Positions 1 through 64,000 of a DNA stretch of 64,000 bases are shown here, piece by piece. The stretch lies in NCBI GenBank assembly GCA_000438075.1, contig FR903536.1, positions 30,937 through 94,936 on the forward strand. Reading direction: 5' to 3'. The DNA comes from Clostridium sp. CAG:609 (lineage in GTDB: Bacteria > Bacillota_I > Bacilli_A > RF39 > UBA660). Positions within the stretch are counted from its first letter, which is position 1; every line of letters starts with the position of its first letter. Position numbers and translations under genes: made by a program. The notes under the pieces are model-generated. The model was not told the origin of the DNA. It saw only the letters and a program-made list of their open reading frames with translations, and did no database searches.

Positions 1-309
1 CTCAAAGCCTTCAACAAAACCAGTTAATTCTCTTTCTCCTCCTTTATTTTCCCATGTTGCACTATCGATAAGCATTCTTACATCACGATAAACAGTATCA
101 CTTCTACCTAGATAATTATCAATGGTTTTTTCATTAATATTTTTATCTATATCATATACCCCTCTAAGCCCTTCAGACTTCTCTTGCTTAGGTAAAGCTT
201 TTAAAGCTTTATTATCTTCTTCATTAGATTTACTAAATATAAAATAACTACCTAAACTTCCTAGTAAAAAACTAGCAATCGTTATAACTATAACTATACT
301 TTTTTTCAT
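1..309 (-). CDS. hypothetical membrane-anchored or secreted protein, N-terminal part (gene runs off the left edge)
   Basis: Absent from the ORF track because it is truncated. Own translation from ATG at 309..307 gives MKKSIVIVITIASFLLGSLGSYFIFSKSNEEDNKALKALPKQEKSEG..., open to position 1. GGAGGAGA Shine-Dalgarno lies just upstream (312-319). Confidence 0.6.
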   Translation of the reverse strand, partial: MKKSIVIVITIASFLLGSLGSYFIFSKSNEEDNKALKALPKQEKSEGLRGVYDIDKNINEKTIDNYLGRSDTVYRDVRMLIDSATWENKGGERELTGFVEGFE

Positions 310-385
310 AATATCTCCTCCAAGTAAAATACTATAACAAAATAAATTAAAAACCAATAACGTATAAGTTGAAAAAACTCAACAT

Positions 386-1105
386 TTAGTTGAGTTTACT
401 ACTACTATTACAATTATCTAATTTTAAAGGCACTTTATAATTAATAACTGTATCATTAAAATCATTAGCATTAATAGAAAGATACAAACTATTTTCTTTA
501 TATTCTTTACAAGTATTTTCATAATTATCAACAGAAAATACAATATCTTTTAAAAACTCTTCTAAAGTAATATTTTCATATTGAGATTTCCAACTACCAA
601 TTTTTCTCTCAACATCATTATTTGATTCATATAAAGTACATTCAATAGACTTATATTTTCTAACATCTCTTCCTCCGCAATACTCAATTTTATTAATAAA
701 AATAGCAGATTTATTTTCATTATAAGATATATTACCAGAAATATTAAAATTTTTGCATTCACTAGATAATGTTTTGAATTGAAAATCATTATCATTATTT
801 AAAAATTTAAAAATAAATAAAAATAATACAACAATAATAATAAACATAAAAATAGAAATAAAAACATATATAAATCTTTTTTTATAATTATTTTTTTTAT
901 ACATTCCATCAAATAATTCATCTAAACTAATATTAAAATCTTTACTAATTTGTCTGATTAAAGAAGTATCAGGCATATTTAAACCATTTTCCCATTTACT
1001 TACAGCTTGGTAGGTAACATTATATTTATCAGCAAATTGTTTTTGAGTTAAATTATTTTTCTTTCTTATTTCTTTAATTAATTTTCCAAATTTTTCTTGA
1101 TCCAT
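386..1105 (-). CDS. XRE-family HTH transcriptional regulator with a single transmembrane helix and an extracytoplasmic C-terminal domain
   Basis: N-terminus LTQKQFADKYNVTYQAVSKWENGLNMPD is a Cro/C1-type HTH. It is followed by a hydrophobic stretch FIYVFISIFMFIIIVVLFLFIF and a ~130-aa Cys-containing domain. Confidence 0.8.
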   Translation of the reverse strand: MDQEKFGKLIKEIRKKNNLTQKQFADKYNVTYQAVSKWENGLNMPDTSLIRQISKDFNISLDELFDGMYKKNNYKKRFIYVFISIFMFIIIVVLFLFIFKFLNNDNDFQFKTLSSECKNFNISGNISYNENKSAIFINKIEYCGGRDVRKYKSIECTLYESNNDVERKIGSWKSQYENITLEEFLKDIVFSVDNYENTCKEYKENSLYLSINANDFNDTVINYKVPLKLDNCNSSSKLN

Positions 1106-1185
1106 ACTACACTCCTTTTTAATAAATTACACCAAAATATAAACACAATAAATAAATTAACATATTTTTCATATAACCACCATTT

Positions 1186-3651
1186 CTATTCTACATTCTT
1201 TAAAGATTCAACCATATTAATTTTCTTTAAATTAAAATGAGTAAAAATTAATACAATAATAGAAAATATAATAGTAATTAAAGCAGAAAAAACATAACTT
1301 AATAAGAATACTTGCCTATCAAATAATAAATAATCAGGCTCACATGTAGATATAATATAATGACATAAATATGACCCAAAACATAAACCAAAACTAATAC
1401 CTAATAAAGTTAATAAAATAGTTTCTCTATTTATATATTTATCTACTTCATTTACATAAAAACCTAATACTTTTAAAGTAGCAATCTCCCTTTTTCTCTC
1501 ACTAATATTAATATTAGATAAATTATATAAAACAACAAAAGCAAGCATCGCTGCAGCAATAATTAAAATAGCCACAATAGAATCAATCGAAGACAACATA
1601 TCATTTAATGTATCTTTAATATCAAGATTATTGACAATAGAAATAACATCTTTATTAGAAATATATTTACTATCAAAATCATTACTTTCATTTACATTAT
1701 ATTTATTTAAATCAATTAATAACGAATTAACTTTATAATTACCAAATAAATTATTATAGGTATTTTTAGATATATACATATATTGATTAATATAATTTTT
1801 AACTATATAAGAAACTTTTATTTTGTAAATATTATTATCATTATCAATTACATCAATATAATCTCCAATATTTATATTTAAAATTCTAGCAGTTTTTTCA
1901 CTAACAGCACAAGTATTATCTTCTAATGTATTATAAATTATATTATTATATTTATAATTTATTAAAGAAATAACATCATTAAGTTTATTAAATTCTTCTG
2001 GTACAATCAAAGATACATCTTGTTTATTATCACCTTTTAAAACACTAACACTTTGATAATTAACTAAAACAACATTTAAAACATTTTCTTCACTTCTAAT
2101 ATTATTTACTAACTCACTATAATCATTATTTTCATTTATAACCACCATTTTATCATATTTAAATATATTATTAAATTGATAATCACTTATATTTTTAATA
2201 GAATCTTTTAATCCAAAACCAGCTAAAATTAAAGCTGTACAACCTGCAATACCAAATATAGTAGTTAGCACTCTTGATTTATACCTAAAAATATTTCTAA
2301 ATGTAACTTTATCAGAAAATTTAAGTCTTTTCCAAATAAAAGTTATTTTTTCTAATAAAATTTTCTTGCCTGATTTAGGTACTTTTGGTCTCATTAAATT
2401 TGCTGGAACGTCTTTTAAGTTAAAAATACAAATAATAACAGCAGTTCCACTAATACATAATATACAAATCCAAAAACCAAGCATATTATAAACACTATTA
2501 ATAGAATATAAAAATATTGGTATATAAAATATCTTTTTATAAATATTCCATATAACATAAGGAATCAAATAAGAACCAATAAAAACTCCTAAAACTCCAC
2601 CTATAATTGTAGCCAATAAGGAAAATATAACATATTTTAAAATAATATAAAAATTACTATAACCTAAAGACTTCAATGTCCCATTTTCAGTCCTATCTTC
2701 TTCAATCATTCTCATCATTGAAATAAGACTAACTAATATAGCAATACCAAAAAATATTAAAGGAAATACATTTCCCAAATTTTTAATATTATCACTAGCA
2801 TTGATTAATTCTTTATAAGAATTATTATCAAATCTATCATAAATATACCAATGTGGTTTAACAAAATCATCTTCATTTATATTAATACCATATAATTTAC
2901 TATCAGAAATTAACTTACCATATAATTCATCATATCTTTCTTCTTCTCTATCTTTTTTTATAACATTAATTTTTTCTACAAAATTATTAATAGTATTTTG
3001 ATATTCTTTACTATTAGTAAGCATATGCATAGTATCTTTAATTGTTAAATATACAACACTATAATAATCACTTTTTAATAAATCACTTAAAGTATAAGCA
3101 TAATAATTAACTTTCCCACTTCCTAAATTAGTACTAGGTCTTTCAGTAGAAAAATACAAAGGACTTATAATTGTTCCTACTATTTTTTTGTTACTACCTA
3201 AAATATCAATAGAATCACCAATACTTAAGTTATTATCAACAATCATCTTTTTTTCAACAACTATTTCATCATTATTATTAGGTAGTCTTCCATCTTCGAT
3301 ATAAACTTTATTAATATTATCATTTAAACCTATTACTTTAATAACATATTGTTCATTATTAAGTTTTAAATAAGTATCTTTTTCATAAGAACCAATGACT
3401 TTATCAACACCATCAATGTTGGATAAACGATCTATATCATTATCATCAAGCCCCAAATTAGAAAAAATCAAAATATCATAAACATTATTATCATCATAAA
3501 ATTTATCTAAAGTTTTAAGCATATCTGGACTACAAGCCTCAATTCCAGCATAAAAACCAATACCAAGAAGTGCCATAAACAAAAGCGATAAAAATCTTTT
3601 ATAATTTTGTCTAATTTTCATAAAAATATGTTTAAATAACATAGTTTTCAT
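1186..3651 (-). CDS. ABC transporter permease, FtsX/MacB-like (duplicated permease module)
   Basis: 821 aa. Two clusters of TM helices (around aa 290-440 and 690-815) are each preceded by a large hydrophilic domain. The gene lies directly downstream of, and adjacent to, an ABC ATPase gene. Confidence 0.8.
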   Translation of the reverse strand: MKTMLFKHIFMKIRQNYKRFLSLLFMALLGIGFYAGIEACSPDMLKTLDKFYDDNNVYDILIFSNLGLDDNDIDRLSNIDGVDKVIGSYEKDTYLKLNNEQYVIKVIGLNDNINKVYIEDGRLPNNNDEIVVEKKMIVDNNLSIGDSIDILGSNKKIVGTIISPLYFSTERPSTNLGSGKVNYYAYTLSDLLKSDYYSVVYLTIKDTMHMLTNSKEYQNTINNFVEKINVIKKDREEERYDELYGKLISDSKLYGININEDDFVKPHWYIYDRFDNNSYKELINASDNIKNLGNVFPLIFFGIAILVSLISMMRMIEEDRTENGTLKSLGYSNFYIILKYVIFSLLATIIGGVLGVFIGSYLIPYVIWNIYKKIFYIPIFLYSINSVYNMLGFWICILCISGTAVIICIFNLKDVPANLMRPKVPKSGKKILLEKITFIWKRLKFSDKVTFRNIFRYKSRVLTTIFGIAGCTALILAGFGLKDSIKNISDYQFNNIFKYDKMVVINENNDYSELVNNIRSEENVLNVVLVNYQSVSVLKGDNKQDVSLIVPEEFNKLNDVISLINYKYNNIIYNTLEDNTCAVSEKTARILNINIGDYIDVIDNDNNIYKIKVSYIVKNYINQYMYISKNTYNNLFGNYKVNSLLIDLNKYNVNESNDFDSKYISNKDVISIVNNLDIKDTLNDMLSSIDSIVAILIIAAAMLAFVVLYNLSNINISERKREIATLKVLGFYVNEVDKYINRETILLTLLGISFGLCFGSYLCHYIISTCEPDYLLFDRQVFLLSYVFSALITIIFSIIVLIFTHFNLKKINMVESLKNVE

Positions 3652-3652
3652 A

Positions 3653-4354
3653 TTACCACTCTATATCCTTTATATCCATAGGTTTATCATTAATAATAAC
3701 ATCACTAACTGCACCATTTTTAAATTTGATAACTTTGTCAGCCATTGGACAAATAGCAGAATTATGGGTTATAATTATTACTGTCATATGTTCTAATCTA
3801 CATGTATCTTGAAGCAATTTAAGAATTTGTTTTCCGGTTATATAATCTAGTGCACCAGTAGGTTCATCACATAATAACAATTTTGGATTTTTACAAATAG
3901 CCCTAGCTATTGCAACTCTTTGTTGTTCTCCACCACTAAGTTGTGCTGGAAAATTATTCTTTCTATTGCTAAGCCCTACTTTATCCAAAATATCATCAGG
4001 ATTCAAAGAATTTTTACATAATTGAGTAGCAAGTTCTACATTTTCAATAACAGTTAAATTTTGAATTAAATTATAAAACTGAAAAACAAAACCAATATCA
4101 TTTCTACGATATTTAATTAATTCTTTGTCATTTAGTTTATTAATACACTTACCATCAACCATTACTTCACCACTAGTTAATTTATCCATACCACCTAAAA
4201 TATTTAAACAAGTAGTTTTACCTGCACCGGAAGGTCCTAATATACAAACTAATTCTCCTTTATTTATTTTAAAAGAAGTATTTGAAAGTGCTTTAATTTC
4301 AACTTCACCCATTTTATATACTTTATTTACATTATTAAATTCTATATAAGCCAT
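3653..4354 (-). CDS. ABC transporter ATP-binding protein (MacB/LolD-like)
   Basis: Walker [10 protein letters not shown], signature [14 protein letters not shown], Walker [13 protein letters not shown]. Start moved to MAYIEFNNV (ATG 4354) because GGGAGA lies 5 nt upstream. Confidence 0.93.
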
Positions 4355-4368
4355 AATATCTCCCTTCT

Positions 4369-5211
4369 TTATTTCATTAAACAATTCTTAACAGATTCTG
4401 CCATTTTACGTTTTTCTTTTATAGGAACAAAATTTTTAACAACAGAACTACGCTTATTATTTTTAAGACCAATATATGCAAAAAAACTAAAAACTAAAGC
4501 TCCAATAAAATTAACAAACAAATCTTTCATAGTATCATTTAAACCAATATCTAAATATCCACCATCAATAACATATAATAGCTTTCCATCTTTATCAAAA
4601 ATTTCGGTCTTTCCAATATTATCAACAACAACAGGTTTATTTTCATTATCAGGATTTAAATAAACTGACGAAATATTAGTAATAAGAGTATCTTTTTGCA
4701 TATCAAATTTCACTAATTTATCCCCTCCATATTCAAAAAATTCCCATAAAATACCAATAGTCATAGAAAAACAAAAAGCAACTAAACATAAATAAAAGGG
4801 TGATAAATTAATATCTTTGCTATTTTTATTTAATAAATCTACTAAAGAAAAACCAACTGCTGTAGCTAAAAATCCATTTATAGTATGTAAGCAAGTATCC
4901 CAATGAGGAATAATTCCATAAAAATTATTAATCTCACCAAGTATTTCAGCAGAAAATATAAATAAATAAATACTTATTTCTAAACTATCAGGCAAAGTAA
5001 TTTCATATTTATTTTGAATAAATAACGGAGCAAATAACAAAACTAAAGATAATAAACATAATAAAGCATTATTTAAATCCCCTCTAATTACTTGTAAAAT
5101 CATACATATTACAACTAAAAACCTAAGAATTAAATAAATAGCCAAAGAACTTCTTTTTGTTTCTTTATAAGCCATTTTAATCATTTTTTGAGCATTTATT
5201 CTTTTTTTCAT
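4369..5211 (-). CDS. multi-pass integral membrane protein, unknown function
   Basis: About 6-7 hydrophobic helices. Start chosen at MKKRINAQ (5211), preceded by GAGGTG. Confidence 0.6.
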   Translation of the reverse strand: MKKRINAQKMIKMAYKETKRSSLAIYLILRFLVVICMILQVIRGDLNNALLCLLSLVLLFAPLFIQNKYEITLPDSLEISIYLFIFSAEILGEINNFYGIIPHWDTCLHTINGFLATAVGFSLVDLLNKNSKDINLSPFYLCLVAFCFSMTIGILWEFFEYGGDKLVKFDMQKDTLITNISSVYLNPDNENKPVVVDNIGKTEIFDKDGKLLYVIDGGYLDIGLNDTMKDLFVNFIGALVFSFFAYIGLKNNKRSSVVKNFVPIKEKRKMAESVKNCLMK

Positions 5212-5286
5212 AAAACACCTCACTAAATAATATCTAACCTAATTATACTATTTAATTAAAAAAAATTCTATAAAAATAAAAAAATA

Positions 5287-5535
5287 CTAAGAATTTTTTA
5301 CGCTCTTAATATTTTGTAATTCAAATCTATACTTATTATTTACATCCGGATATTTAACATGATCAACTTCACTTAAAAACATATCATAATCCCTAACATA
5401 TAATTTGCAATCATCATATAACGCTCTATACACAACCATTTTCTTATCAGTTTCACTATTAATTGCAACATCAAGTACAATATATAAGTCCCCTTTAAAA
5501 TGTTTATAAACTTTATTTAATTCAAGTTTTCTCAT
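5287..5535 (-). CDS. DUF1653-like small protein
   Basis: YKHFKGDLYIVL...SETDKKMVVYRALYDD pattern is typical of DUF1653. Confidence 0.65.
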   Translation of the reverse strand: MRKLELNKVYKHFKGDLYIVLDVAINSETDKKMVVYRALYDDCKLYVRDYDMFLSEVDHVKYPDVNNKYRFELQNIKSVKNS

Positions 5536-6248
5536 GCTGCAGTATATCCTCCATCAATTGGAACTATAGCACCAGTAATAAATGATGCTTCATCACTTAG
5601 TAAAAAACAAATTAAATCAGCAATTTCTGTATCTTTACCAAGTCTTCCAATTGGAAGTTGATTAGCCATAGCAGCTTTAGCATCATCTGGAACCATTGCA
5701 AGTATCGGTGTATCAACATAACCCGGAGCAATTGCATTAACTCTGATATTTTCTCTAGCATAAGATAAAGCCAAAGATCTAGTTATTTGATTTATTGCAC
5801 CCTTACTAGCAGAATAAGCAAAACTCATATTGGTTCCAACTAACCCATACATTGATGAAGTATTAACAATGCTTCCTCCACCAGTCTTAAGCATTTCACT
5901 TATAACATATTTATTCATTAAAAATATACCTGTTTGATTAACTCCAATAACTTTATTCCATTCTTCCAAACTAACTTCATGAGGTAAACTAGCACTTCCA
6001 CCAATGCCAGCATTAGCAACTAAATAATCTATATGATTATATTTCTTTATTACTTCATCAATACAATGTTTAACATCTTCTTCATTTGACACATCACACT
6101 TAATACCCATAAGTCCATTTTCTAAAGCAATACTTTCTACATTATTACTCCAGTCTACTAACACAACTTCACAACCCAAACTCTTAAGTCTCTTGCCTGT
6201 TGCAAGACCTATACCACTTGCTCCCCCAGTAATTACAGCTACTTTCAT
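5532..6248 (-). CDS. short-chain dehydrogenase/reductase (SDR) family oxidoreductase
   Basis: TGGASGIG cofactor motif, NAG, and catalytic YSASKGA. Start set at MKVAVITGG (6248), 9 nt after AAGGAG. Confidence 0.9.
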   Translation of the reverse strand: MKVAVITGGASGIGLATGKRLKSLGCEVVLVDWSNNVESIALENGLMGIKCDVSNEEDVKHCIDEVIKKYNHIDYLVANAGIGGSASLPHEVSLEEWNKVIGVNQTGIFLMNKYVISEMLKTGGGSIVNTSSMYGLVGTNMSFAYSASKGAINQITRSLALSYARENIRVNAIAPGYVDTPILAMVPDDAKAAMANQLPIGRLGKDTEIADLICFLLSDEASFITGAIVPIDGGYTAA

Positions 6249-6261
6249 ATTATCCATCTCC

Positions 6262-6993
6262 TTATTTTAAACTACTGCTTCCAGTTTTATAATCTATATT
6301 TATACCTGTTTGAATATTATAAACAAAAACATTAAATTTTATACCTTCACCATTATCTTCAACAGATTTAGCTTCAATCTTAACACCACTTGCAAGCAAG
6401 TTGTCATCCTTATATATCGGTGTAACTCTATATAAAACATGATTATTAGTTTTCTTAATATAAAAAGCTACACTATTTTCAAAATCTAACATTCCTTTTG
6501 TGTTCATTTCTCTTGTACATGTAATCAAGTTTTTAGGATTTGCGTTTTCACCTGTCAATTGATAACCTATCAAATGACATCTATTATACAAATACTTTCC
6601 ATCAACTATATCATACTTTACAGTGTGCCACCCAGTTGGTTTAATCATTCCAATTGAACCTCTTTTTTCCGTAGGCATCAAATCTTTTCCAATATTACTA
6701 AATGCTACCTGTGCTCTACCCAAGCCATCTAATTCACTATATTTTTCAAAAGATTTACTTGTATCAACTGTCTCATCAAACTCAGGTTCATTATTATTTA
6801 ACACAATATAATTATAACCACTATAATCAGGTATATCTAAAACACCAATATTATTTACAACTTCACTACTATTATCAAAAGTACTATCGCTTAATTTATC
6901 TTCAATACCCTCAAAGTTATAAACAACCCCCAGTGCTAAAGCAAGCAATAAACTAATTACTGCTATATATCCATTACTTTTTCTCTTCTTCAT
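6262..6993 (-). CDS. secreted or membrane-anchored DNA/RNA non-specific endonuclease (EndA/NucA-like)
   Basis: N-terminal anchor YIAVISLLLALALGVV. Nuclease core LYNRCHLIGYQLTGENANPKNLITCTREMN. Confidence 0.8.
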   Translation of the reverse strand: MKKRKSNGYIAVISLLLALALGVVYNFEGIEDKLSDSTFDNSSEVVNNIGVLDIPDYSGYNYIVLNNNEPEFDETVDTSKSFEKYSELDGLGRAQVAFSNIGKDLMPTEKRGSIGMIKPTGWHTVKYDIVDGKYLYNRCHLIGYQLTGENANPKNLITCTREMNTKGMLDFENSVAFYIKKTNNHVLYRVTPIYKDDNLLASGVKIEAKSVEDNGEGIKFNVFVYNIQTGINIDYKTGSSSLK

Positions 6994-7002
6994 AAAACCT
7001 CT

Positions 7003-7224
7003 TTACAAGATTTCTTTTAATATTTTCTTTGATTCTTCATATGCTTCTTTATATTCTTCATCAGTAAATACAAAGGTAGAATGACTATCATTAATTAACA
7101 TAAGCAAATCTAACTCTTCATCAAATAACAATTTACCAACCCGCAATTCAAAACAAAATTTTTCCACTAATTGATGTCTTGCAAAAGCTCTACTTAAATT
7201 ATTATAAATTTCAAACTCATCCAT
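7003..7224 (-). CDS. small acidic hypothetical protein, co-oriented 9 nt upstream of the nuclease gene
   Basis: 73-aa ORF with no recognisable motif, rich in D/E. Tight spacing suggests co-transcription. Confidence 0.45.
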   Translation of the reverse strand: MDEFEIYNNLSRAFARHQLVEKFCFELRVGKLLFDEELDLLMLINDSHSTFVFTDEEYKEAYEESKKILKEIL

Positions 7225-7290
7225 TATAATTCCTCCACTTCATAAATATACCACAAATCCATTTTTTTCAAAATAAAAAAATATGTAAAA

Positions 7291-7881
7291 TTACAACGAC
7301 TTTACACATTTTTTATATTCTTCTAAAGTTTGATTAGTTTGATATAATTCAAAAGCAAGTTCTAATCCTACAAATCTATAATGCCATGGTTCAAAATTAA
7401 ATCCAGTAATATCTTCTTTACCTTTCGGATACCTAAGAATAAAACCATATTTCCAAGCATTATCTTTAAGCCAAATAGCTTCTTTATCATCTTCTTTAAT
7501 ATCATCATTATATATACCATTTTCATAAATAGCAAAATCTACAGCTAAACCAGTTTGATGTTCTGATGTTCCAGGTAAAGCAACTAACTTATAAGCTTCA
7601 TTTCCTTTTTCAGAAATTACTTTATCAAGTATCATTTGTTGATAATTACCACTTCTAAAAGCACTATCAACAATTATATTAATACCATTATTATTAGCAT
7701 CATAGATTAATTTTTCTATATAAGGTTTTACTTCAATTCTAAGCATAGGTTTTATATTATCAATTAAATAATTACGAAAATTATTTTCATTATTATCAAC
7801 AATATACATATTCTTAGGAATATAATCAATACTTAACATATTTTCTTTATTAACTAATACATCAATACTTAAATCATCCAT
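7291..7881 (-). CDS. D-alanyl-D-alanine carboxypeptidase, VanY/M15B family
   Basis: Motifs SAFRS, SEHQTGLAVD, EPWHYRFVG. No signal peptide is visible. Confidence 0.85.
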   Translation of the reverse strand: MDDLSIDVLVNKENMLSIDYIPKNMYIVDNNENNFRNYLIDNIKPMLRIEVKPYIEKLIYDANNNGINIIVDSAFRSGNYQQMILDKVISEKGNEAYKLVALPGTSEHQTGLAVDFAIYENGIYNDDIKEDDKEAIWLKDNAWKYGFILRYPKGKEDITGFNFEPWHYRFVGLELAFELYQTNQTLEEYKKCVKSL

Positions 7882-7896
7882 AAAGCACTTCCTTTT

Positions 7897-8931
7897 TTAT
7901 TTATTCGGATCAACTATTATTTTAACTGCAGAATCTTTACCACTAGTTAGTCTTTCATATGCTTTTTGAACACCATCTAAAGGCACAACATCATCTACAA
8001 ATTTCATAACATCTAATTTTTGATTAGCAATTAAATCAATACATGACTTAAATTCATCATATGTATAAGCAATAGCACCTTGAACTACAAGTTCTTTCAA
8101 AACAGCCATAACTGTGTATGTTGGTACCGCTTCAGTAGCAACCCCTACAAGTACAACAATACCACCAGGTTTAACCATTGTAATTGCACTATTAACTGCA
8201 GCACTATTACCACAACACTCAATAACTACATCAAAACCACCATTAGTTTTTTCCATCATCTTTGGTACTAAATTTTCATCTAAGGCATTACACCATTCAT
8301 CAGCAACTCCAAGTTTAACACTCTTTTTACCTCTTTCTTCATTAGTTTCGGTAATAACTACTCTACTAGCACCTTCAAGTTTAGCAAACATCGCACTAAC
8401 AAGTCCAATGATTCCACCACCAATAACAAGTACATCATCACCAACAGCAATTCTTCCTAAATGAGCAGCATGAAGACCTACCGCAACAGGTTCAACCATG
8501 GCAACTTCTTCATCCATCATATCATCTGGGACTTTAATAACCATATCACTATGTACTGCAATTCTACTTGTAAGTCCACCTGGATTATTTATAGATAAAC
8601 CAACAGCTTCATTCCATGTTTGACTACAATATTGAACCTCACCCTTACGACAAGCTTCACATTTACCACATGGAGAAATAGGAAGTGCAGTAACTCTATC
8701 ACCAACTTCAAGATCTAATCTATCTCCTGGATCTACTACTCTACCACAAAACTCATGTCCCATAACAAGACCTTTAGGTTCTCCATTTACCCAATTATGA
8801 ATATCAGAACCACAAATACCAGTTTTAATAACATCAATAATTACTTTACTTCCATCAGCAACTGGTTCATTTATTTCTTTAATTTCAAATTGTTTAACGC
8901 CTTTAATTACACAAGCTCTCACTAACAACAT
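7897..8931 (-). CDS. zinc-dependent medium-chain alcohol/polyol dehydrogenase
   Basis: GHEFCG zinc motif, structural-zinc Cys cluster CGKCEACRKGEVQYC, and Rossmann motif GGGIIG. The start is uncertain: ATG 8931 abuts AAGGAG, and GTG at 8922 is better spaced. The longest ORF begins at 8985. Confidence 0.88.
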   Translation of the reverse strand: MLLVRACVIKGVKQFEIKEINEPVADGSKVIIDVIKTGICGSDIHNWVNGEPKGLVMGHEFCGRVVDPGDRLDLEVGDRVTALPISPCGKCEACRKGEVQYCSQTWNEAVGLSINNPGGLTSRIAVHSDMVIKVPDDMMDEEVAMVEPVAVGLHAAHLGRIAVGDDVLVIGGGIIGLVSAMFAKLEGASRVVITETNEERGKKSVKLGVADEWCNALDENLVPKMMEKTNGGFDVVIECCGNSAAVNSAITMVKPGGIVVLVGVATEAVPTYTVMAVLKELVVQGAIAYTYDEFKSCIDLIANQKLDVMKFVDDVVPLDGVQKAYERLTSGKDSAVKIIVDPNK

Positions 8932-9009
8932 CTCCTTACTATCTCGATTATACCATTTTTTTGCAAAAATTACACTATAAAACAAAAAGAATTTACAAAT
9001 TAATGTAAA

Positions 9010-9834
9010 TTACTTCTTAGTTACTACCACATGTGGATATGGAATTTCAATATTTTCTTCATCAAATCTTTTCTTAATAACATAATTTAATTTATACATA
9101 TTATCATATACATCACTATTATCTTTACCCCAAACCCAAGCTCTTAAACTAATACTTGAATCATTCCAACTAGCAACTCTAACCTTTGGAAACTCAACAT
9201 CTTTATTTATACCTTTTTTACTTGGTTTATATAATTTTTTCATTTCATCTTTAAGTATACTAACAGCTTTATCTATATCAGATTCATAAGAAATTGAATA
9301 ATCCACTAACTTTACATTTTCATTATCTTTATAGTTAAAATTTTCAATAATATAGGAATTCATTTGACAATTTGGTATAATAACTCTTCTATTATTGATT
9401 GTTCTAATAATGGTATGTCTCATTGTTATATCTTCAACTGTACCACTAACTCCTTGCATTGAACACTCAATAAAGTCTCCAACCTCATATGCATCCCCAA
9501 TAACTAAAGCTAAACTTCCAAAGAAATTCTTCATACTCTCTTGAGCAGCAAGACCTAAAACTACAGATCCAATTCCTAGTCCTGATAACACAGTTATTGA
9601 AAACTTATGAAAGGCATCAAATTGTTCTAAACAAAGAAGTACCATCAAAGAATAAAGTATTAACTTCTTAATTCTTTTAATAAACATAAGTAATGTCGTT
9701 ACATTCTTTTTTCTTTTTCTTCTTATTGTTCTATTTATTAATTCATCTAAAACTCTATTAACAACTACAATTATTGCAACAATTACAACAATGCTTATAA
9801 ATTTATCTAAGTATTTATCTAAAAAATCCTTCAT
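9010..9834 (-). CDS. mechanosensitive ion channel (MscS family)
   Basis: Three TM helices followed by the beta-domain motif GTVEDITMRHTIIRTINNRRVIIPN. Confidence 0.85.
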   Translation of the reverse strand: MKDFLDKYLDKFISIVVIVAIIVVVNRVLDELINRTIRRKRKKNVTTLLMFIKRIKKLILYSLMVLLCLEQFDAFHKFSITVLSGLGIGSVVLGLAAQESMKNFFGSLALVIGDAYEVGDFIECSMQGVSGTVEDITMRHTIIRTINNRRVIIPNCQMNSYIIENFNYKDNENVKLVDYSISYESDIDKAVSILKDEMKKLYKPSKKGINKDVEFPKVRVASWNDSSISLRAWVWGKDNSDVYDNMYKLNYVIKKRFDEENIEIPYPHVVVTKK

Positions 9835-9924
9835 CTTATCACCACCTTAATAATACCACATAACTAAATAATTTGCAATTTTTTTAGAATATGATATAAT
9901 AATAAACCATCAAGGAGGTATCCA

Positions 9925-10671
9925 ATGAATTATTTAAGTATTGGCACAAAATATATATCAAAAAGCCTATTCCAACCAATAAAAAATGGTAATGGTTTTA
10001 AGCCCTACGGAGGTATCTGGGCAACAATACACAATAAAGAATACAAAAACTATAATGAATGGATGGACTATGTTATATTAAATCCATATATATTATTTAA
10101 CGTATACAAAGATAATCCCTTAGAAATACCTGCAGTTTATCTAACACTAAAAGAAAACACAAGTATATTTAAATTAAATGATAAAGAAGCCCTGGATTAT
10201 CTTCTTAAAACTTATCCATTAAATAACTGGATAGATTTTGAAAAACTTACACAAAACTATGACGGTATTTATATAGATATTTTAGAACTAGCCAGATGTA
10301 CAACCAAAGAACAATTTAACAATTTATTATCTTACTCAGTTAATACATTAATACTATTTAATCCAGATTGCATAGATTATTATCAAAAGACTACAATAAA
10401 AATAGACTCCTTAAATTTTGACCCAGCATCTCTTGAAATGGGATACACAATAAATATTGATGATAATCATGAAACAATCGGATTAGAAAATACTGATATA
10501 ATTAATTTACTTGAAAGAATAAAAAAATATATCAAAGATAATAACTTACCATATGATATAAACAGTTTTCTAAAACTTGAACAAGTATTTAAAAATGATA
10601 TAAACAAAACTGATATTCCTATTCCAAAAAAAGAAGCTTTACTAATTAGAAAAGCTTTCCACAGTATTTAA
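9925..10671 (+). CDS. hypothetical protein
   Basis: 248-aa ORF with strong RBS AAGGAGG. No TM helix and no recognisable motif. It is one of the few plus-strand genes in the window. Confidence 0.6.
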   Translation: MNYLSIGTKYISKSLFQPIKNGNGFKPYGGIWATIHNKEYKNYNEWMDYVILNPYILFNVYKDNPLEIPAVYLTLKENTSIFKLNDKEALDYLLKTYPLNNWIDFEKLTQNYDGIYIDILELARCTTKEQFNNLLSYSVNTLILFNPDCIDYYQKTTIKIDSLNFDPASLEMGYTINIDDNHETIGLENTDIINLLERIKKYIKDNNLPYDINSFLKLEQVFKNDINKTDIPIPKKEALLIRKAFHSI

Positions 10672-11252
10672 TCAATTTTAAATACTTTTTTTATGATTAA
10701 ACTAACTAAATAAGCAACAACCATCATCACAATAACAGTTATAATACTTCTTGGATTATGTAAGCTCTCAAGAAGACCAGTACCCACAACTCCCCAGAAA
10801 TATACTAAAAATATTTTACTTATCAATATAGCTATACTAAACTTTTTAAAATCCATATTACAAATACCTGCAGCAATATTAACCATAAAAGCTGGTGTAA
10901 ATGGAATAGCAAGTATTACAGTTACTTTACTTAAACTTAAATTTTCAATATAACTCATCCATTTAGTTAATAAATCAACATTCTTTATTTTTTTTAATAC
11001 CCAATTTCTAAGAAACTTTTTAACTAAAAAATAAGATAAGAAACAACCAATGCATGTACATATCCATGAAATAATAAAACCAACTAACTTTCCATATGCA
11101 ACAAAATTAAGAGTAATAAACACAAACAATGGAAGTGGTGGTATTATACTTTCTAAAATAATAAAGACACATCCCAGAAGTGGTCCATAAACTCCTAATG
11201 CATCTATTGTATTCATAACAAATATATAAAAACTATTAAATAATTCACTCAT
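10668..11252 (-). CDS. TVP38/TMEM64 (DedA-related) family membrane protein
   Basis: About 5 TM helices with a general DedA/SNARE-associated layout. Start set at MSELFN (11252) after AGAGG. Confidence 0.65.
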   Translation of the reverse strand: MSELFNSFYIFVMNTIDALGVYGPLLGCVFIILESIIPPLPLFVFITLNFVAYGKLVGFIISWICTCIGCFLSYFLVKKFLRNWVLKKIKNVDLLTKWMSYIENLSLSKVTVILAIPFTPAFMVNIAAGICNMDFKKFSIAILISKIFLVYFWGVVGTGLLESLHNPRSIITVIVMMVVAYLVSLIIKKVFKID

Positions 11253-11299
11253 AAAATACCTCTTTATATATTTTACCACAAAATACTAAAAATACAATT

Positions 11300-11554
11300 T
11301 TATTTAACAACTTGTGTTACATCATAACCCAAATACTCTAGATAAGCAACAACTTTTCTACTCAAAGTACCTTTACTACATATAATATAATATTTCTTTT
11401 TATAATCAAGTAACATTTTATAATTCATAAGTAATTTATCTGCATATATATTAATACTTCCAGGTGTTGGATCATCTTTATAATCCAAAGGATGCTTAAC
11501 ATCAATTAAAATACCCAAGTTACTATTATACTCACTTAAATTAATTCTCTTCAT
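11300..11554 (-). CDS. single-domain rhodanese-like protein
   Basis: 84 aa. LIDVKHPLDY...PGSINI...YYIICSKGTLSRKVVAYLEYLGY, with an active-site-loop Cys. Confidence 0.8.
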   Translation of the reverse strand: MKRINLSEYNSNLGILIDVKHPLDYKDDPTPGSINIYADKLLMNYKMLLDYKKKYYIICSKGTLSRKVVAYLEYLGYDVTQVVK

Positions 11555-11589
11555 AATATCACAATATATATTATGAATAATTATACCAA

Positions 11590-11610
11590 AAGAAAAAGGC
11601 TTTACGCCTA
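11590..11610 (-). terminator. weak intrinsic terminator after the coupling-protein gene
   Basis: Minus strand reads UAG-GC GUAAA GCCU UUUUUCUUUUGG. The stem is only 4 bp plus a U-run and overlaps the stop codon. An extended -10 (TGGTATAAT, 11579-11587) for the rhodanese gene follows. Confidence 0.4.
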
Positions 11611-13755
11611 TTCATCTCCAAAGAAATCATCAAAGAATTCATCATCACTAACAACTGAATCATCAATTACTTTACTATCTTTATCAACATTAATAACTGG
11701 TGATGCTGGTAATACTTCTTCAGGTTCAACAATCTCTAATTGTTTTTCTTCATGTTTTTCTGGAATCTTATCTACTTCAGGTAACAAATCATCTTTCTTA
11801 ACTGGCTGTTCTTCTTTAACTTCTTTCTTCATAGCTTCTTGTCTATCAAGTTCTTTAAATTTTTCATCTAAATCTTTAAGCATACTATCTATATCCATAT
11901 CACTTATACTAGGTCTAGATGGAGCACTTCCAAAATTAGGCATTCCCATTCCTTGAGAAAATGGACTAAATCCCATTCCCATATCAATCGGTCTAAACGG
12001 ATTATTATTTTGAAAATTATTACCTTCTTCAGACATCTTTTTATTTCTTTGTTCCATAACAAATTCTTTTAAATCAAAAATCTGTACTTCTCTTTTTGCT
12101 CTAGTTGGATATTCTTCTTCTCTTCTTTCAATACCCCATTCCATTTTAAAATCAGGTTCTAACTTAGTTCTAAATGGACTAGTTCTAAGTCTAATGATTA
12201 TTGCTTCGAATAACTTCATCTTTTGCAAATCAGTAATCGTAATAAGTGGTCTAGTTGCATTTTTATCTTTTTCATCAGTTACTTTAACCTCACCACACAT
12301 CTTACTTATTTCTTCCAAAGCCTTCATTTCTGTACTTATTAAGTAAACTATATTACCACAATTACCTTTAATAATTTCTGCTACATTATCACCATATACA
12401 TCATTTAATTGAGCAAAGTTTTGAATAATAAATGTAAATCTAATGTCTCTGCTTCGAGCAGCTGACACCATAGCATCAACATCTTTAAGTGGTGGCATAT
12501 TTGCAAATTCATCTAATATAAAATTAGTTCTTACAGGAAGTTTACCACCATTTTCTTGAGCAGCATCAATTAATGTTTCATAACATTGTTTAATAAATAT
12601 TGTCATTAATGAGTGATATGTCTTTTTTTCATCATGAATAATCATAAATACAGCAGTCTTACCATTACCAATATCTTTCATATCAAAATCACTATATGAA
12701 AGCATTTCACTCAAAGCTTCACCTGTTGAGAAATTTCTTATCTTTTGTCTAAATGTTGCAAGCAAACCACCCTTTGTATCATTCGGTGCATTAATAGTAC
12801 TTGATGCAAACATATAAGCATTAGATTTTTCACCTTTCATACCAAAGTATTCTTTAATATAATTACTAGTTGCATACCTTTCTTCCCCAACTGTACTCAT
12901 TACATTTATACTATTTAAATTAACTTCTTCTTCCTTACCATCTTGAAATAACCCTAAAGCTAAACCAGAAAAATAATCTGCTGCTGACTTTTCCCAGAAA
13001 TCAGATTCATTCTTATTTGATGGATCATACAAAATATTTAAAGCAACGTCGTTTAATAATTCAATAGCTTTATCTGGATTACCAGCTCTATAATATTTAA
13101 ATGGTAATGTTAATGGATTCCATGAATTACCACGATTAGGTTCTCTGAAGTTTAATACAATTATTTTATAACCTTTTTCTTTCAAATAACTAGCACTATA
13201 CTTATATATTTCCCCTTTTGGGTCAGTGATAATCATTGATTCGCCTTTTTTAGCAAGTAAATTAACCATAGGTTTAACAACAGTTTGAGTTTTACCACTA
13301 CCTGTAGACCCAATAACTAAGTTATGATATTCTCCATTATCAACCCACATTTCCTTACCATTATTTATAAGAGGTATTCCTGCAGCATCTAATGTATCAG
13401 CCAAAGGATCAACCCTTTCAATCCCAGATTGTTCTTTAATATCCTTATCCTTTGCCCAACTTGAATAACCATCACTAGATTTTTTCTTTAAAATAATACC
13501 AAATCCACCATCTTTATCTTTCTTAAATATATAAGAAGAAACACTTGTAAAAATACCAACTAAAGATATAATAAATAAAATTAATGTCGCAGCAATATAC
13601 TTCGGTGTAAAAGCTAAAAATGGAAGTAACCCATAAAATGTACCATCTGTTGATAATGAAACAAAATTAAGTACAGCTATTGCACACAAATAAAGAAGTA
13701 ATCCACAATAAACTACAAACAACAAAAAATCTTTTGGTTCAACTTTAAACTTCAT
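11608..13755 (-). CDS. type IV coupling protein (VirD4/TraG family ATPase) with a long acidic C-terminal tail
   Basis: Two N-terminal TM helices, Walker A GSTGSGKTQT, Walker B FILDEFANMP, and RSRDIRFTFIIQNFAQL. The last ~190 aa are low-complexity and acidic, ending DDEFFDDFFGDE. Confidence 0.9.
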   Translation of the reverse strand: MKFKVEPKDFLLFVVYCGLLLYLCAIAVLNFVSLSTDGTFYGLLPFLAFTPKYIAATLILFIISLVGIFTSVSSYIFKKDKDGGFGIILKKKSSDGYSSWAKDKDIKEQSGIERVDPLADTLDAAGIPLINNGKEMWVDNGEYHNLVIGSTGSGKTQTVVKPMVNLLAKKGESMIITDPKGEIYKYSASYLKEKGYKIIVLNFREPNRGNSWNPLTLPFKYYRAGNPDKAIELLNDVALNILYDPSNKNESDFWEKSAADYFSGLALGLFQDGKEEEVNLNSINVMSTVGEERYATSNYIKEYFGMKGEKSNAYMFASSTINAPNDTKGGLLATFRQKIRNFSTGEALSEMLSYSDFDMKDIGNGKTAVFMIIHDEKKTYHSLMTIFIKQCYETLIDAAQENGGKLPVRTNFILDEFANMPPLKDVDAMVSAARSRDIRFTFIIQNFAQLNDVYGDNVAEIIKGNCGNIVYLISTEMKALEEISKMCGEVKVTDEKDKNATRPLITITDLQKMKLFEAIIIRLRTSPFRTKLEPDFKMEWGIERREEEYPTRAKREVQIFDLKEFVMEQRNKKMSEEGNNFQNNNPFRPIDMGMGFSPFSQGMGMPNFGSAPSRPSISDMDIDSMLKDLDEKFKELDRQEAMKKEVKEEQPVKKDDLLPEVDKIPEKHEEKQLEIVEPEEVLPASPVINVDKDSKVIDDSVVSDDEFFDDFFGDE

Positions 13756-13835
13756 AATATTCTTCCTTTCATTTCTTAAATCCTATTTTACCAAATTTCT
13801 AACAAAAAGTCATTACTTTTCAAAAAAATTTTTCA

Positions 13836-13864
13836 AAAATAAAAAGTGTATATTTCAACACTTT
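13836..13864 (-). terminator. intrinsic terminator/attenuator between the anchored-protein gene and the coupling-protein gene
   Basis: Minus strand AAAGUGU-loop-ACACUUU followed by UUAUUUUUG. An extended -10 (TGGTAAAAT) for the next gene lies downstream. Confidence 0.5.
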
Positions 13865-14639
13865 AATCTTGTATAACAATTTCATACTTTTTACTATCTT
13901 TATTATATTGATACATTATATTACCCGTCTTATTAACATTACTAAAATATCCTTTTTCTATAATTATATTATTAACACTTTTGCCATTAATATCAACTAC
14001 AGCTTTTATTGAATACAAAGGTTCTTCATAAAAATTATCATTAGTTACATCATCATTTTTAAGTACATAAACACTACCATTAAATACAACATATAATAAA
14101 CTAAAATAACTATTTAATTCTTCATCCATAATATTTGTTACGTAAATAATACTATCCATTATTCCATTATTATCTAAATCAATATTAACTTTTTCATATT
14201 TATTAATATCATCTATACCAATACTTTTATTTAATATACCATTAATTACATTTAAATCATTACTATCAATATCAACTTTATTAATATTTATTACTCGACC
14301 TAAATTTTTACTAAAACCAATTAATAAACCATCATAAGTAATTAGATTACTACCATCAAATAAGTTCCATACATTACCTAATTTATATGTATAAAAACCA
14401 CTATAAACATTATTAATATATGTTTCTAAATTAGTATTATCTATTAAACTATTATTAGATTTAATCCATGACCCATTATATCCCCAGATACTTTCATTAT
14501 TAATAATCATATAACTATATTCTTTTGAATCATTCGGATTATTACTATTACTCTCATTGTTTTTAAAAAGCACAAACACAACAAGTAATATAACAACCAA
14601 TCCACCAATAATAATAACAGGTACTTTTTTATTCATCAT
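13863..14639 (-). CDS. membrane-anchored T4SS-associated protein (occupies the PrgL/VirB8-like position)
   Basis: Single N-terminal TM helix VPVIIIGGLVVILLVVFVLF followed by a ~225-aa extracytoplasmic domain. Assignment is by position only; no motif was recognised. Confidence 0.45.
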   Translation of the reverse strand: MMNKKVPVIIIGGLVVILLVVFVLFKNNESNSNNPNDSKEYSYMIINNESIWGYNGSWIKSNNSLIDNTNLETYINNVYSGFYTYKLGNVWNLFDGSNLITYDGLLIGFSKNLGRVININKVDIDSNDLNVINGILNKSIGIDDINKYEKVNIDLDNNGIMDSIIYVTNIMDEELNSYFSLLYVVFNGSVYVLKNDDVTNDNFYEEPLYSIKAVVDINGKSVNNIIIEKGYFSNVNKTGNIMYQYNKDSKKYEIVIQD

Positions 14640-14650
14640 TACCATCCTTT

Positions 14651-17611
14651 TTATCTAGTTTTATAAGCAACTACTTGATCTACATATTTAACATCTAATG
14701 TTGATACTTTACCACCACTTGGATCTTTACCAGTTATAATATCTCCACTAACACTAGTAACTGCTATATAATGTCCTCTTTTATGAGCATCATTTATAAA
14801 ATGAACTAAAACAATATTATTATTTATATTATATTTATTAATAACACCCAATTTAGCACTATTTGAATAACTTCCAATTCTACTTTCATTACCAATTAAT
14901 GAAACATTCGGAGCTGCTTTTGTTATCGCCACACATGACCAATTAATTGCACCCTTATCAGTAAAACAACTTCCTTCATTTAATACATCTAGGAACTTCC
15001 CAGCATCAAAATCAGGTATCGTAGTTTCAGTACCACTACAAGTAATTCCCATTGCTAAAGATGTAACAGCACATCCAGAATCACCCATTGTAAGACGTGA
15101 CTTACCTAAATGTTTTGATTTCCATCTACTATCCCCTTGAGCATAATAAGTACATGCTTGTGAGAAATTTTCACATAAATCATCAGTTAAATTAAACATT
15201 GCATTTCTTTGACTAGCCATTTTTTCCACTTGCCACATTGAATATGCAAGTTGATCTTCATCTGTTGTTTGAACACAATTAGAACCACTACAAGTTTTAT
15301 CTTTACTACATGCCGCAGATACAACACCACTTCTTGCATAAGACATATATTTATTTATATAATCATAATAATAACATCCACCAGTACCAGCATCACCTGG
15401 ATTATACCAATAACTTCCTATATAAGCATATTTATTCATCATTGAACTTAAAGAATCATACTTCTTTATTGTGTTAATAAAACCTAGTACACCATCACTA
15501 AATGAACTATATGATGCACACTTAGAAAGACTTTGACCATTATAACAAGCTATACCCCAATAATTATTATAACTTTCATATCCTTTTGATGCTGGACTAT
15601 AACCTTCTAAATGAGCTCTTACTACAACAAGTTCAGGATTAATTCCATTACTTACAGCTAAATCATATATTGTACCAGCATTATCTTTAAATACAGATGC
15701 TGCTTTAGTACTCTTATTAGCATAGTAAGATTCAACTTTACTAATAAAATCTGATTTACTCAAACTTGTTGAACTTATTGACATTGCTTCACAAGCATTA
15801 CTTTCAGTATTTTCTGTATAAATAAATTCGCAATGATCAGCTAAATTATATATTTTATAATTACTACTTACACTAGATGCAGTATCTATAGTATTTAACA
15901 TACTCTTATATATTTTTTTATAATCATTATTTTCATAATAAATACCTTCCCTATAATCAGTTATTTCATAATTAATTCTAACAAACTTTAAATTTGTTAA
16001 ACCAGAACTATTTATTAAACCTTCCAAAGTATTATTAAAATTATTTATATCTATATTTTGAATACCAGCTTCAATTTGTTCAACAGGTCCTAGTGATATA
16101 ACAGTAATATTATTATTACTCCATTCCCCATTAGCTAGCTCATAATACTTATTATAATATTCTTGTGGATTATTTAAATTAACATCATGAAGCCCCATCC
16201 ATATAATTATATTGTAATTAACTCCGTCTTTCATTTTATTATTGATACCCATAATACCACCATCTGTACTATTAGTATCTTCTGCAGAAAAAGTTCCATT
16301 ACCAACTAACCAATCATAACCATATCCAACACCATACACACTTTTCTTTTTACTCACAATACCATATTGAACCATTCTATATAGTTGTGAATCTCCCAAA
16401 AATAAGGTATCAGAATAAATATGTTGAACTTCTCCACCTAAATTATCATATATCAAACTTAATATACTATTATAACTATTTTTTTCAAATGATTTAATTT
16501 GTTCTAACTTATTTTCATCTAACATTAATGAATTAGACAATGATAAATTAGTTATTTCATCACTATAAATACTAGATAAATACAAATAATTTTCTATATC
16601 ACTATATAAATCTTCATATTCTTCTGGATAATTTTCATTATATCCATATGAACATGTATCTAAATAAACATCTTTAATCGCATTATTATAATTACCTATA
16701 CTTAAAGCATTAGTTTTTACAATAATCATTATAGCTTTTAAAGCATCATCAGAATAACTTACGTTACCTACTAAAGATGCGGTTGTACCCAACACATATT
16801 TTTTTAAATCTAATGTTTTTTCTTCTTCAGTATCACATACATTTAAATGAACAGGAGCGGAATTAAAATCACATTCTTGACTAAAATATCCATTATTAGT
16901 TTCACCCCCCATTAACATTAAAAGTATTATAATAAATAAAATAAATAAACCAAAAACAAGTAATATCCATGGATTAGCTGCTATAAAAGCAACAATCTTC
17001 TTTTTTGCTACAGATGCCATAACTTTAGCTTTTTCTTTAGCAACTTTTTTTACAGCATTAGTACCCTTTTTAACTTCACTCTTTGCCTTATTTTTTAAAG
17101 CTTCTCCGGGATGCATCATATTATATGCATTTGCTTTAGCATCATCAACTTTATTAACTAAAGCATTCTTCTTAGCATTAGCATAATTTAAATTATCTAA
17201 CACTCTATCCATCTTAGTCTTAGGTTTTAACACATTCCCTTCGCTAGAAGATGTCTTAACATTTCTTTTTCTTTCTTCATTTAATTTATTAGCTTTTTTA
17301 TTTAATTCATCTTGTCTATCTTTATAATAATTCTTATCATATACTCCATCTTTATTCTTAGCTTGATCATATTGTCTTTGACCAAACTTTTCATTTCTAA
17401 CAGATGGAATTTCATCCATAGTCTGTGGCTCAACCACTTGACTATTGTACTCAATTTGTTCATCAAGTACCCTTTCTAATTCATCTAAATCATTTATATC
17501 ATGCAAACCAACTTGAGAAGCAATTGTTCTCAAGTTGTCTAATTGGGAATCACTATTTCCTATATCTAAACCTAATTTCTTAGCTTTTTCTATAATTCTA
17601 TCCGTTTGCAT
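14651..17611 (-). CDS. T4SS-associated multi-domain peptidoglycan hydrolase (VirB1/PrgK analogue)
   Basis: 986 aa. Cytoplasmic Lys-rich N-terminal region, one TM helix (WILLVFGLFILFIIILLMLM), GDS block LFLGDSQLYRM, glucosaminidase/lysozyme-like GINPELVVVRAHLEGYSPA...NNYWGI, and a C-terminal Cys-His peptidase-like YYAQGDSRW...GDSGCAVTSLAMG...RGHYIAVTSVSGD. Confidence 0.8.
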   Translation of the reverse strand: MQTDRIIEKAKKLGLDIGNSDSQLDNLRTIASQVGLHDINDLDELERVLDEQIEYNSQVVEPQTMDEIPSVRNEKFGQRQYDQAKNKDGVYDKNYYKDRQDELNKKANKLNEERKRNVKTSSSEGNVLKPKTKMDRVLDNLNYANAKKNALVNKVDDAKANAYNMMHPGEALKNKAKSEVKKGTNAVKKVAKEKAKVMASVAKKKIVAFIAANPWILLVFGLFILFIIILLMLMGGETNNGYFSQECDFNSAPVHLNVCDTEEEKTLDLKKYVLGTTASLVGNVSYSDDALKAIMIIVKTNALSIGNYNNAIKDVYLDTCSYGYNENYPEEYEDLYSDIENYLYLSSIYSDEITNLSLSNSLMLDENKLEQIKSFEKNSYNSILSLIYDNLGGEVQHIYSDTLFLGDSQLYRMVQYGIVSKKKSVYGVGYGYDWLVGNGTFSAEDTNSTDGGIMGINNKMKDGVNYNIIIWMGLHDVNLNNPQEYYNKYYELANGEWSNNNITVISLGPVEQIEAGIQNIDINNFNNTLEGLINSSGLTNLKFVRINYEITDYREGIYYENNDYKKIYKSMLNTIDTASSVSSNYKIYNLADHCEFIYTENTESNACEAMSISSTSLSKSDFISKVESYYANKSTKAASVFKDNAGTIYDLAVSNGINPELVVVRAHLEGYSPASKGYESYNNYWGIACYNGQSLSKCASYSSFSDGVLGFINTIKKYDSLSSMMNKYAYIGSYWYNPGDAGTGGCYYYDYINKYMSYARSGVVSAACSKDKTCSGSNCVQTTDEDQLAYSMWQVEKMASQRNAMFNLTDDLCENFSQACTYYAQGDSRWKSKHLGKSRLTMGDSGCAVTSLAMGITCSGTETTIPDFDAGKFLDVLNEGSCFTDKGAINWSCVAITKAAPNVSLIGNESRIGSYSNSAKLGVINKYNINNNIVLVHFINDAHKRGHYIAVTSVSGDIITGKDPSGGKVSTLDVKYVDQVVAYKTR

Positions 17612-17633
17612 AAAACCACCTCAAATGAGGATA

Positions 17634-19421
17634 TTAATAACCTCCACCTGAACCAAATGAATCTAATTCTTCTTGAGTAATAACAATTTGAATCTTCATT
17701 CTCTTATTACCACATATAAACAAAGCTTCCCCTTGATTATAATATTTAATAGATTCCATTTCTGATTCATTTAAATCAATTAATTTTGCTAAATCATCAA
17801 CAGCTTGTTTTCTAAGACCCATTACTAAGTAATATGAAGCATTATCAAATATTGCTTTACCATGAGTTATAATATTCGGAGCCGCAAAATCAGTAGGTTG
17901 TTGAGTAATGATAATTGTTCCAGTATTATACTTTCTACTTCTTCTTTGCATTTGTGCTAAGAATTCAGCCCCAAGTTCATTATGTCCTGCAAGTAAAACA
18001 TGAGCTTCATCAACCATCATAACAGTGTTAATATCTTTATCTAAACATAATCCCCATGCATACTTTAAAATATTAAAGAATAATGCATTCTTAATATTTT
18101 CATCACTATTCATAAGTTCTTTTATATTAAATACAATAAAATCACTATCAATCTTTAGTGTTGTTTTACCAGTAAAATAATATCTAAGTTCTTTAACCAA
18201 AGGTCTTATCTTAAGTTCAAGTCGTTCCAAAACATCACGTTCATGCGTAGCATCTGTCATACTAACTAAATGACCTTTTATAGTTGCATAAACATCATCA
18301 AATGTTGGATAATCAGCACTAGTTAACTTAGTAAAATCTGTTTCATAATCTATTTTAAATCTTTTATAAGTTTCTTGTAATACATCACTAAACATAGTAA
18401 GAACATCATCTTCAATACTAGGCGAATAATATTTCATAAATGCTTTAACTTGTTGAAGTGTTCTAGTTAAAACAGTATAACCTAATCCTTGTGCTATTTC
18501 ATCTTCATCAGCATCAATAACAATTTCAAGGGGATTAATCATACCAAATTCTCCACCTTTACCTAAGTCAAGGAAATCTCCACCTAGGCTATAACACATA
18601 TCTCCAAGTTCACCTTCAGGGTCAACACATACAACTTTATATCCGTTTCTTATGTGAGTTCTAAGTAATACTTTCGCAGCAGTACTCTTACCAGAACCAC
18701 TCATACCAAGTAAAATAATATTAGCATTATTTCTATTATTTTCTTTTCTTATTTGATATAAGAATTGATTAAATAATATAACACCACCAGAGAAATCTAC
18801 ACCAAGAAGTGTTGCATTACCTGGGTCTTTAATACTATCAAAGATAAAAGGATACATTGCTGCTATTGTAACAGATGGTATCGGCGTACCAATTCTATTT
18901 TCAATATCTTGTGGTGGAAATATAGGTAGTATTGACTTTAATGCTTTTTCTTGTTCAAACATTAAAGCAACAGCTCTCATTCCTAACGCATCCAAATAAC
19001 TTCTTACTTGAATCTTTCTTAATTCCAATTCTTCTTTATTATTTGCAGTAATCATCAAATGCATTTGAAAATCAAATATTCTAGCTTGAGTTGCTGCAAG
19101 CATTTGAATAAATTGTTCCAAAGATTCATAATCTTGACGTATTCTTTCTTGCATTGTATTATCTTTTTCACTTTGATATCTTACTTTTAAATCTGCTATT
19201 TCTTTATTAAGCATTTTTTGTAATACTGAAAAAGGTATAGGCATATGTTTAATAGCTATTTTAACACCTTGAATATTAGTTATATCAGATAAAAAACCTG
19301 GTGCAATATTTCTAGGAAAAGCTATAACAGTCATAATTGTTGAATACTTTCCCCCTAATACAAATTCAGTTGGTTTAAATTCCATTCCTTTAGGAGCTAT
19401 TTCACTTTTAATTTTACTCAT
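17634..19421 (-). CDS. VirB4-family T4SS ATPase, C-terminal (ATPase) part
   Basis: Walker A GMSGSGKSTAAK, Walker B VMMVDEAHVLL, and RRSRKYNTGTIIITQQPTD. It begins 1 nt after the stop of the preceding ORF. Confidence 0.9.
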   Translation of the reverse strand: MSKIKSEIAPKGMEFKPTEFVLGGKYSTIMTVIAFPRNIAPGFLSDITNIQGVKIAIKHMPIPFSVLQKMLNKEIADLKVRYQSEKDNTMQERIRQDYESLEQFIQMLAATQARIFDFQMHLMITANNKEELELRKIQVRSYLDALGMRAVALMFEQEKALKSILPIFPPQDIENRIGTPIPSVTIAAMYPFIFDSIKDPGNATLLGVDFSGGVILFNQFLYQIRKENNRNNANIILLGMSGSGKSTAAKVLLRTHIRNGYKVVCVDPEGELGDMCYSLGGDFLDLGKGGEFGMINPLEIVIDADEDEIAQGLGYTVLTRTLQQVKAFMKYYSPSIEDDVLTMFSDVLQETYKRFKIDYETDFTKLTSADYPTFDDVYATIKGHLVSMTDATHERDVLERLELKIRPLVKELRYYFTGKTTLKIDSDFIVFNIKELMNSDENIKNALFFNILKYAWGLCLDKDINTVMMVDEAHVLLAGHNELGAEFLAQMQRRSRKYNTGTIIITQQPTDFAAPNIITHGKAIFDNASYYLVMGLRKQAVDDLAKLIDLNESEMESIKYYNQGEALFICGNKRMKIQIVITQEELDSFGSGGGY

Positions 19422-19422
19422 A

Positions 19423-19983
19423 TTACATCACCGCCCCAAAATTAGTTGTTTCTCCACCATTTAAGAAATTATCTAAAACAACTCTTAAATCATTATTGGA
19501 AGTTTGAACACTTTGTAATCCAGCATTAGCAAGTCCACTTATTAAATTATGTAATTTCTTTTGAACTATTTCTAATCTCTTTTCTTTAAACAAGATATAA
19601 TATTCAGTATCAACTACATTATATTCACTACTCATAAATAGATTAGCTTTATTAATATCTTGCATAATTAATTTCTTAATAGCATTACTTTCAGCATTAT
19701 TATACATAAGTTGTAATTGAGATAGATACACATCAATATCCACAGGTCTATCAGCAATAAGCAACCAGAAATCATAATCAATACTATTATAAAAATTTCT
19801 TAATTGATAAATAGTATTATTTTGTGAACCTTGATCCATAATAAATATATTTTTAGGCATTACCTTAACACCAGTAACATATGTACCATCATCAAGTTGT
19901 ATCATACCATTCATTATTTGTCTAACAGGTAACCAGTTTTCTGTATAACTTACACCTGAAGAATTATTCATCTTTGAGTTCAT
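19423..19983 (-). CDS. VirB4 N-terminal domain encoded as a separate ORF
   Basis: NWLPVRQIMNGMIQLDDGTYVTGVKVMPKNIFIMDQGSQNN...FWLLIADRPVDIDVYLSQL resembles the N-terminal region of Gram-positive VirB4/TraE proteins. 186-206 aa plus 595 aa sums to the usual ~800 aa. Start is probably MNSKMNN (19983) or 19971. Confidence 0.6.
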   Translation of the reverse strand: MNSKMNNSSGVSYTENWLPVRQIMNGMIQLDDGTYVTGVKVMPKNIFIMDQGSQNNTIYQLRNFYNSIDYDFWLLIADRPVDIDVYLSQLQLMYNNAESNAIKKLIMQDINKANLFMSSEYNVVDTEYYILFKEKRLEIVQKKLHNLISGLANAGLQSVQTSNNDLRVVLDNFLNGGETTNFGAVM

Positions 19984-20284
19984 CTTTAACACACCAACCT
20001 TTCCAATAATATCTACGTGGATTAAATATAAATGTACATGCATTTATAATGAATTGTAATACATTATGATAATGCATAACTGGAGTGACTAAAAATCCAG
20101 TTATAAGTGCAGGCATAAGTATAACAATCATCTGACCAACCGATGCATTTTGCACTAGCATTAACAGCATTACAGTAAGTAAGCATCCAAATCCAAAAAG
20201 CAAAATATCAGTCAGAGTAAAGAACCCTAATATCAATTGTGACTTTTTAGAATTTGCAGGTATTAAATAATTATTCATCCCCAA
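19964..20284 (-). CDS. PrgI/VirB3-like small T4SS membrane protein
   Basis: 106 aa with two TM helices (LILGFFTLTDILLFGFGCLLTVMLLML; MIVILMPALITGFLVTPV). It sits immediately upstream of VirB4, as prgI does for prgJ. Confidence 0.65.
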   Translation of the reverse strand: MGMNNYLIPANSKKSQLILGFFTLTDILLFGFGCLLTVMLLMLVQNASVGQMIVILMPALITGFLVTPVMHYHNVLQFIINACTFIFNPRRYYWKGWCVKDELKDE

Positions 20285-20300
20285 ATCATTCCTTTCTTAA

Positions 20301-22712
20301 TTATTTTTTAGAAGCATTATTATCGTTATACTCACTAGTAAGTTTACGAGCTTTATATTTATTTTCATTTCTAGCCTGTTCTTGCATTTTTTTACGTTGT
20401 TCAAAAATAGCATCAATAATTTTATTAGCTTGTTCATAAGTACGTTTTTCACGTTCATTTTTATTTATCTCAACAGCAATTTCATTATTAATAGATGATC
20501 CTTTTTTAAATGCTTCATTTATCAAAGCCCAACCTTCCAATTGTTTATTATCTTTATCAACAAAAGAAGTAATATCAATTTTATTTCCATCTGAATCTTT
20601 TAAAACACCACTCTTTAAATCATCAATAAATTTTTGATAATTGGTATAGAATTTACCACCATCATCAACTTCTATTTTACTTCCATCGTAGTTAACATAA
20701 ATTCTTTTACCAGATTCATGTGAGGCAGCAGTAACAAATTTTTCTTGCATCATTTTCTCTAAATCCGCTAAATCTAAAGCAGCTTTATTATATGCTTCAT
20801 CATTAATAACTCCAGTTTTGTAATTTTGATCTAATTGAGCTTTTAACGAATTATAATTACCAACTAAACTCATAGATGTCGTCTTATTCATTATTTCAGT
20901 ACGCTTTACATTATAAGTATCTTTTTCTTCTTGAGTTAAAGGTCTTCCACTATAAGCATCATCAAGTTTTTGCAAATCCATTTTTCGTTGAGCATCAGTA
21001 TATTGAATATCCAATTTTTCAAGAATTTTAGAATCACTTTTATGAATTTCATCTAAACCATCATTTTTAAATGTACCTCTAGCATTAGTAATTGTTGCAT
21101 TTTCAACTGAAATATCACGTTTTTTGCTTGATGCACTATTAACTTCAGCAATTTGTATATTATTATTAAGTTTGTTAGTTTCCAATTCTTTAACTTTTTC
21201 AGGTGTTAATTGAATACTATTTCCATTTTCATCTTTAACAGTATAAACTTTATTTTCAATACCATAATCATCCGCCTTATTAGAAGATTCAAAGCCAAAC
21301 ATTCTACGCATACGATCTTTAAAAATTTCAGTTCTAGTTACACCTTGAGCTCTTGCATCTTTATAAGCACGTAATCTGTTTGCTTCTCCCCCAATATTAT
21401 GCAAATCAGCATTTTTCATACCATATTTCCAACCTCTGTAAGCAGCTAAAGGATTTCCTTTAGAAGTAACCAATGAACCAACAGCATTTGCAACTCCGAA
21501 CAATCCACCAGCAGCTAATTTATCTTTTATACCAAGTTTCATACCTCCACTATCAATATGGAATAAATCACATATTAACTTAGGAGCTTGTCTAATAAAC
21601 GTTACAATTCCAAGAATAATTATTACTCTAGCAAATGCTCTTTGCAAAATACCTAATCCAGAAAGTGTTGTTCCAAATACTAAATTCATATCATTCACTA
21701 AAAGAATTAAGTATAATCCTATTACTATAACAAAAACTCTTATAAAGACTTCTAAATATACACTAATAACTTTCTTTAACCATGTTGAAAAAACATCTTT
21801 CATTTTTCCGCCTGGTATTATTCTGCAAATAACAGGTATAGGTGCTATGATTTCAAAAAACAACATTTTAATAAAACGTAAAGCTATATCAAATACAAAA
21901 TTTAACAAAACATATGCTACATAAACACCAACAACAGTTGAAAAGAACCACATATAAGAAAGGTCTCCAGTAACAATAGAGTTAGTAAAATCACTATAAA
22001 CACCAAATCCATATTTACCATACCTAACCATATTATCATAATAGAAGAAAGATGATGTATCAGATGCACCAATCAAACTATTTAAAGCACCAACTCCCAG
22101 ATTAACAAATGGAATAAACTTTGTAATTCCTGTTGCACCTAAAGCAATTTTTTCACCGCAACCTTTTATTTGTTCTTCAGTTAAAGCATCGACGTTTACT
22201 TTATTATCTCCAGCACATTTATCATAATCAACATGTAAAAAAGAATTAAAAATAGAATATGCCATTGTTCTTCCAGGACTAGGTTCAGGATCATCTTCAG
22301 TATTTTGTAAAGTAAACGGATTAGTAATACCATCACCAAATAATATCTTAGGTATAGTATCATTTTCCAAAACAGAAGTTTGAAACTTATAAGCAAAGTT
22401 AAAACATGTTGGTAAAATAGCTATAATGATTATAGAAACAACAATATTTTGCATTAATTTAGAAAATGAAGTATCTCCCTTTGAAAAATTCTCAGGATTT
22501 ATTACAGCTTTCAATAAAGAATACGCTAAAGCAAAAAGCATAACAACACCAAGTATAACATATACATTAGTAACTACTTTATTAATAGTTTCTTGTTCAG
22601 TAGAAAACACGTCAATAGTTGCAATAGCAACAAAAATATCATACAACCAATCAATTATGTTATATACCCAACCATCTAAAGTTAATAATATAGAAAAAAA
22701 TGTTGTAATCAT
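20301..22712 (-). CDS. VirB6-like polytopic T4SS channel protein with a long hydrophilic C-terminal tail
   Basis: 803 aa. About 7-8 TM helices in the first ~430 aa, then a ~370-aa charged, coiled-coil-like tail. Position matches PrgH/Orf15-type proteins. Confidence 0.65.
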   Translation of the reverse strand: MITTFFSILLTLDGWVYNIIDWLYDIFVAIATIDVFSTEQETINKVVTNVYVILGVVMLFALAYSLLKAVINPENFSKGDTSFSKLMQNIVVSIIIIAILPTCFNFAYKFQTSVLENDTIPKILFGDGITNPFTLQNTEDDPEPSPGRTMAYSIFNSFLHVDYDKCAGDNKVNVDALTEEQIKGCGEKIALGATGITKFIPFVNLGVGALNSLIGASDTSSFFYYDNMVRYGKYGFGVYSDFTNSIVTGDLSYMWFFSTVVGVYVAYVLLNFVFDIALRFIKMLFFEIIAPIPVICRIIPGGKMKDVFSTWLKKVISVYLEVFIRVFVIVIGLYLILLVNDMNLVFGTTLSGLGILQRAFARVIIILGIVTFIRQAPKLICDLFHIDSGGMKLGIKDKLAAGGLFGVANAVGSLVTSKGNPLAAYRGWKYGMKNADLHNIGGEANRLRAYKDARAQGVTRTEIFKDRMRRMFGFESSNKADDYGIENKVYTVKDENGNSIQLTPEKVKELETNKLNNNIQIAEVNSASSKKRDISVENATITNARGTFKNDGLDEIHKSDSKILEKLDIQYTDAQRKMDLQKLDDAYSGRPLTQEEKDTYNVKRTEIMNKTTSMSLVGNYNSLKAQLDQNYKTGVINDEAYNKAALDLADLEKMMQEKFVTAASHESGKRIYVNYDGSKIEVDDGGKFYTNYQKFIDDLKSGVLKDSDGNKIDITSFVDKDNKQLEGWALINEAFKKGSSINNEIAVEINKNEREKRTYEQANKIIDAIFEQRKKMQEQARNENKYKARKLTSEYNDNNASKK

Positions 22713-22715
22713 ATA

Positions 22716-23141
22716 TTAATTCACCGTTCCTGTTCCTATTCCACATGTTCCATAAGCACCAAATAAAGACATCAAAAATTCTACAATCATTGGTGTAAAG
22801 AACAATAAAATACAATATATAAATCTCTTAATTGCAGTATTACTAGCTTTCTTTAAAGCATCTTTATCATTTTGAGCTAATGCTTTTATAAAATCTAATG
22901 TTGTTAAAACCAATAAAGCAATAATACCAATATATTTCATTATTTCCAAAGCTTGTTGCATCCAATAAGCTGGTGATCCTTCATCACTAGGTTTGCCAAA
23001 AGCAGCACATTCTTCTTCAATTGTAGCAACATTATTTATGAAGTTATTATTTAAAACACTTGCATTAGCTTTTATCATAAATGAAAAAGAAAATAACATA
23101 GTGATACAAAAAAATAATATATTATTAATTTTCTTATTCAT
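22716..23141 (-). CDS. small secreted two-TM protein, possible VirB2-like pilin/T4SS subunit
   Basis: Signal peptide LFFCITMLFSFSFMIKANA followed by two hydrophobic helices (YIGIIALLVLTTL; FIYCILLFFTPMIVEFLMSLF). It is the first gene of the T4SS operon. AGGAGTG RBS precedes ATG 23141. Confidence 0.45.
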   Translation of the reverse strand: MNKKINNILFFCITMLFSFSFMIKANASVLNNNFINNVATIEEECAAFGKPSDEGSPAYWMQQALEIMKYIGIIALLVLTTLDFIKALAQNDKDALKKASNTAIKRFIYCILLFFTPMIVEFLMSLFGAYGTCGIGTGTVN

Positions 23142-23180
23142 GAAAATCACTCCTAAACCCAAGCAACACTTGATATATAA

Positions 23181-23209
23181 ATTTTATCATAAATATAGAG
23201 TAACGTCAA
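23181..23209 (-). promoter_or_regulatory. sigmaA-type promoter of the T4SS operon
   Basis: Minus strand TTGACG, 17 nt spacer, TAAAAT with an upstream TG (TGATAAAAT). It lies ~40 nt upstream of the first T4SS gene. Confidence 0.6.
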
Positions 23210-23271
23210 TTTGTTTAAAAGATAAATTTATAAAAAGGTTTTAACAAAATAAAAAATATCAATTAAATATT

Positions 23272-23300
23272 TAAAAAAAGAAACTATTTTTTTAGTTTCT
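23272..23300 (-). terminator. intrinsic terminator after the fem genes
   Basis: Minus strand AGAAACUA-AAAAAA-UAGUUUCU followed by UUUUUUU. It overlaps the stop codon of the 23284 gene. Confidence 0.6.
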
Positions 23301-24540
23301 TCAATAATTTATAACCCTTCAAAGCTATTTTATAAGCATAATAAACAAATGGATTAATAACATAATCAAATTCCCCTATTAATTCTGTAATTTCTGGATT
23401 AAATCCTCTCTTTAATTCATAAATACCATAATAAGGACCATTCTTATCCATATCTAAAGATATCCCATAAAAATTAACATACTCTAAATGTTTCTTTATA
23501 GAATCCTCTATATGTTGTCTATAAAAAGCATACTTCGGATTAAATTCTTTATATAAATTATTGGTACCACTCATAAATGTAATACCTTCATTACCCACAA
23601 ATACACTCATCAAAGCCCCAATATTTATTTCTTTATTACTTCTTTTTAAAGATACTGCTTCTTCTAATTTTTTATTATATTTATTTATTTTATTTTCTAA
23701 CTCTTCATGTTTTCTTTTTATTTTATCTCCAACATTTATTTTCTTCATTGTATTATTTAATTCATCTAATTCTTTTTTAGCACCACTTAAAGTACTCCAT
23801 ACATAATTATAATAACACTCTGTATCTATATATGCTAAATATAATGTAATATAATCTCCCATTAAATCTACCATCTTTTTATAATATGATGCAGGTCTAA
23901 CTATGAAATTCTTTAAATTACCAGTATCTTGTAATAACTTAGTAAATATATCTATATTATCTGTATTAATTATCTTACATCTAACACCCATATCATAAGT
24001 CTTATCAATATTCTTTTTTGTTGACTTACTAAATGTATTTAAAGTATCATTATAATTATCCCTTAATTTAATTCTACATAATATCCTTGGTTGTAAATCT
24101 TCAAAATTTTGACTAAATCCCATATGTTTAAAACCTATTTTTTTAAAATTATAATATGCTTCTTCTCCACACTTTTCTTTTAAATTACCGTCACTATCTC
24201 TTAAAGCATAAATAACATTTGGGTCTAACTTTAACATAAAACCATGATTCTTTTTAACATATTTTATTACTTCATCATTAAAATTTTTTAATAAAGAAAA
24301 ATTATATACATCAATTAAATAACCTCTCGGAGAATAAAACAAACTTAACTTCATTGGCATTCTTTTTTCAAGAAGCATAGTTACACCAACTAAGGAATCA
24401 TTTTTATAATACCCAAGTAAATGTCTAACCCATCCAGTTCCACTCTTTAATTCTCCCCACTCAGGTAACTGATAAATAGAAACATAAGGATTCTTTAAAG
24501 CAAACTCTCTAAATATATTTTCATCAATAACTTTAAGCAT
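23284..24540 (-). CDS. FemAB-family peptidoglycan interpeptide-bridge aminoacyltransferase
   Basis: YQLPEWGELK start region, a central coiled-coil insert (KKELDELNNTMKK...KINKYNKKLEEA), and C-terminal YGIYELKRGF. These are typical of FemA/FemB/FemX/MurM. Confidence 0.85.
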   Translation of the reverse strand: MLKVIDENIFREFALKNPYVSIYQLPEWGELKSGTGWVRHLLGYYKNDSLVGVTMLLEKRMPMKLSLFYSPRGYLIDVYNFSLLKNFNDEVIKYVKKNHGFMLKLDPNVIYALRDSDGNLKEKCGEEAYYNFKKIGFKHMGFSQNFEDLQPRILCRIKLRDNYNDTLNTFSKSTKKNIDKTYDMGVRCKIINTDNIDIFTKLLQDTGNLKNFIVRPASYYKKMVDLMGDYITLYLAYIDTECYYNYVWSTLSGAKKELDELNNTMKKINVGDKIKRKHEELENKINKYNKKLEEAVSLKRSNKEINIGALMSVFVGNEGITFMSGTNNLYKEFNPKYAFYRQHIEDSIKKHLEYVNFYGISLDMDKNGPYYGIYELKRGFNPEITELIGEFDYVINPFVYYAYKIALKGYKLLKKLKK

Positions 24541-25766
24541 TATTTCCTCCTTAGTTTTCTATAAACTTTTAACATAACAGGTAACATCTTATACAATAAC
24601 TTATTATTAACTAAATCAAATTCCCCAATAAATTCTATATATTCATCTCCAAATTTTCTTTTAAAATCATGAAGTTTAGCTAAATTCTTATACTTAGTAT
24701 GAGGATCACCTGGGGTACCAAATAAATCAAAAAATTCATAACCTTTATCATATGCATCTTTAATAGCTTCATAATAACTTCTAGTAACAGCAAAAGTAAA
24801 ATTAGCTAAATCATCACTACCAATATATAAACTCCATGCACGTGTTTTAGTATATGTACATATCAAAGAACAAACACATACTTCATCTTTATCAATACCA
24901 CTAAATACTTCTCTTTCTTTTTCTAATCTAGCAATCTTATTTTTAATATCAGCTTCTTTTTTCTTATTAACCTCTAATTCTTTACTCAAATCATCTATTT
25001 CTTTATTTATATTATCAAGCAATTCTTTTGGTCTAATACTAATATTAAAATATTTCATATTATTATCTTTAGACATTTCTTCACTAAATATTTTATAATA
25101 TTCTTCACTATGAGGATCAAACCCATCTTTACTACTATTACTTTTAATCAAACAATAAAAATCATGTACTCTTACTTCATTATCAACTATTAAATTATAA
25201 CTATAACTTCTCTTAACACTTTTCATAAATGATTTATTAAACTTAGCTTCAATTTCTTCCCAAGGCTTTTTCAAATTAATTCTAAAAGTATATCTTGGTT
25301 GATTACCTTCATATAATCTATAAAACCCAGTATGTTTATAACCCAAACTTAACATATAATTATAAAGTTCATAGTTATTTTCTCCACCATCTATTCTTTT
25401 ACCATCTTCATCAATATCTTGATACTTAATATCCGGATCAAACTTAATATAGATTATTTTATTTTGCTTCATATAATCTTTCAAATAATTAGTAAACTCA
25501 TTTATTATTTCTTTATTACTATAATCCAAAACAAAACCCCTCGGTGCATAACCATAACTATACCCAAGCGGAGTTTTCCTTAACAAAATCAAACATGTTG
25601 CAACTAAATTGCCTAAATCATTTTCCATTCCAACATAAACAGGCACTTGTCCTTTTGCTCTTTTGCAAAATAAACCCCATTCATAACTTTGTAAAAAGTG
25701 TGATTTTTTATTACAACTTTCAAATTCATGATATCTTTTTATATCAACATTATCTATAAATTTCAT
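24540..25766 (-). CDS. FemAB-family peptidoglycan interpeptide-bridge aminoacyltransferase (tandem paralogue)
   Basis: HFLQSYEWGLF, a coiled-coil insert (DDLSKELEVNKKKEADIKNKIARLEKE), and LHDFKRKFG. Its stop overlaps the start of the downstream paralogue. Confidence 0.85.
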   Translation of the reverse strand: MKFIDNVDIKRYHEFESCNKKSHFLQSYEWGLFCKRAKGQVPVYVGMENDLGNLVATCLILLRKTPLGYSYGYAPRGFVLDYSNKEIINEFTNYLKDYMKQNKIIYIKFDPDIKYQDIDEDGKRIDGGENNYELYNYMLSLGYKHTGFYRLYEGNQPRYTFRINLKKPWEEIEAKFNKSFMKSVKRSYSYNLIVDNEVRVHDFYCLIKSNSSKDGFDPHSEEYYKIFSEEMSKDNNMKYFNISIRPKELLDNINKEIDDLSKELEVNKKKEADIKNKIARLEKEREVFSGIDKDEVCVCSLICTYTKTRAWSLYIGSDDLANFTFAVTRSYYEAIKDAYDKGYEFFDLFGTPGDPHTKYKNLAKLHDFKRKFGDEYIEFIGEFDLVNNKLLYKMLPVMLKVYRKLRRK

Positions 25767-25907
25767 ACGATGCCTCCATCTCTATACAACATAAGTTTAG
25801 CATACACCACTAAAATTAACAATATTTTTTTGTAAACTTACACATTAGAAATGTTTAAGCATTTACATTATTAAGTAAGTTTGTTAAAATATAAATGGTG
25901 AATATAA

Positions 25908-26447
25908 ATGAATTTATTTGAAATAATATTAATTTTAATTATTATACTGGGAACAATTGCAATATTTTATGCAACAATATACAATAATTTAGTTACATAT
26001 AAATTAAAAATTGATAAATCGGAAGGAATCATTGATGAAGCACTACGTCAAAAATATGATTTAATTGCAAAATTAAATATTCCAATTAAAAATGTTGTTA
26101 CAAAAAAAGATTATTTAAAAGATTATATTGAACTTAAGGATAAAAGAATAAGTAATTATGAACTTGATAGAAAATTAAGCGAAGCATATAACATAATACT
26201 TGAAGTAAAAAATGATCATGAAGAATTAAATACAAAAGAAATAAACAAGGATATCAAAGAAATAGAAAAAATTAATGAAACTTTGGTTTCTTGCAAAACA
26301 TATTTTAACAACAACACTAGTGAACTAAATAAATTAATTAGAAAGTTTCCAACAAATATCGTAGCAAAAATACATGGCTATAAAATTAAACCTTTCTTTG
26401 ATGGAAAAAATATGCAAGATGCTGTTATAGATGATTTTAAACTATAA
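25908..26447 (+). CDS. LemA family protein
   Basis: N-terminal TM helix followed by YNNLVTYKLKIDKSEGIIDEALRQKYDLI, characteristic of LemA. Confidence 0.8.
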   Translation: MNLFEIILILIIILGTIAIFYATIYNNLVTYKLKIDKSEGIIDEALRQKYDLIAKLNIPIKNVVTKKDYLKDYIELKDKRISNYELDRKLSEAYNIILEVKNDHEELNTKEINKDIKEIEKINETLVSCKTYFNNNTSELNKLIRKFPTNIVAKIHGYKIKPFFDGKNMQDAVIDDFKL

Positions 26448-26508
26448 CAGTTTTTATTTGGACAAGTATCCTATACAATAATTTATTTCTTTCATAAAAT
26501 ATAAATGA

Positions 26509-27360
<852 letters not shown>

Positions 27361-27366
27361 GCAAAT

Positions 27367-27394
27367 AAAAATTGATCAATCATGATCAATTTTT
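27367..27394. terminator. bidirectional intrinsic terminator between the collagen-like gene and ung
   Basis: Perfect 12-bp arms AAAAATTGATCA / TGATCAATTTTT with a 4-nt loop. A/T runs lie on both sides. Confidence 0.7.
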
Positions 27395-28052
27395 ATTTAC
27401 TCCAATCTATAGATTTTAAATTATTCTTTACTAAATAATCATTAGTTTTAGAAAAAGGTTTACTTCCAAAGAAACCAGAATAAGCAGAAAAAGGTGATGG
27501 ATGTGGACTAGTTATAATATAGTGATGTGGATTAGTAATAAGTTTAGCTTTCTCTTTAGCAAAGTTTCCCCACAAAATAAATACAACAGGTTCTTCTTTC
27601 ATATTTAAAACTTTAATTATATAATCAGTTAATAATTCCCAACCCCAGTTTCTATGACTTGCAGCTTTATCTTTTTCAACAGTTAAAACAGCATTAAGAA
27701 GTAATACTCCTTGTTTTGCCCAACCAGTTAAATCTCCATCATTCCTAATAGGTACACCTAAATCATCATATAGTTCTTTATAAATATTTTGTAATGAAGG
27801 TGGAACTTTAACTCCTTTTTGAACAGAAAATGAAAGCCCATGAGCTTGATGTTCACCATGATATGGATCTTGTCCCACAATAACCACTTTTGTATCCTTA
27901 TAACTAGTAAGCTTTAAAGCATTAAAAATATAATCTTTCGGTGGATAAATAGTATTAATATCATATTCATGTAATATCTTATGATAAAAATTATTAAATC
28001 CTGGGCTATTCCATACAACTTTTAATAATTCATCCCAATCGTTACCTATCAT
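27393..28052 (-). CDS. ung: uracil-DNA glycosylase
   Basis: GQDPYHG and HGLSFSV motifs, with HPSPFSA near the C-terminus. Confidence 0.95.
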   Translation of the reverse strand: MIGNDWDELLKVVWNSPGFNNFYHKILHEYDINTIYPPKDYIFNALKLTSYKDTKVVIVGQDPYHGEHQAHGLSFSVQKGVKVPPSLQNIYKELYDDLGVPIRNDGDLTGWAKQGVLLLNAVLTVEKDKAASHRNWGWELLTDYIIKVLNMKEEPVVFILWGNFAKEKAKLITNPHHYIITSPHPSPFSAYSGFFGSKPFSKTNDYLVKNNLKSIDWSK

Positions 28053-28849
28053 TTTAAAGCCTCCCGAACTGCGTGCATTATATCATCAAAATTATCTGCA
28101 GCAATTAAAAATCTACTTGAATGACAAAATCTTAAATATGGTGGTAACTTACTAACCCATTCTTTTGGAAAATCTTTTTTTAATTCATTAGTATCAGATG
28201 TTTTTGTTACACCTTGAGCAGCATAACCACCTCTATTTGATGGATAAATTACATAAATAGCATCTGTACTAGGTAAATAATCTTTATAAAATAAAGGTTC
28301 ATCTAATATAATTATTCTCTTATCAACTGCTTCATAATAATATTTTTTAACTTTTTCTATATCTTCTAATCTATGTTTTTGTTTTAAAATCATTCTTTCT
28401 AATATAGCTTTAGCAAATTCTACTGCTTCAAAAAATTCTTTATCGCCATCCGTATTTTCTAATGGATTAAAAACATCAATTGCTAATGCCAAAGCATTAT
28501 AACTTCCTGTATTATCTGATAAATCTAAATCTTGAATTAATCTTCTATCTATTGATTCATAAACATAATCACCATATAACTCTCTTGCAAATTCTCTCCA
28601 TAACTTACCAAATGATGCATAAGGTATACCATTACTTCTAACTTCATTATCTTTCATATGATGATCAAAATAACCCATTCCAATATCAAAAACTAAACCA
28701 TCAAAATCATCTGTAATAATATTACTTCTAACAATTTCGATATCAGGATTTATCACTTTTAAAAAAGCTGCTCCGAATACATCATCAGAATGAAACTTTC
28801 CCCCATGAGTTAATGCTTTTCTTATTTTTTTTACTTCTTCTACTTTCAT
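28049..28849 (-). CDS. MYG1/UPF0160 family metal-dependent hydrolase
   Basis: THGGKFHSDDVFGAAFL N-terminal motif and DHH-like FDHHM. Confidence 0.8.
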   Translation of the reverse strand: MKVEEVKKIRKALTHGGKFHSDDVFGAAFLKVINPDIEIVRSNIITDDFDGLVFDIGMGYFDHHMKDNEVRSNGIPYASFGKLWREFARELYGDYVYESIDRRLIQDLDLSDNTGSYNALALAIDVFNPLENTDGDKEFFEAVEFAKAILERMILKQKHRLEDIEKVKKYYYEAVDKRIIILDEPLFYKDYLPSTDAIYVIYPSNRGGYAAQGVTKTSDTNELKKDFPKEWVSKLPPYLRFCHSSRFLIAADNFDDIMHAVREALK

Positions 28850-28855
28850 AAAACC

Positions 28856-29293
28856 TCACTTATGATAACTTTCATTATTATTTATTTTACAAGCTCTATA
28901 TATTTGTTCAAGTAAAATACCACGAAATAATCCATGGGGAAAAGTCATTGTTGAAAAACTAATCAATTCATCACAAGTATCTGTGATAACCTCATTTAAA
29001 CCTAAAGAACCACCAATAATAAAAGTAATATTACTATTCATTGGTAAAATCTTATCTATTTTTTGTGCAAATTCTACACTTGTATATGACTTTCCCTTTA
29101 AATCAAGTCCAATATTATAATCACTCTTTTTAATATTTTTATATAAATTATCAATTTCCTTTTGATAATCAACATTATCTTTTAATTCAACTATTTCTAA
29201 TTTTATATATTTATTTATTCTTTTCTTATAATCATTTATTAAATCATTTAAATAATCTTCTTTAATTTTTCCAACACACAATATTTTTATCAT
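28856..29293 (-). CDS. rlmH: 23S rRNA (pseudouridine1915-N3)-methyltransferase RlmH
   Basis: SPOUT-type sequence IKILCVGKIKEDYL...ITFIIGGSLGL...SFSTMTFPH. Confidence 0.88.
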   Translation of the reverse strand: MIKILCVGKIKEDYLNDLINDYKKRINKYIKLEIVELKDNVDYQKEIDNLYKNIKKSDYNIGLDLKGKSYTSVEFAQKIDKILPMNSNITFIIGGSLGLNEVITDTCDELISFSTMTFPHGLFRGILLEQIYRACKINNNESYHK

Positions 29294-30054
29294 ATTTCCA
29301 CAACTTCCGTTCTTTCATTTTGCCTTGCACAAGAAATATTATTAAACTTAATATCATTTTCTAAAAAAGTATTATTAATAGTTTCTAGTGCAATACTTTC
29401 TAAATTATTTGTTTCACTTAAATGGATTAAAATAATCTTTTTAGTTTTATTACCAATTAATTTAGAAAGGTATATTGATGCATCTTTATTACACAAATGT
29501 CCTTCACTTGATAAAACACGTTTTTTTAACCAATCAGGATAAGGACCATGTGTAAGAAGTTCAATATCATGATTACTTTCAAATAAATAAACATCCAAAT
29601 TTTTTAAATATTTAAAATTTCTATAATTAACATAACCTGTATCTGTAACATAACATATACTTTTACCATTACATTCAAAAACATAATTTCTAGAATCCGG
29701 AGCATCATGACTAGATTTAAAGGAAGTAACATGTACTCCCTCTAAATCTATAGTATCTTCAACTATTATAACATGTTTATATTCACTTATATCAGGTATT
29801 GAATAAAACATTTTCTCACTAATAATTAAAGCAGCTCCAGTTTTATCTAACACAGTTTTTAATCCTGCAATGTGATCTGTATGATTATGAGTTATAACTA
29901 CATAATCTACATCTTTAATATTAACACCAATTTCTTTTAAATTTTCATTAATATATTTATAGTTTCTACCAGCATCTAATAAAAACTTTTTTCTTCCAAT
30001 TTCTAAATAAGTAACATTACCTTTAGAACCACTTGATAAAACTACTACCTTCAT
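29290..30054 (-). CDS. MBL-fold metallo-hydrolase (YycJ/WalJ-like)
   Basis: HNHTDHIAG metal motif. Synteny next to rlmH matches other Bacillota. Confidence 0.85.
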   Translation of the reverse strand: MKVVVLSSGSKGNVTYLEIGRKKFLLDAGRNYKYINENLKEIGVNIKDVDYVVITHNHTDHIAGLKTVLDKTGAALIISEKMFYSIPDISEYKHVIIVEDTIDLEGVHVTSFKSSHDAPDSRNYVFECNGKSICYVTDTGYVNYRNFKYLKNLDVYLFESNHDIELLTHGPYPDWLKKRVLSSEGHLCNKDASIYLSKLIGNKTKKIILIHLSETNNLESIALETINNTFLENDIKFNNISCARQNERTEVVEI

Positions 30055-30056
30055 AA

Positions 30057-31511
30057 CTACCTCAACTTTATATATTTAAGTGGATTTTGGAATTGATAAC
30101 TTCCATGATATGGCCAACCAATTGAAACCCCTAAATGCAAATGAACACCAAATGCTAAACCAGTTTCACCCATTTCACCAATTTTATCACCAGTTTTAAC
30201 TTTTTGACCAACTCTAACAGTTTGTTTATACATGTGAGCATATTGAGTATATATATTATTAGCATGTTCAATTATAACATAGTTACCATCTAGACTTCTA
30301 AAATTAACTTCTACAACTGTTCCTTCATCAACGGCATATATTGGTGATCTAAATCCTGTACCAGATATATCTATTCCTAAATGCATTTTACCACCACGCC
30401 ATCCATAAGGACTTGTTATCATATATGGATAATTTGTTGGAAGTCCCCAAACATAATTGCCACTTCCATATTTTCTACCAACAGTTATTTCTTCCTTAAT
30501 CATTTCTCTGATAACTTCATTTTTTAACACTGTTGCTTCACTTGATGTATTTCCATTTACAACTTCATAAGTATCGTGAACTAATGATAAACCGCTGACA
30601 CCAGCTCTAGTAGGTTCTTTATAACTTGGATCTTTAGTTTCATCAACAACTGTTTCTGTTGTATAAGGAGTTTCATTTTCACTTATTTCATAAATATTAT
30701 AAGTTAATGTAACCACCGGATTAATCAAAGTAACATTAACAGTGCTTCCTACTGCAAGCATCGCATTTTCACTCTTATAATTAGGATTAGCAATTAAAAA
30801 TTCTTGTGAATTTATCATATTTTCTTCACTAATACTTGCAATACTATCACCAGTTTTAACTACATAAGTATCCATCTTAGCATCAGGTCCAAACAATAAA
30901 TATTGACTTAAATCATCTGCATCAGTATAAATTTTCTTCTTAATACTTATATAACCTTCTTTAATTGTAATAGATTCACTAAAATACATATTACTAATTA
31001 CTTTACCTATTTCAGTTATACTTCTATGTCCATCATTATATTCTTCAAATTGTTCTTCAGTAATAAATGATAAGACAAATGTCTTTAACGCTTCTTCAAA
31101 AACTTTTTTATCTAAAACATTAATAACAATATTCTTCTTATCTTTGTCTTTTGGTTTAATAGTTATAATATAACCTTTAACTGTAAAATCATCTGCATTT
31201 TCAATTTTTCTATAAATTTCATTAACCCCCATGTATGAATCATCAAATGTTTTAGTTTCTACTATATCAAGTCCATCCGGAGGATAAACATAATCAACCT
31301 TATATTCATCTTTTATATTTTGTTGTTCTTTATTAATTAAATTATATAATGCATCCTTATTTTCAATCATACCAATTTCTTTACCATTTAGATAAATCTG
31401 ATATGCTATATTTGCATCAACATATTTATAACCATATTTTTCATCAATAATATATACTATTAAAATAAAGATTGATATTATAGCAGCTATAATTTTACTT
31501 TTATTATTCAT
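30057..31511 (-). CDS. membrane-anchored M23 family peptidoglycan metalloendopeptidase
   Basis: N-terminal TM helix. C-terminal HLGIDISG...GNYVIIEH...YAHM...GVHLH LytM-type motifs. Confidence 0.88.
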   Translation of the reverse strand: MNNKSKIIAAIISIFILIVYIIDEKYGYKYVDANIAYQIYLNGKEIGMIENKDALYNLINKEQQNIKDEYKVDYVYPPDGLDIVETKTFDDSYMGVNEIYRKIENADDFTVKGYIITIKPKDKDKKNIVINVLDKKVFEEALKTFVLSFITEEQFEEYNDGHRSITEIGKVISNMYFSESITIKEGYISIKKKIYTDADDLSQYLLFGPDAKMDTYVVKTGDSIASISEENMINSQEFLIANPNYKSENAMLAVGSTVNVTLINPVVTLTYNIYEISENETPYTTETVVDETKDPSYKEPTRAGVSGLSLVHDTYEVVNGNTSSEATVLKNEVIREMIKEEITVGRKYGSGNYVWGLPTNYPYMITSPYGWRGGKMHLGIDISGTGFRSPIYAVDEGTVVEVNFRSLDGNYVIIEHANNIYTQYAHMYKQTVRVGQKVKTGDKIGEMGETGLAFGVHLHLGVSIGWPYHGSYQFQNPLKYIKLR

Positions 31512-32847
31512 TTTCTTCTCCAGCTCCTTTTAATTGACTTTTAAAACTACTCATGTTAAGTTCAAATAATAAGTTAACTGTTCCTAGTCCTCCTTTTCTG
31601 TGCTTAGCAATTATTAATTCTGCCGGCACAATTTTTTGATTAAAATCTTTTGCTTTTTCATAATAATCTTTACGATTAATGAAAAGTACCATATCTGCAT
31701 CTTGTTCTAGTGATCCAGATTCACGTAAGTCAGCAAGCATTGGTTGATTACTTTCACGTTTTTCAGCACTTCTTGATAATTGTGATAATGCAATAACAGG
31801 TACACCAAGTTCCAAAGCCATTGTTTTTAAAGATCTTGATATTTCAGATACTTCAACTTGACGAGATTCAACTCTTCTTGAACCAGAACTAACTAATTGT
31901 AAGTAGTCGATTACAACCAAACCAAGACCATTTTCACTATTTGCAAGTCTTCTACATTTAGCTCTAATTTCTTGAGCAGTAACACCTGCATTATCTTCAA
32001 TATAAATATTGGTATCAGCAAGTTGAGATAAAGCTTCATTATATCTTTTCCAATCTTTTTCTTGCATATTACCAGTTTGTAGTTTATATGCATCTATTTG
32101 ACCAATAGATGAAATCATACGATTAATTAGCATTTCCGCAGACATTTCTAAGTTAAATATTGCAACCGCTTTTTTTGTATGAGTTGCAGCATAAGCAGCC
32201 ATATTTAATGCTAAAGCAGTCTTTCCCATACCGGGACGAGCAGCTAATATAATCATTTCGCCACCTTGAAAACCAGTTGTTATTTTATCAAAATCTGGAA
32301 ATCCAGTTTCTATACCTGTTATACTTCTTTTATTTTTAGCAAGTTCTTCTAACTTTGCTTGAGCTCTTCTAAGTATTTCACTTATTGGAACAAAATCACC
32401 AACACTTCTTGCTCTAACAACATTTAAAATGTTTTTTTCTGCATTATCAAGCAAACTATTAACATCTTCTTCATCATATGTTTTTGTTATAATATCACTT
32501 GCAGTTTCAATTAAATTTCTTCTTACAGCATAGTCTTTAATAATTTTAATATAAAAATCTAAATTAGCATCAGTTACAACACTATCAATTACTTCAGTTA
32601 AATAATCATATCCAACTGCATTAAACTTTTTATCTTTATCTAATTCATTTCTTAGTGTTGTTATATCAATCGGGGTTTTACTTTCGTACATATTTTTTAT
32701 TGCATTAAATATATATTTGTTTCTTTCATCAAAAAACATATCCGCAGTAACTTCTTCAACTATTTTTGCAACTTCACTACTGTTTAAAAAAGCAACACCT
32801 AAAACACTCATCTCAGCTTCTTTATTCTGAGGCATACTTCTTGCCAT
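31504..32847 (-). CDS. dnaB: replicative DNA helicase
   Basis: PQNKEAEMSVLG N-terminus, Walker A ARPGMGKTA, and IDYLQL Walker B region. Confidence 0.95.
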   Translation of the reverse strand: MARSMPQNKEAEMSVLGVAFLNSSEVAKIVEEVTADMFFDERNKYIFNAIKNMYESKTPIDITTLRNELDKDKKFNAVGYDYLTEVIDSVVTDANLDFYIKIIKDYAVRRNLIETASDIITKTYDEEDVNSLLDNAEKNILNVVRARSVGDFVPISEILRRAQAKLEELAKNKRSITGIETGFPDFDKITTGFQGGEMIILAARPGMGKTALALNMAAYAATHTKKAVAIFNLEMSAEMLINRMISSIGQIDAYKLQTGNMQEKDWKRYNEALSQLADTNIYIEDNAGVTAQEIRAKCRRLANSENGLGLVVIDYLQLVSSGSRRVESRQVEVSEISRSLKTMALELGVPVIALSQLSRSAEKRESNQPMLADLRESGSLEQDADMVLFINRKDYYEKAKDFNQKIVPAELIIAKHRKGGLGTVNLLFELNMSSFKSQLKGAGEENE

Positions 32848-32856
32848 AAAACCTCC

Positions 32857-33297
32857 TTACTTAACTAATTCAACATTAATTTTAAATTTTACTTTTTTGT
32901 GTAATTCAATACTAACTTGAGTAATTCCTAAAGAACTAATCGCAGTATCAATCTTGATACACTTCTTATCAATATTAAATCCTTTTTCTTTTAATTTATC
33001 AGCTATTTGTTTACTTGAAATAGTACCAAATACTTTATCTTGAGCACCAGTTTTAACTTTAAATGTAATAGTTTTATCATTTAATTTATTTTTAACTTCA
33101 TTTAAACTTGCTACCAATGCATCTTCATTTTTTTGTTTTACATCTAATTCTTCACTTAGAATTTCACTACTTCTTTTTGTATAAGGAACAGCTAAATTAT
33201 TTTTAATTAAATAGTTATTAGCATAACCATCACTTACATTAATTACACTATCTTTTTTTCCTTTTCCTTTAACGTCACTTAATAAAATTACTTTCAT
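32857..33297 (-). CDS. rplI: 50S ribosomal protein L9
   Basis: MKVILLSDVKGKGKK start, 146 aa, upstream of dnaB. Confidence 0.93.
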   Translation of the reverse strand: MKVILLSDVKGKGKKDSVINVSDGYANNYLIKNNLAVPYTKRSSEILSEELDVKQKNEDALVASLNEVKNKLNDKTITFKVKTGAQDKVFGTISSKQIADKLKEKGFNIDKKCIKIDTAISSLGITQVSIELHKKVKFKINVELVK

Positions 33298-33365
33298 TTA
33301 AAAGACCTCCTTTAAGTAAAATATATTATATCATGAACTTATAAAAAATACAAAATATTTGATTA

Positions 33366-34742
33366 TTAAAATCTAAAATATATAAATGGATTATAACTTG
33401 ATGCTAAAATACTTATAATACTTATAATAAATAAGATAATTATGTATATGTCACTAAATTTATTTTTCTTATCAAATATTGGTTTAAAAATTGGTGTACT
33501 TGCAAACGCTGAAAGAACAAATATGATAATAGTTTTTAGTTTAAATATTTGATAATGAGTAAATATCATCATATTACCTAGACCATGAGCACCAAATAAA
33601 GTTTTAATAGCTTCGATTAGAGTACTAGTATCAGTAAAGTAAAATATTATAAAACCAAATGTTACTAAACTAAATGTATACAAGTGACCTAGAAAAGCTG
33701 GTAATTTATCTATTTTTTTGAAAATAAATTTTTCTAAAACTAATAAGATAAAGTAGAAAAGTCCCCAAAAAACAAAGTTCCAACTTGCACCATGCCATAA
33801 ACCAGTTAATGCCCAAACTACAAACAAATTAAATATATGTCGAACTCTTTTGCATCTATTACCACCCAAAGGTATATAAACATAATCCCTAAAGAATGTT
33901 GATAAAGATATGTGCCATCTTCTCCAGAAATCTGTAATAGTTCTTGCAACATATGGGTAATTGAAGTTTTCAAGATAATTAAATCCAAGCATTTTACCTA
34001 AACCAATTGCCATATCACTATATCCAGAAAAATCAAAATATATTTGGAAAGTAAAAGCAACACCACCAACAATCATACCAATGGTACCCAAAGATGCAAT
34101 GCTAGATCCAAATAATGTATCAGCAACATAAGCCATTTCATTAGCAATAACACATTTTTTAAACAAACCAATAATGAACCTTCTTATACCAGTTGCAAAA
34201 CCTTCTATATCTTCGCATCTATCATTTAATTCCTCATTAACAGTTTCATATCTAACAATCGGACCTGCAATTAGCTGAGGAAAAGCACTAATATAACAAC
34301 CTAAATTAATAATACTTTTTTGAACAGGTACCTTAGATTTATAAACATCAATAACATAAGTAAGAATTTGAAAAGTATAAAATGAAATACCAATTGGTAA
34401 ACTTATACTTAAAAACTTAATATTTAAATTGAATAAATTGTTAATATTATCTAAAAAGAAATTTGTATATTTAAAGAAAAATAATAAACCAAGATTAAAT
34501 ACTAAATCTATTATTAACCACTTTTTAGGTTTACTAGATTTATCCATCCATAACACAATAAAGTAATTTACTATTATAGATAAAATCATCAAAAGAACAT
34601 AAATTGGTTCACCGTATCCATAAAATAATAATGAAAAAATTAATAATACAATGTTCTTAGTTTTTCTTTTTTTAGGAATAAAATAACAAAGAAGAAATGT
34701 TGGTAAAAATAAGAACAGGAATATTAAACTTGAAAAAACCAT
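33366..34742 (-). CDS. MBOAT family O-acyltransferase (AlgI/DltB/PatA-like)
   Basis: Polytopic protein with WRRWHISLSTFFRDYVYIPLGGNR, which contains the conserved His. Confidence 0.88.
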   Translation of the reverse strand: MVFSSLIFLFLFLPTFLLCYFIPKKRKTKNIVLLIFSLLFYGYGEPIYVLLMILSIIVNYFIVLWMDKSSKPKKWLIIDLVFNLGLLFFFKYTNFFLDNINNLFNLNIKFLSISLPIGISFYTFQILTYVIDVYKSKVPVQKSIINLGCYISAFPQLIAGPIVRYETVNEELNDRCEDIEGFATGIRRFIIGLFKKCVIANEMAYVADTLFGSSIASLGTIGMIVGGVAFTFQIYFDFSGYSDMAIGLGKMLGFNYLENFNYPYVARTITDFWRRWHISLSTFFRDYVYIPLGGNRCKRVRHIFNLFVVWALTGLWHGASWNFVFWGLFYFILLVLEKFIFKKIDKLPAFLGHLYTFSLVTFGFIIFYFTDTSTLIEAIKTLFGAHGLGNMMIFTHYQIFKLKTIIIFVLSAFASTPIFKPIFDKKNKFSDIYIIILFIISIISILASSYNPFIYFRF

Positions 34743-35929
34743 TATTTAACCCTCCCTTCAAAGTTATAATTGTATTGATCAAACAATGTTGAACCACCAT
34801 CATATAAGAATAAAACTTTTGATATATTATTGTTTTTAACATAACTTGATAAATCAAAAACATTATCTTTAAATTCATCATATCTTAAGTTGATAACATG
34901 TGTTTTGTTAAAATGTTGAGCAAGTAAATAATCTATTTGCCATGTATAAGAATCTCCTACAATTAAAAGATTTTCTTTTGAAGCATTATTAAAATCATAC
35001 ACTACTTTTCCATATTGACCATTAAAATATGAAACATAATAATCATAATACTTATAATCACGATCAAGTCTTATTTCACGTGGTTTAAATATTTCTTCAG
35101 GCATCGTATCATTAACTATCACCTTATAAGTTGGATTATAATTAATATCAGATATATAATCATAAATTATATCATTTAAAGCAGTCTTTGCCATTGAACC
35201 ATAATATTTACGTTCTTTTTTTTCTGCAATTTTATAAGTGTTATTATCAGTTATATCAAACATATCCAATATATCATAATAACCATTTAATGCACCATTT
35301 ATATTCCAGTGATGATCTGTTTTATAAAACTTATTTTTATAGTCATCCACTGAATCAATATTCATCACTTTTACATGAACATTTTTATTTAACCCAGTAA
35401 CAAAATCTGCTACGTAAGAATTTAAATTATCATTTGCTAAAATAGTAAATTCATATCTAGTTGGTAAATAAATGTATAAAGAAACTTTATCACTCAAATT
35501 ATTAAAAAAGTTAAGTTGAATATTAAGTCTATCATTTAATTCTTCATGAGTGTATTTTCCCTTTAAATAATAAAACTCATCTTTTTTATTATAAAATATA
35601 TATTCTCCATCAGAATTTGTACGTACAGGTATATCATCATAAATTAAGCTATTACCATAAAAATTAATATTTTGATATATTTCATTTAAATCATTATAAA
35701 AAGGAAAATAATTAGTAAACTTATTTTCAATAGAATTTTCTATACTACCAATTTTATTATTTAATTTATCAACAATATTATTTTCCGTCTTTTTTTGATA
35801 TGTTGTAAAATTATCATGGTTAATAGAAATAAAACCTAATTTATTTAATAAGAAATTACATGGTATAGCTAAAAATATACCAAATATAATTACTAAAAAT
35901 GCAACTATCAAATATTTATCTTTTTTCAT
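34742..35929 (-). CDS. DHHW-motif protein (AlgX/AlgJ/PatB-like partner of MBOAT)
   Basis: N-terminal anchor and YKTDHHWNINGA motif. Start set at MKKDKYL (35929) after GGAG. Its stop overlaps the start of the MBOAT gene. Confidence 0.8.
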   Translation of the reverse strand: MKKDKYLIVAFLVIIFGIFLAIPCNFLLNKLGFISINHDNFTTYQKKTENNIVDKLNNKIGSIENSIENKFTNYFPFYNDLNEIYQNINFYGNSLIYDDIPVRTNSDGEYIFYNKKDEFYYLKGKYTHEELNDRLNIQLNFFNNLSDKVSLYIYLPTRYEFTILANDNLNSYVADFVTGLNKNVHVKVMNIDSVDDYKNKFYKTDHHWNINGALNGYYDILDMFDITDNNTYKIAEKKERKYYGSMAKTALNDIIYDYISDINYNPTYKVIVNDTMPEEIFKPREIRLDRDYKYYDYYVSYFNGQYGKVVYDFNNASKENLLIVGDSYTWQIDYLLAQHFNKTHVINLRYDEFKDNVFDLSSYVKNNNISKVLFLYDGGSTLFDQYNYNFEGRVK

Positions 35930-35990
35930 AATTAGACTCCTTAATTTCATCCCTATATATATTTTATCACACAATGCGACTGGAGCATAG

Positions 35991-36013
35991 AAAAACTCAC
36001 CAAAATGGTGAGT
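35991..36013 (-). terminator. intrinsic terminator after rpsR
   Basis: Minus strand ACUCACCA-UUU-UGGUGAGU followed by UUUUUCU. Confidence 0.7.
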
Positions 36014-36016
36014 AAA

Positions 36017-36232
36017 TTATTTAACGTATGGAACTAAAGCCATAAATCTAGCATACTTAATTTGTTCTGCTATATGTCTTTGATGTTTTGCACATGCTCC
36101 AGTCATTCTTCTTGGTAATATTTTACCTTTTTCATTAATGTATTTATTAATAATCATTACATCTTTGTAATCAACACTTTTGCCGGCACACATTTGACAT
36201 ATTTTCTTTTTCTTACGATAAAATTCTGCCAT
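36017..36232 (-). CDS. rpsR: 30S ribosomal protein S18
   Basis: [49 protein letters not shown]. Confidence 0.95.
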
Positions 36233-36255
36233 GTTATATTCCTCCTTCTTAAAAA

Positions 36256-36750
36256 TTAAAATGGTAAATCATCACTACTTAAAGTAAATTCGTCCCCAAA
36301 ATCTTTATAAGGATCTTCACTAATATCAGTTGTTTCAACTGCAGGCATTGGAGCTGGTGAAGGATTGTAACTTGATGTAGTGTTACTTACAGGTGCACTA
36401 TAACCTGATGTAGATGCAGTAGCACCATCGTTACGAGAACCACCTAAGAATTCAAAGCTATCAACAATAATTTCAGTTGTATACCTTTTTGTTCCATCTT
36501 GGGCATCGTAACTGCTGTTACGAATTCTTCCTTGAGCCAGTACCATTTGACCTTTTTTACAATATCTATTAATTGTTTGAGCAGTTCTATTAAATGCAAC
36601 ACAATTGATGAATTCTGTGTCTCTTTGACCATCCCTATTAACGAAGTCACTTTGACATGCTAGTGAAAACCTTGATATTTCCATATTCCCTTGAGTCATT
36701 CTAGACTCAGGATCTCTTGTAAATCTTCCTGTTAAAATTACTTTGTTCAT
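36256..36750 (-). CDS. ssb: single-stranded DNA-binding protein
   Basis: [17 protein letters not shown]-fold start, Gly/Ser/Pro-rich linker, and C-terminal DDLPF tip. AAGGAG lies 7 nt before ATG 36750. Confidence 0.95.
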
Positions 36751-36751
36751 G

Positions 36752-37042
36752 TTATTCTCCTTCAACTTTGATAATTAAATGTCTTAATACATTTTCATTA
36801 ATAGTTACTTTTCTATCAAATTCTGCTAAAGTTTCATGTGTAGCTTCAACATTCATTACAAAATAATATCCACTAACTTCCTTCTTGATTGGATATGCTA
36901 ATTTTTTTCTACCCATTTCTTTGAATTCAACAACTTTAGATGGTTTAATGTTTATAAGTTTTTGTAAATCTTCACTAGTCTTTTTGATAGTTTCTTCATC
37001 TAGAGTAGATTTTACGATAAACATTATTTCATATTTATTCAT
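36752..37042 (-). CDS. rpsF: 30S ribosomal protein S6
   Basis: MNKYEIMFIVKSTLDEE start. rpsF-ssb-rpsR synteny. Confidence 0.95.
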   Translation of the reverse strand: MNKYEIMFIVKSTLDEETIKKTSEDLQKLINIKPSKVVEFKEMGRKKLAYPIKKEVSGYYFVMNVEATHETLAEFDRKVTINENVLRHLIIKVEGE

Positions 37043-37112
37043 TGTTTTTTCACCTCCTTACGGTCTTTCGGCTTCAAGATAAAACATGAAGCAAGGAGCC
37101 ATTTCCTTTTTT
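37043..37112 (-). promoter_or_regulatory. rpsF 5' leader with an SD-sequestering hairpin (candidate S6:S18 autoregulatory leader)
   Basis: On the RNA, CUCCUU (37093-37098) can pair with the SD AAGGAG (37053-37059). An inner stem GCUUCA/UGAAGC (37087-37092 / 37071-37076) and an internal loop CGAAAGACCGU complete the structure. Confidence 0.5.
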
Positions 37113-37120
37113 CTTCAAGT

Positions 37121-37129
37121 ATTATACCA
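37121..37129 (-). promoter_or_regulatory. extended -10 element (TGGTATAAT) of the proximal rpsF promoter
   Basis: Exact TGnTATAAT on the minus strand, ~80 nt upstream of the rpsF ATG. No good -35 is present. Confidence 0.55.
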
Positions 37130-37511
37130 AATAAATATTAAAAAAACAAGCCAAAAATACCGAAAAAAGCAATAAAGTTAGTGATAATGTAATCAAAGTT
37201 TTTTACCACCTCACGGTGATAAATTTCTGCTTCACGGGAATCCCTTCCTCCACAGACCAAATTCGGATTCAGCCAACCCTACTTAAAATTATAATCCATA
37301 CGCTATTATAAATGGCAGATGAGAATTATATTAACATATGTCTATACATAAAGTCAAGTAATTTCAAAAATTTTTTAATTCATTTTTTTTAGGCAAATCA
37401 TTTACAAAAGGCAGTGATAATTCGCCATACTATCTAGTAATATCTTTCTAAGAAGATATTGCAAAATTACAAAAGAATTGTTACTGGGTCCCTATTGTCA
37501 ATGAGAAACTT

Positions 37512-37536
37512 AAAAAATCACATTAAAAAAATGTGA
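37512..37536 (-). terminator. intrinsic terminator after the RDD-family gene
   Basis: Minus strand UCACAU-UUUUUUA-AUGUGA followed by UUUUUU, immediately after the stop codon. The stem is AT-rich and only 6 bp. Confidence 0.5.
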
Positions 37537-37538
37537 AA

Positions 37539-38213
37539 TTATTTCTTCACACTTTTCTTCTTATTTATTTTTTGTTCTTTTTCTTTAATTGATTCTTTTT
37601 TTACATCTGTTACTGTAGATACAATAGCTGCAGAATTTAAATCTATTACTTTTGTATTTGCTAACATATCATGAAGACCACGATTATCACTTCTAAACAT
37701 AACCATAATCAAGTTTACCATGTACATCGTATTACTTAAAAGTCCAATAATTGAACCTACCCTATAAAATACATTTGAGTTAAAAGCAAACACACAAATA
37801 ATATTTATTAACATTAGCCAAACATTATTTAAAATTAATACCCTTAATAAGTAATTACCGATATTTAAACTTTTATCATTGTTACTTACAACTTTTAACT
37901 TCATTAATTTTTTTCCTGGAGTTTGACCTTTCAAAGCATATTGTAAAACTCCGAAATACAAAACCAAGGTAACAATTGTTATCCCAGAACTTACCGCACC
38001 ATTTCGATAAGTTTTATAATTTAATTCTTTGTAATAATCTAAATCATATGAACTACTTCCAGTATTAAGTTCTTTTGTTACTTCCAAAAGTTCTTTATTT
38101 AATGAAGCATACTCATCTCTATAAGGATCTAACTTACAAACTAAATCAGCTATAACTAATACTAAACATAAATCAATAATAAATGCTATAATTCTTTTTA
38201 AACTTGTATCCAT
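37539..38213 (-). CDS. RDD family membrane protein
   Basis: IIAFIIDL, GQTPGKKLMKLKVV and NRGLHDMLANTKVI motifs. Confidence 0.8.
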   Translation of the reverse strand: MDTSLKRIIAFIIDLCLVLVIADLVCKLDPYRDEYASLNKELLEVTKELNTGSSSYDLDYYKELNYKTYRNGAVSSGITIVTLVLYFGVLQYALKGQTPGKKLMKLKVVSNNDKSLNIGNYLLRVLILNNVWLMLINIICVFAFNSNVFYRVGSIIGLLSNTMYMVNLIMVMFRSDNRGLHDMLANTKVIDLNSAAIVSTVTDVKKESIKEKEQKINKKKSVKK

Positions 38214-38215
38214 AA

Positions 38216-38863
38216 TTAATCCTTATTATTTGCAAATATTTCTAATAAATGTAAGAAAATATTAATAAAATCTAAATATAATTCTAAAGCTCCATAAATT
38301 GCTAAATTATCTTCAGGTAATCCAGAACTTTCTAAAGACTTAATCTTTTGAACATCATATGCTGTAATACCAATAAATATTAACAAACATATAACACTTA
38401 AAACTAATGTTAAAGTATCACTTCCAATAAAAATATTAAATATTGATACAATAATTACACCAAGAAGTGCCATTAGTAAGTAAAAACCTATCTTAGATAA
38501 ATCAGCATTCGTAGTATATCCAATTAAAGCCATGATTCCAAATACAACAGATGCTATTAAAAATACATACATAATACTAGATAAGTTATAAACAACAAAT
38601 ATACTTGAAAAAGTAAGACCACTAACAAAAGCGTAAAGTAAAAAACTAATCTTTGCACCTGTTGGACTCATTTTAAATACTCTTGCAGATAAATATATTA
38701 CTAAAAGAAATTCTGCAATAATACATACCCAATAAAAACCTCCACTAAAAATATTAGCAAGCATTTTTTCATTTGATGCAACACCAAATCCAGTAACGAA
38801 TGTTGTCAAAAGACCAATACACATCCATATAAATGATTTACTAATTAACTTATTATCTTCCAT
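38216..38863 (-). CDS. Bax inhibitor-1/YccA family membrane protein
   Basis: Seven TM helices and a C-terminal LYLDFINIFLHLLEIF motif. Confidence 0.8.
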   Translation of the reverse strand: MEDNKLISKSFIWMCIGLLTTFVTGFGVASNEKMLANIFSGGFYWVCIIAEFLLVIYLSARVFKMSPTGAKISFLLYAFVSGLTFSSIFVVYNLSSIMYVFLIASVVFGIMALIGYTTNADLSKIGFYLLMALLGVIIVSIFNIFIGSDTLTLVLSVICLLIFIGITAYDVQKIKSLESSGLPEDNLAIYGALELYLDFINIFLHLLEIFANNKD

Positions 38864-38877
38864 TTTTCTCCCTCCTT

Positions 38878-39978
38878 TTAAACATTAAATCGAAAATAAC
38901 AAATATCTCCATCTTTTAATTCATATTCTTTTCCTTCAATACGAAGCTTACCAGCATCTTTAACTGCTTTTTCACTACCTAAACTTTCTAAATCTTCAAA
39001 AGTCATAACTTCAGCTCTAATAAAACCTCTTTCAATATCACTATGAATCAATCCAGCACATTCTGGTGCTTTCATTCCTTGTCTAAAAGTCCAAGCTCTA
39101 ACTTCATCACTACCTGCAGTAAAGAATGTGGCTAAGCCTAATAAATTATATGTAGCAAAAATAAGTTTATCTAATCCACTAGATTTAATTCCTATTTCTT
39201 GTAAAAATAAATCTTTTTCTTCATTTTCTAAACCAGCTAAATCAGCTTCTAATTTAGAACACATTACAATTACACCAGATCCTTCAGCTTCTGCATAATT
39301 CTTAACTTGTACAGAATATTCATTATCACCAACTGCCACATCATCTTCATTAACATTAGCAACATATATAATTGGTTTAATTGTTAAGAAACTAAAATTT
39401 TTTAATATTTTTTTCTCATCTTTATCGAATCCAATTCTTCTTAAAGGAGTATTTGCTTCCAAAGCAGTTTTACATCTTTTTAATACATTAACTTCAGCTA
39501 ATGCATCTTTATCTTTTGTTGTGACAGCTTTCTTTTCAATTTTATCTATTCTATTATTTATAACATCTAAATCCGCAAGTACCAACTCAATATTTATTAC
39601 TTCAATATCACTTATTGGATCAACCTTACCTGTTACATGAGTAACATTAGGATCACTAAAACATCTAACAACTTCAACAATTGCATCACATTCTCTAATG
39701 TGTGATAAAAACTTATTACCAAGACCTTCTCCTTTAGATGCTCCTGCAACTAATCCTGCTATATCAGTAAATTCAAATGTTGTTGGCACAACACTTTTAG
39801 GATTATACATGTTTTTTAAAAATTCTACTCTTGTATCAGGAACAAACACCATTCCTACATTAGGTTCTATTGTTGCAAATGGATAATTCGCAGCCAATAT
39901 ATTTTGTTTAGTAATAGCATTAAATAATGTTGATTTACCAACATTAGGTAATCCTACTATTCCAGCTTTTAAACTCAT
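38878..39978 (-). CDS. ychF: redox-regulated ATPase YchF
   Basis: GIVGLPNVGKSTLFNA P-loop, 366 aa, and a C-terminal TGS-like domain ending DGDICYFRFNV. Confidence 0.95.
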   Translation of the reverse strand: MSLKAGIVGLPNVGKSTLFNAITKQNILAANYPFATIEPNVGMVFVPDTRVEFLKNMYNPKSVVPTTFEFTDIAGLVAGASKGEGLGNKFLSHIRECDAIVEVVRCFSDPNVTHVTGKVDPISDIEVINIELVLADLDVINNRIDKIEKKAVTTKDKDALAEVNVLKRCKTALEANTPLRRIGFDKDEKKILKNFSFLTIKPIIYVANVNEDDVAVGDNEYSVQVKNYAEAEGSGVIVMCSKLEADLAGLENEEKDLFLQEIGIKSSGLDKLIFATYNLLGLATFFTAGSDEVRAWTFRQGMKAPECAGLIHSDIERGFIRAEVMTFEDLESLGSEKAVKDAGKLRIEGKEYELKDGDICYFRFNV

Positions 39979-39990
39979 AAAATAACCTCC

Positions 39991-41535
39991 CTAAAGTCCA
40001 ACACCTGCACCTATTCCAAGTGGAAACTTAATAATATACCAAATAACAATAAATGCTAAATATACAACTGCTGTAATAATTGCATATGGCAATTGATATT
40101 TAATAGCTTCCCAAATAGTAATAGGTTTATTACTTTGATTATAATTTTCTAAATATGCTAAATAAATTATAAAATATGCATATACTGGAGTAAGTCCTAA
40201 AGCAACAGAACTTCCTAATCTAAAAGTTAATTGACTAAATAATGGATTAATACCCACATTCATAAGTCTAGGGATAACTCCTGATACAATATTATAACTA
40301 AATAATATATTTGGTTGAAACAATGACATAACAACTGCAAATACAAACAACATAATAATAAGTGGTAATCCAGCAAAACTTGAATTTTGCATTACATTTG
40401 TTAAAGCTCCAACTAATACATTACCTATATTTGATTGTTTAAATATATTAATAAATGCACTAGCAGCAAATATCATAACTAATACTTTACCAATTCCATT
40501 TAATGAATAACCTAAAGCATCAATAAACTCTTTATTATTCTTTATAGTTTTAGCACCAATTCCATATGATAAACCTAAAATCACAAAGAAAACTGCAACT
40601 ACAAAGACAAAACCATTACTAAAAAATGAATTATAACTAAATAATTTATCTATGTATAGACTTTGACTATAATCAAGTAAATTTCCTGAAAAAGGAAGTC
40701 CAGGTATTATATTATAAATAAATATAAGCAAATAAATTAAACCAGCACCTAAAGAAAATAATAATCCTCTCATTTGTTTTCTAGTAAGTACTAATTCATC
40801 TTCCACACTTTCTTCTTCTAAAAATTCATACTTAGGTAACTTCTTAGCAACATAATTTTCTGTAATATTTGTTAATACAAAACTCATTATAATAATAAGC
40901 ATTATCATAACTATAATATATGACCAACTTGATGCACTAAATGTTTGATCAATTAAATGTGCATTTGTAAGTGTCATATTTAACATACTTGAATCATTAC
41001 TAGTAAAAAACAAACTAAGGGCATTACCACAAGTTAAGCTTGCAAATGATGCAATAATACCAATCAATGGGTTTCTTTTTCCATAAAGAAATAACAATGC
41101 CCCAAGAGGTACCATAATAATATATGATAAATCACCAATTAAACTTGCAATAATACATATAAATATTAATGCAAATGTAACAATATTTTTCTTAGCTTTT
41201 TTAGTCATCATTGTAATAATAGTTTTTAAAAACCCACTTTTAACCATTATACCAATACCAAGTAAAATAATAATTAAATTACTTAAAACTGCAAAATTAG
41301 CAAAGTTACTAACTGTGGTAGTAAAAATATATTTTAATCCACTTAAGCTAAATAATGATTTAACAGCTTCTGTTGTAACTTGAAAATCACCAGTGATAGT
41401 AGATATCTTATTAAACGTTGATTGAACATTAAAGAATCTAAGTACTCCACTTGCAATTATAGTAATAAAGCTTAAAACAAGAAGCATCATCACCGGATGT
41501 AATCCAATTTTTTCTTTAGTTCGAAGTTTTTTCAT
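39991..41535 (-). CDS. AbgT-family (p-aminobenzoyl-glutamate type) transporter
   Basis: 514-aa polytopic protein. The N-terminal GLHPVMMLL region resembles the AbgT signature. Confidence 0.65.
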   Translation of the reverse strand: MKKLRTKEKIGLHPVMMLLVLSFITIIASGVLRFFNVQSTFNKISTITGDFQVTTEAVKSLFSLSGLKYIFTTTVSNFANFAVLSNLIIILLGIGIMVKSGFLKTIITMMTKKAKKNIVTFALIFICIIASLIGDLSYIIMVPLGALLFLYGKRNPLIGIIASFASLTCGNALSLFFTSNDSSMLNMTLTNAHLIDQTFSASSWSYIIVMIMLIIIMSFVLTNITENYVAKKLPKYEFLEEESVEDELVLTRKQMRGLLFSLGAGLIYLLIFIYNIIPGLPFSGNLLDYSQSLYIDKLFSYNSFFSNGFVFVVAVFFVILGLSYGIGAKTIKNNKEFIDALGYSLNGIGKVLVMIFAASAFINIFKQSNIGNVLVGALTNVMQNSSFAGLPLIIMLFVFAVVMSLFQPNILFSYNIVSGVIPRLMNVGINPLFSQLTFRLGSSVALGLTPVYAYFIIYLAYLENYNQSNKPITIWEAIKYQLPYAIITAVVYLAFIVIWYIIKFPLGIGAGVGL

Positions 41536-41716
41536 TCACTATCACCTTTTTTAACTTTTTCATAAATTCTAATCTATCCATCATGATTTCTCTACCACAA
41601 TTTTTACATTTAATTTTGATATCAGCACCATTTCTAGTTATTACCCATAAATTAGTGCCACATGCATGTTGCTTTTTCATTATGACATCATCATTTAAAT
41701 TAAAATCTTTATTCAT
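41516..41716 (-). CDS. DUF951 family protein (YyzM-like)
   Basis: NLNDDVIMKKQHACGTNLWVITRNGADIKIKCKNCGREIMMDRLEFMKKLKKV. Conserved neighbourhood between parB and ychF. Confidence 0.85.
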   Translation of the reverse strand: MNKDFNLNDDVIMKKQHACGTNLWVITRNGADIKIKCKNCGREIMMDRLEFMKKLKKVIVNEKTSN

Positions 41717-42601
41717 CTATTCTTCCTCAACTTTTACATTCATTTTAGATAGTATTTCTTCTAGCTCATTAACCCCATCAAAATATATTTCAATTTTCTT
41801 TTTACTAACTCTAACCTTAGTATCTAAATTATCCATTATTATATTTTCATACATACGATACTTATGGTCATATCCAGATTTTTTATTCTTAACAACTTCA
41901 ATTTTTTTCTTATCATCTTGAGTTATTTTTTCAAGTTCCCTCACTGATAGTTCATCAGTTATCACTTGCTTAGCAAGCCTTACAACCTTTTCTTCATCAT
42001 CAATCTTACTAAGTACTCTAGCATGAGACATGCTTAATGTTCTTTTTTCAACCATTTTTTTAACATCTTCAGGTAACTTCAAAAGACCAAGAATATTTGT
42101 TACATAAGTTCTACTTTTACCAAACTTATTTGCAAACTCATCTTGTGTATAACCTCTTAATTTAATGATATTACTAATACTTACAGCTTCATCGATTGGG
42201 TTTAAATCTTCTCTTTGAATATTTTCAATCAAAGCAATTTCCATCATTTGTTGATCATCAAAATCTTTAATAATCGCAGGTATAACTTTTAAACCAGCAA
42301 TTTTAGCAGCTTTTGTTCTTCTTTCCCCAGCTATAAGTTCATAACCTTTAATACTTTTCTTAACAATTACTGGTTGAACTACACCATATTCTTCTATTGA
42401 TTTAGCTAGTTCATTTAAAGTTTCAGTATCAAAAGTTCTTCTTGGTTGATAAGGATTACTCCTTATTTCATCAATATTAATTTCTGTTACATCTTTCTTA
42501 TTTTCTTCAACAACGGTATCTTCAAAATTTTCAAAGTCAATTACATTGTTAGAAAATAATTGTTCAAGTCCTTTACCTAACGCTTTTTTCTTAGTTTCCA
42601 T
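41717..42601 (-). CDS. parB: chromosome partitioning protein ParB/Spo0J
   Basis: NPYQPRR, IAGERRTKAAKIAGL, and an HTH region YTQDEFANKFGKSRTYVTN. Confidence 0.95.
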   Translation of the reverse strand: METKKKALGKGLEQLFSNNVIDFENFEDTVVEENKKDVTEINIDEIRSNPYQPRRTFDTETLNELAKSIEEYGVVQPVIVKKSIKGYELIAGERRTKAAKIAGLKVIPAIIKDFDDQQMMEIALIENIQREDLNPIDEAVSISNIIKLRGYTQDEFANKFGKSRTYVTNILGLLKLPEDVKKMVEKRTLSMSHARVLSKIDDEEKVVRLAKQVITDELSVRELEKITQDDKKKIEVVKNKKSGYDHKYRMYENIIMDNLDTKVRVSKKKIEIYFDGVNELEEILSKMNVKVEEE

Positions 42602-43376
42602 CTCTACTAACCACTTCCTTTGCTAAATTAGCATAAGCTTCCGTAGCTCTACTTAAAGGATCATATTCATTTATTGGTTTACCATGGCTCGGAGCCTCTA
42701 CTAATCTTACTAATCTAGGTATTATTGTATTAAATACTTTATCTTTAAAATATTTTCTTATTTCTTCAATTACTTCAAGACCGATATTTGTTCTTCCATC
42801 AAGCATTGTTAAAAGTACTCCTTCAATTCTAAGATTTGGATTCATACTTCCTTGAACCATTATAATACTATTCAAAAGTTGTGTAATACCTTCTAATGCA
42901 AAGAATTCACATTGAACAGGAATAATTACACTATCACTAGCAACTAATGCATTCATAGTACCAAGACCTAAAGATGGTTGACAATCAATTATTATGTAAT
43001 CATAATTATCTTTAATTTCATCTAATTTTAATTTTAATTGCATATTTTGACTAAATTCTTTATCTTCAAGCATTCTTTTAACAAATTCAACATCAACACC
43101 AGCTAAATTAATAGTGGATGGAATTATACTAAGATTATGAAATTTAGTTTTCTTTATTGCCTTTTTAACTTCACATTTACCAGTAATTAATTCATATACA
43201 TCATTTTTAAAATCATTAGAGGTCAAACCCAACCCAGTTGTTGCATTACTTTGAGGGTCCATATCTATTAATAATACACGTTTACCCATTTTACCTAATG
43301 CAGCAGACAAATTTATACTAGTGGTAGTCTTTCCAACTCCACCCTTTTGATTAACAAGTGATATAATTTTAGCCAT
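42591..43376 (-). CDS. parA: chromosome partitioning ATPase ParA/Soj
   Basis: Deviant Walker A NQKGGVGKTT. Start set at MAKIISLV (43376). Confidence 0.95.
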   Translation of the reverse strand: MAKIISLVNQKGGVGKTTTSINLSAALGKMGKRVLLIDMDPQSNATTGLGLTSNDFKNDVYELITGKCEVKKAIKKTKFHNLSIIPSTINLAGVDVEFVKRMLEDKEFSQNMQLKLKLDEIKDNYDYIIIDCQPSLGLGTMNALVASDSVIIPVQCEFFALEGITQLLNSIIMVQGSMNPNLRIEGVLLTMLDGRTNIGLEVIEEIRKYFKDKVFNTIIPRLVRLVEAPSHGKPINEYDPLSRATEAYANLAKEVVSRDGN

Positions 43377-43461
43377 AACAAGCACTTCCATTCTATACAA
43401 CTTACGTACTACTTTATTTTATCAAATTATTAATTACTTGTCTATGATTTTAGAACAAAAT

Positions 43462-43493
43462 TATAAAAAGAAAGTATAACAACTATACTTTCT
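43462..43493 (-). terminator. intrinsic terminator downstream of the 43549 gene
   Basis: Minus strand 10-bp stem AGAAAGUAUA-GUUGU-UAUACUUUCU followed by UUUUAU. Confidence 0.75.
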
Positions 43494-43495
43494 TA

Positions 43496-43557
43496 TCACA
43501 TCCCGCGTGGGGCGGAAACTTCAGCCAGCCACGCTAAACCAAAGGTTCTCACATCCC
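43496..43557. repeat. 9-nt direct repeat (TCACATCCC) flanking a 44-nt GC-rich segment at the stop codon of the 43549 gene
   Basis: Copies at 43496-43504 and 43549-43557. The intervening 43505-43548 (gcgtggggcggaaacttcagccagccacgctaaaccaaaggttc) contains a GCGTGG...CCACGC stem and is far more GC-rich than its surroundings. Confidence 0.7.
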
Positions 43558-44679
43558 TATAATATATGGATGATCTAATGTTCCTTCTCCGTCATAAACA
43601 AAGACAGATGAGTTTAGATACACAACAGGACGATTACCATTCCCATTTAGTGTACCAACACTATACAAGGTGCCAACAAAGTTTGTAATAAATACACTGT
43701 CACCATTTAAAGAATTCGGTGTGATTGTCCATATATGTCCTTTTCCATACAGCCAACTTTGTCTAGCACATAAACCATATGAGTCTAAATTAGTTGTTCT
43801 TTTACAACTACTCGATAATACACTATAACCATAATCGCTTGGATACATTAACCCTATATATCCAGTAGTGGTTGTTGGTCTTCCACTATACACTGTTGTG
43901 CCTCTCTCGCACTCATAATACGTTTCAGTTATTGCATCAACACTTGAACAACCTCCCAGAAACCACGTAACATTTGCTATCATCTTCCTATAATAAGGTT
44001 GTATTCCTCTTTTAGTGTAATCACAATTAGCTCCAATTGTTGTACCATTACCATAGCAGTAACCAGAGCTAGTTCCATCTTGATCATTATAATAAACACC
44101 ATTAAGAAGTAAATTTAAACTTGCTGTTGTCCAATCGTTAGTTTTTGATTTATCCCACGCTAGCCCATCCAAAACATCATCACGTATTATTTTTACTAAA
44201 TTCTTATCATTTTGACCATGTGATGCACTATCAAATACTCCAATTATTCTCCAATATTCATTATTAAACCACACATAATTATTTGGATTTTTTCCTTCAT
44301 ATCTAAATCCATTTTCATTTACAACTTGTCCCGTTCCTTGTGTTGTTCCTGTTAATCCTATAATGTAATCATTTAAATATGTTTTCGTTATTGTTTCAAA
44401 CTTAATATCACATGATACATCACCATTTATATTTTCTATTATTAATTTCCAATCATCATATAGCCATTTCCCATTTGCTCCATCACATGATACATTCACT
44501 ATATATAATCCTTTAGATGGAAAAGATGTTATACTTTTTCCATCTAAAGATAAAGCATACAATATCCCATCTTTTTTAAATGTATGTTTATTATTAGTGT
44601 TATTATTTAAAATAATTACAATAATTAATAATATTATTAATACAATTTCTATACTTACTATTCTAATTCTTTTTTGCAT
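43549..44679 (-). CDS. membrane-anchored surface protein, paralogue A
   Basis: N-terminal TM helix IVSIEIVLIILLIIVIIL, a Cys-bracketed beta-rich module, and a conserved domain RYEGKNPNNYVWFNNEYWRIIGVFDSASHGQ...GYIGLMYPSDYGYSVL...RPVVYLN...GEGTLDHPYIIGM. Confidence 0.7.
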   Translation of the reverse strand: MQKRIRIVSIEIVLIILLIIVIILNNNTNNKHTFKKDGILYALSLDGKSITSFPSKGLYIVNVSCDGANGKWLYDDWKLIIENINGDVSCDIKFETITKTYLNDYIIGLTGTTQGTGQVVNENGFRYEGKNPNNYVWFNNEYWRIIGVFDSASHGQNDKNLVKIIRDDVLDGLAWDKSKTNDWTTASLNLLLNGVYYNDQDGTSSGYCYGNGTTIGANCDYTKRGIQPYYRKMIANVTWFLGGCSSVDAITETYYECERGTTVYSGRPTTTTGYIGLMYPSDYGYSVLSSSCKRTTNLDSYGLCARQSWLYGKGHIWTITPNSLNGDSVFITNFVGTLYSVGTLNGNGNRPVVYLNSSVFVYDGEGTLDHPYIIGM

Positions 44680-44844
44680 AAAACCTCCAACAATTCTACT
44701 AATTTAACTTAAAAAATTTATGACTTTCTATTTTAATACTTATATTAACTAATTAAATATCACAAAAGCTGTATAATAAAATCTGTAAAGAATAAATTTG
44801 CATTCTATATTTTGTGATGAAAAAAGAAGTAAAATCAAATGCAA

Positions 44845-46218
44845 TTACATACCTATGGTATATGGATCATTTAATGTACCATCTCCATCTATTATATACA
44901 CAGAATCATTTAAATACAAAACTGGACGACTACCACTTCCATTTATTGCACTAGTGAAACCTGGGTAACCACTGGTACTCATAATGAACACACTGCTGCT
45001 ACTTGAAGAAATTGGTGTAATCATCCATTCATCGCCTTTACCATATAGCCAACTTCGACCTGCACACGAAGAAATATTATAAGAACTTAAATTTGTTCTT
45101 CTTGAACACCCATTTGCTAATACACTATATCCATAATCACTTGGATACATTAATCCTATATATCCTGTTGCACTTGTTGGTCTTCCACTATATACTTCTG
45201 TTCCTCTTTCATATTCGTAAAATTTCTCAGCTGTAGCATCACTGTTTGAATAGCCTCCTAAATACCATGTTACACTTGCTATCATATTTCTATATCCAAC
45301 CTGTATTCCTCGTTTTGTATAATTACAATTAGCTATAACAGATGTATTAAATCCATAGCAATATCCAGAACTTGTCCCATCTTGAGCATTATAGTAAGCA
45401 CTATTAAGAAGTAAATTTAAAATAGCTACTGTCCAATTATTATTATTGTGCCATACTAATCCGTCCAAGACATCATCACGTATTATTTTCACTAAATTCT
45501 TATTTGCTTGGCCATGTGACGCACTATCAAATACTCCAATTATCCTCCAATATTCATTATTAAACCATACGTAGTTATTTGGATTTTTCCCTTCGTATCG
45601 GTAACCTTTTTCATTTATTATTTTTCCATTTCCTTGAGTAGTTCCCGCTAAGCCTATAATATACGTTGCTAAATTTACTTTTGAGGAGCTATCAGTATAG
45701 TTTAGTGTACATGATGTATATTTACCATTTATTTGTGATACTTCAATTCTATTATATTGTTGATTATATGTTGTACTACTATTATCACAAATAATATTAC
45801 CTAACTTACCATATGTAGTTGGTAAGTTATTAACAGCAACACTAACATCCGGTGGAACTACATCAAAATATACATAGCATTTATCACTTATATTTGATTT
45901 TAAAGTAACTTTTTGTGTTTCTTCATTATAACTTAATGTCCCCCCATTTTCACATCCAGACTTAACACTATTAAATTCATAACCAGCCTCTGGAAATGTT
46001 CCAGATGTCGATATATTATAAACCCCTGAACCTCTTTTTGTCTCCAACATAATTGCTAACCCACTTAATGGTTCAATCTTCTTCTCTTTTATTTCACTTA
46101 ATAAATTATTTTCGTTAAAATTATTTTTGTATATGAATACAACAATGATTGTAAGAAATACAACAAAACCACATAAAAATGTAAGTTTTTTTCTATTCAT
46201 CTTTGATTTTCTCACCAT
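44845..46218 (-). CDS. membrane-anchored surface protein, paralogue B
   Basis: Same architecture and identical peptides (RYEGKNPNNYVWFNNEYWRIIGVFDSASHGQ, KNLVKIIRDDVLDGL, GYIGLMYPSDYGYSVL), with a longer N-terminal extracellular region. Ends DPYTIGM. Confidence 0.7.
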   Translation of the reverse strand: MVRKSKMNRKKLTFLCGFVVFLTIIVVFIYKNNFNENNLLSEIKEKKIEPLSGLAIMLETKRGSGVYNISTSGTFPEAGYEFNSVKSGCENGGTLSYNEETQKVTLKSNISDKCYVYFDVVPPDVSVAVNNLPTTYGKLGNIICDNSSTTYNQQYNRIEVSQINGKYTSCTLNYTDSSSKVNLATYIIGLAGTTQGNGKIINEKGYRYEGKNPNNYVWFNNEYWRIIGVFDSASHGQANKNLVKIIRDDVLDGLVWHNNNNWTVAILNLLLNSAYYNAQDGTSSGYCYGFNTSVIANCNYTKRGIQVGYRNMIASVTWYLGGYSNSDATAEKFYEYERGTEVYSGRPTSATGYIGLMYPSDYGYSVLANGCSRRTNLSSYNISSCAGRSWLYGKGDEWMITPISSSSSSVFIMSTSGYPGFTSAINGSGSRPVLYLNDSVYIIDGDGTLNDPYTIGM

Positions 46219-46299
46219 CCTATATTATGATTATATCATAAACGCAACTCTTAGGCTATATAAAATTTATCAAATTTTGACGAAAATAGCGCCAAGGAG

Positions 46300-46554
46300 A
46301 TGGTACCTGTGATATTAACAACTAAATATATCCACACTGATGAACACTACTATGAAATTGTTAGAAAGAATATTAAGAAATACAGGCTAGAAAAAAAGTA
46401 TTCCCAACAAAATCTTGCAGATGTAGCAGGAATAACTAGACAATACATTACAGATATAGAAAATCCAAATAGAAATAAACATGTAACTATAGCTATACTT
46501 GGAAGAATAGCAGATGCCCTTCAAGTAGATATAACAAAATTTTTTATAGAATAG
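46300..46554 (+). CDS. small XRE-family HTH transcriptional regulator
   Basis: YSQQNLADVAGITRQYITDIENPNRNKHVTIAILGRIADAL is an HTH_3-type motif. The true start may be GTG at 46318, 9 nt after AAGGAG. Confidence 0.8.
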   Translation: MVPVILTTKYIHTDEHYYEIVRKNIKKYRLEKKYSQQNLADVAGITRQYITDIENPNRNKHVTIAILGRIADALQVDITKFFIE

Positions 46555-46600
46555 TAAAAAGTTGTTAGAATCATTTCTAACAACTTTTAATATAGAGATA

Positions 46601-46786
46601 TTAATTATCTATTGTTTTCCATTCAGTATTACCACACTTAGTACATATTCTAGGTGCTAATATTTTTTTACCTTTAGGAAGTTCCATATCTGTATCTATT
46701 TTACTACATAATAAACCAGATTCTGGATCAATGTATGCTACACCAAACTTAGCATCTTCACAACAATTACATTCTTTATCTTTCAT
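46601..46786 (-). CDS. small Cys-rich (zinc-ribbon-like) protein
   Basis: 61 aa starting from MKDKECNCCED and containing CTKCGN. GGAGGT RBS lies 7 nt upstream of ATG 46786. Confidence 0.5.
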   Translation of the reverse strand: MKDKECNCCEDAKFGVAYIDPESGLLCSKIDTDMELPKGKKILAPRICTKCGNTEWKTIDN

Positions 46787-46947
46787 TTCAATACCTCCAG
46801 TAATATTATGGATAAGTATTAAAATAATATACATAAATTATCATGCTTAAGAGTTTGTAATATACAATTTTGGCGAAAAGCGGACCCACTTTTACAATTC
46901 AATTAATAAAATTAACAATCATTCCGTCACTTTTTGAAAATTACCCT

Positions 46948-47016
46948 AAAGTTTTGCGGTTACAATCGCAAAACCTTCATTTTTCCAAAGTTTTGCGATT
47001 GTAACCGCAAAACTTT
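46948..47016. repeat. 30-bp near-perfect inverted repeat (9-nt spacer), each arm itself containing an 8-bp palindrome
   Basis: Arm A is 46948-46977 (aaagttttgcggttacaatcgcaaaacctt). Arm B, 46987-47016, is its reverse complement with 1 mismatch. Internal arms are GTTTTGCG-N8-CGCAAAAC. Confidence 0.9.
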
Positions 47017-47030
47017 TGTCTTTATTTAAA

Positions 47031-47063
47031 CAAAAAAACAACTAATCATATAGATTAATTGTT
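47031..47063 (-). terminator. intrinsic terminator after rplQ
   Basis: Minus strand 11-bp stem (1 mismatch) AACAAUUAAUC-UAUAU-GAUUAGUUGUU followed by UUUUUUUG. Confidence 0.7.
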
Positions 47064-47072
47064 TTAAATAAA

Positions 47073-47414
47073 TTAAACTAATTCCAATTTAACTTCTAGA
47101 GCATCGTCACCACGACGTTCTTTAAGTTTAATTATTCTAGTATATCCACCATTTCTAGTTTCATAAGTTTTAGCTAATTCATTGAATACTTTTGATACAA
47201 CTTCATTATCATTATGTAAGAAAGCTAAAGCTTTTCTACGAGCAACAAGTGAACCATCCTTACCATAAGTAATCATTCTATCAACGAATTTTCTTACTTC
47301 TTTAGCTCTAGCTTCAGTAGTAACAACATATCCATTCATAATTACATCTTTAGTAAGTCCAGCTAAAATACTTCTTCTAATTCTAGTTTCTCTTCCTAAT
47401 TTTCTATATTTCAT
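47073..47414 (-). CDS. rplQ: 50S ribosomal protein L17
   Basis: MKYRKLGRETRIRRSIL...GGYTRIIKLKERRGDDALEVKLELV. Confidence 0.96.
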   Translation of the reverse strand: MKYRKLGRETRIRRSILAGLTKDVIMNGYVVTTEARAKEVRKFVDRMITYGKDGSLVARRKALAFLHNDNEVVSKVFNELAKTYETRNGGYTRIIKLKERRGDDALEVKLELV

Positions 47415-47417
47415 ATT

Positions 47418-48362
47418 CTACTCCTTAAATGATAGTCCTAATTCTTCAACTTTATCAAGAACTTCTTTTAATGATTTCTTTCCTAAGTTTCTGATCTTAG
47501 TAACTTCTATTTCTTTTTTATTAACTAAATCTTGAACAGTATGAATACCAGCTCTTTTTAAACAGTTATAAGCTCTAACAGAGAACTCAACTTCTTCAAT
47601 TGGTGTTTCAAGAGTTTTAGTCATAGTATCAATTTTCTTTTCTTGCATTATATTTGCTATATTACTAATTGAATTTAAATCTGCGATAATATTGAAATGT
47701 TCAATTAATATCTTAGCTCCAAGTGCCATAGCTTCTTCTGGAGTCATAGATCCATCTGTAGTTATTTCCATATCTAACTTATCATAAGATTCATCTTGAC
47801 CAACACGAGTATCAAGTACTTCATACTTAACAACTTCAATTGGTGAATAATTTGAATCGATTGCAATAACACCAGCAACATTTTGTTCTAAATTAGCTTT
47901 ATTTTCAGCAGCTGGAGTAAATCCTCTACCATTATTAACATTCATTTCAATACTAATTTTTCCACCCTTAACTAAGTTACAAATAACTAAGTCAGGATTC
48001 ATAATTTCTATATCAGCATCTTTATCAATATCACCTGCAGTAACAGGTCCTTCTACTGATTTAGTTAATCTAATCTTCTTAGGTTCATTTGTATGATTCT
48101 TAACAACTAAGTTCTTAATATTAAGTACGATAGTTGTAACATCTTCTACAACACCTTCAATTTTTTGAAATTCATGAAGTACCCCATCAATCTTAATTGA
48201 TGTAACAGCACTACCAGGTAAACTTGAAAGAAGTACTCTTCTCATAGCATTTCCTATTGTAGTACCAAAACCTCTTTCTAATGGTTCAATTTCAAATTTA
48301 GCAAAATGATTGCTTTCTTGATATTCAGTAATTTTATAGTCTGGTTTTTCAAATTTTATCAT
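47418..48362 (-). CDS. rpoA: DNA-directed RNA polymerase subunit alpha
   Basis: IEPLERGFGTTIGNAMRRVLLSSLPG and a C-terminal domain with SVRAYNCLKRAGI. Confidence 0.97.
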   Translation of the reverse strand: MIKFEKPDYKITEYQESNHFAKFEIEPLERGFGTTIGNAMRRVLLSSLPGSAVTSIKIDGVLHEFQKIEGVVEDVTTIVLNIKNLVVKNHTNEPKKIRLTKSVEGPVTAGDIDKDADIEIMNPDLVICNLVKGGKISIEMNVNNGRGFTPAAENKANLEQNVAGVIAIDSNYSPIEVVKYEVLDTRVGQDESYDKLDMEITTDGSMTPEEAMALGAKILIEHFNIIADLNSISNIANIMQEKKIDTMTKTLETPIEEVEFSVRAYNCLKRAGIHTVQDLVNKKEIEVTKIRNLGKKSLKEVLDKVEELGLSFKE

Positions 48363-48380
48363 AACAGAATTCCTTTCTTA

Positions 48381-48764
48381 TTAGTTTCTTGGTCTCTTTG
48401 GTGGACGACATCCATTGTGTGGAATTGGTGTTTCATCAGTAATACTAGTAATTTCTAATCCTGCAGTTTGAAGTGATCTAATTGCATTTTCTCTTCCTGG
48501 TCCAAGTCCTTTTACAAATACATCAACTTTTTTAACACCAGCATCTACTGCAGCTTGAGCAGCAGCTTCACTAGTAAGTCCTGCAGCAAAAGGAGTCTTC
48601 TTTTTACTTCCTTTATAACCAATTCTACCAGCTGATGACCAACTAATAGCATTTCCATCTTTATCACTTATAGTAACGATTGTATTATTATAAGTTGAAT
48701 GAATATGAGCAACAGCTTCAGGTATATTCTTTTTTACTTTTCTTTTTCTTCTATTATATGCCAT
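48381..48764 (-). CDS. rpsK: 30S ribosomal protein S11
   Basis: [28 protein letters not shown]...[12 protein letters not shown]. Confidence 0.97.
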
Positions 48765-48775
48765 AAATTAACACC

Positions 48776-49150
48776 CTACTTTCCTACTTTTTTCTTATTA
48801 GCTACAACTTTACCTCTACCTTTACGAGTCTTAGCATTTCTACTAGTTCTTTGTCCTCTTACAGGTAGACCTTTTTTGTGTCTAATACCTTCATAACAAT
48901 TAATTTCCATTTTGTTTTTGATACTCATTTGAACGTCACGTCTTAAGTCACCTTCAACAGTATACTTATCGATTTCTTTACGAAGTTTTGCAATTTCTTC
49001 TTCAGTTAAATCTTTAATTTTCTTAGTTGCATCAACATTTGCATCTTCACAAATAGTTTTTGCTAAATTTCTACCAATACCATAAATTGCAGTAAGTCCA
49101 ATACAAGTATGTTTTTCACCTGGTAATTCAATATTTTTAATTCTTGCCAT
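48776..49150 (-). CDS. rpsM: 30S ribosomal protein S13
   Basis: [14 protein letters not shown]...[15 protein letters not shown]. Confidence 0.97.
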
Positions 49151-49159
49151 ATTTCCTCC

Positions 49160-49273
49160 TTAACCTTGTACTTGTTTATGTTTAGGATTTTCACAAATAA
49201 CCCTAATTTTACCTTTTCTTCTTATTATTTTACATTTTTTACAAATCTTTTTTACTGATGGTCTAACTTTCAT
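49160..49273 (-). CDS. rpmJ: 50S ribosomal protein L36
   Basis: Not in the ORF track (37 aa). Own translation: [37 protein letters not shown]. It lies between infA and rpsM, as expected. Confidence 0.93.
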
Positions 49274-49285
49274 AATTAACTCTCC

Positions 49286-49504
49286 TTATCTATTATTCCA
49301 TTTTATAATCCCACGTGTTAAATCATATGGTGAAAGTTCCACTGTAACTTTATCACCTGGTAAGATACGAATCATATTCATACGCATTTTACCAGAAACG
49401 TAGGCCTTTACAGTGTGTCCGTTACTAAGTAGAACTAAGTAATCACTACCCTTAAGTACTTCAGTAACTTTTCCTTCAACTTCAATTTTGTCTTTTTTTC
49501 CCAT
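49286..49504 (-). CDS. infA: translation initiation factor IF-1
   Basis: 72-aa S1-like fold, [14 protein letters not shown]...[24 protein letters not shown]. Confidence 0.96.
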
Positions 49505-49507
49505 AAA

Positions 49508-50251
49508 TTAATCTCCTGTTAATATTTCATATCCTGTATCTGTTACAAGGACTGTATTTTCATAATGACTTGATGGCTTACCATCAAGAGTCTTAACTGT
49601 CCAATCATCATCACATAAGTAAACATCTTTAACGCCCATATTTAACATTGGTTCAATTGCAATAGTCATTCCTTTTTTTAATCTGATATTACTACCATCA
49701 TCAAAATTTGGAACATCGGGATCTTCATGCATTTCAAGTCCAATGCCATGACCCACTAACTCTTCAACAACTGATAAACCATGTTCATGAGCAAAATTCT
49801 CAATTGCTCTACTTATTTCTTTAATTCTAACCCCAGGTTTCACTTTACTAACACCTGCATAAAATGCTCCCTCTGTGTCTTTTACAAGCTTTATAACATC
49901 ACTACTAACGTTACCAACCATATAGGTTCTTGTTGCATCAGCATGATAACCTTTATAACTTAGAACTAAATCGATTGAAACAATATCTCCATCTTTAATT
50001 TTTCTTTTACCAGGTATTCCATGAACAACTTCATCATTTATTGATATACATGAAGTCTTAGGATAACCTTCAAAACCTAAACAAGATGGAACACAATCAT
50101 TTTTAATTATAAAATCATGTATTAACTTATCAAGATACTCAGTGGTAACACCTGTTTTTATATACTTTTCTATATAAGAAAACGTATCATGTAACCTTTT
50201 ACCAGATTCTCTCATAAGTTCTATTTCTCTATCACTTTTTATACTAATCAT
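49508..50251 (-). CDS. map: type I methionine aminopeptidase
   Basis: VHGIPG, DIVSIDL, HGIG and EPM metal-ligand motifs. Position is adk-map-infA. Confidence 0.95.
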   Translation of the reverse strand: MISIKSDREIELMRESGKRLHDTFSYIEKYIKTGVTTEYLDKLIHDFIIKNDCVPSCLGFEGYPKTSCISINDEVVHGIPGKRKIKDGDIVSIDLVLSYKGYHADATRTYMVGNVSSDVIKLVKDTEGAFYAGVSKVKPGVRIKEISRAIENFAHEHGLSVVEELVGHGIGLEMHEDPDVPNFDDGSNIRLKKGMTIAIEPMLNMGVKDVYLCDDDWTVKTLDGKPSSHYENTVLVTDTGYEILTGD

Positions 50252-50880
50252 ATTATAACATCCACGATATCTTTAAATATATCTTCTACATTTCTATTAA
50301 CATCTATTTTTCTTAATTTGTTTTTATTATCATAATATTCTATTAATGGTTTAGTATTTTCTAAAAATGAATTATATCTAATTTTAAATGATTCTAAATT
50401 ATCATCATTTCTTTTAATAAGTTCACTTCCACAAACATCACATATACCATCAACTTTTGGTTTTAAATTAGCTACATTCAAGTTATAAGATTTACCACAT
50501 TTACAAGTAAGTCTATTAACTATTCTATTCGTAGCTTCTTCTTCACTTAAGTCAAGATAAATAACTACATAGTCATCATCTAACATATTATCTAAAGACT
50601 TTGCTTGATTAAGAGTTCGAGGAAAACCATCTAATATAAATGGCTTTCCACTTTCACTAGAAAGTTTATCCTTTATTAAGTCAATCATAATATCATCACT
50701 TACTAGTTCTCCGCGATCAATAATATTTTTAACTTTTAACCCAAGTGTGCTTCCAGATGCTATTGCTTCTCTTAACATATCACCCGTAGATAAATGATTG
50801 TAATTGTATTTATCTTTTAACATTGTACTTTGAGTTCCTTTTCCCGCTGCGGGAGGAGCTATAAATATTATATTTTTCAT
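50248..50880 (-). CDS. adk: adenylate kinase
   Basis: P-loop APPAAGKGTQS and a zinc-lid CKCGKSY...CDVCG. Confidence 0.95.
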   Translation of the reverse strand: MKNIIFIAPPAAGKGTQSTMLKDKYNYNHLSTGDMLREAIASGSTLGLKVKNIIDRGELVSDDIMIDLIKDKLSSESGKPFILDGFPRTLNQAKSLDNMLDDDYVVIYLDLSEEEATNRIVNRLTCKCGKSYNLNVANLKPKVDGICDVCGSELIKRNDDNLESFKIRYNSFLENTKPLIEYYDNKNKLRKIDVNRNVEDIFKDIVDVII

Positions 50881-50881
50881 A

Positions 50882-52147
50882 TTATCTTAATCTCTTTCTT
50901 TTCGCCGTATAACTACGACTTATTAAACTACTTTCCATTTGTTTATAAGTTTCAATAGCAACACCTACAACGATAAGCATTCCTGTTCCTCCAATAGTCA
51001 CTTGACTTGGCAAGCTAAATATTTGTGAGAACAACACAGGAATAGCAGCAAGTATTACTAAGAATATACTACCTACTAATGTAAGTTTACCCATTGAATT
51101 ACTTATATATTTACTAGTGTCTTCACCAGGTCTAATACCAGGTATATAGCCACCTCTTTCATTTAAGTTCTTACTCATTTCATCTGGATTCATAACTAAG
51201 AATGTATAGAAGTAACCAAAGAATAATATTAATATGATATATAATATAAATCCAGTTGGACTTGTATAAACTATATATTTATTAACAAAATCTATAGCAC
51301 CTTGATTCTTAGTAAGTGCAACTATTGTTGATGGAATAGTTGTTAGAATTGATGCAAATATTACAGGCATGACTCCAGCAGAGTTAAGCTTGATTGGTAA
51401 GAAACTACTTTGAGCTCCATATGCACTTGTTGATTTATTTGCATATTGAATTGGTATTCTTCTCTCAGCTAATTGTATCCATATAATACCAACTATAATT
51501 AATAAGTATACCAGGATAAATAGTATAAAGAAGAAAATACCTAATGCTGCTTCATATGTACCACTTGTTATAAAACCATAATATGCTCCAGAGAATACAC
51601 TAGGCATACTAAGTATTATACCAGCCATAATCAACATTGATTGACCATTACCAATACCTTTATTAGTAATTTGGTCTCCCATCCATAAACAGAACGCAGT
51701 ACCAGCAGTCATAACCAATGCTGTCTTAAGTTGAGTAAATAAATCAGCACCACTCATATAGAATATACAAAGTACATAAGCTTGAACGAATCCAATTATG
51801 ATACCCATATATCTATTTATTTTATTAATTTTTTGTCTTCCAGTATATCCTTGTTCTTTTAAATCTTTAAAATAAGGTATAATATCCATTTGTAACAATT
51901 GAGTAATAATGGATGCTGTAATATATGGAGAAACTCCTAAAGCAAATATAGAAAAACTTCTAAGTCCACCACCACTCATAATATTAAATATTTCTAAGAA
52001 TCCTAAGTCTTCATATATTTGTGAAGCCCAAGGAATAGTTACGGAAGATCCTAAAGCAAATAAACCTAAACAAAATAATGTAAGATAAATTCGCTTTCTT
52101 AAATCTTTGTTAGCTTTGTTAAAAATTTGTGAAAAGCCACGAAACAT
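50882..52147 (-). CDS. secY: preprotein translocase subunit SecY
   Basis: 421-aa protein with 10 TM helices and SIFALGVSPYITASII. Position is between rplO and adk. Confidence 0.96.
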   Translation of the reverse strand: MFRGFSQIFNKANKDLRKRIYLTLFCLGLFALGSSVTIPWASQIYEDLGFLEIFNIMSGGGLRSFSIFALGVSPYITASIITQLLQMDIIPYFKDLKEQGYTGRQKINKINRYMGIIIGFVQAYVLCIFYMSGADLFTQLKTALVMTAGTAFCLWMGDQITNKGIGNGQSMLIMAGIILSMPSVFSGAYYGFITSGTYEAALGIFFFILFILVYLLIIVGIIWIQLAERRIPIQYANKSTSAYGAQSSFLPIKLNSAGVMPVIFASILTTIPSTIVALTKNQGAIDFVNKYIVYTSPTGFILYIILILFFGYFYTFLVMNPDEMSKNLNERGGYIPGIRPGEDTSKYISNSMGKLTLVGSIFLVILAAIPVLFSQIFSLPSQVTIGGTGMLIVVGVAIETYKQMESSLISRSYTAKRKRLR

Positions 52148-52591
52148 CTAAATCACCTCAGCTTTGCCACCAATATTTTCAATTTTTGTAACAGCTTTAG
52201 TTGAGAATCTATTAGCTTTAACAGTTAATTTTTTAGTAAGTTCGCCACTTCCTAATACTTTAACACCACTAAGTTGTTTTTTAATAATTTTTCTTTCTTT
52301 TAAAACTTCTGGAGTAACAACATCACCATCATTAAAGAATTTATCTAAATCACTTAAATTAATTACAGCATATTTAGTTTCAAAATTCTTATTGTTGAAT
52401 CCTCTAATAGGAATTCTTCTGTAAAGTGGAGTTTGTCCACCTTGGAACCAAGCTTTGATTGATGCTCCACTTCTAGATTTTTGACCATTTTCTCCACGAG
52501 TAGATGTTTTACCCATTCCAGATCCTGGACCTCTACCTACTCTTTTTGAAGCTTTCATTTCTTTAGTTTTTGGTAAATTTTCTAATCTCAT
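52148..52591 (-). CDS. rplO: 50S ribosomal protein L15
   Basis: [11 protein letters not shown]...[15 protein letters not shown]. Start at 52591, directly after the rpsE stop at 52593. Confidence 0.95.
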
Positions 52592-52592
52592 A

Positions 52593-53102
52593 TTATAATT
52601 CCTCAACTTTCTTGCCACGAAGTTCAGCAATATGTTCTGGAGTTCTTTGGCTCTTTAATGCTTCAAGAGTTGCTTTTGCAACGTTAACTTGAGTATTACT
52701 TCCAAGTGATTTAGCAACGATATCTTTAACACCAGCAAGTTCTAATACTGCACGAGCAGCACCACCAGCGATAATTCCACGACCTTCTTTAGCAGGCTTT
52801 AGTAAAACCACAGCTCTACCAACTTTTTCTTGTGCTTCATGAGGAATAGTTCTTCCATCACTTAAAGATACTTTACATACGTTTTTATTAGCAGCTTGTA
52901 AAGCTTTTTTAATAGCTTCTGGAACTTCATTAGCTTTTCCACTACCAATACCAACTAAACCTTTACGATTTCCAACTGCAACAGTAGCACAGAAACGGAA
53001 ATGTCTACCACCTTGAGTAACTTTAGTAACTCTAGTAATAGCAATAACTTTTTCTTCTAATAAATTTTTCTTTTCAGTTTTTTCTTGTCTTTCTTTTCTC
53101 AT
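52593..53102 (-). CDS. rpsE: 30S ribosomal protein S5
   Basis: [39 protein letters not shown]. Confidence 0.96.
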
Positions 53103-53112
53103 GCTACCCTCC

Positions 53113-53469
53113 TTAAAATTCTAGTCCTGCTTCTCTAGCAGCATCTGCTAAAGCTTCAACTCTACCATGATATTGATAACCACCACGGTCAAATACAACT
53201 TTTTTAATTTTTAATTTTTTACATTTTTCAGCAACATCTTTACCAACTGCTTTAGCAGCTTCAATGTTACCACCATTTGCAAGTTTTAATTCTAAACTTG
53301 AAGAACTAGCAAGGGTAGTCTTAGCTACATCATCAATAACTTGAGCATAAATACCTTTATTAGATCTAAATACATTAAGTCTTGGCACATTTTTAGTTCC
53401 ACTTATAGTCTTACGAACTCTTTCATGACGTCTAATACGTGCTTTATTATTAGCTTCTTTTTTTATCAT
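53113..53469 (-). CDS. rplR: 50S ribosomal protein L18
   Basis: [15 protein letters not shown]...[19 protein letters not shown]...[26 protein letters not shown]. Confidence 0.96.
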
Positions 53470-53483
53470 AATTTAACTCCTCC

Positions 53484-54020
53484 CTATGCCGCTTTCTTTC
53501 CATCTTTACGACGAACATGTTCACCTTTGTAACGAATGCCTTTACCTTTGTATGGTTCTGGTTCTCTTACCTTACGAACATTAGCCGCAAATTCAGATAC
53601 TTTTTGTTTATCAATACCATGAATAGTAATTTCAGTATTACTTTCACTAGTTACTGATAAACCAGCTGGTGCTTCCATAACTACTGGATGAGAATAACCT
53701 GCATTAATAGTAATTTTATTACCACTAACTTGGAATCTATATCCAACACCTACAGCTTCTAATCCTTTATCATAACCTTTAGAAACACCTGTTATCATAT
53801 TACTAATTAATGAATTAGTAGTACCTTGCATCATATTAGCTGTTTTAGTATTTTTAACTTGTTTTGTTAAAACAACACCATCTTCAACAACTACATTAAC
53901 AAGTTCACTTACATTTATTTTAAGTTCACCTTTAGATCCCTTAACTGTAACTTCACATCCATTAACACTAACTGTTACACCTTCAGGAATAACGATTTTT
54001 CTTTCACCTATTCTACTCAT
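53484..54020 (-). CDS. rplF: 50S ribosomal protein L6
   Basis: MSRIGERKIVIPEGVTV...EPYKGKGIRYKGEHVRRK. Confidence 0.96.
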   Translation of the reverse strand: MSRIGERKIVIPEGVTVSVNGCEVTVKGSKGELKINVSELVNVVVEDGVVLTKQVKNTKTANMMQGTTNSLISNMITGVSKGYDKGLEAVGVGYRFQVSGNKITINAGYSHPVVMEAPAGLSVTSESNTEITIHGIDKQKVSEFAANVRKVREPEPYKGKGIRYKGEHVRRKDGKKAA

Positions 54021-54026
54021 AATAAC

Positions 54027-54425
54027 TTACCATATATAGGCAAGAACTTCGCCTCCTAACTTTTTAGCTCTAGCTTCTTTATCAGTCATTAAACCTTCAG
54101 AAGTTGAGATTATAGCAATACCTAGTCCGTTTAGAACTCGAGGAATTTCATCCACTTTAGCATAAACTCTTAAACCAGATTTACTAATTCTTTTAAGTCC
54201 AGTTATAACTCTTTCTTTCTTAGGACCATATTTTAGTGTTAAAGTTAATTTATCACCATTGCTATTTTTTTCATATACATAATCTGCAATGTAACCTTCA
54301 CTTTTAAGTATTTCAGCAATACCCAAAGTCATTTTAGTACCAATAACTTCAACAGTTGCATATCTCATTTGATTAGCATTACGAATACGAGTTAACATAT
54401 CTGCTATTTTATCTTGTACAAACAT
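54027..54425 (-). CDS. rpsH: 30S ribosomal protein S8
   Basis: [17 protein letters not shown] start (AGGAGG upstream), ending GGEVLAYIW. Confidence 0.95.
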
Positions 54426-54438
54426 CTTTATCCTCCTT

Positions 54439-54624
54439 CTACCAACTAGATTTTTTAACACCAGGTAATTTACCTTCATTTGCTAATTCTCTAAAACAAA
54501 TTCTGCAAATTCCATATTTTCTAAGTACTCCGTGAGGTCTTCCACAACGATTACATCTTGTGTAAGCACGTGTTGAAAATTTAGGTTTTCTTTGATTTTT
54601 AACAATCATACTTTTCTTTGCCAT
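54439..54624 (-). CDS. rpsN: 30S ribosomal protein S14, short zinc-binding type Z
   Basis: 61 aa, [46 protein letters not shown], with CxxC...CxxC. Confidence 0.95.
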
Positions 54625-54634
54625 AGTGTCCTCC

Positions 54635-55174
54635 TTAATTCTTAAAAGGCATTCCAAAGCCTTTTAATAAACTCTTTGCTTCTTCATTGCTATTTGCAGT
54701 AGTAACAAATATAATATCCATACCACGTACCTTTAAAACTTCATCATATTCAATTTCTGGGAATATAAGTTGTTCTTTAATACCAATAGTATAGTTTCCT
54801 TTACCATCAAAAGCATGTCCAGAAACTCCACGGAAATCTCTTACACGAGGAAGTCCAATTTTAACTAACTTTTCAAAGAAGTTATACATATTTTCTCCTC
54901 TTAATGTTACTTTAACACCAACAGGTTGACCTTCTCTTAATTTAAATCCAGCAATTGATTTACGAGCTTTTGTAACAACACATTTTTGTCCACTAATAGC
55001 TTCTAAGTCTTTTACAGCAGCAGTAATATATTTTTCATCTTTACTACCTTCACCAACACCCATGTTAATAACAATTTTTTCTAACTTAGGTACTGCCATA
55101 ATAGTAGTATAATTATGTTCTTTCATTAATTCTGGAACAATTTTTTCATCATATAATTTTTTAAAATTACTCAT
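54635..55174 (-). CDS. rplE: 50S ribosomal protein L5
   Basis: [13 protein letters not shown]...NMGVGEG...[28 protein letters not shown]. Confidence 0.96.
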
Positions 55175-55176
55175 AC

Positions 55177-55482
55177 TTACTTACTTCCTTTCTTAGAAGT
55201 TTTAGCTTTCTTTTCAGCTTTTTCTTCTACTTTTTCTTTTGCTTTAGTAGTCTTTACTTCTTTTTCATCAATTACTTTAACATTTGATACATGAATAGGA
55301 GCTTCAATTTCAAATATTCCACCTTTATCATTCATACTTGTAGGTTTACTATGTTTTTTAACAATATGTACACCTTCAACAACTACTTTAGATTCAGTCT
55401 TTAATGTTTTAATAACTTTGCCAGTTTTACCTTTATCAGCACCAGCAATTACTTTTACCATATCTCCAACTTTAACTTTCAT
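55177..55482 (-). CDS. rplX: 50S ribosomal protein L24
   Basis: [26 protein letters not shown] motif. Confidence 0.95.
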
Positions 55483-55491
55483 ATTTGCCTC

Positions 55492-55860
55492 CTATAACAC
55501 TTCTGAAGCAAGAGAAACAATCTTCATATAATCTTTTTCTCTTAGCTCTCTAGCAACAGGTCCTAAAACACGAGTACCAATTGGTGATTTATCATCCTTA
55601 ATTAATACACATGCATTATCATCAAATTTGATATAAGAACCATCATTTCTTCTAACGCCTTCAACGCTTCTTACGATAACAGCTTTAACAACTTTACCTT
55701 TTTTAACTGGACTGTTAGGAATAGCTTTTTTTACTGTTCCAACAACTACGTCCCCGATATTACCATATTTAACTTTAGATCCACCAAGAACTCTAATAAC
55801 TAAAAGTTCTCTAGCTCCTGAGTTATCAGCAACTTTTAATCTACTTTCTTGCATTACCAT
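55492..55860 (-). CDS. rplN: 50S ribosomal protein L14
   Basis: [25 protein letters not shown]. Confidence 0.97.
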
Positions 55861-55871
55861 AATAATACCTC

Positions 55872-56129
55872 CTAAAGGATAACAGCTTTAGTTAAAATTT
55901 CTACTAGTTCATATCTTTTAGTTTTAGATAATGGTCTAGTCATTCTAATCTTTACTGTATCTCCTACTTTTGCTTCATTGTTTTCATCATGAGCAGCATA
56001 TTTCTTTGAATATTTAACATTTTTCTTATACAAAGGATGTCTTTTTGATGTTTCAACATTAACAGTTATTGTTTTGTTATTAGATGCACTAACAACTTTA
56101 CCAATTAATTCTTGTTTCTTTTCTGTCAT
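55872..56129 (-). CDS. rpsQ: 30S ribosomal protein S17
   Basis: [27 protein letters not shown]...[18 protein letters not shown]. Confidence 0.95.
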
Positions 56130-56344
56130 TATTTATTACCTCCATCAATTTCTCTTTCTTTAAGAATAGTTTTCATTTTTGCAACATCTCTTCTTAGAAC
56201 CTTAAGTTCAACAGGTTTTTCTAAAGTACCATTTGCATGTTGCATTCTCTTTGCAAATAATTCTTCTTTTGTAGTTTTAATCTTTTTAACTAAATCTTCA
56301 GTAGATAACTTTCTAAGTTCTTTAATTTCCAAGAGAATCACCAT
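56129..56344 (-). CDS. rpmC: 50S ribosomal protein L29
   Basis: [29 protein letters not shown]. The exact start is uncertain (ATG 56344 or TTG 56332); either overlaps the end of rplP. Confidence 0.9.
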
Positions 56345-56759
56345 CCTTTACTTCTTCATTTTTAACAAATTTTGTTTTAACAGATAGTTTGTGAGAAGCA
56401 AGTCTTAAAGCTTCACGAGCAATAGCTTCTTCAACACCACTAATTTCAAACATAATTTTTCCCTTTTTTACTACTGCTACCCATTCATCTACAGAACCTT
56501 TACCTTTACCTTGACGAGTTTCAAGAGGTTTTTTAGTTCTTGGCATATGTGGGAATATGTTAATAAATACTTTACCACCACGTTTCATATAACGTGTCAT
56601 TGCAATACGAGCAGCTTCTATTTGACGAGCTGAAATCCATCCGCCTTCTAAAGCTTCTAGACCATAATCACCAAAATGTAGTTCAGTATTACCTTTGGCT
56701 TTTCCGTCATAACTTACTCTATGACTCTTACGATATTTAGTTCTTTTTGGCATTAACAT
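56322..56759 (-). CDS. rplP: 50S ribosomal protein L16
   Basis: [14 protein letters not shown]...[20 protein letters not shown]. Confidence 0.97.
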
Positions 56760-57414
56760 TTTTATCAGCTCCCTTCACAGTCTTTTTAGCTGGAAGAATT
56801 TCATTTTTATAAATCCAAACTTTAACACCAATTTTACCATAAGTTGTATCCGCTTCAGCTATTGCATAATCAACATCAGCTCTGATAGTGTGTAGTGGCA
56901 CAGTTCCTTCAGTATAACCTTCAGTTCTTGCCATTTCAGCTCCACCAAGTCTACCAGATACAGCAGTTTTACATCCTTTAGCTCCAGCTTTCATTACGTT
57001 TCTGATAGCCCTTTTTTGTGCAGATCTAAATGGTGCTCTTGCAGCTATTTGATTAGCTATGTTTTGAGCAACAAGTGATGCATTTAAATCAGGATTCTTT
57101 TCTTCAACTATATTGATATAAATTTCTTCACCAACTAATTTAGATAATTTCTTTCTTAATTTTTCAATATCTTCTCCGCCACGTCCGATGATAACACCAG
57201 GTTTAGCAGTATAGATACTTACTTCACATTTATTATTTTTTCTATCAACAATAACACTTGCAATAGCAGCTTCTTTAAGATTTTTTTCTAAATATTCTCT
57301 GATTCTAATATCATTAATTAAATACTTTTGATAATTATCTTTAGAATACCAAGTACTTTGCCAAGTCTTATTAACACCAAGTCTGTATCCTATAGGATTT
57401 ACTTTTTGTCCCAT
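56737..57414 (-). CDS. rpsC: 30S ribosomal protein S3
   Basis: [23 protein letters not shown] with a KH domain. Confidence 0.97.
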
Positions 57415-57416
57415 TA

Positions 57417-57764
57417 TTACTTAACTCCCTTCGCATCATCAGTTACTTTAACAGTAATATGACTACTTCTCTTATCATGGCGATCTACATTCCCACGACT
57501 TGCAAATTTAATTCTCTTATAAACAGGTCCTGGATTAATGTAACATTCACTAATTCTAAGTTCAGATTCATTTGCACCATTATTATTAACGGCATTAGCA
57601 ACAGCTGAATTTAAAACTTTAAGAATTAATCTACTAGCTTTAGTATTAGTATTTTCTAATATACCTCTAGCAGTTTCAACGTCTTTTCCTCTAATTAAGT
57701 CCATTGTCATTCTAGCAAGTCTTGGCTTAATTAAAGCATTTTTATGAATTGCATATGCTTCCAT
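57417..57764 (-). CDS. rplV: 50S ribosomal protein L22
   Basis: ARMTMDLIRGKDVETARGIL...INPGPVYKRIKFASRGNVDRHDKRSSHITV. Confidence 0.96.
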   Translation of the reverse strand: MEAYAIHKNALIKPRLARMTMDLIRGKDVETARGILENTNTKASRLILKVLNSAVANAVNNNGANESELRISECYINPGPVYKRIKFASRGNVDRHDKRSSHITVKVTDDAKGVK

Positions 57765-57772
57765 GTTACCTC

Positions 57773-58036
57773 CTACTTATTACCTGCATGGCCAGTAAAT
57801 TTACGAGTTTGTGAAAATTCTCCTAATTTATGTCCAACCATGTCTTCTGTTATATATACTGGAATAAAATCTTTTCCATTATGAACAGCTATAGTGTGAC
57901 CAACAAAGTCAGGAAAAATAGTAGATCTTCTTGACCAAGTCTTAATAACTGTCTTTTTATTACCTTTATTCATTTCTTGAACCTTTTTCATAAGTGATTC
58001 TTCAACATAAGGTCCTTTTTTTAAACTTCTTGCCAT
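57773..58036 (-). CDS. rpsS: 30S ribosomal protein S19
   Basis: [11 protein letters not shown]...[23 protein letters not shown]. Confidence 0.97.
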
Positions 58037-58044
58037 TTTTCCTC

Positions 58045-58878
58045 CTATTTCTTAGCCTTTCTACTTACTATAAGCTTTTCACTTTTCTTTTTGTTCTTAC
58101 GAGTTTTAACACCAAGTGCAGGTTTACCCCAAGGTGTCATTGGACTCTTACGTCCTATTGGAGCACGACCTTCTCCACCACCATGAGGGTGATCGTTAGG
58201 GTTCATTACAGAACCACGGTTAGTAGGTCTGATTCCCATATGACGTTTTCTACCAGCTTTACCTAAGTTAACTAGTTTGTAATCTTCATTACCAACAATA
58301 CCTACTGTTGCAACACAAGTTCCAAGCACAAGTCTTGTTTCACCTGATTGTAAACGAAGCATTACATATTTTCCTTCTCTACCAAGAATTTGAGCTCCAG
58401 CTCCAGCACTTCTACAAATTTCAGCACCCTTACCTGGTTGTAATTCAATACAATGAACCATTGTACCAACTGGAATATTTTTAAGTGGTAATGCATTACC
58501 TACTTTAATATCAGCTGTTTCACCATTTTCAATGATAGCTCCAACTTTTAATCCATTAGGAGCAATAATGTATTTCTTTTCCCCATCTTTATAATTTATT
58601 AATGCAATGTTTGCATTTCTATTTGGATCGTATTCAATAGTAGCAACACGACCAGTAACACCAAGTTTATTTCTTTTATAATCAATTATACGGTATTTTC
58701 TTTTTTCTCCACCACCAATGTGACGAACTGTCATTTTACCTTGATTATTTCTTCCACCAGTTTTACTTTTCTTAACTAATAATGATTTAGTAGGAGTAGA
58801 ACTAGTTATTTCTTCATTTTTTAGTGTACTCATTCCACGACGACCATTAGTCGTTGGTTTATAATGTTTTATAGCCAT
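58045..58878 (-). CDS. rplB: 50S ribosomal protein L2
   Basis: [15 protein letters not shown]...[17 protein letters not shown]. Confidence 0.97.
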
Positions 58879-58896
58879 AATTCTTTTCCTCCCAAC

Positions 58897-59172
58897 TTAT
58901 ATTTCTATTGAAGAGCCTTCAGCTAAAGTAACTATTGCTTTTTTATAAGTCTTAGTTCTTCCAGCATATTTTCCAACTCTTCTTCTTTTTGATTTAGTAT
59001 TTAATGTATTAACATTTTTAACACTAACTTTAAAAGCTTCTTCAACTGCATTTTTAATTTCATTCTTTGTAGCATCTTTAGCTACTTTAAATGTATAAAC
59101 ATTAGCTTGTCTATTAGCCATAGACTTTTCAGTAATAACTGGTGCAATGATAACATCAGAATAATGTCTCAT
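58897..59172 (-). CDS. rplW: 50S ribosomal protein L23
   Basis: [14 protein letters not shown]...[24 protein letters not shown]. Confidence 0.95.
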
Positions 59173-59795
59173 TATTTAAGCACCTCCTTTATTTTATTAA
59201 CTGCTTCTTCATCCATAACAACTACATCAGCATTTACTAAGTCATATACATTAATTTCATCAGCATATATAACTAAGCAATTTGGTAAATTTCTAGTTGC
59301 TAAATAAAGATTAGCAGCATCATCACTTGTAACAAATAATACTTTATCTTCAAGTTTTAATGCATCTAACATTTTTAATGCATCTTTAGTTTTAGTACTT
59401 TCCATATTGAAATTATCAACAACTACTAAAGCTTTTTCTAACACTTTTAGAGATAAAGCACTCTTTAATGCAAGTACTCTTTCTTTTTTATTAATTTTGA
59501 AACTATAGTCACGGTTACCAACACCAAATGGTACTCCACCGCCAACCCATTGAGTAGCTCTTATACTACCTTGACGAGCTCTACCAGTTCCTTTTTGTTT
59601 CCAAGGTTTTCTTCCACCACCAGAAACTTCGCTTCTATTTTTAGTTTTTCTTGTTCCTTGACGAGTAGCATCTAATTGTAAACGGATCATTTTCTTTAAT
59701 GCATCATCATTTACTTCAATCTTAAAGATGCTATCATTTAATGTTAAATCTTTTACTTTTTCACCATTTAGGTTCTTAACACTTATCTTTGTCAT
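59172..59795 (-). CDS. rplD: 50S ribosomal protein L4
   Basis: [42 protein letters not shown]. Confidence 0.96.
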
Positions 59796-59818
59796 TTTAA
59801 ATCCTTTCTAAGCAAGTA

Positions 59819-60583
59819 TTACTTACTTTCTTCTTCCTTAGCATCTTCTTTAGCATCTGTAACTACTTCTGCAGCTTCTTCTGTAACTTCTGGAGTATCA
59901 ACTACTTCATCAACAACAGACTCTTCTACATATTTAAGAATTTCTTTTGGTTCTTCCTTTCTGCTATTTTTAACAGCAGTCTTAATTAATACTAAAGAAT
60001 TTTTTGCACCTGGAACATTTCCACTAACTAAAATATAGTTTTCATTTACATTTACTTCAACGATTTCTAAGTTTTGAATAGTCACTGTATCAACACCCAT
60101 GTGTCCAGCTAACTTTTTACCTTTCAAAACTCTTTTTGGTAACATAGTACCAAGTGATCCTGGTCTTCTATGATAATGAGAACCATGAGTCATTGGTCCA
60201 CGAGATTGGTTATGACGTTTAATAACCCCTTGGAAACCTTTACCTTTACTTGTACCTGTTACATCAACGATTTCTCCAACATTAAATACATCAGCGCTAA
60301 TTGTATCACCAATATTATAAGTTGATTCTACATCTCTTATTTCTTTTAAGTAGCGCTTAGGAGTAGTATTTGCTTTTTTAGCATTTCCCATTTCTGGTCT
60401 GTTTGCTTGTTTTTCTTTCTTTTCGAATACACCAAGTTGAATAGCATTATAACCATTATTTTCAACAGTCTTAACTTGCATTACTACATTAGGTTCAACT
60501 TCAATAACTGTAACAGGAATAAGTTTACCTTCCTTAGTAAATACTTGAGTCATTCCAACTTTGCGTCCTAAGATTCCTTTCAT
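59819..60583 (-). CDS. rplC: 50S ribosomal protein L3 with a ~45-aa acidic C-terminal extension
   Basis: [15 protein letters not shown]...[12 protein letters not shown] core, then [45 protein letters not shown]. Confidence 0.95.
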
Positions 60584-60603
60584 AATTTTCTTCCTTCCTT
60601 CTC

Positions 60604-60912
60604 TTATAATTTGATATTTACATCAACACCACTTGGTATATCTAAGTGTTGTAATGCATCGATAGTTTCTTTGCTTGGTTTTTTAATATCGATAAGTCTC
60701 TTATGAGTCCTTCTTTCGAATTGTTCCCTCGCATCTTTATATTTGTGAACTGCTCTTAACACTGTAACTTTTTCAATTTCTGTTGGTAGTGGAACAGGTC
60801 CAGAAATTTCGCCGCCAGTTCTTTTAACAGTTTCAACTATTTTTCCAGCAGCAACATCAAGCAATTGATGATCATATGCTTTCAAATTAATTCTAACTTT
60901 ATCTTTTGACAT
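60604..60912 (-). CDS. rpsJ: 30S ribosomal protein S10
   Basis: [38 protein letters not shown]. Confidence 0.97.
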
Positions 60913-61038
60913 TTTTTCATGTCCTCCTTTCGCCTATATCTAGTATAGACATACTCCGTACAAGTTATCCTTTTCACTAGTTATAACTACCAACTCATCC
61001 TAGTGTATCGGTAACCTCGCACATCTCCGCAGTCATAC
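60913..61038 (-). promoter_or_regulatory. ~125-nt GC-enriched 5' untranslated leader of the S10 operon
   Basis: Lies between the predicted promoter and the rpsJ SD (AGGAGG). It is noticeably more GC-rich than the flanks (gactgcggagatgtgcgaggttaccgatacactagg...). Structure and function are not established. Confidence 0.4.
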
Positions 61039-61045
61039 GACTATA

Positions 61046-61075
61046 ATTATATCATTAAAATATATGAAAAATCAA
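61046..61075 (-). promoter_or_regulatory. sigmaA-type promoter of the S10-spc-alpha ribosomal operon
   Basis: Minus strand TTGATT, 18 nt spacer, TATAAT preceded by TG (TGATATAAT). A second extended -10 (TGGTATAAT) lies at 61102-61110. Confidence 0.6.
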
Positions 61076-61112
61076 GTAAAAACTTACATTTTGTTAAAAA
61101 TATTATACCAAA

Positions 61113-61138
61113 CAAAAAGAACTATTGATTATCAATAG
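61113..61138 (-). terminator. intrinsic terminator after the 61148 lipoprotein gene
   Basis: Minus strand CUAUUGAU-A-AUCAAUAG followed by UUCUUUUUG. Confidence 0.55.
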
Positions 61139-61147
61139 CTCAATTTT

Positions 61148-61666
61148 TTATTCAAATGAGAATGTAACAACATCTGTAATACTATATCTTGCATTTATTG
61201 ATGGAATTAATAAACCACCTGATTCACCACTTTTAATACTCTTTCCATCCTTTGTAAACACAAAATACATATCGTCAGTTATTTCTTCTTTACTAAATTC
61301 AACTTGAAGTTTACCACTAGCCTTGAAATAAACTTTATTAAAGTCATCAATACCATAGTAATTTAAAATATCTAACATTTTAACACCTTTATAAGTATGG
61401 TATTCATTTTCATAAGATTCATCCATAACAGCAGCTATTTCATAAGTTTTTAAATCTTTGATATCTTCATTTGTTAAAGTACTATCATATATACCACTAA
61501 TTGAAACAACAAATTTAGGTAATGTATAATCAACTTCTTTAACATCTTTAATACCTCTTTCAGCTATTAAGTTGTTATGTTTATTACTTTCTAACTTATT
61601 AGTTAAAAATACACAACCAAGTGTTAATAAAATACTAACACATGCTGTAATAATAATTTTTTTCAC
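61148..61666 (-). CDS. putative lipoprotein, unknown function
   Basis: Signal peptide with lipobox-like LTLGC (MKKIIITACVSILLTLGCVF), 172 aa. Confidence 0.6.
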   Translation of the reverse strand: MKKIIITACVSILLTLGCVFLTNKLESNKHNNLIAERGIKDVKEVDYTLPKFVVSISGIYDSTLTNEDIKDLKTYEIAAVMDESYENEYHTYKGVKMLDILNYYGIDDFNKVYFKASGKLQVEFSKEEITDDMYFVFTKDGKSIKSGESGGLLIPSINARYSITDVVTFSFE

Positions 61667-61683
61667 GTTTCCTCCTTATTCTA

Positions 61684-63498
61684 TTATGGTTTTCTACCAT
61701 TACTTGTATCATATAATGGTTTACCATTTGAGTCATTCCATTTACCATTATTTTGTGTATAACCACAAGAACCCTTACAATCACTATTTCCTTTTGCTAG
61801 ATCTTGATTTTTTTGATGCAACTCATCTTGTTTAGCTTTCTTTTCAGCTTCAGACATTGAATTATTATTTTCAATATCCCACCATTTTTCAGAATTTTGT
61901 TTCATTTGACAAGTAGCATCACAATTAGAACCTCCTCCTGATGGACGACTAGACCCTCCACCTGAAGGACGACTTGGAGTTGGATCAGGATCTGGATCAG
62001 GAACATAACAAGCTTCATAATAAGTATTATGTGATTTTACACTTGAAGTATTACCAGCAGCATCCTTAGCATAACTATATAATGTATAAGTTGTACCACA
62101 AGAATAACTAAATGATGTTGATACTGATGAGAAACAACTACTATTTTTAGAAGGAGTTCCTCCAGTTGTTGCACAAACATAAACAGTTACATTACCAGAA
62201 CCTCCATTATTATCTTCATACCTTGGTTTACTAATTGAACCAGCTCCTATAGAACCACCACTAACATAATGAGGTGGAGTATTATCATAATATACTTTAT
62301 AAGAACTTATTCCACTACATTTACCAGCTTCATTACATGCTTTAACATAAATTGTTTGTCTATTATAATTAGTTGATATGTTACCTAAACTATTACCAAT
62401 ATTATTTAAATTATTAGCATTAGTTCCATAATAGAACTTAACTTCACTCTTACTTTCATCACCCATGCCTTTACTAAATGTTAAAGTAAATGGGTTACCT
62501 GTATGCCACTTACCAGATCTAATTCCATCACTAGCACTAATTTCTGGATTCTTTGGTGTAGCACTATCAATTCTTTCAATTGTAAATGTTTCAGTAGTTA
62601 CATTACCAACATTATCACTTACACAATATTTATAAGTTCCTGTAGATGTATAAGTATTTTTATTATCACTTTGGTACTTACCACAATCTTCATTTTCACC
62701 TACAAATGAATAACCTTTAATTCCTGAACCAGTCATATCAGTTGCACTAATTACAACTTCTTTTGATAGAGCCCAATTTGTATCATATTTAGCTTCTTCA
62801 ATAACTGGGAATTGTTTATCAATACCAACTACATTACTAACTTCCCCTTGTAATTTTTTACCATCTTCTTGATCAATTGTAACTTCACAACGATAAGTAC
62901 TCATATTTACTAAAGCATCTTCAGTGTTTGTTAATATCTTACTTTCAGTACTTGATAAACCACTTGTACTTGTCCAATTAAATGATGCATTTTCTACAAC
63001 CTTACCATTACTATATTTAATAGCTAGTGTAACATCATCTTTAAACCACGCATCACTTGATAAAGCATCACAATTACCATTGCTATCTAATACACACATT
63101 TGAAAAGCACTAGTTTTTTCATATGTATTACATTTACCATCACTCTTACCTAAATCTTCACTAAGTTTTGATACATATTGTCCATCCTCAAAAGTACTTT
63201 TAATAATATAACAATTCATACTTTCATTATTCTGAGGGTTATATATATCACTTTGATCATCAGGCTTAATTACCCCTTCTTTGATTAGGTCTTCAACACT
63301 AATTGTTGTAATATTAGTTTTATTAGCATATTCTTGAGCCTTAGCTTCTAAGTATGTTACTAAATTATCATAATCTTTTTTAAGTATATTTTTTCTAACA
63401 CTTATAAATATCGCACTAGATAAAGCAACTACTAAACTAAGAACCACAACTACAGCAATTAATTCAATTAATGTGAACCCTTTTTTCTTCGCTTTCAT
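61684..63498 (-). CDS. large (604 aa) protein with a type IV prepilin (class III) signal peptide
   Basis: MKAKKKG|FTLIELIAVVVVLSLVV has Gly at -1, Phe at +1 and Glu at +5. This is followed by ~480 aa of beta-rich extracellular sequence, a PDPDPDPT linker, tandem SRPSGGGS x2, and a Cys-rich C-terminal ~90 aa. Confidence 0.8.
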   Translation of the reverse strand: MKAKKKGFTLIELIAVVVVLSLVVALSSAIFISVRKNILKKDYDNLVTYLEAKAQEYANKTNITTISVEDLIKEGVIKPDDQSDIYNPQNNESMNCYIIKSTFEDGQYVSKLSEDLGKSDGKCNTYEKTSAFQMCVLDSNGNCDALSSDAWFKDDVTLAIKYSNGKVVENASFNWTSTSGLSSTESKILTNTEDALVNMSTYRCEVTIDQEDGKKLQGEVSNVVGIDKQFPVIEEAKYDTNWALSKEVVISATDMTGSGIKGYSFVGENEDCGKYQSDNKNTYTSTGTYKYCVSDNVGNVTTETFTIERIDSATPKNPEISASDGIRSGKWHTGNPFTLTFSKGMGDESKSEVKFYYGTNANNLNNIGNSLGNISTNYNRQTIYVKACNEAGKCSGISSYKVYYDNTPPHYVSGGSIGAGSISKPRYEDNNGGSGNVTVYVCATTGGTPSKNSSCFSSVSTSFSYSCGTTYTLYSYAKDAAGNTSSVKSHNTYYEACYVPDPDPDPTPSRPSGGGSSRPSGGGSNCDATCQMKQNSEKWWDIENNNSMSEAEKKAKQDELHQKNQDLAKGNSDCKGSCGYTQNNGKWNDSNGKPLYDTSNGRKP

Positions 63499-63556
63499 TT
63501 CTATCCTCCTATAATAAGGATAGACTAAAACACAAAAAAAGTCAATATATTTTATA

Positions 63557-64000
63557 TCAACTTTTCACTAAATTACATACTAAATTTATTTCTTTATTTT
63601 TAAATTTATTAAGTCCCAAAAATTCACTAACCTTATTATATATATCTAAATCTAATGTATCAATTAATTCAAAACTAAATTCACGTTGAAATAAGTCTAC
63701 GTAATAAGCTATATTTTTTTCTTTTTCATTAACACATTCTACTTTATAACTAAAAAGTTCTTCTAAAGAATTAGTATTACCTCCAATTATTTTTTCAATT
63801 ACTTCATATAAATAAGGATTAATTAATTCAATAGTATTTACTTCATATATGTCTAAATCACCATAAAAATCTTCTTTAACTCCAATTTTTTTATATTCAA
63901 ATTTTTTATAGCTTATTCCAACACTTCTATGGGGTAACCCATATGTCATATAACAATTACATCTTTCTATATTACAATCCTTTATTAAATCTTTTTCTAT
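63557..64000 (-). CDS. hypothetical protein, possibly 5'-truncated by the window edge
   Basis: The track ORF starts at ATG 63949, but the frame stays open to position 64000 (IEKDLIKDCNIERCNCY upstream of the Met). No motif was recognised. Confidence 0.5.
   Translation of the reverse strand: MEKDLIKDCNIERCNCYMTYGLPHRSVGISYKKFEYKKIGVKEDFYGDLDIYEVNTIELINPYLYEVIEKIIGGNTNSLEELFSYKVECVNEKEKNIAYYVDLFQREFSFELIDTLDLDIYNKVSEFLGLNKFKNKEINLVCNLVKS

What the first reader, a model, noticed from the sequence alone, without database searches (positions are those of the whole stretch)
11590..23209. Self-contained Gram-positive T4SS operon with no relaxase, integrase or replication module, embedded among housekeeping genes
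Eight co-oriented ORFs give the full minimal Gram-positive mating-channel set. In order they are a small two-TM secreted protein, a VirB6-like polytopic protein, a PrgI/VirB3-like protein, VirB4 (two ORFs), a VirB1-type hydrolase, an anchored protein, and a VirD4 coupling protein. This order mirrors prgH-prgI-prgJ-prgK-prgL...pcfC of enterococcal pCF10. The unit has its own good promoter (TTGACG-17-TAAAAT with TG). It is bracketed by a terminator upstream, a weak one (4-bp stem) after the coupling-protein gene, and an internal attenuator before that gene. No ORF within the 64 kb window has relaxase (HUH or Rep_trans), tyrosine/serine recombinase, DDE transposase or plasmid replication features. 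I also see no tRNA or att-like direct repeat at the edges. The neighbours are fem, lemA, ung and dnaB on one side and rhodanese, DedA and MscS on the other. All T4SS ORFs are intact and tightly packed, which argues against a decaying ICE remnant. Possible explanations are a domesticated T4SS with a non-conjugative job (protein effector delivery, DNA release or uptake, contact-dependent antagonism), or a channel served in trans by a relaxase elsewhere. Relaxase-less VirB1/VirB4/VirB6/VirD4 sets are known in streptococcal islands, but their function is poorly understood.
Basis: partly seen in the sequence, partly recalled or inferred. Interest (0 to 1): 0.72.

Follow-up and report, generated by a model that had tools for sequence, protein, structure and literature searches.

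The report
Chromosomally fixed secretion machine in gut Bacilli
An intact conjugation-type (type IV) secretion machine sits as a permanent, strongly conserved chromosomal operon in a large group of uncultured gut bacteria. No DNA-mobilising genes lie nearby, so it has probably been taken over for the cell's own use rather than for spreading a mobile element.

Summary
Eight co-oriented intact genes on the minus strand (11608-23162) encode a Gram-positive-type T4SS. In order they are a pilin-like protein, a VirB6/TrbL-like protein, a PrgI/VirB3-like protein, a TrsD-like protein, VirB4, a wall hydrolase, an anchored beta-rich protein and VirD4.

No relaxase, recombinase, transposase, replication gene or tRNA was found in the 64 kb window. 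The "split VirB4" is not damage: the upstream ORF is a conserved TrsD-type partner.

The operon is not strain-variable. About 20 contig contexts of this species, reached from VirB4 or from the housekeeping neighbour DedA, all carry it at the same site. At least 576 species-representative genomes of uncultured "Bacilli/Tenericutes" MAGs encode VirB4 relatives (best 80: 78-95% identical, or 100% over the part held in one truncated locus), often with the same downstream synteny.

The motor genes are more constrained than neighbouring housekeeping genes (VirB4 dN/dS about 0.07-0.09). The outer parts are hypervariable and are swapped as two independent allelic cassettes within the species.

The nearest plasmid VirB4 is about 30% identical. 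The best analogue is the relaxase-less chromosomal T4SS of Patescibacteria. A relaxase elsewhere in the genome could not be excluded, and the function is inferred.

The parts
23181..23209 (-). Promoter-like site (TTGACG-17-TAAAAT with TG) in the 120-bp gap between the fem terminator hairpin and the first T4SS gene.
   Evidence: Position is plausible, but such matches are not above chance in this AT-rich DNA (89 found, 93.9 expected).
22716..23141 (-). Small secreted protein (141 aa) with a signal peptide and two TM helices. Candidate VirB2-like T4SS pilin.
   Evidence: PF18895 T4SS_pilin E=0.093 for the window protein. 5 of 28 orthologues hit PF18895, best 1.6e-5. Topology is a signal peptide plus a TM hairpin with a charged loop. 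Two Cys, one Arg and one Pro are invariant across 28 species. A tandem paralogue exists in L091 (hhalign 96.9%).
20301..22712 (-). VirB6/TrbL-like polytopic membrane protein (803 aa) with a 430-aa K/E-rich C-terminal tail.
   Evidence: NF045848 (7.5e-7) and NF045889 Mbov_0396 (1.1e-5), both below cutoff. 6 of 40 orthologues hit TrbL_4 (best 1.9e-8) and 4 hit TrbL. A precomputed TrbL_4 hit exists in L091. 5-6 TM segments.
19964..20284 (-). PrgI/TcpE (VirB3-like) small membrane protein, 104-106 aa.
   Evidence: TcpE 6.5e-5 and PrgI 0.048, both below cutoff. It aligns to positions 2-96 of the fused Mycoplasma ICE VirB4 model NF045975. Same position as the PrgI gene on plasmid NZ_CP097259.
19423..20043 (-). 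TrsD-like protein resembling the VirB4 N-terminal domain (189-206 aa). Its stop is one base from the virB4 ATG.
   Evidence: PF26593 TraC-like in the precomputed annotation. NF045975 positions 90-276, 1.3e-13. 33% identity (3e-21) to the ORF between prgI and virB4 on the B. thuringiensis plasmid. Found as a separate ORF in every locus that reaches this position.
17634..19421 (-). VirB4 ATPase (595 aa) with Walker A GMSGSGKST and Walker B MMVDEAH.
   Evidence: dN/dS 0.07-0.09. 99.7-100% identical in DedA-anchored contigs.
14651..17611 (-). Large membrane-anchored multidomain cell-wall hydrolase candidate in the VirB1 position. It has a cytoplasmic N-terminal 215 aa, one TM helix and a 750-aa extracellular part.
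   Evidence: Only sub-threshold hits for this allele: SpoIID 0.0036, Glucosaminidase 0.014. No PDB sequence hit. The alternative allele at the same position carries Peptidase_M23 plus Phage_lysozyme2. Topology.
13863..14645 (-). N-terminally anchored all-beta extracellular protein (258-260 aa) of unknown fold family.
   Evidence: AF2 model pLDDT 83. No PDB match, best E 0.088 with TM below 0.25. No family hit.
11608..13755 (-). VirD4-type coupling protein (715 aa) with two N-terminal TM helices, Walker A GSTGSGKT, Walker B ILDEF and an acidic low-complexity C-terminal tail.
   Evidence: NF045973 at 298.7 bits, above its cutoff. T4SS-DNA_transf 2.8e-56, TraG-D_C 2e-24, TrwB_AAD_bind 1.7e-22. 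dN/dS 0.14-0.18.
20310..22329 (-). Allelic cassette 1. The VirB6 region from about residue 128 to the stop is replaced between strains. Some strains diverge only from about 21505-21531.
   Evidence: Flanks are 94-99.5% identical, while the cassette is about 70% identical or unalignable. VirB6 lengths are 733/734, 777, 803 and 848 aa.
13864..16680 (-). Allelic cassette 2. The hydrolase from about residue 310 to its end, plus the whole anchored beta protein, is replaced between strains.
   Evidence: Sharp boundaries at 16680 and 13864. Only 66% identity over 15831-16336 and nothing alignable elsewhere. Alleles of 986/993 aa versus 936/943 aa.
11585..11607 (-). Weak terminator-like hairpin (GGC-GTAA-GCC followed by a T-run) after virD4.
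   Evidence: Read directly from the sequence. Not called by the terminator scan.

Best explanation
This is a vertically inherited, chromosomally fixed ("domesticated") monoderm T4SS. It is a core operon of a large lineage of uncultured, low-GC gut Bacilli, whose MAGs are titled "Bacilli/Tenericutes bacterium", "Firmicutes bacterium CAG:460", "Ca. Onthocola" and "Ca. Caccenecus". I believe this lineage is the GTDB order RF39, but that rests on memory.

Shown:
- The gene set is intact.
- There are no mobility genes within 64 kb here, and none among the ORFs checked in related loci. Called genes carry precomputed Pfam annotation in the 22 metagenome loci, and ten sporadically inserted ORFs from six species loci were scanned. 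The only exceptions are at two locus edges: a serine recombinase about 10 kb upstream in L092 and an ISL3 transposase in L104, more than 40 kb from the operon. Neither is conserved.
- No empty site was seen in the species.
- The operon is conserved across at least 576 species-level genomes.
- The engine genes (PrgI, TrsD-like, VirB4, VirD4) are under very strong purifying selection.
- The VirB6 distal part, the hydrolase catalytic part, the anchored beta protein and the pilin-like protein evolve extremely fast.
- Two cassettes are exchanged independently by homologous recombination within the species.

Inferred mechanism:
- PrgI, TrsD, VirB4 and VirB6 build the membrane translocon.
- The anchored multidomain hydrolase opens the peptidoglycan.
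- The pilin-like protein may form a surface fibre.
- VirD4 feeds cytoplasmic substrates into the channel.

Inferred function. The machine serves the cell itself, through contact-dependent exchange with neighbouring cells, rather than moving a selfish element. This parallels the exapted T4SS of Patescibacteria. The fast-evolving outer and distal modules would set partner or self/non-self specificity, or evade phage or antibody. The substrate (protein, DNA or other) is unknown.
For: Intact components:
- All eight ORFs are intact.

No mobility genes in the window:
- Pfam and NCBIfam scans of the sizeable non-ribosomal ORFs found none, and there is no tRNA.
- The unassigned neighbour at 9925-10671 models well (pLDDT 87). 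It shows only weak RES/ADP-ribosyltransferase-like similarity and no match to any relaxase structure.

Fixed in the species:
- The exact VirB4 sequence is indexed in 282 blocks of metagenome contigs. All 10 places shown have the same context.
- Anchoring instead on the neighbour DedA (293 blocks) again gave the T4SS upstream in all 10 places shown.

Lineage-wide:
- PrgI, TrsD and VirB4 ORFs are intact in every locus.
- 37 of 80 species loci show VirD4 downstream. Where the locus extends far enough, rhodanese-DedA-MscS usually follows.

Selection:
- VirB4 dN/dS is 0.07-0.09, against 0.11-0.26 for ADH, MscS and FemB.
- Within the species VirB4 is 99.7-100% and VirD4 99.4-100% identical, while ADH is 94-96%.

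Cassettes:
-. The hydrolase and VirB6 alleles occur in different combinations.

Not a recent plasmid acquisition:
- There is no plasmid DNA match. The best plasmid VirB4 is 30.5% identical and the best plasmid VirD4 about 28%.
- Representatives of 50%-identity clusters fall at 69%, 46%, 46% and then 34% or less.

Analogue:
- Patescibacteria carry a chromosomal T4SS that mostly lacks a relaxase. It has TrsD, PrgI, VirB6 and VirB2-like pilins, with peptidase and lysozyme genes just downstream of virB4 (PMC12102498; PMC12857230).
Against: - The whole genome could not be scanned, so a relaxase or oriT elsewhere is not excluded. VirD4, the relaxosome receptor in conjugation, is retained and constrained.
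- The nearest relatives are ICE and plasmid systems that do move DNA. These include the Mycoplasma ICE VirB4 model and Erysipelotrichales and Mycoplasmatota proteins.
- dS is near saturation (0.6-1.3), so the dN/dS values are approximate.
- The hypervariable VirB6 tail is probably cytoplasmic on a crude hydropathy and positive-inside reading. Surface-directed selection therefore cannot explain all the variability.
- The pilin assignment is sub-threshold.
- The hydrolase assignment of the window's own allele is sub-threshold.
- No expression or phenotype data exist.
- 13 species loci with at least 6 kb downstream lack an adjacent VirD4 and hydrolase, so the eight-gene unit is not universal.
Confidence: 0.55

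Rival explanations
1. It is a working conjugation channel served in trans. A relaxase and oriT elsewhere in the chromosome, or an unrecognised relaxase, use this channel to transfer chromosomal DNA or mobilisable elements between cells of the lineage. That would make it a domesticated "sex" apparatus comparable to Mycoplasma ICE-driven chromosomal transfer.
For: - VirD4 is retained with intact Walker motifs and TraG-D_C and TrwB_AAD domains, and is under purifying selection.
- The best family model is the Mycoplasma ICE VirB4. Mycoplasma ICEs have no identified relaxase gene yet transfer DNA (PMC6030558; PMC12857230).
- The same core gene order sits beside a MobP3 relaxase on a B. thuringiensis plasmid.
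- The locus shows abundant homologous recombination between strains.
- From my own knowledge, variable VirB6/TraG segments determine entry-exclusion groups in SXT/R391 ICEs. I treat this as a lead only.
Against: - No relaxase was found in 64 kb here. None was found among the called genes of the 22 metagenome loci or the ten inserted ORFs scanned in species loci.
- 13 species loci lack an adjacent VirD4.
- Constraint stronger than on housekeeping genes across hundreds of species is unusual for an occasional gene-transfer function.
- A ComGC-like pilin cluster in the window offers another route for the observed recombination.
Confidence: 0.25
2. It is an interbacterial weapon or effector translocator. 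The T4SS would deliver toxic or lytic proteins, possibly the modular hydrolase itself, into or onto competitor bacteria or host cells.
For: - The hydrolase catalytic modules are swapped between strains: M23 plus lysozyme-like versus a different C-terminal half.
- VirD4 is present.
- A conserved neighbour (9925-10671) has weak RES/pertussis-S1-like fold similarity.
- One Gram-positive T4SS, on the S. suis 89K island, is reported to secrete a protease (PMC12857230).
Against: - No recognisable toxin-immunity pairs or effector domains were found in or beside the operon.
- Multidomain VirB1-type hydrolases are normal parts of Gram-positive conjugation systems.
- The fold match of 9925-10671 is not significant (E 0.075).
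Confidence: 0.08
3. It is a DNA uptake or DNA release system, comparable to the Helicobacter ComB system, the Neisseria GGI system or the archaeal Ced system.
For: - VirB4 and VirD4 give weak hits to the CedB and CedD DNA-import models.
- A DNA/RNA non-specific endonuclease lies 5 kb away.
- The lineage has reduced genomes according to the literature (PMC6784871 is listed).
Against: - The Ced hits are far below cutoff.
- ComB-type systems lack VirD4, whereas this one keeps it.
- A separate ComGC-type pilin cluster is present.
- Nothing in the operon is specific to DNA handling.
Confidence: 0.07
4. It is an old ICE or plasmid remnant that happens to be still intact.
For: Its ancestry is clearly conjugative.
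Against: - All genes are intact in about 100 loci.
- No empty site was seen.
- Constraint is as strong as, or stronger than, on housekeeping genes.
- dS is similar to that of the flanking genes.
- There are no att repeats, tRNA or integrase.
Confidence: 0.03

Closest known systems
Chromosomal T4SS of Patescibacteria/CPR (for example Southlakia epibionticum). Sources: PMC12102498, PMC10633639, PMC12857230.
   Same: - Monoderm MPF_FATA-derived machinery encoded on the chromosome and conserved across a whole lineage with reduced genomes.
- No relaxase nearby.
- TrsD-like gene next to virB4, plus PrgI/VirB3, VirB6 and candidate VirB2-like pilin(s), sometimes in tandem copies.
- Peptidase and lysozyme genes directly downstream of virB4.
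- The coupling protein is not always linked.
   Different: - A different phylum. The nearest named VirB4 relatives here are Erysipelotrichales and Mycoplasmatota proteins, not Patescibacteria, so this is probably an independent domestication.
- VirD4 is usually inside the operon here.
- Within-species allelic cassettes have not, to my knowledge, been described for Patescibacteria.
- Essentiality and an epibiotic lifestyle are shown there and unknown here.
Mycoplasma ICE (MICE/ICEA) conjugation module: CDS5 TraG/VirD4, CDS16, CDS17 TraE/VirB4. Source: PMC6030558.
   Same: - Best-scoring VirB4 family model (NF045975, 3.3e-104).
- The VirB6-like protein hits the Mbov_0396 and MMCAP2_0566 models.
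- No recognisable relaxase gene.
- Related host lineage.
   Different: - All scores are below the family cutoffs.
- MICE VirB4 is one fused PrgI-TrsD-VirB4 protein of about 890 aa; here there are three ORFs.
- MICEs are mobile (DDE transposase CDS22, multiple copies, random insertion) and lack a wall hydrolase.
- This operon is single-site and fixed, has no transposase, and has a large hydrolase.
TrsD-containing conjugative plasmid systems of Bacillota (pGO1/pIP501 subclass). The closest found is B. thuringiensis plasmid NZ_CP097259.
   Same: - Same core order: small protein, TrbL/VirB6, PrgI, TrsD-like, VirB4, wall hydrolase.
- Same CD1115-family VirD4.
   Different: - Only about 28-33% identity.
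- The plasmid carries a MobP3 relaxase immediately upstream of VirD4, together with partition and replication genes. None of these is present here.
- VirD4 lies at the other end of the operon.
Streptococcus suis 89K island T4SS ("type IVC").
   Same: A Gram-positive VirB1/VirB4/VirB6/VirD4 set discussed as having a non-conjugative (effector secretion) role (PMC12857230).
   Different: - From my own knowledge, 89K is a strain-variable pathogenicity island that behaves as an ICE.
- The operon here is species-fixed, lineage-wide and has no island boundaries.
- No sequence comparison was run.

Membership tests
Monoderm (MPF_FATA-type) type IV secretion system | VirB4-family ATPase | tested here: met
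   P-loop_TraG 8.9e-13, AAA_10, NF045975 3.3e-104, NF045971 2.7e-48. PDB 4AG5 1.1e-57.
Monoderm (MPF_FATA-type) type IV secretion system | VirD4-type coupling protein | tested here: met
   NF045973 at 298.7 bits, above its cutoff of 250. PF02534 2.8e-56.
Monoderm (MPF_FATA-type) type IV secretion system | VirB6/TrbL polytopic membrane protein | tested here: met
   The window protein gives only sub-cutoff NCBIfam hits. Its orthologue family hits TrbL_4 (6 of 40, best 1.9e-8) and TrbL (4 of 40). 5-6 TM segments.
Monoderm (MPF_FATA-type) type IV secretion system | VirB3/PrgI-like small membrane protein next to VirB4 | tested here: inconclusive
   TcpE 6.5e-5 and PrgI 0.048, both below gathering scores. 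Aligns to the N-terminal 96 positions of the fused Mycoplasma VirB4 model. Position matches the PrgI gene on the plasmid.
Monoderm (MPF_FATA-type) type IV secretion system | VirB1-type peptidoglycan hydrolase | tested here: inconclusive
   The window allele has only weak SpoIID and Glucosaminidase hits and no PDB hits. The allele at the same position in other strains has clear M23 and lysozyme-like domains.
Monoderm (MPF_FATA-type) type IV secretion system | VirB8-like (NTF2-fold) anchored protein such as PrgL or TraM | tested here: not met
   The AF2 model of the 260-aa protein (pLDDT 83) is all-beta and has no significant PDB match.
Monoderm (MPF_FATA-type) type IV secretion system | TrsD-type VirB4 N-domain paralogue (pGO1 subclass) | tested here: met
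   PF26593 TraC-like. NF045975 positions 90-276. 33% identity (3e-21) to the plasmid ORF between prgI and virB4.
Integrative conjugative element or conjugative plasmid | Relaxase (MOB) gene with the transfer genes | tested here: not met
   None in the 64 kb window. None among the called genes within about 10 kb in the 22 metagenome loci, nor among ten inserted ORFs scanned in species loci. The whole genome could not be tested.
Integrative conjugative element or conjugative plasmid | Integrase, DDE transposase or replication module, and att/tRNA boundaries | tested here: not met
   No such family in the window, and no tRNA. A serine recombinase appears 10 kb upstream in one distant locus only (L092). 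An ISL3 transposase lies beyond the window end, more than 40 kb from the operon.
Integrative conjugative element or conjugative plasmid | Variable presence between strains (occupied and empty sites) | tested here: not met
   All 10 places reached from VirB4 and all 10 reached from the neighbour DedA carry the operon. The two sets overlap in at least one contig.
Exapted lineage-wide chromosomal T4SS (Patescibacteria type) | Chromosomal, conserved across the lineage, no relaxase in the cluster | tested here: met
Exapted lineage-wide chromosomal T4SS (Patescibacteria type) | VirB2-like pilin gene(s) in the cluster | tested here: inconclusive
   PF18895 E=0.093 for the window protein. 5 of 28 orthologues hit at 0.01 or better, best 1.6e-5. 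The topology fits. A tandem paralogue exists in L091. No hit to solved structures.
Exapted lineage-wide chromosomal T4SS (Patescibacteria type) | VirB4 belongs to the Patescibacteria VirB4 clade | not tested
   No phylogeny was run. The nearest named relatives at 30-34% identity are Thomasclavelia, Solobacterium, Erysipelotrichaceae, Clostridium and a Mycoplasmatota plasmid. I therefore treat it as analogous to that clade, not a member of it.
Exapted lineage-wide chromosomal T4SS (Patescibacteria type) | Required for growth; absence of a relaxase genome-wide | not testable with these tools
Mycoplasma ICE (MICE) conjugation module | Equivalog-level match to Mbov_0397 VirB4 and a fused PrgI-TrsD-VirB4 protein | tested here: not met
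   349 bits against a cutoff of 590. Here the three parts are separate ORFs.

The most novel reading that the evidence does not exclude
The T4SS is a fitness-critical, non-conjugative cell-cell interaction apparatus of a genome-reduced gut Bacilli order. It would have arisen by a second, independent domestication of the monoderm conjugation machine, convergent with Patescibacteria. Its swappable outer and distal cassettes (VirB6 distal region; hydrolase catalytic half plus the anchored beta protein) would encode partner or self/non-self specificity. If so, these never-cultured gut bacteria may depend on physical contact with other cells. This would fit reports that the lineage cannot complete peptidoglycan precursor synthesis (PMC10868615).
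Probability: 0.3. Interest if true: 0.85.

Novelty: new variant of a known kind. Interest (0 to 1): 0.7.

Why it matters
A 2025 review of the field (PMC12857230) makes two relevant points. Nearly all known Gram-positive T4SS functions are DNA transfer. Patescibacteria are the single exception that has VirB2-like pilins and a T4SS needed for survival.

A second, independently derived, lineage-wide chromosomal T4SS would therefore matter in three ways:
- It would show that domestication of the monoderm conjugation machine is a recurring route in genome-reduced bacteria.
- It would offer a concrete lead on why this abundant human and animal gut lineage resists cultivation.
- It would provide a natural experiment on which T4SS parts determine specificity, because the motor is conserved while two cassettes are swapped as alleles.

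I found no paper in the searchable library that links this lineage to a T4SS.

Tried and rejected
- The 260-aa anchored protein as a VirB8/PrgL homologue. The confident AF2 model is all-beta with no PDB match. Rejected.
- ORF 9925-10671 as a hidden relaxase. It has no family. A profile search against PDB sequences found nothing. The AF2 model (pLDDT 87) gives only weak RES-toxin and pertussis-S1-like matches at E of about 0.08. There is no support for a relaxase and the function remains unknown.
- The two unassigned ORFs at 43549-46218. They are paralogous membrane-anchored Cys-rich extracellular proteins with no family, not mobility genes.
- "Split VirB4 = pseudogene". Rejected.
- The window hydrolase allele against PDB sequences, both whole and in three segments. 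Nothing found.
- The pilin-like family against the 126-aa protein at the equivalent plasmid position. Not significant. Against PDB: nothing.
- VirB6 against the plasmid TrbL by BLASTP. Not significant. Family-level Pfam hits were needed instead.
- Promoter statistics. Motif counts are not above chance, so the promoter rests on position only.
- Origin proximity. The window holds parA/parB, ychF, rpsF-ssb and rplI-dnaB, which lie next to oriC in many Bacillota (my own knowledge). However, dnaA/oriC is not in the window or in the 10 kb beyond it, so I make no claim.
- Confirming the GTDB order (RF39). NCBI taxonomy gives only "Bacilli incertae sedis". The one paper holding both names could not be read at the relevant place.
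- Sporadic inserted genes in related loci. They are PDDEXK_2, AAA_14/DUF4143 and HTH genes, not relaxases.

Full report
**Observation.**
The window is about 27% GC with a strong, uniform negative GC skew, and almost all genes lie on the minus strand. Between 23162 and 11608 there are eight co-oriented, tightly packed, intact ORFs.
- VirD4 (11608-13755) passes the curated NCBIfam cutoff for the CD1115-type coupling protein (298.7 bits, cutoff 250) and Pfam T4SS-DNA_transf (2.8e-56).
- VirB4 (17634-19421) hits P-loop_TraG and AAA_10, NF045975 (3.3e-104), NF045971, and the solved Thermoanaerobacter VirB4 domain 4AG5 (1.1e-57).
- The promoter-like TTGACG-17-TAAAAT (with TG) is at 23209-23181 in the gap after the fem terminator hairpin. 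Such motifs are no more frequent here than in shuffled sequence (89 found, 93.9 expected), so it is plausible by position only.
- The small hairpins before and after virD4 are visible but are too weak for the terminator scan.

**The other components.**
- The 106-aa protein gives sub-threshold TcpE/PrgI hits. It aligns to the first 96 positions of the fused Mycoplasma ICE VirB4 model.
It carries PF26593 (TraC-like) in the precomputed annotation.
  - It is 33% identical (3e-21) to a separate 210-aa gene lying between prgI and virB4 on a Bacillus thuringiensis conjugative plasmid.
  - It is a separate ORF in every related locus that reaches that position.
  - It therefore corresponds to the TrsD-type partner described for the pGO1 subclass and for Patescibacteria (PMC12102498). 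It is not a pseudogene fragment.
- The 803-aa protein has only weak NCBIfam hits (MMCAP2_0566, Mbov_0396). Its orthologues hit TrbL_4 (6 of 40, best 1.9e-8) and TrbL (4 of 40). Its hydropathy profile shows 5-6 TM segments, a 150-aa acidic Cys-containing loop and a 430-aa K/E-rich tail that is probably cytoplasmic (a crude inference).
- The first gene encodes a signal peptide plus a two-helix hairpin.
  - It hits PF18895 (T4SS_pilin) at E=0.093. 5 of 28 orthologues hit at 0.01 or better, best 1.6e-5.
  - Two cysteines are invariant.
  - At least one species has a tandem paralogue.
  - The VirB2-like pilin assignment is a supported lead, not a demonstrated fact.
- The 986-aa protein has a 215-aa cytoplasmic N-terminus, one TM helix and a 750-aa outside part.
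  - Its catalytic identity is weak: SpoIID 0.0036, Glucosaminidase 0.014, no PDB hits.
  - Other strains carry, at the same position and with the same N-terminus, an allele with clear Peptidase_M23 and lysozyme-like domains.
- The 260-aa anchored protein models confidently (pLDDT 83) as an all-beta domain with no PDB match. It is not a recognisable VirB8/PrgL homologue.

**No mobility module.**
Pfam and NCBIfam scans of the sizeable non-ribosomal ORFs of the window gave only housekeeping or unassigned proteins. These include an ABC/FtsX transporter, an SDR, a non-specific endonuclease, VanY, ADH, MscS, DedA, rhodanese, FemAB x2, LemA, a collagen-repeat protein, UDG, MYG1 and SPOUT. They also include an M23/LysM peptidase, DnaB, L9, MBOAT, SSB, S6, YchF, AbgT, ParB and ParA, the ribosomal protein operons, and a ComGC-like pilin cluster.
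- There is no tRNA.
- The unassigned ORF 9925-10671 has no family. It models at pLDDT 87 and gives only weak RES-toxin and pertussis-S1-like matches (E about 0.08), with nothing resembling a relaxase.
- The unassigned ORFs at 43549-46218 are paralogous anchored Cys-rich extracellular proteins.

**Fixed within the species.**
- The exact VirB4 sequence is indexed in 282 blocks of public metagenome assemblies, mostly from human gut. All ten distinct places shown have the same context: UDG, collagen-like protein, LemA, FemAB, FemAB, the T4SS, rhodanese, DedA, the 248-aa ORF, MscS, ADH and VanY.
- To avoid circularity I also anchored on the housekeeping neighbour DedA (293 blocks). All ten places again carry the T4SS immediately upstream, and no empty site appeared.
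- In that DedA-anchored set VirB4 is 99.7-100% and VirD4 99.4-100% identical to the window. ADH is 94-96% and MscS about 98%.

**Conserved across species.**
The best 80 are 78-95% identical, apart from one truncated locus (L058) that is 100% identical over the 503 residues it holds. They come from MAGs titled uncultured Bacilli, Tenericutes, Mycoplasmatota, "Firmicutes bacterium CAG:460", Ca. Onthocola and Ca. Caccenecus, from human, chicken, rabbit, mouse and other guts.
- A few MAG titles naming Muribaculaceae or Methanobrevibacter are most simply explained as binning errors.
- NCBI places the named genera in Bacilli incertae sedis. I believe these belong to GTDB order RF39, but I could not verify that here.
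- PrgI, TrsD-like and VirB4 ORFs are intact everywhere (VirB4 is 593-598 aa).
- In 37 of 80 species loci VirD4 lies downstream after a hydrolase and a 218-330-aa ORF at the anchored protein's position. Where the locus extends far enough, rhodanese-DedA-MscS usually follows, even where the upstream neighbours differ.
- In 13 loci with at least 6 kb of downstream sequence, virB4 is followed by unrelated genes (for L050: BclA_C, GT2-TPR, ZIP, epimerase). The pilin-VirB6-PrgI-TrsD-VirB4 core and the hydrolase-VirD4 module are therefore separable.
- Sporadic insertions in some loci are PDDEXK_2, AAA_14/DUF4143 or HTH genes, not relaxases.

**Selection.**
These are Nei-Gojobori estimates against nine other species. 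dS is 0.6-1.3, close to saturation, so the values are approximate.

| Gene | dN/dS |
|---|---|
| VirB4 | 0.07-0.09 (seven nearer species); 0.12-0.13 (two more distant) |
| PrgI | 0.07-0.14 |
| TrsD-like | 0.09-0.18 |
| VirD4 | 0.14-0.18 |
| Flanking ADH, MscS, FemB | 0.11-0.26 |
| Pilin-like protein | 0.3-0.5 |
| VirB6, hydrolase, anchored protein | 0.3-0.9 |

The dS values of the T4SS genes resemble those of the flanking genes, which is consistent with co-divergence.

**Allelic cassettes.**
Among contigs of one species, two segments inside the operon are replaced while the flanks stay 94-99.5% identical.
- Cassette 1 is about 22329 (or 21505) to 20310, covering VirB6 from the large loop, or from the tail, to its stop.
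- Cassette 2 is 16680 to 13864, covering the hydrolase from about residue 310 plus the whole anchored protein.
- VirB6 alleles (733/734, 777, 803, 848 aa) and hydrolase alleles (986/993 versus 936/943 aa) occur in different combinations. They therefore recombine independently across the conserved virB4 region.

**Relation to known systems.**
- There is no nucleotide match to any plasmid.
- The best plasmid VirB4 is 30.5% identical and the best plasmid VirD4 about 28%.
- Against 1.84 billion cluster representatives, full-length relatives fall at 69%, 46% and 46%, then 34% or less. The named ones in that lower group are from Thomasclavelia ramosa, Solobacterium, Erysipelotrichaceae (fused forms of 865-870 aa), a Clostridium and a Mycoplasmatota plasmid.
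- The B. thuringiensis plasmid shows the likely ancestral layout. Its order is MobP3 relaxase, VirD4 (CD1115 family), a 126-aa protein, TrbL, PrgI, the TrsD-like gene, VirB4 and NlpC/P60. The operon here keeps the same core order, has lost the relaxase, and has VirD4 at the other end.

**Literature.**
- Patescibacteria carry a lineage-wide chromosomal MPF_FATA-derived T4SS, mostly without relaxases. It has TrsD, PrgI, VirB6 and VirB2-like pilins, and peptidase and lysozyme genes just downstream of virB4. It is essential for epibiotic growth of Southlakia (PMC12102498; PMC12857230).
- The same review states that almost all known Gram-positive T4SS functions are DNA transfer. It notes that VirB2-like subunits are otherwise unknown in Gram-positive systems.
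- Mycoplasma ICEs use a minimal VirB4/VirD4 module, have no identified relaxase gene, and drive chromosomal transfer (PMC6030558).
- I found no paper linking RF39-type Bacilli to a T4SS.
- One paper predicts that this lineage may need scavenged muropeptides (PMC10868615).

**Interpretation.**
Shown:
- This is an intact T4SS that is a fixed, vertically inherited, strongly constrained chromosomal operon of a large uncultured gut lineage.
- It is not an ICE, a plasmid fragment or a decaying remnant.

Inferred:
- The membrane engine (PrgI, TrsD, VirB4, VirB6) and VirD4 work as in conjugative systems.
- The anchored hydrolase opens the wall.
- The pilin-like protein may form a surface structure.
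- The system now serves the cell in contact-dependent exchange with other cells, by analogy with Patescibacteria.

I put about 0.55 on this reading. I put 0.25 on a conjugation channel served by a relaxase elsewhere (chromosomal or mobilisable-element transfer). Effector delivery or antagonism, and DNA uptake or release, each get less than 0.1. An ICE remnant gets about 0.03.

The main weakness is that no whole genome could be scanned for relaxases and there are no functional data. In addition, the hypervariable VirB6 tail is probably cytoplasmic. Not all of the variability can therefore be attributed to surface-directed selection. An exclusion or specificity role, as reported for VirB6/TraG in SXT-type ICEs (my own knowledge), is a lead worth testing.

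Noticed in passing
window 26521-27360 (+); also L050:12193-12684: A collagen-triple-helix repeat protein lies next to LemA. Its length differs between strains of the same species (224 to 354 aa), and the repeat DNA gives many staggered self-matches. In a distant species a BclA_C-domain protein sits directly after virB4.
   Followed up: partly
window 61148-63949 (-), continuing beyond the window end (L104:8396-12351): A cluster of small ORFs surrounds a 604-aa protein with a prepilin N-methylation motif and weak ComGC/ComGF similarity. This is a type IV pilus or competence pseudopilus pilin cluster directly upstream of the S10 ribosomal operon. Spo0A, PGK, TIM and iPGM lie just beyond it.
   Followed up: partly
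window 43549-44679 and 44845-46218 (-): Two paralogous proteins (376 and 457 aa), each N-terminally anchored with a Cys-rich extracellular part, sit next to parA. They match no Pfam or NCBIfam family.
   Followed up: partly
window 9925-10671 (+): A 248-aa protein found only in this lineage (15 database homologues) is conserved between DedA and MscS in many species. The AF2 model is confident (pLDDT 87), but only weak RES-toxin and pertussis-toxin-S1 (ADP-ribosyltransferase-like) fold matches were found, at E of about 0.08.
   Followed up: yes
window 6262-6993 (-): A DNA/RNA non-specific endonuclease (Endonuclea_NS_2, 1.8e-26) lies about 5 kb from the T4SS and is conserved in all strain contigs. 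It could be relevant to nucleotide scavenging or DNA processing.
   Followed up: no
L002:4577-5995, L005:3948-6343 and L008:3943-6338 (between femB and the first T4SS gene); L056:11885-14568 and L059:4462-5718 (between virB4 and the hydrolase); L104:1500-2702: AAA_14/DUF4143 ATPase genes appear as presence/absence insertions at different positions in and around the T4SS operon in different strains and species. They look like a small mobile or frequently recombining gene family.
   Followed up: partly
L012:17820-18668 and L051:19267-20130: PD-(D/E)XK nuclease-family "transposase" (PDDEXK_2) genes lie directly after virD4 in two other species. They are absent from the window.
   Followed up: partly
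window 11608-12100 (-) and 11573-11956 (+): The last 150 residues or so of VirD4 form an acidic, low-complexity tail ending in DDEFFDDFFGDE. The 127-aa plus-strand ORF overlapping it is Ser-, Leu- and Thr-rich and looks like an antisense artefact.
   Followed up: no
whole window: GC skew is unusually strong and uniform (-0.2 to -0.48). Almost every gene is on one strand, which fits a single replichore with very strong gene-strand bias.
   Followed up: no
L037, L042, L045, L050, L054 and others (the ORF upstream of VirB6): In many more distant species the pilin-like domain is the C-terminal 90 aa or so of a 345-590-aa ORF with a long low-complexity N-terminal extension. This could be a real fusion or an over-extended ORF call.
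   Followed up: no
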